The position numbers and the translations under genes were made by a program. A stretch of 32,218 bases of DNA from a virus (Duplodnaviria; Caudoviricetes), in IMG/VR virus record IMGVR_UViG_3300032305_000597, positions 1 through 32,218 of that record, one strand, 5' to 3'. Positions 1 through 32,218 of this stretch are shown one piece after another (the first letter of the stretch is position 1; each line of letters begins with the position of its first letter). The notes beneath the pieces are model-generated. The model was not told where the DNA came from. It saw only the letters and a program-made list of their open reading frames with translations, and made no database searches.

Positions 1-442
1 CCTTCGATTTCTTGTCCGAAAACAAGGGCATACGAGGATCACTTTCACGAAGGAAATTGTTGTCCACGGATTCCAGTTGAGACTTGTTCTGATTCGCGTA
101 GTATGCTGATCGTTGTTCCAAGAACTCCGACGGGATGCGGCAGAGCAACAAACCACCCACCTCAATGTTGCCTTTAAAGCGACCTTCGGTAGTAGCGTGC
201 ATCATGAGCTCAGGATAATCCTCTGCTTTGCAGGGCTCGTATCCTTCGCGAAGCTTCGAAGAAATATTTGATGGGTCTGCTGCCCCCAAAATACCGGTGC
301 GAATCCAGCGATGAGTCCAGCCTGAGCGGGGCTCCGGGCTAGGTAGAGTTTCGGGCGGACGCCACGCCGTTGGGCGTTGCGAAACCGTGCGATCTTCTAA
401 TTCACGGGCCAGTCGGTTTTGTTTAGTAGCGTTTTCCATCAT
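1..442 (-). CDS. Conserved phage head-region hypothetical protein, partial (runs off the left edge)
   Basis: Not in the ORF track because it is truncated. Hand translation from ATG at 442 (overlapping the TGA of the upstream gene) gives MMENATKQNRLARELEDR...WRPPETLPSPEPRSGWTHRWIRTG...KLREGYEPCKAEDYPEL...IEVGGLLLCRIP..., open to position 1. It lies downstream of the scaffold-like gene. Confidence 0.8.
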   Translation of the reverse strand, partial: MMENATKQNRLARELEDRTVSQRPTAWRPPETLPSPEPRSGWTHRWIRTGILGAADPSNISSKLREGYEPCKAEDYPELMMHATTEGRFKGNIEVGGLLLCRIPSEFLEQRSAYYANQNKSQLESVDNNFLRESDPRMPLFSDKKSK

Positions 443-1431
443 TCACCTCTTTTCAGCAAAGCAACCTGTTTAGCGTATTGTTCGATTGGAACCCCAAGAC
501 GGCGAGCGATCGCGGCTTCGGATGCCTTCAATTTAATACGATTAGGCGGTGTGCTACGTGAGGCCGGAGCCACAACAGTAGCGGATTTTGTTGCACGGCG
601 GGGAGTTTCCTCTTCAGCCGGTTCTGATACTTTTCTTGGAGGAGTATCGTCGTCCTCATAGCTCTGCTCACTATCAAAGTGCTCAGGAAATCGTTTGCGC
701 ATCGTTTTGTCGATGGTTTGGAAGTACTCTTCAGTACCTACATAGTTCGCACCATACTCCTTTGCGAGCTTCTTGTCAAGCCCCATAGCAGTCATAGTCA
801 TTTCTTCGTCTACGCCCCACCAGTCAGCGTTCTTATCTACCCACTTTTTAGTGCGAGGAGACATCTGGGGTTGGCTGTCCTGAACTTGCTGTGCGGTTTG
901 GAAGTTATCCTTCTCTTCCACCTCGATCGGCCTCATGTTCTGAGCCTTCTCGATCTTCAACGTAGCACGAGCAATTTCAGCTTGGGCATCGGCGAGCGCG
1001 TCTACATCGCCCGACTCATAGGCTTCCTTGTACCTCTTCTTAGCGGACACCAGCTCAATATCCGCAGTCGACTTAGACTGCTCGATATAGGCTTGGCTAC
1101 CCGTAGCAAGCTGTTGTTGGAGGCGTTTGTTTTCCTCAAAGACCTGTTTAGCGTAATGCTCAGCGGCCTGACGCTCACGTTCAGCAGTCTCTTTGGCGCG
1201 GCGTTCATCGTGATAGCCACGAGTAAACTTCTTGATACGCGCTTGGACCTTCTCATCGTATGAGCTCAGCTCATCGTCTGTTGGGTCTTCAGGGGGTGGC
1301 GCGGCTTTGCGGCCACGATCTTCCTCTGGGGTGTCGTCTTCAATCTCTACTTCAAACTTATCGTCTTCAGCAGCAGCTTTCTCGTCAGGAAACTTGAACT
1401 CTTCTACGCCTTTAAATTCGGGTAATGGCAT
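439..1431 (-). CDS. Putative capsid scaffolding/assembly protein
   Basis: 330 aa with a very acidic N-terminus, a long coiled-coil stretch and a basic C-terminal tail (ARRLGVPIEQYAKQ). It lies downstream of the portal and has an AAGGAG RBS. Function is inferred from composition and position. Confidence 0.6.
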   Translation of the reverse strand: MPLPEFKGVEEFKFPDEKAAAEDDKFEVEIEDDTPEEDRGRKAAPPPEDPTDDELSSYDEKVQARIKKFTRGYHDERRAKETAERERQAAEHYAKQVFEENKRLQQQLATGSQAYIEQSKSTADIELVSAKKRYKEAYESGDVDALADAQAEIARATLKIEKAQNMRPIEVEEKDNFQTAQQVQDSQPQMSPRTKKWVDKNADWWGVDEEMTMTAMGLDKKLAKEYGANYVGTEEYFQTIDKTMRKRFPEHFDSEQSYEDDDTPPRKVSEPAEEETPRRATKSATVVAPASRSTPPNRIKLKASEAAIARRLGVPIEQYAKQVALLKRGE

Positions 1432-1441
1432 GATTTACTCC

Positions 1442-1855
1442 TTATGATGCACGTGTAATACCACGGGGGTCTTCCACAACTGCTTCAACCGAGTCATCGT
1501 TGATGATACGGAATTCACGGCCATGGATTTTCAGACGGGTGCCTGAATTGGGTCGGACGATGACAAAGTCACCTTCCTTGCATGACGGACCAGACGGGAA
1601 GCGAGTCACGTCTTTATATGCGTCAGGGCCAAGTTTAATTACGAACAACACTGAAGTCAGGACTTCTTCGTAGTGCATAGCTTGGCTAGATTTGATGATG
1701 CCTACTTCGCTGTCGGCGTACTCCTCCATAGCCTCGGGGACTACACAAAGTACGTGAAAGCGTTTAGGGTCAGGCAGTTGCTTCGCCTTATCCTCCGCGG
1801 GTTTGTTCAACAGACCAGATAGGTCCACTGCACTCGCTAGATTAAGTTCACTCAT
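1442..1855 (-). CDS. GroES/Cpn10-like co-chaperonin
   Basis: The pattern VIKLGPDAY...CKEGDFVIVRPNSGTRLKIHGREFRIINDDSVEAVV matches the Cpn10 beta-barrel. Start taken at MSELNL (1855), overlapping the upstream gene end. Confidence 0.75.
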   Translation of the reverse strand: MSELNLASAVDLSGLLNKPAEDKAKQLPDPKRFHVLCVVPEAMEEYADSEVGIIKSSQAMHYEEVLTSVLFVIKLGPDAYKDVTRFPSGPSCKEGDFVIVRPNSGTRLKIHGREFRIINDDSVEAVVEDPRGITRAS

Positions 1856-2045
1856 CAGATTGCTCCATTCGTTGCACAAGGTCTTTGACAATGGTTTCTG
1901 CGTGAGTCAGACCTCGGATGACCCCACAGACGTGACGATATTCGTCGAACGTTTTGGCACCTCCTCCTGAGAGGAAGGAATTCTGATCGTTACGGAGCTT
2001 GTCGATCTCCTTGGCGATGTAAGCAAGCACTCGGCTGTTGTCCAA
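1848..2045 (-). CDS. Small hypothetical protein (65 aa) between portal and GroES-like gene
   Basis: TTG start with an AAGGAG RBS, tightly packed with its neighbours; contains an EYRHVCGVIRGL helix. Confidence 0.75.
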   Translation of the reverse strand: MDNSRVLAYIAKEIDKLRNDQNSFLSGGGAKTFDEYRHVCGVIRGLTHAETIVKDLVQRMEQSDE

Positions 2046-2048
2046 CTT

Positions 2049-4505
2049 TTACTCCTTGCGATCGCGTGGTGTGCGATTCTGTTGAGCACGTTGCTGCTGC
2101 ATCTGAGCGCGATGTTTGGCAGCGTCGATGCCCATGCGTGTACCTTCAAGCTCAACCTGTTTGGCCAACTTGTCCTTGGCGGCTGCGGCGGTAGCAGCCA
2201 CCTGCATGCCAGCAATCTCTTTCTGCGCCATGATGCGAGACTTCTCGATCTCCAGCTGGTCTGCTTTGGCAGCAGCGTCGAGCTGTTGCTTCTGCGCCTT
2301 GAGCTGCAACTCCTGCATCTTGATCTGGAGTTCTTGCTGTTGCATTTGTACAACAGGGTCCTGAGCTTGCTGCTCTGCTTGCTTGGCCGCAGCTTCCTGC
2401 TTGTTCTGCTGCAAGAGCTGTTGTGACGCCTGAGCTGCCATCATGGCAATTTGGTCGGCCTGCTCTGTAGTCAACTGTTTCTGGTTTTCTTCGCTCGGCA
2501 GCACCATACCCATCTTCTCTTCAATCTGACGACGGTACTCAAACGCGACGTGCTCGTTGATATGGGCCATCATCGCTGACTGAATCATCTGAGCTTGTGG
2601 GTTCTGGCCAACAATCTGCATGATCTTGGGGTCTTGCATCGCAGACATGTGTACACCCAAGTGAGCTTGATGGTTCTGTTCCATGAACGCCTTCACAGGC
2701 TTGCCAGTCAACAGGTTCTGGTTCTCCTGCACGGGGTCCGTAGGCATCTGGTCATCTTCAACTGGCACCAACTTGTTGGCGTTCTTCACCCCCAACACCT
2801 CAATCATTTGGCGGTGCAATAGCGGCAAGTTGTACAACTGAGGAGCTGACTGGGCCAGCTGCAACACGGCTTGGTACTGTACAACCTTCTGCGCCATGGT
2901 TGCGGCGTTAGGGTCAGACACAGGAATCACGTCCACCATGTCGTAGTCAGCACGCTTGATGGAGCGGCTACCTTCTTCTGGCTCGTATGCGTAACTTTCT
3001 GGTGTGTAGTCGGCGATGATGACCTTAAGGAGCTTGAACTCCTGTTTCATCGCATAGTGCAAGCGGGCCTGCACAGCTGACATCACCTTCAGCGTACGCT
3101 CTAGCAGAGCAAGTGTCGTACCCACTGGGGCTTGGCTGCTCATATCAGACACGTTCATATCACCGGACGATGCGAAGGCGCGGCCCTCAGACACGATCTG
3201 ATTGAACAAGCTGAACAAAACCTGTGATGGCTCCTTGTACGGCAGAGGTAGGATGTTGTCGCGGATACTGCCGCTAGGCACGTCTACGTCGCGGAACTCA
3301 CCCGGTGAGATTGGGGTGTCGTCGCCTTTAATTCGCAGTCCGCGAGACTTAAGACCCCCCGGAAGGTTGGAGAGCGTACCAGCATCGACGAGCTGACGAA
3401 TGAGCATCGTGGCGCTCTTAGCGTATCCACCAATGAGGTGAATGAGTCCGTAGCCATAAAAACCGAACCCCGGAATGTATTGGTAATGCACAAAGTGCTG
3501 GCGCTTGAGTTTGAGCGGGTCGTCTTCATACCAATTCCTACGGATAGCCAAGATTTTACGTGAGCCCTTCTCCAGAGTCACCACGTATGGCAGAGCAATC
3601 CCAGTCTCTTCACCGTCTTCTTTGTCCTCGAACCCTTCCAAGTCGAGCATGACGTGCATCTCAAGCAGGCGATAGCGGTCGTCCTGAATCGCAGACATGC
3701 CGTTTTCTTCAGCCTTCTGCTTCTCCACATCGTCCAGCTCAACTACTGGCTCACCCAGTTCACAGTCCAAGTAGAACCCAGCATGCTGTAGCTTCTTGAG
3801 TTCATTCTCTGTCTTACGCATCACATGGGTGACGCGCTCTGAGTCCTCGATGTTCGACGCACCATAAGGTACAACTATATCTTCAGCAGGAATAAACGTA
3901 GCTACTTGGCGACCCTTACTTGGGTCGTAGTACACCTTCTTGAACGCAGAGCCCGCTAAGGGTAGTGACCACAACATCTTCTCGTGCTCGGAGCGATACT
4001 CAGTCATCACCTCCGTCAGTTGGTAGTTCATGTCCTCGCGCACGCGGGCAGCTGCTTCTTCGCGGAGCAGGTCGATCGCGCCAACAATCTGGGTTTTCAC
4101 AGGCCCCATCGCTGGGAACGTCTCCATCATGGACTCTGACTGGAAGCGCACAACGGATTCCGTCAACATCGGGTGAAACACACCACATGCGCCTTGCCAT
4201 GGTTCTGTCCTATCCTCGTACTTCAAACCTAACAGTTTGATACCGTCCACATACGTCTGAATCCACTCGCGACGATCACCAGTATCTTTATCAAAGTCAC
4301 CCACCAACTCTTCGCCCAAAGACTGCAAGTCCTTGTCGTCCATGAACTCTGCAAGGTTGGCGTCAAACTCGTCTTCAGTACCCTCGATCTCAACTACATC
4401 TAGTTCTTCACCGTCAATCGGCTCCAACTCAATGTCGATCTCGATGTCTGGCTGCATCTCCAAATCGGATAAGCCTTGTGGCGCTGCGTATAAACCTTTT
4501 TCCAT
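2049..4505 (-). CDS. Portal protein (P22-like podovirus type)
   Basis: 818 aa directly downstream of TerL. Motifs include GSAFKKVYYD, FYGYGLIHLIG and LVDAGTLSNLPGG, with a Q-rich coiled-coil C-terminus. Confidence 0.88.
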   Translation of the reverse strand: MEKGLYAAPQGLSDLEMQPDIEIDIELEPIDGEELDVVEIEGTEDEFDANLAEFMDDKDLQSLGEELVGDFDKDTGDRREWIQTYVDGIKLLGLKYEDRTEPWQGACGVFHPMLTESVVRFQSESMMETFPAMGPVKTQIVGAIDLLREEAAARVREDMNYQLTEVMTEYRSEHEKMLWSLPLAGSAFKKVYYDPSKGRQVATFIPAEDIVVPYGASNIEDSERVTHVMRKTENELKKLQHAGFYLDCELGEPVVELDDVEKQKAEENGMSAIQDDRYRLLEMHVMLDLEGFEDKEDGEETGIALPYVVTLEKGSRKILAIRRNWYEDDPLKLKRQHFVHYQYIPGFGFYGYGLIHLIGGYAKSATMLIRQLVDAGTLSNLPGGLKSRGLRIKGDDTPISPGEFRDVDVPSGSIRDNILPLPYKEPSQVLFSLFNQIVSEGRAFASSGDMNVSDMSSQAPVGTTLALLERTLKVMSAVQARLHYAMKQEFKLLKVIIADYTPESYAYEPEEGSRSIKRADYDMVDVIPVSDPNAATMAQKVVQYQAVLQLAQSAPQLYNLPLLHRQMIEVLGVKNANKLVPVEDDQMPTDPVQENQNLLTGKPVKAFMEQNHQAHLGVHMSAMQDPKIMQIVGQNPQAQMIQSAMMAHINEHVAFEYRRQIEEKMGMVLPSEENQKQLTTEQADQIAMMAAQASQQLLQQNKQEAAAKQAEQQAQDPVVQMQQQELQIKMQELQLKAQKQQLDAAAKADQLEIEKSRIMAQKEIAGMQVAATAAAAKDKLAKQVELEGTRMGIDAAKHRAQMQQQRAQQNRTPRDRKE

Positions 4506-4514
4506 GTCGTGTCC

Positions 4515-6056
4515 TTACACTGTGTAGTACCGCTCTTTACTGCGGCTTCGAAACCATTGAATGTCTTCGGCCTCGTCTGTTGGCAGACGCAAGAACCCAC
4601 CTGCGCGAAAGCGCATCAACGCTAAAGTTGTGGCATCCACCAAGTCATCGTGCTCGCCTGATGGAAACGCAGCAATCTCGTCCACGAGCTCTTCAGCCCA
4701 ACGGGTTTTAGGTACCCATACTTTCCCAGACGCAATTATGTCCGAGACTGAGTTCAAACGGGCAATTTTGTCCTGACCTTTACTCGGCGTGTACTCCTGC
4801 ACTGGGATACCCATCGCCCGCAGTTCATAGATCAATGGCGCACCAGACGCCTTCTTCTCTATAAGAACACCATCGGGTTCGTACTCGGTGTACTCCTTGA
4901 GTACGTCCTTCTTTAGCTCCGGATACTCCACCCGTTTCTTATACGTGTTGAGAAGAATGATGTTCTTGGTGTTGTCTTTGTAATGAGTAAAAACTCCCCA
5001 CGTCGTCCCTGCTGAATAGTCAGCCCGTTGATTCTTTTCAAACGCTGTGTCCCATGTCTGGAGGATGTACTCGCACTCAGGAGGCTCATCTTCTTCCCAC
5101 CACTGCCACCAATCCCGCTTGACGATAGCCGACTCGTTACCTACGGGGTTCTGTTGGTACTGTGCCTGCCACTTGGCGTTCGGCAGTTCCTCCTGTAGCG
5201 CAGTAAGCTCCTCCATCGACCAGAACTCTGGCCATAAGGGTTTACCCGAAGGTAGAATAGCGGGGAACTCAATCACTTTCCACTGCTCACCACCCCGTTG
5301 CGCAGCTGCTTTGAGCACCTGACCTGTCAAATCTCGCAGTGCCCAGCGCGTCATCACGATTACAATCGCCCCGCCCGGCTGCAAACGCTGACGAGGACCT
5401 GACGTATACCACTCCGTGACCTTGTCGAACACATCCGAGTTGGTTGCGGCCATCGCCGCCTCTTGTTCTGAGTGTGGATCGTCAATAATCAGTAGGTCCG
5501 CACCCTTTCCCGTGACCGTACCACCCACACCAATCGCAAAATAGTCACCATTCTTGCTGGTGTTCCACCGGCCAGCCGCTTTTGAGTCCGCCCGCAGCTC
5601 CAAACTGGGGAAAAGGTCCTTGTAGACCTCCGAATCCACCAGATTTCGCACTTTTCGACCAAAACCAACCGCCAATTCAGCAGTATTTGAGCTCTGGATC
5701 ACCTTTTTATGCGGAAAACGGCCTAGAAACCAAGCGGGCAGCAAGTAACTCGCAAACTCTGACTTCGTATGACGCGGTGGCATGTTAATGATGAGGCGTT
5801 TACACGTCCCATTGGCCACTTCTTCGAACGCCTTGGCCATAATCTTGTGGTGACGCCCGCCTATGAACGTCGGCCAGACCTTATCTACGAACCCCATGAA
5901 CGTTTCGCGGGCCCGCTGCTTCTCAAACAGCTCATCCCGCTTGTCTAAGTCCGCCAACACCACAGCTTTCTGGGCATCCGTCAACTTCCCGAGGTTCGCT
6001 ATAAGCGATTTCAGCTCAGCGTCCATCTCCAGATGAGTTGTTTCACGCCGAGTCAT
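4515..6056 (-). CDS. terL: Terminase large subunit
   Basis: Walker A-like LIINMPPRHTKS, Walker B LLIIDDPH, coupling motif VMTRW, and nuclease acidic residues (QTWDTA, HDDLVDATT). Confidence 0.95.
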   Translation of the reverse strand: MTRRETTHLEMDAELKSLIANLGKLTDAQKAVVLADLDKRDELFEKQRARETFMGFVDKVWPTFIGGRHHKIMAKAFEEVANGTCKRLIINMPPRHTKSEFASYLLPAWFLGRFPHKKVIQSSNTAELAVGFGRKVRNLVDSEVYKDLFPSLELRADSKAAGRWNTSKNGDYFAIGVGGTVTGKGADLLIIDDPHSEQEAAMAATNSDVFDKVTEWYTSGPRQRLQPGGAIVIVMTRWALRDLTGQVLKAAAQRGGEQWKVIEFPAILPSGKPLWPEFWSMEELTALQEELPNAKWQAQYQQNPVGNESAIVKRDWWQWWEEDEPPECEYILQTWDTAFEKNQRADYSAGTTWGVFTHYKDNTKNIILLNTYKKRVEYPELKKDVLKEYTEYEPDGVLIEKKASGAPLIYELRAMGIPVQEYTPSKGQDKIARLNSVSDIIASGKVWVPKTRWAEELVDEIAAFPSGEHDDLVDATTLALMRFRAGGFLRLPTDEAEDIQWFRSRSKERYYTV

Positions 6057-6819
6057 GGTTTTCCTGAGCGGGCGTGGCGGGATAGGTGAGCAAATCTACC
6101 GTCGGAATGACAGGCACCTCCTCAACTACGTCGGGGCCAAACTCTGCATCCAAGTCAATGTCAATTGGAGTCACATCTGTAACCCCCTGCGCCATCAGCA
6201 TCTTGCGCACCTTGTCTTTGATCGCCGCGTCTAAATCGGACACGTTGTTGTATGTCACAGTAATCTCGGTCTTCTCGGAGAACAGGCCCACATCGCTGAT
6301 CTTGCCCAACATCTCTGTGGCCTTGATCTCAATGCGTGGGTCACCGCACGACGCCAAGTCCAGTAACTTGTTAGTAACTACTAACCTAAGCTGCGCCGCG
6401 TCTGCCACATACTCATTGTCGTATTCACGCAACATATTGCTTATACGGTCTGCTACGGGCAAGCTGTACAACGTGGGCGGATTTACTGTTGATGAGCTTG
6501 GTTGTGTAGTAACGTGAATCTTGCGGGGCCTGCCACGCCCGCGTTTCTCCGGCTCTTTGGGTGCTGGGGCGTCAGGTTTCATAGCCTGCTTGTATTGAGA
6601 CTCGATCAACGAGCTGAAGTCTTTGAAAATCTGGTCCGCGTGGTCTTGGGCTTCGGGTGCCTCGCCCGCTTCAGCGCCTAGCCCTTTTAGCAGCTCAGCT
6701 GTGTTTGCTGCAATCTGCATGTTCTCGCGCAAAGTCGAGGCCACCTCCGGTGTAAGGTCAGCCGGATACGGAATGGTCTTATCAATTTCGATATGTAATG
6801 TCATGGAGGAAGAAGGCAC
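6043..6819 (-). CDS. Putative terminase small subunit / DNA-binding packaging protein (true start may be ATG 6804)
   Basis: Immediately upstream of and overlapping terL. Contains a helical IKATEMLGK...VGLFSEK segment typical of small-terminase C-terminal regions and an AT-hook-like KRGRGRPRK. Confidence 0.65.
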   Translation of the reverse strand: MPSSSMTLHIEIDKTIPYPADLTPEVASTLRENMQIAANTAELLKGLGAEAGEAPEAQDHADQIFKDFSSLIESQYKQAMKPDAPAPKEPEKRGRGRPRKIHVTTQPSSSTVNPPTLYSLPVADRISNMLREYDNEYVADAAQLRLVVTNKLLDLASCGDPRIEIKATEMLGKISDVGLFSEKTEITVTYNNVSDLDAAIKDKVRKMLMAQGVTDVTPIDIDLDAEFGPDVVEEVPVIPTVDLLTYPATPAQENHDSA

Positions 6820-6837
6820 TCCAAAAAGAATAGCGCG

Positions 6838-6867
6838 ACTGTAGCAGAAATACTACGGGGTGTGCAA
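6838..6867 (-). promoter_or_regulatory. Possible sigma70-type promoter for the packaging/structural operon
   Basis: The minus strand reads TTGCAC-18 bp-TACAGT with an extended -10 TG (TGcTACAGT), just upstream of the GGAG RBS of the terS-like gene. Confidence 0.4.
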
Positions 6868-7157
6868 GAGGAGGTTGGGACTCCTACCCGGGGGCCTGCG
6901 GCAGGCTGGCGTTAGCGCAAACTTCTCCAAAATTTTAGATACCCCCCGGGGGGTCACGATTAAAAAGAGAAGGGGGGTGTTTTTAAATTGTTCTCATCCA
7001 ATGTGCAAAACACTGTGTGTGGTGTGCGGGTCCCCTCCGACGCGTACTTGGGGGGTGCCCGTACGGTGGGGGTCGAGATTTTTACTTTTACCAAGCCCGT
7101 AGTCGGCGGAGAAAGCGAAATTTTTTTTGTTCAGCCATGATCGCGTGAGGCAAAGCG

Positions 7158-7232
7158 GGCGTGGCCATATCGTCGCGCCCTGCGTAGGCGTGGCCACGTG
7201 ATCGCGCCCTGCTATACATTGGCTATACATTG
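7158..7232 (+). repeat. Direct repeats in the divergence region
   Basis: GGCGTGGCCA-N5-TCGCGCCCTGC at 7158-7183 and 7187-7212, then tandem GCTATACATTG x2 at 7211-7232. Confidence 0.85.
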
Positions 7233-7308
7233 TTGTGCGGTTTCCACCCATTATTTACCATGAGCGTATAGTTATAAACATGGAAGCAAGGCAGACACCT
7301 TGCGACCT

Positions 7309-7336
7309 GAGAAATCCGACAGATGTCGGATTGTTC
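7309..7336. repeat. Palindromic box copy 1 (variant with 2-bp centre)
   Basis: GAGAAAT-CCGACA-GA-TGTCGG-ATTGTTC, upstream of the RBS and ATG 7370. Confidence 0.85.
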
Positions 7337-7369
7337 GGCAATCATGCCAATCCTTTATTGGAGAATCAA

Positions 7370-8137
7370 ATGTCAAAAGCAAATCAAGCGGTCGCGCCCG
7401 TTCAAAGCGCAATCCCTGCAACTACCTTGGAGGTTGTTTGCGGTAAGTCTTTGGTCGAAGCTCAGGCTTCGCTCGAAGAAATTTTCTTGTCAACTGCCAA
7501 TGCTGAAAAGCAAATGGTGCGTGGCGAGGAAGCTCGTGACGCGGCTGACGCGTTGTTGTTGGACTGGGTGACACAATGGCATGAGGTCGATGGCAAGTTG
7601 GTCAAGATGCGCGCGCCTAAGCTGGACTCACTCGGCAACCCTGTGTTGCAAGACAATAAACCTGTGATGGTTTACGTGCCGATCTCTTACCCTGAGTACA
7701 AACAAGTGCTCGCGTGGGGTGTCGCTAAGTACTATGACGCGGGTGCGCCAACTGTTGACGCGGCTGAGCGTCAAGTGCAACGCCAATTTCAGCGCCTGCT
7801 GACCTTGGATTGGGTTCGACCTACTGCCAAAAATGCTGACGCTGAGCGCGTGGCAAAGCGGCGTGCGGCTGAGGCGGCTAAGTTCGCTGAAAAGTCTGAC
7901 GGCGAGTTGGCTGAGCAAAAAGCTGAGTTACTCGCGAAGGGTGACACCAAGTCGATTGCTCAGGCTCAGGCGGTGGCAAAAGAAATTGAGCGCCGCGAAA
8001 AGCCACAGATCGACGCGGCTCAATCTGCCCGCGTTGCGGTTCGTGACAAACTGATTGCCCGCGCGAAGGACTTGTGCAAAGCGGCAACCGCTGACGCTGA
8101 CGAAAAGTTGATTGCGGCTCTGCAAGCGCTTAGCTAA
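7370..8137 (+). CDS. Early hypothetical protein, Ala/Lys-rich helical (255 aa)
   Basis: ATG 7370 preceded by CTTTATTGGAGA RBS (the ORF-track start at 7235 is probably too early). First gene of the plus-strand block, followed by a terminator. Confidence 0.85.
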   Translation: MSKANQAVAPVQSAIPATTLEVVCGKSLVEAQASLEEIFLSTANAEKQMVRGEEARDAADALLLDWVTQWHEVDGKLVKMRAPKLDSLGNPVLQDNKPVMVYVPISYPEYKQVLAWGVAKYYDAGAPTVDAAERQVQRQFQRLLTLDWVRPTAKNADAERVAKRRAAEAAKFAEKSDGELAEQKAELLAKGDTKSIAQAQAVAKEIERREKPQIDAAQSARVAVRDKLIARAKDLCKAATADADEKLIAALQALS

Positions 8138-8148
8138 TCTGTAACCCT

Positions 8149-8184
8149 GCCCGCCGTGTTATGAGCATGGCGGGCTTTTTCTTT
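8149..8184 (+). terminator. Rho-independent terminator
   Basis: GCCCGCC...GGCGGGC stem followed by TTTTTCTTT, just after the stop at 8137. Confidence 0.8.
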
Positions 8185-8196
8185 ATTGGAGTTCCT

Positions 8197-8355
8197 ATGT
8201 CTTCTCGTTCTCTTGTGTTTATCGCGGGCTTCTTCGCCATGGTTATGTCCGTGCTCTGCGCCGTGGCTGGCGTGCTTTTGCCCGTCTGTCTGATTTACTT
8301 TGGTGTTTCGTTGCTGGTCATGATCGCGGTCTATCACGATCGTGACTTTGATTAA
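8197..8355 (+). CDS. Small membrane protein (52 aa, two hydrophobic segments)
   Basis: CTTTATTGGAG RBS and ATG 8197; MSSRSLVFIAGFFAMVMSVLCAVAGVLLPVCLIYFGVSLLVMIAVYHDRDFD. Confidence 0.7.
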   Translation: MSSRSLVFIAGFFAMVMSVLCAVAGVLLPVCLIYFGVSLLVMIAVYHDRDFD

Positions 8356-8359
8356 CCAT

Positions 8360-8379
8360 GCCCGCTTTGGCGGGCTTTT
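8360..8379 (+). terminator. Rho-independent terminator
   Basis: GCCCGC-TTTG-GCGGGC-TTTT directly after the stop at 8355. Confidence 0.7.
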
Positions 8380-8533
8380 GAAACCAGTCACCTGTGTTGA
8401 TACCAGTGGTGTCGTCAAGAAACGGGTTAGTCTTAGGAACGGGCTAGTCCTCGTTAGCGTGGCGGGCGGTGAACGGCGTCGCACACTAGGTTCTTATTAG
8501 ATACCAGTCACCAGAAGGAACGGGGTAGGACCC

Positions 8534-8562
8534 GAACAAACCGACAACGTGTCGGATTATTC
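8534..8562. repeat. Palindromic box copy 2
   Basis: GAACAAA-CCGACA-ACG-TGTCGG-ATTATTC in the long non-coding region. Confidence 0.9.
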
Positions 8563-8782
8563 TATTCTTTGTTATAGATTGATGCTCAAGGCCGCGTCGC
8601 CCGCCCACCAAGTGCGGGCGTGGTCAAGTTTAGATGCGGTAGGCATCGACTGTTGTATCTTAGCAACGCTAAATGTTATAAAACCCCCTTCATAACATAG
8701 GCTTGCTGTTGATTTCAACCCAGAGTCGATGAAACTACGAGTTAGTTTATCAAATAAAAGCCTCTCTTTTTTAAGCACTTCC

Positions 8783-9018
8783 CAACAACCATGCGGCTCT
8801 CAAGCCAGCGGGCGTGGTTTTACATAAAACATGTAAGATAGATATAACTTTTTTAGAGATAGAGAGAGGGGGGGAAAATTTACCTCGTTCCATGATCGGC
8901 TCAGTCTCTCCCTCGCTCTCCTCCGCTCCTCCCCGCTCCCTTCCTTTTACACTTCCCAAAAAGCTCTTCGCTATGTTTTATGTTGTATGTTAAACCCGCA
9001 CGGCCCGCATGGTTGTTG
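8783..9018. repeat. Nested long-range inverted repeats
   Basis: CAACAACCATGCGG (8783-8796) pairs perfectly with CCGCATGGTTGTTG (9005-9018), and ACATAAAACAT (8822-8832) with ATGTTTTATGT (8973-8983). They enclose a purine tract (about 8855-8874) and a pyrimidine tract (about 8905-8948). Confidence 0.8.
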
Positions 9019-9046
9019 ACAAGTACCCCAAATAGTTTGATAGAAT
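9016..9046 (+). promoter_or_regulatory. Possible sigma70 promoter (extended -10)
   Basis: TTGACA at 9016 and TGaTAGAAT ending at 9046. The 19-bp spacer is long, so it would depend on the extended -10. Confidence 0.4.
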
Positions 9047-9097
9047 AACTACGCATAACATATCCCCGTAGTGTTGTTTTATCAAAAGGAAATCACC

Positions 9098-9823
9098 ATG
9101 ACCCGCCCTACCAAGTACCGCGATGCAGACTCAATCTTCGCCAACTGCACGATCAGCAACGATTGCATCCTGTGGCCCCAGTCGAACAACCGCGTGCCTC
9201 TCTTTACAGTTTCATCACCCATCGCTAAACAATTCGCCACAACCTCCATCGCCCGCGTTGTCTTTACCATCTGTCGGTTCGTGCCCGCCTCGCAACGTCT
9301 GACCCGCTGGTGTACATCGGACTTCTGCATCAACCCCTACCATCACGCTGAGTCACGCCCATACCAAGAGAAGCGCAAGAAGCTGTTCAACATCCATGAC
9401 GAACTGCCCGAGCAGACATCGCACCGACATCTGATCGCCCCAAGTGATGAGGAGCTCGACCGCATGAAGCCAACGGACCCAACCATCTGCAACGTGCTCA
9501 TGCGCTCAGCCGCGACCGCTGGTCATGACGCCCGTGGATTGCCCAACCGCCGATTCTTGGGCTTCCCCACCAAAGGGTATGAGGGTATGCCCTTACTACC
9601 TGAAGGCGAGAACACCGCCAAGGAGAACGTACCTGTGCTCATCATCAAGAAGAAGCCTGTGGTGGAGCCAACGGTCACGGCCCCGAAGAGCGAGTACGAG
9701 GACATGAGTACAGATGAATTCTTCGACGTGCTTGATGCCAAATTCGGCAAGATGATCGAGAAGGACAAGGAGAAACCGTTCGTAGATCACACAAAGCACC
9801 TTGTGCGGAACTCGTACCGCTAA
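9098..9823 (+). CDS. Hypothetical protein with degenerate HNH-like N-terminal domain
   Basis: AAGGA RBS and ATG 9098. DCILWP...RWCTSDFCINPYH resembles the phage HNH signature C-W-W...H-x-C-x4-C-[VI]NP-x-H. Confidence 0.65.
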   Translation: MTRPTKYRDADSIFANCTISNDCILWPQSNNRVPLFTVSSPIAKQFATTSIARVVFTICRFVPASQRLTRWCTSDFCINPYHHAESRPYQEKRKKLFNIHDELPEQTSHRHLIAPSDEELDRMKPTDPTICNVLMRSAATAGHDARGLPNRRFLGFPTKGYEGMPLLPEGENTAKENVPVLIIKKKPVVEPTVTAPKSEYEDMSTDEFFDVLDAKFGKMIEKDKEKPFVDHTKHLVRNSYR

Positions 9824-9837
9824 ACGCGAACACGGAC

Positions 9838-9866
9838 TTGACAAAGTCTAATTTGTATGGTATAAT
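9838..9866 (+). promoter_or_regulatory. Strong sigma70 promoter, copy A
   Basis: Perfect TTGACA-17 bp-TATAAT with an extended -10 TG. Confidence 0.92.
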
Positions 9867-9922
9867 CTACTTTAGTAGATTTGGTTGAGGTTGATAATAA
9901 ACCTTCCGTTCTACTAGACGGC

Positions 9923-9951
9923 GAACTATCCGACACGGTGTCGGGTTGTTC
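9923..9951. repeat. Palindromic box copy 3
   Basis: GAACTAT-CCGACA-CGG-TGTCGG-GTTGTTC, upstream of the RBS and ATG 9978. Confidence 0.92.
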
Positions 9952-9977
9952 AGTAACCCCCTTTATTGGAGACCATC

Positions 9978-10235
9978 ATGTACACAGCACAACGCACCAC
10001 CCTCTGCTTGCCCAACAAGGGCTTGCGCAACTGCAACACCCACCAAGGTGTTGACCACTTCCTACGCACCGAGTATCGGGTTGATACCTACCACGTGCAG
10101 AACCTCGAGTACCTCGATCGTGGCTACGACTTCGATGAGTTCAAAGACATCGACAACGAGTACGAGGGCTTGACCATTGTTGAGCCGCTCAACGAGGTTG
10201 AGTTGTATCAGTTCCTCAACGGCTACAACCTGTAA
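9978..10235 (+). CDS. Acidic hypothetical protein (85 aa)
   Basis: CTTTATTGGAGA RBS, ATG 9978, downstream of promoter A. Confidence 0.8.
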   Translation: MYTAQRTTLCLPNKGLRNCNTHQGVDHFLRTEYRVDTYHVQNLEYLDRGYDFDEFKDIDNEYEGLTIVEPLNEVELYQFLNGYNL

Positions 10236-10244
10236 GGACTGACC

Positions 10245-10466
10245 ATGCAACTCAGATCAGCTAACTTCTCTACGGCGGGCGTGGCCCCGAAGTGCAACCC
10301 CATCATCATCGCGCTCGACCGCAAATGGCGCGAAATCTATCGTGCGCCGCTCAACCAAATAGACGGCATGGCGAACGCGGTCCGCAACGACTACGAGGCG
10401 GGGCATCGCGGCATACGTATTAACACTACGTCCATCAAAGTGTTTGCTTGGGCAACGCCGAACTAA
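10245..10466 (+). CDS. Hypothetical protein (73 aa)
   Basis: AAGGA RBS; its TAA stop lies inside box copy 4. Confidence 0.75.
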   Translation: MQLRSANFSTAGVAPKCNPIIIALDRKWREIYRAPLNQIDGMANAVRNDYEAGHRGIRINTTSIKVFAWATPN

Positions 10467-10488
10467 CCGACGGCCTGTCGCATTGTTC
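10460..10488. repeat. Palindromic box copy 4
   Basis: GAACTAA-CCGACG-GCC-TGTCGC-ATTGTTC; contains the upstream stop codon and is followed by a GGAGA RBS. Confidence 0.85.
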
Positions 10489-10504
10489 TATTCTGGAGAA
10501 TCAC

Positions 10505-10744
10505 ATGAAACGATCACCCCACAAAACCATTCACGTCAAACGCGCCACATTGACTAGCTATTTTGCTGGTCCCGCGATTGGTAAGAGGCCACGGCCCAAG
10601 TCATTTGCGGACTGGAAGTACGAACGCGCATTGGCTAAGTTGGCACGAACCAAACCTAACAGGCTAAGGGTTGGTCTTGTGCGTGCAATGACAGGCAACC
10701 CCTTTTTCTTCAACGGCGCACACGTTGGCGCAGAGAACGACTAA
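10505..10744 (+). CDS. Basic hypothetical protein (79 aa)
   Basis: GGAGA RBS, ATG 10505 (MKRSPHK...), very K/R-rich. Confidence 0.72.
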   Translation: MKRSPHKTIHVKRATLTSYFAGPAIGKRPRPKSFADWKYERALAKLARTKPNRLRVGLVRAMTGNPFFFNGAHVGAEND

Positions 10745-10752
10745 GGTGCGTC

Positions 10753-11043
10753 ATGGCTAAACCCAAACGAATCTTGGTCTCGCCCGCACAGTATGCGGAT
10801 ATACGCTCACTCGCCAACCTGACGGGCATTGATGAGCAGGAAGTCAAGGACGCCTATATGAAGTCGTTTATGGGTGACATGAACGTGTTCGACATATTGC
10901 AGCCATACCTCGCGCTAGCTGAGGCAGACAGGCAGGGGTGGGAGTACACCCCGATCTTCTGGCATCGAACGGATGACGGCGTGTTGCATCTGACGATGTG
11001 GGACATGGATAAGCCCGACCCGAACTCATGGACCAAACCATGA
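10753..11043 (+). CDS. Hypothetical protein (96 aa)
   Basis: AAGGTG RBS and tight packing with neighbouring genes. Confidence 0.78.
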   Translation: MAKPKRILVSPAQYADIRSLANLTGIDEQEVKDAYMKSFMGDMNVFDILQPYLALAEADRQGWEYTPIFWHRTDDGVLHLTMWDMDKPDPNSWTKP

Positions 11044-11051
11044 ACAGGGAC

Positions 11052-11080
11052 TTGACAAAGTCTAATTTGTATGGTATAAT
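11052..11080 (+). promoter_or_regulatory. Strong sigma70 promoter, copy B (identical core to copy A)
   Basis: TTGACA-AAGTCTAATTTGTATGG-TATAAT, identical to 9838-9866. Confidence 0.92.
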
Positions 11081-11117
11081 CTACCTTGGTAGATTCGATA
11101 GTACAAGTAAGTATTCA

Positions 11118-11146
11118 GAACTTACCGACACCATGTCGGGTTGTTC
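11118..11146. repeat. Palindromic box copy 5
   Basis: GAACTTA-CCGACA-CCA-TGTCGG-GTTGTTC, followed by an AAGGAG RBS. Confidence 0.92.
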
Positions 11147-11163
11147 ACAACAAGGAGAAGGCT

Positions 11164-11400
11164 ATGAGCTTTGATCTTGACTGGCGCAGTTGCACCGCTT
11201 GCGGTGATGACATGCGTGTGGAGCGTTGGAACCTTGGGTTCCGCCTCTGCCTAACATGCGGCGAACAAGCCGCAGTATCTGACCGCGCATCTTGGTGCGT
11301 AGTGCAACCGTATGGGAAGGGCCCATACATGCTCGTGACTTCAGCGTCTGCCCGTCAGACTGTGATGGACACGAATCAGAAGCAAACCCGCTCAAACTAA
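11164..11400 (+). CDS. C4 zinc-finger protein, DksA/TraR-finger-like (78 aa)
   Basis: CTACGDDMRVERWNLGFRLCLTCGE resembles the CxxCG-x-I-xxxR...LCxxC pattern. AAGGAG RBS and ATG 11164. Confidence 0.7.
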   Translation: MSFDLDWRSCTACGDDMRVERWNLGFRLCLTCGEQAAVSDRASWCVVQPYGKGPYMLVTSASARQTVMDTNQKQTRSN

Positions 11401-11422
11401 CCGACATGATGTCGGATTGTTC
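11394..11422. repeat. Palindromic box copy 6
   Basis: AAACTAA-CCGACA-TGA-TGTCGG-ATTGTTC; contains the upstream stop codon (11398-11400). Confidence 0.92.
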
Positions 11423-11445
11423 AACCTACTTATCTAGGATTTCAA

Positions 11446-12528
11446 ATGTCTTCTAAAGAACTCTCGTTTACCCGCCGCGTCAACTTCACCGAGACAGTTG
11501 ACCTGCTTCTCAATGCGGGGCACAACTCAATACACCTTACTGGCGAACCAGGTGTTGGTAAGACCGCGATCCAAGATGTGCTTGTGGAACGCACAGGCTA
11601 TCACAAGGTGTACATCGACGGCCCCAACACCGATGTGGGTCAGGCTGGTATGCCAATCCCCAACCACGAGACCCGCACGCTGGACTTCTATCCCGCCGCC
11701 AACTATCGACTGCACACCAACGAGCCGTGCATCATCATGATCGACGAGTGGACCAAGACTGATGACTATGTGCGCAACACCCTGCACCCGCTCCTGCACG
11801 AGCGCCGACTTGGTGAATTCCGTGTGCACCCTGACACTATCGTGTTCACCACGGGCAACAACGATGCCGATGGTGTTGGTGATTCCGCGAAGGCTCATAC
11901 CCGTAACCGTCAAACGTGGCTGACATACATGAAGCCGACGGCTGACGAGTGGCTGGTCTGGGCGGGCAATGCGGGCGTGGCCCCCGAGATCATGGCGTGG
12001 GTGAAGGAGTACCCACATTGCATGGCGTCTTACATGGACGGCGGTCAGAAGGACAACCCTTACATCTTCAACCCAACTGACGCATCGCAGGTCGCGTTCG
12101 TGTCGCCTCGTTCGTTGTACAAGGCGTCGCATTGGGTCAATGTCCGTCAACGTATCTCAGAGAATAGCTTGATCGCGTCTCTTGACGGCACATTGGGCTT
12201 CTCCGCATCGCGGGACTTGCAGGCATACATCGCCTTGGCTGATCAGCTACCAACGCGTGAGGCTATCGAGAACAGCCCCGACACCGCGCCTATCCCGACT
12301 AGCCCTGCGGCTCTTTGCATCCTTGCGTTCAAAGGCGTGGCCGTGTGCACACGTGAGTCGTTCGCAACGTGGCTACGCTACATCAAGCGTATGCCCAAAG
12401 AGACCCAAGCCGTGTTCATCAACTCCCTCTTGGAGATTAAGGACAAGAAGCAGTGGGCTATGTCGCACCCTTCTTTCGTAACGTGGGCTCGTGAGAACCA
12501 GTACATGTTCGCGGGCTTGAAGGGGTAA
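11446..12528 (+). CDS. MoxR/dynein-related AAA+ ATPase
   Basis: Walker A GEPGVGKT, Walker B IIMIDE, sensor TTGN and an SPRS motif; lies near a VWA gene. Confidence 0.88.
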   Translation: MSSKELSFTRRVNFTETVDLLLNAGHNSIHLTGEPGVGKTAIQDVLVERTGYHKVYIDGPNTDVGQAGMPIPNHETRTLDFYPAANYRLHTNEPCIIMIDEWTKTDDYVRNTLHPLLHERRLGEFRVHPDTIVFTTGNNDADGVGDSAKAHTRNRQTWLTYMKPTADEWLVWAGNAGVAPEIMAWVKEYPHCMASYMDGGQKDNPYIFNPTDASQVAFVSPRSLYKASHWVNVRQRISENSLIASLDGTLGFSASRDLQAYIALADQLPTREAIENSPDTAPIPTSPAALCILAFKGVAVCTRESFATWLRYIKRMPKETQAVFINSLLEIKDKKQWAMSHPSFVTWARENQYMFAGLKG

Positions 12529-12530
12529 GC

Positions 12531-12797
12531 ATGAGAGATTCAATGAAACGACTGATCGAGGAAGCGGGCGGTACTGTCTTACTGGACGGCGCTCTGGTGC
12601 AGTTCGGCGAGGAAGCGTTCGACCTTATGTTCCTCCAAATCTACGAAGCGGGCATGGACCAAGCCGCGAAGCTGTGCTACGACTACGGCGAGTTCAAGGA
12701 CAGCGATGAGGTGCGCAGTTGCGTAGCGTTGATTCTGCACAACATTAAACATCCCGACACGGTGTCGGATAGTTCAGGAGGTAACGATGGACGATGA
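12531..12797 (+). CDS. Hypothetical protein (88 aa)
   Basis: ATG just after the AAA stop with an AGGGG RBS; its C-terminus reads through box copy 7. Confidence 0.7.
   Translation: MRDSMKRLIEEAGGTVLLDGALVQFGEEAFDLMFLQIYEAGMDQAAKLCYDYGEFKDSDEVRSCVALILHNIKHPDTVSDSSGGNDGR
12747..12775. repeat. Palindromic box copy 7
   Basis: AAACATC-CCGACA-CGG-TGTCGG-ATAGTTC, immediately followed by AGGAGG. Confidence 0.9.
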
Positions 12798-12879
12798 TGA
12801 TATTTCTTATTTGTTTGGGGTGCTGATCGTGGTCGCGTTGATCACGCTTGGCTTGGACATAACTATTTGGAGACCATGA
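12787..12879 (+). CDS. Small single-pass membrane peptide (30 aa), below the ORF-track cutoff
   Basis: Perfect AGGAGG RBS. MDDDDISYLFGVLIVVALITLGLDITIWRP; the stop overlaps the next start (ATGA). Confidence 0.75.
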   Translation: MDDDDISYLFGVLIVVALITLGLDITIWRP

Positions 12880-14114
12880 TGCTAGTAAAAGCTAAGTTAG
12901 CCGCTGAGAAGCGGGTCGAGTTGGTACACGTGAGCCTGATGCGTGCGCCTGAGTTCGCGTTGTTCGCTGGTCTCTTTATGGTGGGTAAGATCACCATCGA
13001 GGACGCGCCGATGACTGCGGCTACCAACGGGCGTGACGCGTTCTACGGTAGGGCGTTCGTAGATAGCTTAACGGACAAGGAGTTGGCCTTTCTCGTTATG
13101 CACGAGAACATGCACAAGTGTTACCGACACTTGACTACATGGCGGGCGTTGTATGAACTCGACAAGAGTTGTGCCAACCAAGCGTGTGACTACGTCATCA
13201 ACATTCAGTTGCGTGACATGGACGAGCACGGCAAGTACATCGTCATGCCTACTGACAAGGACACAGGCAAGCCTATCGGTCTGATCGACGAGAAGTATCG
13301 GGGCATGGACACCAAGCAGGTCTTCGACATCTTGCGTAAGGAGAAGCAAGAGAAGAAATGCGGCGGTGAACAAACCGACGGCGAGTCGGGAAGTTCGGAC
13401 GGGCATGGCGCTGGCCTTGATGAGCACGACTGGGACGGGGCGCAGGACGGCATGACCAAGGAGGAGCAAGAGCAACTCGGGCGTGACATCGACCAAGCCC
13501 TGCGGCAAGGCGGTATCTACGCGGGCAAGGTTGGCGGCAACATGCCACGTGAGATCGGTGAACTCTTGAAGCCCAAGGTCAACTGGCGTGAAGTCTTGCG
13601 CAGGTTCGTACGTACTTCGCTGAAGGACCGCGACTCCGTGTCGTGGCGTAGGGCGCACAAGAACTATCTGTGGCAGGACATCATCTTGCCAAGCATCATG
13701 GGCAAGCGTGTTAAGCACCTAGTGATCGCGATGGACACATCGGGTTCGATACAAGGTCCGATACTGACTGAGTTCCTATCCGAGATGAACGGCATCGTGC
13801 GTGACACAGGCGCTGACCGCGTGGACGTTGTGTACTGGGACACAGAGATAGCTGGTCACGAGATTCACAAGGGCAGCAACAAGGACATTGTTCACAGGAC
13901 CAACCCCAAGGGTGGCGGTGGCACGGACCCTGACTGCGTGGTGGACTTCATGACTGGGCAGGACTTCAAGCCTGACGCGCTGATCATGTTGACCGATGGC
14001 TACATGCACACCAACAAGCCCAAGTGGGCGGCGATCAAGACGCCGACTCTGTGGTGCGTGATTGGCAACGAGAAGTACGAGGTGCCCAATGGTCAGAAGC
14101 TCAACATTAACTGA
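12876..14114 (+). CDS. Metallopeptidase-like (HExxH) plus VWA domain protein, DUF2201-type
   Basis: HENMH zinc-binding motif and NQACDYVIN in the N-terminal part; C-terminal MIDAS DTSGS...GGGT...LTDG. GGAGA RBS before ATG 12876. Confidence 0.88.
   Translation: MMLVKAKLAAEKRVELVHVSLMRAPEFALFAGLFMVGKITIEDAPMTAATNGRDAFYGRAFVDSLTDKELAFLVMHENMHKCYRHLTTWRALYELDKSCANQACDYVINIQLRDMDEHGKYIVMPTDKDTGKPIGLIDEKYRGMDTKQVFDILRKEKQEKKCGGEQTDGESGSSDGHGAGLDEHDWDGAQDGMTKEEQEQLGRDIDQALRQGGIYAGKVGGNMPREIGELLKPKVNWREVLRRFVRTSLKDRDSVSWRRAHKNYLWQDIILPSIMGKRVKHLVIAMDTSGSIQGPILTEFLSEMNGIVRDTGADRVDVVYWDTEIAGHEIHKGSNKDIVHRTNPKGGGGTDPDCVVDFMTGQDFKPDALIMLTDGYMHTNKPKWAAIKTPTLWCVIGNEKYEVPNGQKLNIN
13368..13396. repeat. Palindromic box copy 8 (intragenic, degenerate)
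   Basis: GAACAAA-CCGACG-GCG-AGTCGG-GAAGTTC, inside the low-complexity linker (EQTDGESGSS) of the VWA protein. Confidence 0.75.
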
Positions 14115-14493
14115 AGAGGTCCTGATCAACCACATTGTTCACACTAACACGGTGGGCGGTGAGGGCGTGACGAACTTCGTGATGGGGTTGAACCCTGCGG
14201 GCATGGCGCTCATCAAGAGCCTCGACCCCGAGGTGATCTTCCGAGATAGGTTCTACCACAACTCGTGGGCTAAGCAGGCGATGCACCATTCTCGCGTAAC
14301 GCAAGATGAACTACGTGATGTGAGCGGGTTCGGCAAGCTATACGAGTGGATGGTTGAAGAGGCCGCCGTCAAGGGTGCAAACACGTTCGTGCGCACCATG
14401 TTGTTGACGGGGCTTCCGTACTGCGTATATGTGGAAGAGGATAGCCCACTCGTGGGTTGGTTTTATGTACTAGGAGTAACAAATCATGATTGA
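14089..14493 (+). CDS. Hypothetical protein (about 134 aa; start uncertain)
   Basis: Fills the gap between the VWA gene and the next ORF; ATG 14089 has GAGG upstream. Confidence 0.65.
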   Translation: MVRSSTLTEEVLINHIVHTNTVGGEGVTNFVMGLNPAGMALIKSLDPEVIFRDRFYHNSWAKQAMHHSRVTQDELRDVSGFGKLYEWMVEEAAVKGANTFVRTMLLTGLPYCVYVEEDSPLVGWFYVLGVTNHD

Positions 14494-14758
14494 AGAAGAT
14501 GTGATGTTGTGCATCGGTAGCAACAGAGTGCTGATGTCACCTGAAGAAGCGTTCAAGATATGCGAGATCATCAATGGCTCGTCGCGTATAGGTACGTCAT
14601 GGCACACCAAGGGTGGCAAGGACGGCAAAGGCGGTAGCTTGGAAGTGGTGTCGCCGCCAACGCACGATACGTTCATAGCCTACGTTGTACCCATGACTGG
14701 GCTACTGCGTATGAAGTTGGACAGCAACGAGAAATTTTTAAAGGAGGAATCAAGATGA
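14486..14758 (+). CDS. Hypothetical protein (90 aa)
   Basis: AGGAG RBS; overlaps both neighbours. Confidence 0.8.
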   Translation: MIEEDVMLCIGSNRVLMSPEEAFKICEIINGSSRIGTSWHTKGGKDGKGGSLEVVSPPTHDTFIAYVVPMTGLLRMKLDSNEKFLKEESR

Positions 14759-14925
14759 AACATATACCGCAACAACAGCACGGGTACAGCGTGACCCTTA
14801 ACAAAGAAACGTACGACCTTCTTCTGATGGTCAAGGGTTCTCTTGTGGAACAGTTAGGGTTCGAGCCGACAAACGGGCAAGTGGTACGCCATTTGATCGC
14901 TGTCTTTTTCAACGAAACAAACTAA
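14755..14925 (+). CDS. Putative ribbon-helix-helix DNA-binding protein (56 aa), below the ORF-track cutoff
   Basis: AGGAGG RBS and ATGA overlap. MKHIPQQQHGYSVTLNKETYDLLLMVKGSLVEQLGFEPTNGQVVRHLIAVFFNETN shows an alternating beta strand, helix, Gly turn and TxxxVVRxLI helix. The stop lies in box copy 9. Confidence 0.65.
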   Translation: MKHIPQQQHGYSVTLNKETYDLLLMVKGSLVEQLGFEPTNGQVVRHLIAVFFNETN

Positions 14926-14947
14926 CCGACAACCTGTCGGAATGTTC
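14919..14947. repeat. Palindromic box copy 9
   Basis: AAACTAA-CCGACA-ACC-TGTCGG-AATGTTC; contains the upstream stop and is immediately followed by AGGAG. Confidence 0.92.
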
Positions 14948-14958
14948 AGGAGAATCCT

Positions 14959-15156
14959 ATGCCTCTAGTTGTCGTAGATGGAGTGGTCTTATACCGCTGC
15001 CCTAAGAAGGAAGAACTGCCCATGATCGGTAGTGCCTACCTTGAAAACCCGCTTCTCGCTATCAAAGCGCGTGAGAAGCATTGCCTTGAGTTGTCTTACT
15101 CAATGGCCCTCTTACAGAAATCTTTATTGGAAGGAAAGAAAAATGACATGGTGTAA
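14959..15156 (+). CDS. Hypothetical protein (65 aa)
   Basis: AGGAG RBS directly after box 9. Confidence 0.75.
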   Translation: MPLVVVDGVVLYRCPKKEELPMIGSAYLENPLLAIKAREKHCLELSYSMALLQKSLLEGKKNDMV

Positions 15157-16159
15157 CACAGCAGAAGTCCCTACGCTTGGCTCGTTTGCGCAGGCCAAGG
15201 CACGGTTTGAGAATACCAAGCCTATCCGTGGTAACAAAGACAAGGTGCGCCCATTGGGTAACCGCAACAAACATCGCATGGCTAGCTTCGATATGCCTGA
15301 CGCCGACACAGTCGTACTCAAGTATTACGGCGAGCCGTTCGTAACGTGGCGATCAGATGACTCGTTCTCTGTTACCAACAGCGTGTACAACTCATCGTTC
15401 AGCGCTAGGCACTTGCCTTACTTTCTGCCTACGCGTTGGGCAACTAATTGGAACGCGTGTCGTATGACGATTGGTAACAAGGGCAAGTACTACTTGTTTC
15501 CCAAGGGTGAGACGCTTCACTTCGTTAAGGCGGGCGATGACTTCGAGCTGGTCAACAAGCCTGTGGCTTACGCCATACGTAAGCGTCGCGGGTCTGATCG
15601 CACGATACTAGCTAAGTGTGCGCCGTTCTTCGACTGGTTGACTGTGGTGTCAGCTGTGAACAACAGCTTGACAGAGGAAGAGACCAAGCACGCCATAAAT
15701 TTGATGCGTGAGCAGGTGGGTCTTCAGCATACAGAGTGGTATCAAAAGCGAGTGCAGGAGATGTATACGGACGCGAGTATTACAACGCAGGACAAAGAAA
15801 AGCGGTACGCCGACTACCGCATGATTGATTCGCTGCCTTTTAATTGCAAGTACACACACCTCTCGGCTCGATCGTTTCATACGGCATCGTGTGAGCGTAT
15901 CTTGCAATGGGTCGAAGACGACAACGCTGAGAACTGGGTGTTGGCTATGAACTTAATAGCCGAACGCGCAGGGAATCGGCGCTACAAAAACAACAGCATC
16001 CAATACGATCTTAGCGTTGAGCAAGCGACTAAGTTTATGGCAGAGATAGCTCGTCACGTACATCGTGACTCTATCTTCTACAACGAGCAACTGGAAGACG
16101 GCGTAGTGCCGACCCGTAGCAATGCTGTCTACTTACGTAGCTTCAGCTTTTCCCTTTGA
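15143..16159 (+). CDS. Hypothetical protein (338 aa)
   Basis: Long ORF with a probable start at ATG 15143 (MTWCNT) after GGAAGGA; the stop overlaps box 10. Confidence 0.85.
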   Translation: MTWCNTAEVPTLGSFAQAKARFENTKPIRGNKDKVRPLGNRNKHRMASFDMPDADTVVLKYYGEPFVTWRSDDSFSVTNSVYNSSFSARHLPYFLPTRWATNWNACRMTIGNKGKYYLFPKGETLHFVKAGDDFELVNKPVAYAIRKRRGSDRTILAKCAPFFDWLTVVSAVNNSLTEEETKHAINLMREQVGLQHTEWYQKRVQEMYTDASITTQDKEKRYADYRMIDSLPFNCKYTHLSARSFHTASCERILQWVEDDNAENWVLAMNLIAERAGNRRYKNNSIQYDLSVEQATKFMAEIARHVHRDSIFYNEQLEDGVVPTRSNAVYLRSFSFSL

Positions 16160-16186
16160 ACATACCGACACGGTGTCGGATTGTTC
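16158..16186. repeat. Palindromic box copy 10
   Basis: GAACATA-CCGACA-CGG-TGTCGG-ATTGTTC; the upstream TGA overlaps its first bases. Confidence 0.92.
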
Positions 16187-16217
16187 TTTATCAACCTGTG
16201 TATTTAAGGAAATCAAA

Positions 16218-16496
16218 ATGGCTAAGAAACTAAACAAGAGCATCGAGTGGATGACTCTCCGCGCACGTCACGCCGCAATGGGCCGTACTGTGTTGCAACT
16301 GCTTGCTAACCCTGAGTCCAAGGCGTCAGACATAAGCGCCGCCGCTGAGATGTACCGCGAGGCAACCACCATCCTTGAGACTGAGTACGCGACGCTCAGC
16401 AAAACCATCAAGGGTACTTACCTGCCTGTGCTGACGCATCGCGGTAAAACACACCAAAAAGTAATTATCCGTCACAAACCCAGAACTAATGTTTGA
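16218..16496 (+). CDS. Hypothetical protein (92 aa)
   Basis: AAGGA RBS, ATG 16218 (MAKKLNK...). Confidence 0.75.
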   Translation: MAKKLNKSIEWMTLRARHAAMGRTVLQLLANPESKASDISAAAEMYREATTILETEYATLSKTIKGTYLPVLTHRGKTHQKVIIRHKPRTNV

Positions 16497-16506
16497 GGAA
16501 CACACC

Positions 16507-17385
16507 ATGCTAGAGAATACGATGATCGCACCCCCAGTATCCCTGTCGTCGATGGCTATGCTAGTCGAGCTACGCATCAGCACATGGACTGCGCGTAAGC
16601 GTGACAAGGACACAACCACCGCCCTGAACAACGAGAAGGAAGCATCGCAGGATGCTAGCTCTGTGTACAAGTACCTCATGGCGGGCAGTGACCACCTCGA
16701 CAAGATCGAGAAGTATGCGGCCAAGTGTCGTCAATGGAATTCACAGCAGACCCTGCCGTGGATGAAAGGTGTTGGACTGCTGCCGATGAATAACTTCTTC
16801 TCGTATCGTGAGCAACTCGGAACGATGGAGGCTAACTTCTCCGCGCTAGTCTCCGACTTCATCATCGCGTACCCCAACCTTGTGAGTGCGCAAGCCTTCA
16901 AGCTAGGTAAGTACTTCAACGCTGACGAGTTCCCCGATGTGAACACTATGCCCAAGCGGTTCAAGTTTGAGTTCAACTTCCTACCTGTGCCTGAGAAGGG
17001 TGACTTCAGGATGCAATGCGAAGAGCGTGTGCGTCTTGACTTAGCAGAGCAGTACGAGAAGATGTACAACGACAAGCTGGCTGAAGCTATGCGTGACCCG
17101 TGGGAGCGACTGCATGAGTTGTTGTCTAAGATGAGTGAGACATTGACTGATTCACCTGACGGCAAGCGCCGCGTGTTCCGCGACACCATCGTGACCAACG
17201 CCGTAAGCCTGTGCGACTTGCTCTCGCGTCTTAACGTGACTAACGACCCCAAGCTAGAGGAGGCACGCCGTATGCTGGAGAGATCGGTGGTGAGCATCGA
17301 CGCAGATGACCTGCGCACAATCCCGAGCGCCCGCGCTGAACTCAAGAGTAGCGTGGACGACATCATTAACAAATTCAACTGGTGA
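16507..17385 (+). CDS. Conserved phage hypothetical protein, DUF3150-like
   Basis: GAGGA RBS before ATG 16507. LVELRISTWTARKRD, TLPW...GLLP and LNVTNDPKLE resemble a family often found near phage AAA/VWA pairs; the family name is tentative. Confidence 0.6.
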   Translation: MLENTMIAPPVSLSSMAMLVELRISTWTARKRDKDTTTALNNEKEASQDASSVYKYLMAGSDHLDKIEKYAAKCRQWNSQQTLPWMKGVGLLPMNNFFSYREQLGTMEANFSALVSDFIIAYPNLVSAQAFKLGKYFNADEFPDVNTMPKRFKFEFNFLPVPEKGDFRMQCEERVRLDLAEQYEKMYNDKLAEAMRDPWERLHELLSKMSETLTDSPDGKRRVFRDTIVTNAVSLCDLLSRLNVTNDPKLEEARRMLERSVVSIDADDLRTIPSARAELKSSVDDIINKFNW

Positions 17386-18275
17386 TACATATGAACAACT
17401 TTGTAAACATACGTTTACCCGACAACCTACTGATTGACCCGAACCTCAAGGTGCTTGTCGATAAGCTAGCAATCGATAACCCTAAGTGGGTCTTCGCTCC
17501 GCGTAAAGGTGGGCGTGAGATACACCAAAAATCTGTCAACTTCAAGTTCAGCGCAAGCGAAGAAACGCAGAAGGCTAACACCGCGCCTGAAGGGTTTAGC
17601 TTCGTACGCGCTATTCACGTATCGCAAGATGGTGAGCAGTTGGGTGTACTACATGTAGACAACCAGTACAATCGTAGCCGCGAGCAGACTTGGCACTACG
17701 GTGTGCAGTCGTGGCGCGTGGAGAAGTCGCGTGGTGATCGCAATACTACGTACACTACCAAGATGGACATGGCTATACGGCACGTGAAGAAGACATTCAA
17801 ACCCATGGACCACAACGAGACGTATACCAAAGCGGTAGACGCTATATATAAACAGTTCCAAGATGCCTTGCGTAACCTTACGGACCCTATCCGTAATATG
17901 CGCCTTATCAAGAGTGCTGTAGGACTACAAGCCTATGCACTAGCTAAGGCTATGGGTGAACCTATCTTGTCACCTGATCTGACGGAGATAGAGCGTCAAC
18001 TGCAATCAGCGACCTACAAGCAAGCAATGGGTGAATACTTCTTGGCAAGAGATATGGCGGCGGCTCAGGATAAGCAACTGACTGTTGTCGTAGCCTTGGG
18101 TAACAACCAGTACTTGTTTAAGGACGCGGAGTACGAGTTGCATTGCGCTGACTTTGATACGCTACCTGAGCGTATGCAGAACAACCTTAGTGTGATGCAC
18201 CTGATGCAGGACAACGAGGTGGTGCAAGACGTTGGGTACAGATACAACGACACACACTTCTACATACACAAGTAA
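17382..18275 (+). CDS. Hypothetical protein (about 295 aa; start GTG 17382 or ATG 17391)
   Basis: Long ORF overlapping the previous stop; last gene before a terminator. Confidence 0.85.
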   Translation: MIHMNNFVNIRLPDNLLIDPNLKVLVDKLAIDNPKWVFAPRKGGREIHQKSVNFKFSASEETQKANTAPEGFSFVRAIHVSQDGEQLGVLHVDNQYNRSREQTWHYGVQSWRVEKSRGDRNTTYTTKMDMAIRHVKKTFKPMDHNETYTKAVDAIYKQFQDALRNLTDPIRNMRLIKSAVGLQAYALAKAMGEPILSPDLTEIERQLQSATYKQAMGEYFLARDMAAAQDKQLTVVVALGNNQYLFKDAEYELHCADFDTLPERMQNNLSVMHLMQDNEVVQDVGYRYNDTHFYIHK

Positions 18276-18293
18276 TAATAAACACTCTACTTT

Positions 18294-18319
18294 GACCCGC
18301 CTCGTGCGGGTCTTTTTTT
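18294..18319 (+). terminator. Rho-independent terminator ending the early region
   Basis: GACCCGC-CTCGT-GCGGGTC followed by a T7 run. Confidence 0.92.
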
Positions 18320-18328
18320 GTCTATACT

Positions 18329-18357
18329 GAACATACCGACACCGTGTCGTATTGTTC
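18329..18357. repeat. Palindromic box copy 11
   Basis: GAACATA-CCGACA-CCG-TGTCGT-ATTGTTC, between the terminator and the replication-operon promoter. Confidence 0.9.
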
Positions 18358-18393
18358 GACTAGGGGTAAGTGTTTCCCCCTATAAAATAATTC

Positions 18394-18421
18394 TTGACAC
18401 AGTCTAGTTTAACCCTACAAT
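18394..18421 (+). promoter_or_regulatory. Sigma70 promoter of the replication operon
   Basis: TTGACA-16 bp-TACAAT with an AT-rich upstream element, shortly before ATG 18434. Confidence 0.7.
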
Positions 18422-18433
18422 AGGTATACCGAA

Positions 18434-18760
18434 ATGGCAGCTACACCTGAGAAGAAGGTCAAGGATAAAGTAACAGCGGTCTTGCGAAAGCATGGTGCGT
18501 ACTACTTCTTCCCCGCAACTTACGGCATGGGTAGAGCTGGTGTCCCCGACATTATCGCGTGCTTCAATGGGCTCTTCATAGCCATCGAGTGCAAGGCGGG
18601 CAAGGGGAAGACAACGGCATTACAAGATAGAGAACTCGCGGCGATCAAACAAGCAGGCGGTATCTCTACAGTCATAAACGAAACCAACATAGAGTTGGTA
18701 GACAAAATTTTATCAGAGGTGAATCATGCTAAAGAAATTATTGAGGGCCCCGCTCCCTGA
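18434..18760 (+). CDS. VRR-NUC / PD-(D/E)XK nuclease (Holliday-junction resolvase-like)
   Basis: PEKKVK...GVPDIIAC...FIAIECKAG...TALQ...I..AGG motif set. Confidence 0.88.
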   Translation: MAATPEKKVKDKVTAVLRKHGAYYFFPATYGMGRAGVPDIIACFNGLFIAIECKAGKGKTTALQDRELAAIKQAGGISTVINETNIELVDKILSEVNHAKEIIEGPAP

Positions 18761-19190
18761 ACAAATCGTTGCGCTTCTGGAGAAGCTCGAACAAGACCCT
18801 GATGCCAGTCACCTTGTAAAGGTGGACAACTTGATGGACAACAGCCGCACCGAGTTCACTTGGTACGAGAAGCGTGTTATTAAGCATGAACTAAACAAGA
18901 TGCGTAACGTGATACGCCGTGCGCAGACGCTCGACGATGTGATGCGTATTGTCATCAATGAACCAACGCTTGCAGAGCAAGCAGAACAAGAGTGGACCCA
19001 AGCGCAGTTACAAGCGCAGTTAGGGCGTAGCACGGGCACGATCAGCGGTACGTTAGGCCAACACGCGGCGGCGCAACGAGTATCGATCGCGCACATCCAT
19101 GCGCATCAACAGCTGATGAACCAAGCACAGTGGTACGCCAGCGGTTACACAGACCCACGCGCTGTTCTTATGAACGGAAACTCCCAGTGA
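18726..19190 (+). CDS. Hypothetical protein (154 aa, Q/A-rich tail)
   Basis: GAGGTG RBS; the stop overlaps the polymerase GTG start (GTGA). Confidence 0.75.
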   Translation: MLKKLLRAPLPEQIVALLEKLEQDPDASHLVKVDNLMDNSRTEFTWYEKRVIKHELNKMRNVIRRAQTLDDVMRIVINEPTLAEQAEQEWTQAQLQAQLGRSTGTISGTLGQHAAAQRVSIAHIHAHQQLMNQAQWYASGYTDPRAVLMNGNSQ

Positions 19191-21013
19191 TCACCATTGA
19201 CTTCGAGACCTACTACGCTACCGACTTCTCGCTGACGAAAGTCACGACCGAGGAGTACGTGCGCAGTGATCGCTTCCAAGTGATCGGTGTAGCGGTTAAG
19301 GTCAACGACGAGCTAACCAAATGGTTCAGCGGAACATTTGAAGAAACGGCTGAGTTCCTAGCGGGCTATGAGTGGTCCGACCACTTCGTGTTAGCCCATA
19401 ACGCTATGTTCGACGCCGCCATACTGTCATGGCGTTTCGGCCACCGCCCCAAGGCATGGCTGGATACGCTGTCAATGGCACGTGCCACGCTAGGGCCCAA
19501 CGCCAAGGTTGGCCTTGCCGCTCTTGCTCAGGAGTACGGGCTCGGCATGAAAGGCTTCGAGGTCAATGACGCTAAGGGTAAACGCTTAGAAGACTTCTCC
19601 CCACAGGAGTTGGCTGACTACGGTGGCTACTGCGTGAACGATGTGGAGCTGACTTACAAACTGTTCCACGAACTCAACGCTGGCTTTCCCACCAAGGAGA
19701 AGCGCCTAATCGACATCACCATCCGCATGTTCAGTGACCCACTGTTGGAGCTGGACACGGAGAAGTTGGAAGACCATCTTGTTGGTGTGCGTGAGCGCAA
19801 GGCCAAACTGTTTGAAGATTCGGGCATCACCAAGGAGGTGCTCAATAGCTCGGCTAAGTTCGCGGCTTTGTTGCAGTCGCATGGTGTGTGGGTGCCCATG
19901 AAGATCAGCCCCGCGACGGGCAAGGAGGCCTACGCCTTTGCCAAGAGCGATCAGGAGTTTGTTGCGTTACTCGATCACCCTAAAGAAGAAGTGCAGGCTA
20001 TCGTTGCCGCACGTCTGGGCGCTAAGTCTACGTTAGAGGAAACACGTACAGAGCGCTTTATATCCATCGCGCAACGTGGCCCAATCTTCGGTTCGGTTCG
20101 CCGTATGCCCATCCCGTTGAAGTACTACGCCGCGCACACTGGGCGTTGGGGTGGCTCGGATAAAGTGAACTTGCAGAACCTGCCTAGCCGTGGCGCAGAG
20201 GGTGGCAAGCTAAAGCGTTGCATCGTTGCACCTCGCGGGCATGTCATTATCGACTGTGACTCGTCTCAGATTGAAGCGCGGGTGTTGGCTTGGCTGTCAG
20301 GACAGAACGACATCGTCGAACAGTTCCGCAAAAATGAGGATGTGTATCGACACATGGCCTCGGTTATTTATAACTGTTACCCGCACCAAGTGACCGCTGA
20401 GCAACGCTTCATTGGCAAGACCACGGTGCTGGGTGCTGGCTACGGCATGGGCGGCGAGAAGTTCCAAGCTCAATTAGCCAACATGGGCAAGAACGTGGAC
20501 CTCGACACCTGCCGCTACATCATTAAGCAGTACCGCCAATACAACCGCGCTATCTCAGGTTGGTGGTTGGAGTTGGGCATGGTGTTGCAAGCAATCATGG
20601 CGGGCAAAGAGGTTTTGGTGGACCACGTCGACCTTATGACCACTAGCCCGATGCTAGGTATAGGGTTGCCTAACGGCCTGTTCCTCAACTACCCAGAGCT
20701 GGCCATGGGTATGAACAACGACTTTACATATATGACGCGCATGGGGCGCAACCGTATATACGGTGGCAAAGTGGCAGAGAACTTGTGCCAAGCCGTAGCA
20801 CGCTGTGTCATTGGGGAGCAGATTATTGAGATCGAGAAGCACTACCGCGTGGTGTTGACGGTGCATGACGCTGTTGCCTGTGTCGTGCCTGAGAGCGAAG
20901 CTGAAGTAGCGCGTGCGTATATCGAAACTTGTATGCGTAGATCACCCAAGTGGGCAGTAGGTCTGCCCCTCAACTGTGAGTCAGGAATGGCTCGAAATTA
21001 CGGAGATTGTTAA
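19187..21013 (+). CDS. polA: Phage DNA polymerase, family A, with 3'-5' exonuclease domain
   Basis: ExoI IDFETY, ExoII AHNAMFD, ExoIII YCVNDV, HTGRWGG, motif A DSSQIEARVLA, motif B RFIGKTTVLGAGYG and motif C LTVHDAV. Probable GTG start at 19187. Confidence 0.95.
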   Translation: MITIDFETYYATDFSLTKVTTEEYVRSDRFQVIGVAVKVNDELTKWFSGTFEETAEFLAGYEWSDHFVLAHNAMFDAAILSWRFGHRPKAWLDTLSMARATLGPNAKVGLAALAQEYGLGMKGFEVNDAKGKRLEDFSPQELADYGGYCVNDVELTYKLFHELNAGFPTKEKRLIDITIRMFSDPLLELDTEKLEDHLVGVRERKAKLFEDSGITKEVLNSSAKFAALLQSHGVWVPMKISPATGKEAYAFAKSDQEFVALLDHPKEEVQAIVAARLGAKSTLEETRTERFISIAQRGPIFGSVRRMPIPLKYYAAHTGRWGGSDKVNLQNLPSRGAEGGKLKRCIVAPRGHVIIDCDSSQIEARVLAWLSGQNDIVEQFRKNEDVYRHMASVIYNCYPHQVTAEQRFIGKTTVLGAGYGMGGEKFQAQLANMGKNVDLDTCRYIIKQYRQYNRAISGWWLELGMVLQAIMAGKEVLVDHVDLMTTSPMLGIGLPNGLFLNYPELAMGMNNDFTYMTRMGRNRIYGGKVAENLCQAVARCVIGEQIIEIEKHYRVVLTVHDAVACVVPESEAEVARAYIETCMRRSPKWAVGLPLNCESGMARNYGDC

Positions 21014-21684
21014 TGACAAAACCCCTCACATGGTCGTACAGCAGTTTGGCTTTGTACCAGCAGTGCCCTAAGAAGTACTACCACCTCAAGGTCGCTAAAG
21101 ACATCAAGGAAGAGTTGGGCGAAGCCATCATCTTCGGCAACGAAATACACAAGATAGCTGAGTTATACGTTAGTAAGGGTCAACCTATTCCAGAGAAATA
21201 TTCAAACATTGAGCCAGCGCTCAAAGCGTTGAAGGAAATGGAAGGTGAGAAGCTGTGCGAGAACAAGTTGGGCTTGACCGCAGACATGAAGCCATGCGGG
21301 TTCTTCGACAAGAACGTGTGGTGGCGTGGCATCGCTGACCTCATCATCGTGCAGGACGACACCATCCTGACCGTTGACTACAAAACTGGCAAGAGCAGCA
21401 AGTACGCAGACCTCAAGCAGCTTGAGATTCTGTCGCTGGCTATCTTCAAACACTATCCGAACGTCAAGAAGGTGAAGGCAGGACTCATGTTCCTGTTTGC
21501 TGATGACTTCGTCAAGACTGCATACTCCGCTGACTCACAGAGCGAACTGTGGACATCGTGGGTATCAGACGTTGGGCAACTTGAGCAGTCCGTCGTGAAC
21601 AACGTATGGAACGCCAAACCCAACTTTACGTGCCGTGGCTGGTGCCCCGTGCATACATGTGACCATAACCAAGGAACTAAATAA
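21013..21684 (+). CDS. Cas4/RecB-like PD-(D/E)XK exonuclease
   Basis: WSYSSL...CPKKY, GNEIH, RGIADL, VDYKTGK, QL and C-terminal CRGWCPVHTC (1+3 Cys, Fe-S type). TAATG overlap with polA. Confidence 0.88.
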   Translation: MTKPLTWSYSSLALYQQCPKKYYHLKVAKDIKEELGEAIIFGNEIHKIAELYVSKGQPIPEKYSNIEPALKALKEMEGEKLCENKLGLTADMKPCGFFDKNVWWRGIADLIIVQDDTILTVDYKTGKSSKYADLKQLEILSLAIFKHYPNVKKVKAGLMFLFADDFVKTAYSADSQSELWTSWVSDVGQLEQSVVNNVWNAKPNFTCRGWCPVHTCDHNQGTK

Positions 21685-22184
21685 TGGCAAAACCTAAAAC
21701 CCCCCTGTCCACTCGCATCCGTGAGTTCCAAGAGACGCACCCTTTTACGTCTGCAAAAGACGTTGCGGCTAAGTTTAAAACAACCACTGGCTATGTCTAC
21801 GCTATTCGTAACAAAGACAAGAGCGATGGTGGTTGGAAAACTGTATCTATGTCTACTAGCAAAAAGCCACTTAGCCACTCTATCACCATGATGGAGGACG
21901 ACGTCACTAAGCTGACTGATGAGCAGTTGGAGCGTATGGCGGCTAACTTGGGCCGACCACGTATGCGTATGCAGACTTCCGCACCTGCTGACAACGTCAA
22001 TCACCCCGAGCACTACAAGGCGGGCGGTATTGAGACGATCGACTTTATCGAAGCCAAAGGGCTGAACTATCACCTTGGTAACGTTGTGAAGTACATCTCC
22101 CGTGCTGACCACAAAGGCGACCGCAAGGAGAACCTGTTGAAGGCTCAGTGGTACTTAAACCGTGAGGTTGCAAAGTATGAATGA
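21684..22184 (+). CDS. DUF3310 (T7 gp1.7 nucleotide kinase-like) protein with N-terminal HTH-like segment
   Basis: VNHPEHY...IETIDFI...GNVVKYISRA..K...ENLLKAQWYL signature; N-terminal SAKDVAAKFKTTTGYVYAIR resembles an HTH. Confidence 0.82.
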   Translation: MAKPKTPLSTRIREFQETHPFTSAKDVAAKFKTTTGYVYAIRNKDKSDGGWKTVSMSTSKKPLSHSITMMEDDVTKLTDEQLERMAANLGRPRMRMQTSAPADNVNHPEHYKAGGIETIDFIEAKGLNYHLGNVVKYISRADHKGDRKENLLKAQWYLNREVAKYE

Positions 22185-22353
22185 CGAAGACGAAGAATTT
22201 AACCGCATTGAGATGGAGTCCCGCATCAAGCAAAACTACGTGCGAGATATCAAGACGCCATCACGCGAGGCGTTACTAGCAGAGGTAACTGTGCTGACCG
22301 AGATAGTGCGTGTGTTGTCGGCAAGGGTTGCAGAGTTGGAGAAGAACACATGA
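22177..22353 (+). CDS. Small coiled-coil hypothetical protein (58 aa)
   Basis: GAGG RBS, ATG 22177 (MNDEDEEF...), overlaps its neighbours. Confidence 0.7.
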   Translation: MNDEDEEFNRIEMESRIKQNYVRDIKTPSREALLAEVTVLTEIVRVLSARVAELEKNT

Positions 22354-22535
22354 AGTGCCCAGTGTGCGGGGCGTGGACCGTAGTAAAAGAAACGCGAGGT
22401 ATCCGCAGAAGACGCGAGTGCGCCAACGAACATAAGTTTACAACCGAAGAAACAGTCATCCCCCAAGATGTGCTAAAGAAAAGATCACTCGCCAACTTAA
22501 TTCAGAACAGGAACAACTATGACGACTGTCATTGA
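22350..22535 (+). CDS. NrdR-N-terminal-like zinc-ribbon protein
   Basis: MKCPVCG...VKETR..RRRRECANEHKFTTEE matches the NrdR/Ogr-type Zn ribbon, with no ATP-cone. Confidence 0.8.
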   Translation: MKCPVCGAWTVVKETRGIRRRRECANEHKFTTEETVIPQDVLKKRSLANLIQNRNNYDDCH

Positions 22536-22743
22536 CTACGCCGCGCCCATGATGCGCATTGAAAATATCATGAAAGAAATGCACAATTCACTGCTGGACA
22601 AGAACATAACTGCCGCTCACCATCAAGCACTCATTTTGGTTGTGGAGGCTCGTGTCCTTTCAAACACTCTCATCCTCATGCAAGAAAAGGAAGAAGAACA
22701 TGCCTTACGTCAACAAGCCCCGACCCTACAAGAAAGAGTATGA
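22519..22743 (+). CDS. Hypothetical protein (74 aa)
   Basis: AGGA RBS; overlaps its neighbours. Confidence 0.65.
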   Translation: MTTVIDYAAPMMRIENIMKEMHNSLLDKNITAAHHQALILVVEARVLSNTLILMQEKEEEHALRQQAPTLQERV

Positions 22744-22954
22744 CCAACAGCAAGAGCGAGGCGAACTGCCTAACCGTATGGAACGTCAGCGGGCGCGGCG
22801 AAAGCTGGATGCCAAAGGCGTTGATCGTGCGGGCAAGGATGTTGCGCACGTGAAAGCTCTGAGCAAGGGCGGCTCTAACAAGGATGGCGTGAAACTTCAG
22901 GCCCCCTCAAAGAACCGTTCTTTCAAACGCAACTCTGACAGCTCAATGAAATAA
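22700..22954 (+). CDS. Small HNH-like protein (84 aa)
   Basis: Start at MPYVNKPRPYKKEY; GKDVAHVKALSKGGSN...SKNRS resembles the minimal HNH fold common next to phage helicases. Confidence 0.72.
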   Translation: MPYVNKPRPYKKEYDQQQERGELPNRMERQRARRKLDAKGVDRAGKDVAHVKALSKGGSNKDGVKLQAPSKNRSFKRNSDSSMK

Positions 22955-22955
22955 C

Positions 22956-24521
22956 ATGCAAATTTTAGCTGACCGCACACTTGTGGTCCAAACTAAACAT
23001 CCCGCTCGTGTGCTGGAGACCGTGCCTAACAGCAAGGTTGCTTACGACTACGGCGACGGGCGCTACGAGGTGTCCCTTGATTGGGACCTACCTTCAACCC
23101 AAACGCTGAGCAAGTTCATGAAGAACGTGCCATCACCCATAAAGCGTGACTACCACTGGCCGCGCCCCTTGGGGTTTGAGCCGTTTGATCACCAGAAAGA
23201 AACGGCCTCCTTTCTTTCACTGCGTAAGCGTGCGTTCTGCTTCAACGAGCAGGGCACAGGCAAGACGGCTTCTGTTATCTGGGCGGCGGACTATCTGATG
23301 AAGGCGGGCTTGATAAAGCGTGTCCTAGTCGTGTGCCCTCTGTCCATCATGCAGAGCGCGTGGCAACAAGACTTGTTTAAGTTTGCCGTGCACCGTCGCG
23401 TGGACGTAGCGTATGGTGACGCAAAGAAGCGTAACAAGATTGCCAACAGCAACGCCGAGTTTATCATCATTAACTACGACGGACTGCCTGCGATTGCTGA
23501 GGAAGCTATCAAGAACAACCTGTTTGACCTGATTGTGATTGACGAGGCTAACGCCTACAAGAACGTGCAGACCAAGCGTTGGAAACTGATGCGCAAACTT
23601 GTGACCGATAAGACGCACCTGTGGATGTTGACTGGCACGCCTGCGGCGCAGACGCCCACGGATGCATACGGCTTAGGAAAGCTCTGTGTGCCTGACCGCG
23701 CACCGCGTTTCTTTGGCGACTTCCGCGAGTCCGTCATGCAGAACTTTGGCATGTATCGTTGGGAGCCACGCCCTGACGCAGAAAAGATTGTGCACGAGCT
23801 GCTACAACCAGCCATTCGGTTTGAGAAGAAGGACTGTTTGGACCTGCCTGACGTTACGTTTGTGGAGCGTGAAGCACCACTGACGCCGACCCAGCGCAAG
23901 TATTACAAGGAGCTGAAAGATCAGATGCTGCTGGAGACAGCGGGCGAGGAGATCAGCACGGTCAATGCTGCGGCGCGGATGAACAAGCTGCTCCAGATTT
24001 CCTGTGGCACGGTGTACAGCGACAGCGGCGCAGTGGTGTATTTCGATGTGTCAAACCGACTGAACGTGGTTGAGGAAGTTATCGAAGAGGCGAGTCACAA
24101 GGTTCTGGTGTTCGCGCCGTTCCGTCATGCCATTGATATGCTTCACGCCCACTTGACCAAGGCGGGCATTGCTTGCGACGTCATTCACGGCGACGTACCT
24201 GTGCGTAAGCGTACGGACATCTTCAAGCGGTTCCAAGAGAAGGACGACATAAAGGTGTTGGTCATTCAGCCTCAAGCCGCGTCACACGGTGTCACCTTAA
24301 CCGCTGCCAATGTGATCGTATGGTACGCGCCTGTTACGTCAACCGAGACCTACTTGCAGGCCAACGCACGCATTGATCGGCCCGGCCAGCGCAACCCCAT
24401 GACTATCGTGCACATTGAAGGTAGTCCTGTCGAGCGCAAGCTGTATCGCATGTTGCGTGAAAACATCACCAACCACACAAAAGTGATTGATCTTTACAAC
24501 AATGAGTTGTCAGACACTTGA
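22956..24521 (+). CDS. SNF2-family (SF2) helicase
   Basis: Q motif PFDHQ, Walker A EQGTGKT, VVCPLS, DEAN box, LTGTP, HGVTLT and QANARIDRPGQ. Confidence 0.93.
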   Translation: MQILADRTLVVQTKHPARVLETVPNSKVAYDYGDGRYEVSLDWDLPSTQTLSKFMKNVPSPIKRDYHWPRPLGFEPFDHQKETASFLSLRKRAFCFNEQGTGKTASVIWAADYLMKAGLIKRVLVVCPLSIMQSAWQQDLFKFAVHRRVDVAYGDAKKRNKIANSNAEFIIINYDGLPAIAEEAIKNNLFDLIVIDEANAYKNVQTKRWKLMRKLVTDKTHLWMLTGTPAAQTPTDAYGLGKLCVPDRAPRFFGDFRESVMQNFGMYRWEPRPDAEKIVHELLQPAIRFEKKDCLDLPDVTFVEREAPLTPTQRKYYKELKDQMLLETAGEEISTVNAAARMNKLLQISCGTVYSDSGAVVYFDVSNRLNVVEEVIEEASHKVLVFAPFRHAIDMLHAHLTKAGIACDVIHGDVPVRKRTDIFKRFQEKDDIKVLVIQPQAASHGVTLTAANVIVWYAPVTSTETYLQANARIDRPGQRNPMTIVHIEGSPVERKLYRMLRENITNHTKVIDLYNNELSDT

Positions 24522-24545
24522 CTTTGTCAAGTTTCCTGATATACT
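24518..24545 (+). promoter_or_regulatory. Sigma70 promoter with palindromic -35 region
   Basis: TTGACT-16 bp-TATACT with an extended -10 TG; overlaps the palindrome CTTGAC-TTT-GTCAAG (24517-24531). Confidence 0.7.
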
Positions 24546-24575
24546 TAACAACCCAAAACAGAAAGAGAGAGCAAC

Positions 24576-24980
24576 ATGGAAGAAGACCTGTCAGTAGATA
24601 AACTGTCCGCTGTCTACCTGAAGATTCGTACTGCACGCGAAGAGCTTAAAGCTAGGTTCGATGCTGATGACAAAGTATTCGCGGACCAAATGTTCGACAT
24701 AGAAAATGCTTTGATCGACGCTTTGAACAACGCCGAAGCTGATAGCATATCAACCCCTCATGCAACAGTTATCCGTCGAATCTCGACGCGATACAACCCA
24801 ACAAACTGGGACGCCATTTATCGTTTGGTGCACAAGCACAACGCCTACGGACTCTTGTTCAAGCGAGTGCATGACGCCAACATGAAGGAGTTCCTTGAAC
24901 AGAATCCCGATGAGTTCCCCGAAGGACTCAACGTCGATAGAAAGTACGCCGTAACAGTGCGTCGTAAGTCATCAACCTAA
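24576..24980 (+). CDS. Conserved phage replication-module hypothetical protein (134 aa)
   Basis: Coiled-coil N-terminus followed by a NWDAIY...LLFKRV...PEGLN pattern; purine-rich RBS. Confidence 0.8.
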   Translation: MEEDLSVDKLSAVYLKIRTAREELKARFDADDKVFADQMFDIENALIDALNNAEADSISTPHATVIRRISTRYNPTNWDAIYRLVHKHNAYGLLFKRVHDANMKEFLEQNPDEFPEGLNVDRKYAVTVRRKSST

Positions 24981-24993
24981 AGGAGAGATAGTA

Positions 24994-25881
24994 ATGAGCA
25001 ACATTCAAACATTCCGTGGCGAAATGCCAGCCCACTTGCAAAACGTCAAACTCGACGACTTTACCCAAGCGTTTAGGTCATCTGGCGGTAGCGTCAAGCG
25101 CATCACACTGCGCGGGCGTGTTTTCCGTTTGGTAGACGGCGGCAAAGAAATTTCCAAGAACACCGACCCAGAAATGGAAGTCGTCATTGTCAGCGGTAGC
25201 AAGACGGTGCAGAAGTCCTATTACGCTGGTGAGTACAACGCCGAAGAGACCTCCGTGCCAGACTGCTGGTCTAGCGACGGTGAGCGTCCTGACGCTGACG
25301 TGGCCAACCCACAAGGTGAGCGCTGTAAGGATTGCCAACAGGCGATCAAAGGCTCAGCAGGTGCTGGCCGCGCCGCTTGCCGCTACTCATGGCGACTCGG
25401 TGTAGTCCTTCGCAATAACATGGGGGGTGATATTTATCAACTTATCCTCCCCCAGAAGTCTATCTTTGGCCAAGGTGACGTCCAACACATGCCGTTCCTG
25501 CAATACGCTAAGTACGTTGCGCAGTCAGGCTACAACTTGAACATGCTGGTTACCAAGCTATCGTTTGACACAGATAGTGATTTCCCTAAGTTGGTATTTA
25601 GCAACGCTGAGTTCCTCGACAAGGATAATTACCAGATTGCCGTTGCCCAAGGCCAGACGCAGGTTGCCATTAACGCTGGCCGTTTGAGCTACACCAAGAA
25701 GGCAGATGTAGCCGCCATCCCTATGCTTGTTGCTCCTGCTGGCTCCGCCGCCGCAGAGATCAAGGCAGAGCCAGAGGGTGTCATTGAACCAACCGTGCGT
25801 ACCGCCGCTAAGGTTAAAGAAGCTCCGAAAGAGAAGCAGAACCTTGCCAAGCTGGTTGACTCGTGGGGCGACGACGAATGA
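24994..25881 (+). CDS. Putative ssDNA-binding/annealing protein with Cys cluster
   Basis: AAGGAG RBS; PDCWSSDG..PD, CKDC, ACR and an acidic-aromatic C-terminus (SWGDDE). Located in the replication module; function is inferred. Confidence 0.55.
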   Translation: MSNIQTFRGEMPAHLQNVKLDDFTQAFRSSGGSVKRITLRGRVFRLVDGGKEISKNTDPEMEVVIVSGSKTVQKSYYAGEYNAEETSVPDCWSSDGERPDADVANPQGERCKDCQQAIKGSAGAGRAACRYSWRLGVVLRNNMGGDIYQLILPQKSIFGQGDVQHMPFLQYAKYVAQSGYNLNMLVTKLSFDTDSDFPKLVFSNAEFLDKDNYQIAVAQGQTQVAINAGRLSYTKKADVAAIPMLVAPAGSAAAEIKAEPEGVIEPTVRTAAKVKEAPKEKQNLAKLVDSWGDDE

Positions 25882-26105
25882 TTGGCTACAGTCAGCGTGT
25901 AGTTCAGACTAACCGAGACGCTGATAAGGGTAGTCTGGGAGTTTTACTTGGGCGCTACTGCATCCAGAAAGAGCTCCCAGTCAACGACGTGATGGAATAC
26001 TTTGATGTGTCCAAGCAAACTGTGTATAGCTGGTTTGCAGGGACACACATTCCAAGTAAGCGCCACGCCACACTTATCAATAAGTTTCTCGGTCGTACTG
26101 GCTAA
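25878..26105 (+). CDS. Cro/XRE-like helix-turn-helix protein (75 aa)
   Basis: LPVNDVMEYFDVSKQTVYSWFAG HTH pattern; ATGA overlap at 25878. Confidence 0.8.
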   Translation: MIGYSQRVVQTNRDADKGSLGVLLGRYCIQKELPVNDVMEYFDVSKQTVYSWFAGTHIPSKRHATLINKFLGRTG

Positions 26106-26112
26106 ACCCGTT

Positions 26113-26169
26113 TGGGGGTAACTAGCTCGACGGAGCGAACGGGGTTTCCGTCAGCCCCCGTTACCCCCA
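26113..26169 (+). ncRNA. Candidate structured cis-regulatory RNA (or ssDNA element) upstream of the primase-helicase
   Basis: A 10-bp closing stem (26113-26122/26160-26169) encloses two hairpins whose loop regions are complementary (GACGG/CCGTC). Confidence 0.55.
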
Positions 26170-26198
26170 CCCTCTCTCATGACGTGCATGGACAAAAT

Positions 26199-29048
26199 AT
26201 GGCGGATGTTCGGTTACTCAGCGCAGTACTACCTCAAGTTGACGACGGGTGGTACTGCGTACTGGGCTTAAAAAACGGGCGGTTTACCTCCCAAGAACAC
26301 TTCAAGACGATCGAAGAAGTAGAAGCAGAAGCCGATCGACTTGTAGCCCAGAGCGTAGATGCCTTCTTCGCTTGCGGCAAATTTATAACAGACGAGAACC
26401 GAGACGCCGACAACTGCGGTTGGATGCAATCTTTTTTCTTGGATATTGATTGTGGCTTAGATAAAGCAACCCCCGACAAGCACGGGCGCATCAAAGGCTA
26501 CATCGACCAGCCTACTGGTATGCAGGCGCTCAAAGACCTGTGCAAAACCCTGAACCTACCTCGGCCTAGCGTGATCAACAGCGGGCGTGGTTGGCACGTC
26601 TACTGGACGCTGACCGAACCTGTATCCAAAGATCAGTGGTTACCTGTTGCAGTTGCCTTCAAGGCACTGTGCCTAAAACACAAGTTTATTGTGGACCCCG
26701 CAGTCCCTGCGGATGCCGCACGTATTCTTAGGGTCCCGGGCACTAAGAACTTTAAAGGCAATCCAGCGCACGACGTGGAGCTGCTGCACTTGGCAAACCC
26801 AATTACGTTCGACGACTTTGCCGCACGCTTGGGGCCTATTGCTCCTGTCAAGACGCATACGCCTGTCAAAGAACTCGACGAGTTTACTCGCGCCGTGATT
26901 GGCAACCGTCAGTCCCGCTTCAAGACCATCATGATGAAGACGGCTGAGGGTAAGGGATGCGCACAGCTTCAGAACATCATAGAGAATCAAGCTGACATTG
27001 AGGAGCCACTTTGGCGGGCAGGGCTGTCCATTGCTCAGCACTGTGTGGACCGCGACAAGGCGATTCACATGATGTCTGATCAGCATCCTGACTACAGTCG
27101 TGACACCACCGAGCGCAAGGCCCACGCTACGAAGGGCCCGTACACGTGTGAAGTGTTTGACTCTTTCTATCCTAACGTGTGTGACCAATGCCCAAACAAG
27201 GGCCAGATCAAGTCCCCGATTGTGCTTGGCCACGAGATTGCCAAGTCCAACGAAGGTGACACGATCAACTACGAGACCGCGCCTGCGCCAGCCGTGGCCG
27301 TGGACCCCACCACCAAGACGGGCTTTGTAGTTCCTAAACTACCGCATCGTTACTTTCGGGGCAAGAACGGTGGCATCTACAAGTACCTCAAGGACGAAGA
27401 CGAAGAAGATGGCGAGAAGGGCGTAGCCCTTGTTTACGAATACGACCTATTTGTAGTGAAGCGCTTGTTTGACCCCATGCAGGGTGAGACGGTCTTGATT
27501 CACTTGGCACTACCCCGAGATGGGGTGAAAGAGTTTTCCCTGACGCTGGTCGATGCGCTGAGCAAAGACGAGCTGCGCAAGGTTTTATCGTTCCAAGGCG
27601 TGATTGCAATGCAAGTCCAGATGAATTTGATTTTGGAGTATTTGGTGCAATGCGCGAAGGAACTGCAAGTATCACAAGAGGTAGAGACAATGAGACTGCA
27701 ATTTGGTTGGGCTGACGGTGACTCTAAGTTCATCCTTGGTGACCGTGAGATTGGCCCAAGTTATTCGCGTTACAGCCCACCGTCCAAGGCGACCCGTGAA
27801 GTAGCTCACGCTTTGCGCCCTATGGGTAGCTTAGAGGAGTGGAAGGACATCATTAACACATACAACATGCCCGGCTTTGAGCCTCACGCTTTTGCTGTCT
27901 TCACAGCGTTTGGCGCACCCCTGATTAAGTTCATGGGAGTGAAGGGCGGCATCATCAACTTGATTAACAACCGCTCGGGTACGGGTAAGTCCACCATTCT
28001 GCAAGTAATGAACAGCGTGTGGGGCCACCCAGACGAGCTGATGTTGCAATGGCGCGACACTTTGAACGTGAAGCTACACCGTATGGCCGTGATGTGCAAC
28101 CTGCCCTTGGGTGTGGACGAGATCACTAAGATGAGCGGTGACGACTTTTCTGACCTAGCCTACAGCGTGACCCAAGGTACACCGCGCCGCCGCATGAAGG
28201 CGTCCGCCAACGAGGAGCGCGAATCCCAAGGCTACTGGGCCACCACCATGGTGTGCACATCCAACGCCAGTATGACTGACAAGCTGGAATCCCTGAAAGC
28301 CACGGCTGAAGGTGAGCTGATGCGCATGATGCAGTACCGTATTGACCCAACCAGCAATCTTGACAAAGCCACGGCCAAACACATCTTTGGTCGTCTACAC
28401 AGTAACTACGGTCTGGCTGGACAAATCTATGCGCAGAACCTTGTGGGTAACTTGGAAGACACCATTGAGACAGCCTTGGGTTTACAGGTTAAGTTTGACA
28501 AAGCCGCCAAGATTGACACGCGGGAACGGTTCTGGTCTGCCATGGTTGCGTCCAACCTGACGGGCGCAGTATCCGCTCGTAAACTTGGCTTACATAATAT
28601 AGATACCAAGCGCGTGTTTGACTGGGCGGTCAACGAGGTGCAAACCATGCAGGGTGAAGTTCGTGTGTCGTTTGACGACTACGCCACTGTGGTGGGTGAG
28701 TTTTTACTCAAGCACAACTTAAACATTCTTGTGTGCAATCGGCACAGCTCGTCCAAGTCTGGCATTGCCGCCGCTCCGCTGGTGAACCCACGCGGTCCGC
28801 TGATGATTCGTTACGAGCCTGACACCAAGCGCTTGTTTATCGTACGCCAAGAGTTGAAGAACTTCTGTGTCAGCCGCCAGATCACGTTCAACGATATGTT
28901 AGCTGGCCTGAACAAAGATGGCGCGTTCATCGCCGAAGTACGTACCCGCCTTGATATTGGCATGGAGATGCAAGCTCCTCCTGTGGTGGCGCTTGAGTTC
29001 GATGCTGACCTATTGGGTGTAGCGCCGGGTCTGGGTGATGCGGATTGA
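26199..29048 (+). CDS. Primase-helicase fusion (AEP/RepB-like primase, DUF927-like domain, P-loop helicase)
   Basis: FFLDIDCG, NSGRGWHVYW and ARILRVPGT primase motifs; Cys cluster GPYTC...CDQC; Walker A SGTGKST and Walker B LGVDE. Likely start ATG 26199. Confidence 0.88.
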   Translation: MADVRLLSAVLPQVDDGWYCVLGLKNGRFTSQEHFKTIEEVEAEADRLVAQSVDAFFACGKFITDENRDADNCGWMQSFFLDIDCGLDKATPDKHGRIKGYIDQPTGMQALKDLCKTLNLPRPSVINSGRGWHVYWTLTEPVSKDQWLPVAVAFKALCLKHKFIVDPAVPADAARILRVPGTKNFKGNPAHDVELLHLANPITFDDFAARLGPIAPVKTHTPVKELDEFTRAVIGNRQSRFKTIMMKTAEGKGCAQLQNIIENQADIEEPLWRAGLSIAQHCVDRDKAIHMMSDQHPDYSRDTTERKAHATKGPYTCEVFDSFYPNVCDQCPNKGQIKSPIVLGHEIAKSNEGDTINYETAPAPAVAVDPTTKTGFVVPKLPHRYFRGKNGGIYKYLKDEDEEDGEKGVALVYEYDLFVVKRLFDPMQGETVLIHLALPRDGVKEFSLTLVDALSKDELRKVLSFQGVIAMQVQMNLILEYLVQCAKELQVSQEVETMRLQFGWADGDSKFILGDREIGPSYSRYSPPSKATREVAHALRPMGSLEEWKDIINTYNMPGFEPHAFAVFTAFGAPLIKFMGVKGGIINLINNRSGTGKSTILQVMNSVWGHPDELMLQWRDTLNVKLHRMAVMCNLPLGVDEITKMSGDDFSDLAYSVTQGTPRRRMKASANEERESQGYWATTMVCTSNASMTDKLESLKATAEGELMRMMQYRIDPTSNLDKATAKHIFGRLHSNYGLAGQIYAQNLVGNLEDTIETALGLQVKFDKAAKIDTRERFWSAMVASNLTGAVSARKLGLHNIDTKRVFDWAVNEVQTMQGEVRVSFDDYATVVGEFLLKHNLNILVCNRHSSSKSGIAAAPLVNPRGPLMIRYEPDTKRLFIVRQELKNFCVSRQITFNDMLAGLNKDGAFIAEVRTRLDIGMEMQAPPVVALEFDADLLGVAPGLGDAD

Positions 29049-29238
29049 GGGTGTTAACTATTACCTGCACTGGCCAAAGTTCAGGATAGGCACATCGTTC
29101 TTTGTCCCATGCCTCAATGATGCCGACGCCCGCCAACGCATCGAAACTAAGATGTCCCGGCTGGGTTACGCCACAATCATTAAGCTAGTAGTAGAAGATG
29201 GAATACGAGGCTTGCGGGTCTGGCGCATTAAGCGGTAG
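29035..29238 (+). CDS. Small conserved phage hypothetical protein (67 aa)
   Basis: W.KF..G.SFFVPC...GLRVWR pattern; overlaps the primase stop; last plus-strand gene. Confidence 0.78.
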   Translation: MMRIEGVNYYLHWPKFRIGTSFFVPCLNDADARQRIETKMSRLGYATIIKLVVEDGIRGLRVWRIKR

Positions 29239-29282
29239 AATCTGCGTGCAACTTGCAGTTGCCTCTCCCTGCTGATGGACTT

Positions 29283-29312
29283 AGCCCCGCCGTAAAAAGC
29301 GGGGCTCTTTTT
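29283..29312 (+). terminator. Rho-independent terminator at the convergence of the two transcription directions
   Basis: AGCCCCGC-CGTAAAAA-GCGGGGCT followed by CTTTTT; abuts the stop of the minus-strand gene. Confidence 0.85.
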
Positions 29313-32218
29313 ATTGTCCTGCCATATAGTTCTGGCGTGTCAGAGATTCGCGCAAACGTTTGTCGATGTACAGACCGTTTTCCGTCTGCGACGACTTCTT
29401 CATGCGTTCGATGATAGAGCCAGTAATAGAGTCCGCAGGGATGCGCACCGATGGGTGCTTATCGTTGAACTCCATGATCTTGTCAAAAGCCTCGCTGTTG
29501 TTCTCTACGTCGTTGGCCATAAAGGTCAACCCGTAGTAGTTCAACAAGTTCTGGCGCTCTTTCAAGATTGCTTGCTCATGGCCTTTGACCGTGATGTTGT
29601 AGTACTGACGCTCGGCTAGCTCTTGTGAGCGTAAGCCCAGACCCTGCATCATCAAAATAAACGCGCTTGGGTCTTCGGTCAGCATGTCTCCACGCAAAGT
29701 AGTTGCACCACCCTCACGCGCCATACGCTGAGCAATCAAGGCGTTCTTGATGAAGGCGGGCGAGACTGCCTCGATAGCGCGGTCACCGTGGCCTTGGTTC
29801 CACAAGTCAACTGCGCGGGCAGCGTTAACACCGATTCCGATGGTTGGGCCAAGCAGGTCTACGAGGAAGGTCTGCAATGCTTCAGCTTCGTCTTGGTTCT
29901 TGCGCCCATCACGGAACCACATCTCATCTAGTTTAACTCGGCCACCGATGTCTAGCCCAGTTATAGCGTTGAGTGAACCGCGTGTAATTGCAGTACCCAT
30001 ACCTGCGCCAAATGTTTCGTTGGCCCAGTTCACAAAGGACAACTCAAAGTCAAACGGTTCTTCGTCATCGTCTCCACCGCCCGCAATGTTAAACACAGCG
30101 TTGACGATAGACGCCACAGTCGAGAAGCCCCAGAGACCAGTGACCCCCGAGAAAATTGCGGACATGCCCATGGTTCCAACGAACCGTGCACGCGCTTCGC
30201 GCTTCTGCTCGATCGGCAAATCCTTGATTGAGTTCAGCAGGTTGTGCGCCAAGAAGAAAGTCATTTGTTGCGGGAACTGCTTAAACTGCAACACGATGCG
30301 GGCCACAGGATGTTGAAAGTAACGAGGCTTGTTGGTTGACGAATAGTCAAACATAGCGCGTTGCGTAATTGCTTTTGCTTCCGCGATAGACTCAGCAAAT
30401 GCTTGCTGGCGATTTGCCATACCTTGGCGCTTTTCCATAGCTGCACGGAACGCAGACATGGCCATCACTTCGCGGTTAAAACGTTCAGCGTGATGAAATG
30501 CGTAGGTCAACACCTGCATACTTTTGTTGCGTAGGCCAGAGTAATTCTCTGTTGGTGTTGAAGCCAGACCAGACTGATCATACGTTGATGTAATATCAAT
30601 TAGGCCATCAGCGACAAACCGGTTGTACGCCGCCCGCTCAGTACTGGTCAACGCGCTGGAACGGTCAAACGATGGAGAAAGCAGACTGCTGTCTCGTACG
30701 CGCTCGCCAACTTGCACGTTAAACCCAGTCATCATGATCTGCGCAGCAGCTTTGCTGGTTTCGTAGAGCACCTTGCCAGTAGCAGCGGTGTAGCCCATCT
30801 TTGGGTTTGCCTTAACTTGCTGGCCAACTAAAGTTGGGAAGCCAATGATGACACCACCCAATATGTTAGTAACAGCCGATGCAACAGACGTTAGATAGTA
30901 AATGAAGCCGACGTTGGACAACATAGAAGGGATTGTGCCAATGTCTGTTGGGTTCAGCATCAGGTTCAGTCGGCGATCAACCTCGTTGACATAGTCACGC
31001 AACTCATCAGACTCTTTAACCACAGAGGGGTCGTATCCCACGTTCGGGTCAAAACGGTCCTTCAACTGCATACGCGCAGCTTCCAACTGAGAGAACATCT
31101 CTGGAGAGTACTGGAAGCGAGCCAGCTGATAGGCCATGTTGAACGACGACGTTGCAAAACTACGCAGTGCATCTTCTGAGTAACCAGCCACGTTGTTACG
31201 ATGGATAAACTGATTGCGCATACTGCGGTCAGGCTGATTAGACAGATAAGTCTGATAGATTGAGTCTTTGAGTTCCTGCTTGTTGCCAGTTTTTAACTTA
31301 TCAATAGCTGCAAAAGTTTCTTTTAGAAACTTAGACTCACGGGCGTGATAATCCATCTGCTTGGTAAAGTCATTACCAATGTTGGAGCCGATGGTGTCGG
31401 CCAGATGTGGGTCTCTTTCCAACCGCTCCTCGATGTGGCGGTCACGCGCAGCCTCAGACTCAAACATGTAGTACTCACGGCTTGCGCCCTTACCGATCTG
31501 ATACCAGAAGCGACCAAAGCGCATAAGTGGGAAGTAAGGACCTTTAAGCGCACCCTTCTCGAACTCGTTGCGAATCTCTGTAATAGTGGTTTCACTCACA
31601 CCCAACTGACGCATTTGAATAATGCGGCGGTTCATTAAGCGTTTGTAGTTAGAGTAACGGCGTTCGTAAAAATCGCGTACTTCACGGTAGATACCTTTAG
31701 CTCTAGGGTCCAGCTTGTTCCACTCAATCATCAAGTCCTGATTGGCGTTGCGTTGGTTAGTTGTAGCCTTATCGGGGTCAAGTTCTTTCATGGTGGCCAT
31801 GTGCATCACCACGCCTACTTGTCTAGACATATCAGGGTCAGCCGATTGCAGTGCCTCCCACTTCTGAGAAATCTCACCAGACTCTCTCAAGATACTGTTC
31901 TTGCGAGACAAGAAGTCTTCAGTAACACGAATAAAGTTGCTAATCTGTGGCAAGCGACCAGCGATTAAATCGTCCAACTGACGCAAAGTCAGTAAACCCA
32001 AAGCAGTTGGCCTAACCTCGGCGGACATGCTGTGGTACTCGCGAATCGCTGCGCGGCCCCACGAGCGGCTGGTCATTAGGCGTTTGATAGCGCTTGGTTG
32101 ATTGGGCATGCCGGGACGCATTGCCTTAATGCGTGGTGGCTTGGTACGCAGGGCCTTTGGTCCGGTGGTGGCGGTCAAGCCCTCCAGAGACATAGGACCT
32201 GCAATCATTGCGTCGGTA
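29311..32218 (-). CDS. Very large putative internal virion/ejection protein, C-terminal part (frame stays open past the right edge)
   Basis: More than 965 aa, helical, with YFPLMRFG, FDYSSTNKPRYF and LQFKQFP motifs typical of large polyvalent/DNA-transfer virion proteins of podoviruses. No in-frame stop between 32208 and the window end. Confidence 0.7.
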   Translation of the reverse strand, partial: TDAMIAGPMSLEGLTATTGPKALRTKPPRIKAMRPGMPNQPSAIKRLMTSRSWGRAAIREYHSMSAEVRPTALGLLTLRQLDDLIAGRLPQISNFIRVTEDFLSRKNSILRESGEISQKWEALQSADPDMSRQVGVVMHMATMKELDPDKATTNQRNANQDLMIEWNKLDPRAKGIYREVRDFYERRYSNYKRLMNRRIIQMRQLGVSETTITEIRNEFEKGALKGPYFPLMRFGRFWYQIGKGASREYYMFESEAARDRHIEERLERDPHLADTIGSNIGNDFTKQMDYHARESKFLKETFAAIDKLKTGNKQELKDSIYQTYLSNQPDRSMRNQFIHRNNVAGYSEDALRSFATSSFNMAYQLARFQYSPEMFSQLEAARMQLKDRFDPNVGYDPSVVKESDELRDYVNEVDRRLNLMLNPTDIGTIPSMLSNVGFIYYLTSVASAVTNILGGVIIGFPTLVGQQVKANPKMGYTAATGKVLYETSKAAAQIMMTGFNVQVGERVRDSSLLSPSFDRSSALTSTERAAYNRFVADGLIDITSTYDQSGLASTPTENYSGLRNKSMQVLTYAFHHAERFNREVMAMSAFRAAMEKRQGMANRQQAFAESIAEAKAITQRAMFDYSSTNKPRYFQHPVARIVLQFKQFPQQMTFFLAHNLLNSIKDLPIEQKREARARFVGTMGMSAIFSGVTGLWGFSTVASIVNAVFNIAGGGDDDEEPFDFELSFVNWANETFGAGMGTAITRGSLNAITGLDIGGRVKLDEMWFRDGRKNQDEAEALQTFLVDLLGPTIGIGVNAARAVDLWNQGHGDRAIEAVSPAFIKNALIAQRMAREGGATTLRGDMLTEDPSAFILMMQGLGLRSQELAERQYYNITVKGHEQAILKERQNLLNYYGLTFMANDVENNSEAFDKIMEFNDKHPSVRIPADSITGSIIERMKKSSQTENGLYIDKRLRESLTRQNYMAGQ

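Follow-up and report, generated by a model that had tools for sequence, protein, structure and literature searches.

The early region of this uncultured freshwater phage carries an array of 29-bp interrupted palindromes (boxes; consensus GAAC-N3-CCGACA-N3-TGTCGG-N3-GTTC), and the first early protein very probably binds them, since box bases track its amino acids. The explanation that we favor on balance is that this protein binds the boxes and damps its own gene together with the downstream early genes. The phage is apparently lytic, and the system would likely shut off its early arm in a stoperator-like, autoregulated way. This reading is built on the observed sites, their conservation, their confinement to the early region, the residue-to-base co-variation, and the co-occurrence of gene and boxes.

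All eleven copies reported by the initial annotation were recovered at the same starts in the 32,218-nucleotide stretch of viral DNA analyzed (the window), ten of them with 0-2 mismatches to the consensus. Copy 7309 is genuine yet damaged: it measures 28 bp (7309-7336), has a center of 2 bases, and carries GAGA as its left outer arm; in strains in runs X2-X5, changes at 7311/7312/7316 restore GAAC. None of 100 dinucleotide shuffles of the window contained a consensus match. A symmetric weight matrix scored the ten intact boxes, spanning 8534-18357, at 35-45 bits and the 7309 copy at 3.6, with the next-best site at -5.8 and no box elsewhere in the window. The proposed confinement to the early region was borne out by scanning the window and five complete relatives (63.6-65.8 kb), which have 5-9 matches each, all in an early block of about 10 kb. 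Boxes of the same geometry occupy the same places in related freshwater phages of about 64 kb, in five sequence versions. Both arms have matching base frequencies and the site is palindromic, in line with the conserved symmetric arms described earlier, and the outer gaps are A/T-rich and not free.

Table 1 Boxes and neighboring transcription features in the window.
Position	Feature	Strand	Remark
7234..7272	non-consensus promoter-like element of binder gene, TGTG[G/C][G/A]G ... CC ... TATAGT	+	upstream-region alignment
7309..7336	damaged box 1, candidate autoregulatory operator	.	33 bp 5' of binder ATG, ~+30 of putative transcript start
7370..8137	first early gene, 255 aa, candidate box-binding protein	+	co-variation, homodimer model, position
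8149..8185	intrinsic-terminator-like hairpin, closes binder gene's own transcription unit	+	
8534..8562	box 2	.	long non-coding stretch, adjoins A/T-rich run
9838..9866	perfect sigma-70 promoter (12/12)	+	
9923..9951	box 3	.	~+51 from promoter 9838
10460..10488	box 4	.	gene junction
11052..11080	perfect sigma-70 promoter (12/12)	+	
11118..11146	box 5	.	~+32 from promoter 11052
11394..11422	box 6	.	5' of AAA ATPase gene
12747..12775	box 7	.	consensus match
13368..13396	box 8	.	within linker of DUF2201 metallopeptidase/VWA reading frame
14919..14947	box 9	.	overlaps stop of RHH-like gene
16158..16186	box 10	.	consensus match
18294..18319	intrinsic-terminator-like hairpin, end of early block	+	
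18329..18357	box 11	.	3' of terminator 18294; 36 bp 5' of replication-gene promoter -35
18394..18421	sigma-70 promoter (11/12), nuclease / DNA polymerase A operon	+	

Co-variation was examined in 4536 alignment columns of 17 shared proteins, with the XRE HTH protein at 25863 and the virion proteins outside the test. Residue 165 of the first early protein (R in 24 genomes, K in 20) is the only column of the 4536 that separates C from A at base 4 of the box. Residue 161 (M/V/I versus K) separates A from G at base 2, as one of 27 such columns, and R142E marks the inner GAA version of the box, as one of 15 such columns for base 12. Half-site tallies over 44 genomes, which are sharpened because the sites were partly picked with seed patterns, paired K161 with G in 258/258 cases and M/V/I161 with A in 210/218. 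Likewise, C accompanied R165 in 238/266 half-sites and K165 in 4/210, while E142 went with A (44/44) and R142 with C (431/432). Eleven loci outside this set gave 18/18 (K to G) and 23/26 (M/V/I to A) for residue 161, C in 27/34 for R and 0/10 for K at residue 165, and 8/8 (E to A) and 24/24 (R to C) for residue 142. Clade splits coincide with two of the three rules, and the base-4 rule alone singles out the first early protein; it reflects few independent switches, with two origins of type D on the portal tree and the AAA tree alike. The box versions require 7 changes on these two trees and 5 (minimum 4) on the binder tree. The RHH/HTH proteins suggested initially as binders are not favored, the RHH-like protein at 14755 having 0/51 co-varying columns while the first early protein co-varies. 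The HNH-like protein at 9098, the zinc-ribbon protein at 11164, and the AAA, VWA, and DUF3150 proteins were also tried as binders and have no base-4 column.

Gene and boxes also occur together in a further phage, L017, whose terminase is unrelated and unalignable: four type-A boxes surround a binder homologue detected at E 9e-9 by an HMM built without that homologue. No box was found in the 1.3 kb of L233, where the binder gene is present, and the one type-C match in L298, a locus without phage-family genes and without the binder, is probably due to chance.

The first early protein is predicted to be a homodimer, with a model score of 0.81 against 0.00 for the best of 3 controls; the mark used for this score is reached by 20/30 solved pairs and 1/23 single chains. 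At least 93% of contacts recur between runs, pLDDT is at least 80, and the interface is formed by the N-terminal dimer helix (28-66). It is followed by a helix (129-144), an R-P-K linker (150-152), a second helix (156-171), and a C-terminal helical bundle. Twenty-two family members gave no consistent match to Pfam and PHROGs, the PDB sequence search with the family no match below E 0.035, and Foldseek against PDB and viral structures 0 matches at E<=0.001. In the VIA fold search the best hit (Z 6.2) comprised short helical hairpins in residues 157-255, with the N-terminal half barely covered; the single-sequence fold of the L043 member was poor (pLDDT 53). The absence of a Pfam or PDB match in sequence or fold does not exclude a distant fold, and remote homologues may have escaped notice. 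Outside supplements, no description of the box motif or of this protein was found in the literature.

The binder gene comes with a promoter-like element, a leader box, and a terminator-like hairpin of its own. The element has one high-scoring match each in the window, G001, G003, and G004, and may be the promoter of the gene. In many relatives the leader box is intact and lies 35-47 bp 5' of the start codon; in the window, the autoregulatory copy is the damaged one. Where a box follows a consensus promoter, its start falls in one of two ranges, +29 to +33 or +44 to +53, in 24 of 25 cases, both of them outside the footprint of the polymerase. Of the 25 promoters examined, only one is overlapped by a box. 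In relatives, the 200 bp downstream of the strong promoter 5' of gene 9098 contain no box.

Repression is probably the job of the binder. The first early protein, as a predicted dimer, would bind the palindromes throughout the early arm. Helix 129-144 would read the inner 6 bp and helix 156-171 the outer 4 bp, with the R-P-K linker spanning the A/T-rich gap. Once bound, the protein would damp the binder gene itself and the early genes further downstream; for the most part, it is predicted to do so by blocking the path of elongating host RNA polymerase. Operators or road-blocks were among the options raised in the initial annotation and fit best of those options. The box after the terminator and the box beside the A/T-rich stretch are left unexplained by roadblocking. 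The five site versions may represent specificity (immunity-like) classes, such that a phage whose infection is already established would silence a same-class phage arriving later. A wider proposal, which we put forward only tentatively, comprises a new dimeric DNA-binding family, a modular one-residue-one-base code, and repressor-operator immunity without integrase or partition genes. A resident phage would then silence the early arm of same-class latecomers, or stay dormant without integrating, and relatives would escape by re-spelling all ten sites plus two or three residues.

The same binder could instead have an architectural job, which we consider rather unlikely. Dimers would loop the early arm about every 1.3 kb, perhaps bridging via the C-terminal helices, and thereby organize, protect, or tether the first-entering DNA or a replication origin, with secondary effects on transcription. 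The median box spacing of 1306 bp (165 intervals) is consistent with this, as is the box within the VWA reading frame, kept in 30/33 genes in two reading-frame registers, against 0/50 codon shuffles. The same applies to the box after a terminator and to another, which flanks an A/T-rich run among short repeats; the authors on Cluster O mycobacteriophages favor a palindrome role other than initiation control (PMC4351075). However, boxes keep closely to +30/+50 behind promoters and the binder gene carries a leader box, both of which speak against this job, and the L017 boxes cluster at the gene, one of them 8 bp 5' of its -35, with no tiling of the region. Cross-repression is also the easier account of specificity switching.

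A positive action of the binder, by activating the replication-gene promoter or aiding polymerase read-through of the early arm, appears improbable. The last box does lie 5' of the replication promoter in 15/15 genomes where both were found, and L017 offers its box close to a -35. However, the gap to the -35 ranges from 13 to 47 bp in the 15 genomes with the helical phase not fixed, the early-block promoters already match 11-12/12 of the consensus, and the strong terminators within the block number only two.

It is decidedly improbable that another reader, either a host regulator or a phage protein such as the XRE HTH protein before the primase, binds the box while the first early protein co-varies by linkage. 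Linkage within the early arm is strong, and the XRE HTH protein was reached in 3 loci only. Against this stand the neighboring early proteins, without a base-4 column, and L017, with both gene and boxes. A bacterial-genome scan with an exact 18-base pattern (41/64 parts) showed single sites only, with no host regulator site and no multi-copy host array. A single ParB-like family was shared by 68/120 loci, where the palindrome lies within or beside it; the others were mostly perfect terminator-like hairpins.

RNA or single-strand hairpins (processing sites or N4-like promoters) and recombination sites are very improbable readings of boxes that, at 190 deviating pair positions, break pairing 131 times and compensate 13 times. 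As the changes are not compensatory, the box is read as double-stranded DNA, which tells against the hairpin promoters and RNA stems of the initial annotation; its dedicated region-wide system, with a symmetric protein as reader, is supported. The boxes can fold (-6.6 to -13.7 kcal/mol), many lie at gene junctions, and G-U-type changes exceed A-C-type (43 vs 24), but gap positions pair less often than expected by chance (218 vs 248 times), one box lies outside a transcript, and the paired stem under selection of N4-type promoters is absent. Rfam covariance models gave one chance match (E 0.22) in 6800-18700. No RNA polymerase match was seen in 54 G004 proteins or in 41 proteins from the window; PF00940 was found in 0/5 complete relatives, with no positive control detected either. 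The suggested recombination sites likewise lack a cognate recombinase, 0/5 complete relatives having a tyrosine integrase or resolvase, and box-to-box rearrangement was not seen, as gene gain and loss junctions in related strains run otherwise. The overlap of boxes with stop codons raised the possibility of attC-like cassettes, which was rejected because gene gain and loss occur without boxes at the flanks.

Among known systems, the operators and stoperators of Cluster A mycobacteriophages with their immunity repressor (L5 gp71, TipsytheTRex; PMC9283540, PMC6550527) are alike in that a single phage protein has many sites, located at promoters and in short intergenic gaps, and in that site and protein diverge together across relatives. 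Two DNA-reading modules per chain, as in Cluster A, may also be present here. In Cluster A, by contrast, a monomer reads asymmetric 13-mers, which follow the direction of transcription and are spread genome-wide in temperate phages, whereas here 29-bp palindromes with a predicted dimer occupy the early arm only, with no HTH family match and no integrase or ParAB. Integrase, resolvase, ParA, ParB, and cI-type peptidase are absent from the five complete relatives (PF00589, PF00239, PF02195, and PF13614 in 0/5, positive controls detected), and the phage lifestyle is apparently lytic. The missing ParA and ParB set the array apart from a parS/ParB centromere; the S24 self-cleaving domain of the lambda cI/LexA type (PF00717) is found in 0/5, and a box overlaps just one of the promoters examined. 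Repressor c of Streptomyces phage phiC31, a temperate phage with integrase, is one phage repressor acting on conserved inverted repeats dispersed in the early region, a palindromic arrangement like the present one. For its family PF25746, the Atlas feature score was 0.78 (107/256 features), at chance level, and hmmscan gave no match for the 22 binder-family members.

Cluster O carries a 17-bp dyad repeat, TGTTCGG-N3-CCGAACA, over the whole genome (PMC4351075). It is similar in its palindrome with 3-bp center, many copies, some of them intragenic, lack of integrase and parAB, and proposed dimeric binder. Its >30 copies are invariant and genome-wide with a single 7-bp arm and no named binder (PMC4351075), whereas here about ten degenerate bipartite copies of different sequence are restricted to one arm, and a candidate binder is named. 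Among cultured phages, the closest genome type is that of the HTVC023P-type podoviruses (portal identity 41-48%), which share GroES, a family-A polymerase, and the lack of integrase (10.1101/2019.12.14.876532). In contrast, no binder homologue was found in cultured phages or plasmids, nor a binder HMM match in the sequence portions retrieved for five distant cultured relatives, in which a de novo palindrome scan was swamped by base composition and uninformative.

Palindrome arrays dispersed in integrase-free phages, of which Cluster O is the published case, have so far lacked a binder. Here, a small uncharacterized candidate is accompanied by three residue-to-base rules that can be tested experimentally. 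If true, the finding would add a DNA-binding family without known fold match, would reveal that repressor and operator co-evolve in freshwater phages with an apparently lytic lifestyle, and would provide at least five natural protein-site pairs of differing specificity, for study or as orthogonal switches.

The box array is real. A consensus search recovered ten copies of the 29-bp interrupted palindrome with 0-2 mismatches each (0 in 100 shuffles), exactly where the initial annotation had placed them. The eleventh proposed copy is present in a damaged form, 28 bp long with a 2-base centre, and the bases restoring its left arm are found in related strains (runs X2-X5). The claimed confinement to the early region also held: in a weight-matrix scan of the window, 40 bits separate the boxes from the next-best site, and in five complete relatives all matches fall within one block of about 10 kb. 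The window comes from a 51%-complete virus record, in which the genes for terminase, portal and GroES run leftwards, whereas the early genes and, after them, the replication genes run rightwards. The portal protein shares 41-48% identity with portals of HTVC023P-type podoviruses and of several freshwater isolates; the HTVC023P type is described as lytic (10.1101/2019.12.14.876532).

Sequence comparison indicates that related phages share the box, in several versions. A search for the exact pattern gave 17 loci on 15 viral contigs, one of them identical to the window; the 15 include 14 relatives whose boxes occupy equivalent positions. Via the AAA ATPase, 21 loci were collected; in those missed by the window matrix, de novo search found 5-9 copies of a palindrome with the window's 4-3-6-3-6-3-4 geometry, except in the distant relative L045. 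Five half-site versions were distinguished: A, GAAC..CCGACA (window); B, GAAC..TCGAA; C, GGAA..TCGACA; D, GGAC..TCGACA; and E, GAAC..CCAACA. Of 33 distinct VWA genes, 30 have a box in the linker; it occurs in two frame registers and always matches the version of its own genome (0 of 50 codon shuffles reach the score).

The first early gene has its own terminator and one promoter-like element per genome, and in many relatives a box lies about 35-47 bp upstream of its start. Its product is the likely box binder, and residues of it co-vary with box bases. From 50 distinct homologues, 44 were compared with 16-17 further shared proteins over 4536 columns, the XRE HTH protein at 25863 and the virion proteins lying outside this reach; four homologues lacking a box nearby, another accompanied by just one atypical site, and that of locus L017 were dropped. 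Half-site base 4 (C/A) is separated by one of the 4536 columns, residue 165 (R in 24, K in 20). Residue 161 is one of 27 columns separating base 2, R142E is one of 15 separating the inner GAA version, and no single recognition residue passes for base 10. There, G accompanies K134/E137 (416/416) and the window's pair R134/Q137 (20/20), and A accompanies R134/E137 (40/40). For all of these rules, the sites used for training were in part picked with seed patterns, and related genomes have residues in common. The version changes 7 times on the portal and AAA trees versus 5 on the binder tree (minimum 4), and sister pairs unite a type-D with a type-C genome and a type-B with a type-A genome. We propose, as candidates, a new protein family and a recognition code.

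The residue rules were upheld in 11 extra loci: the nine that remained from 15 metagenome loci once five near-duplicates and L233, where no box was found, had been removed, together with L253, and with L017, which was already known before the rules were fixed. At base 2, 161 K goes with G in 18/18 half-sites and 161 M/V/I with A in 23/26; base 4 is C in 27/34 with R165 and 0/10 with K165; and at base 12, 142 E goes with A (8/8) and 142 R with C (24/24). L017, whose terminase does not align to that of the window, has four type-A boxes around its binder homologue (E 9e-9, model built without L017), and one of these four lies 8 bp before the -35 of that gene.

The AlphaFold2 model of the binder is helical (pLDDT 86, pTM 0.53). 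A dimer test gave 0.81 versus 0.00 for the best control, with helix 28-66 as the interface; the mark is reached by 20/30 solved pairs and 1/23 single chains, and the runs had at least 93% contact agreement and pLDDT of at least 80. The modelled chain passes from the dimer core through helix 129-144 (R138/R142) and R-P-K to helix 156-171 (R160/161/165), an order that would map onto the half-site from the centre through the inner 6 bp and the A/T gap to the outer 4 bp. R-P-K resembles minor-groove linkers, and the Arg/Lys residues resemble guanine contacts. Family and fold searches returned no match.

Twenty-five boxes were found behind consensus sigma-70 promoters, starting at +29 to +33 (7), +44 to +53 (17) or +74 (1). 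The last box stands 13-47 bp upstream of the replication promoter without fixed phase, and the median spacing is 1.3 kb. Because of this placement, phase and spacing, the operator or roadblock option raised initially appears to fit better than promoter occlusion or activation: the binder would repress as a roadblock at boxes past promoters and would exert negative feedback. Roadblocks leave unexplained a box-free promoter before gene 9098, a post-terminator box and a box beside an A/T-rich run, and these three placements therefore leave room for an architectural role.

Base changes in the boxes argue for read-out as duplex DNA. Among 187 distinct sites, 190 arm positions depart from the genome consensus, of which 131 are unpaired, 46 G-U and 13 compensatory, and the outer gaps pair less than expected (218 versus 248). 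This check thus favours a protein on dsDNA, as first suggested, over an RNA stem, which is further disfavoured by one box past a terminator and the lack of an Rfam match. The 3-bp gaps, said to vary, proved A/T-rich in the outer positions. Recombination sites are unlikely, since tyrosine integrase and resolvase (like ParB, ParA and S24 peptidase) are absent in 5/5 complete relatives with positive search controls, and no gene gain/loss junction of related strains runs box to box.

Coordinates of boxes and other features (window unless a locus is named)
Feature	Position	Remarks
Tandem repeat	7158-7212	Two 26-bp copies (three in runs X2, X4) plus G/C tracts; lies upstream of first early gene, after terS; may serve for packaging or as genome end
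Binder-gene upstream element	7234-7283	Good -10, no -35; conserved TGTG[G/C][G/A]G ~26 bp before -10, once per genome; may need activator or other sigma factor
Damaged box	7309-7336	
Candidate binder gene (first early gene)	7370-8137	255 aa
Ten boxes (starts)	8534, 9923, 10460, 11118, 11394, 12747, 13368, 14919, 16158, 18329	
Long, mostly non-coding stretch	8140-9070	The words AACGG(G/C/A)(G/C/T)TAG and ATACCAGT recur; hairpins rich in G+C, plus A/T-rich run adjoining box 2; style kept across relatives; candidate replication origin or structured RNA
Conserved early protein	9098-9823	C-x4-C-x-N-P-x-H, presumably like HNH zinc-binding loops, with Trp at catalytic His position; no Pfam match
AAA ATPase, DUF2201 metallopeptidase/VWA, DUF3150 module	11446-17385	Cultured phage Pag-Yong1 has ATPase and VWA-like gene in matching arm
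Ribbon-helix-helix-like protein	14755-14925	56 aa (by eye; no Pfam match); 53-93% conserved in relatives; no co-variation with box
L045 (AAA 42%) palindrome	4990-5018, about 5243	GGACAA.GTGAC-N5-GTCAC.TTGTCC, two copies, post-early position; no binder homologue in this 42%-complete record
L233 binder homologue	314-979	First recognition helix divergent; no known-type box in 1.3 kb; may define sixth version
L068 palindrome	3001-3027	Bacterial type, inside ParB reading frame 2559-3407 (-)

The inverted repeats of phiC31 are one comparison case for a putative repressive array of this kind. The boxes would work like Cluster A stoperators, yet do not belong with them: Cluster A sites, in the available part of PMC9283540, are asymmetric, monomer-read and from temperate phages, unlike the box array (the system is also treated in the part available of PMC6550527). 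The nearest case in integrase-free phages is the Cluster O 17-bp dyads, with a binder not known in the accessible portion of PMC4351075. A literature search, with supplements outside its scope, found no published account of the box motif or the binder. Among bacterial loci (L047-L166), 68/120 have the perfect palindrome AAC-TTC-CCGACA-N3-TGTCGG-GAA-GTT, similar to the box in geometry, in or beside one ParB-like gene family. Most are elements of gut Clostridia in which ParA, a relaxase and a serine recombinase are encoded nearby; this palindrome is likely a self-encoded parS with no relation to the phage binder. For the phages themselves, the wholesale re-spelling of the box between close relatives suggests an escape from cross-repression.
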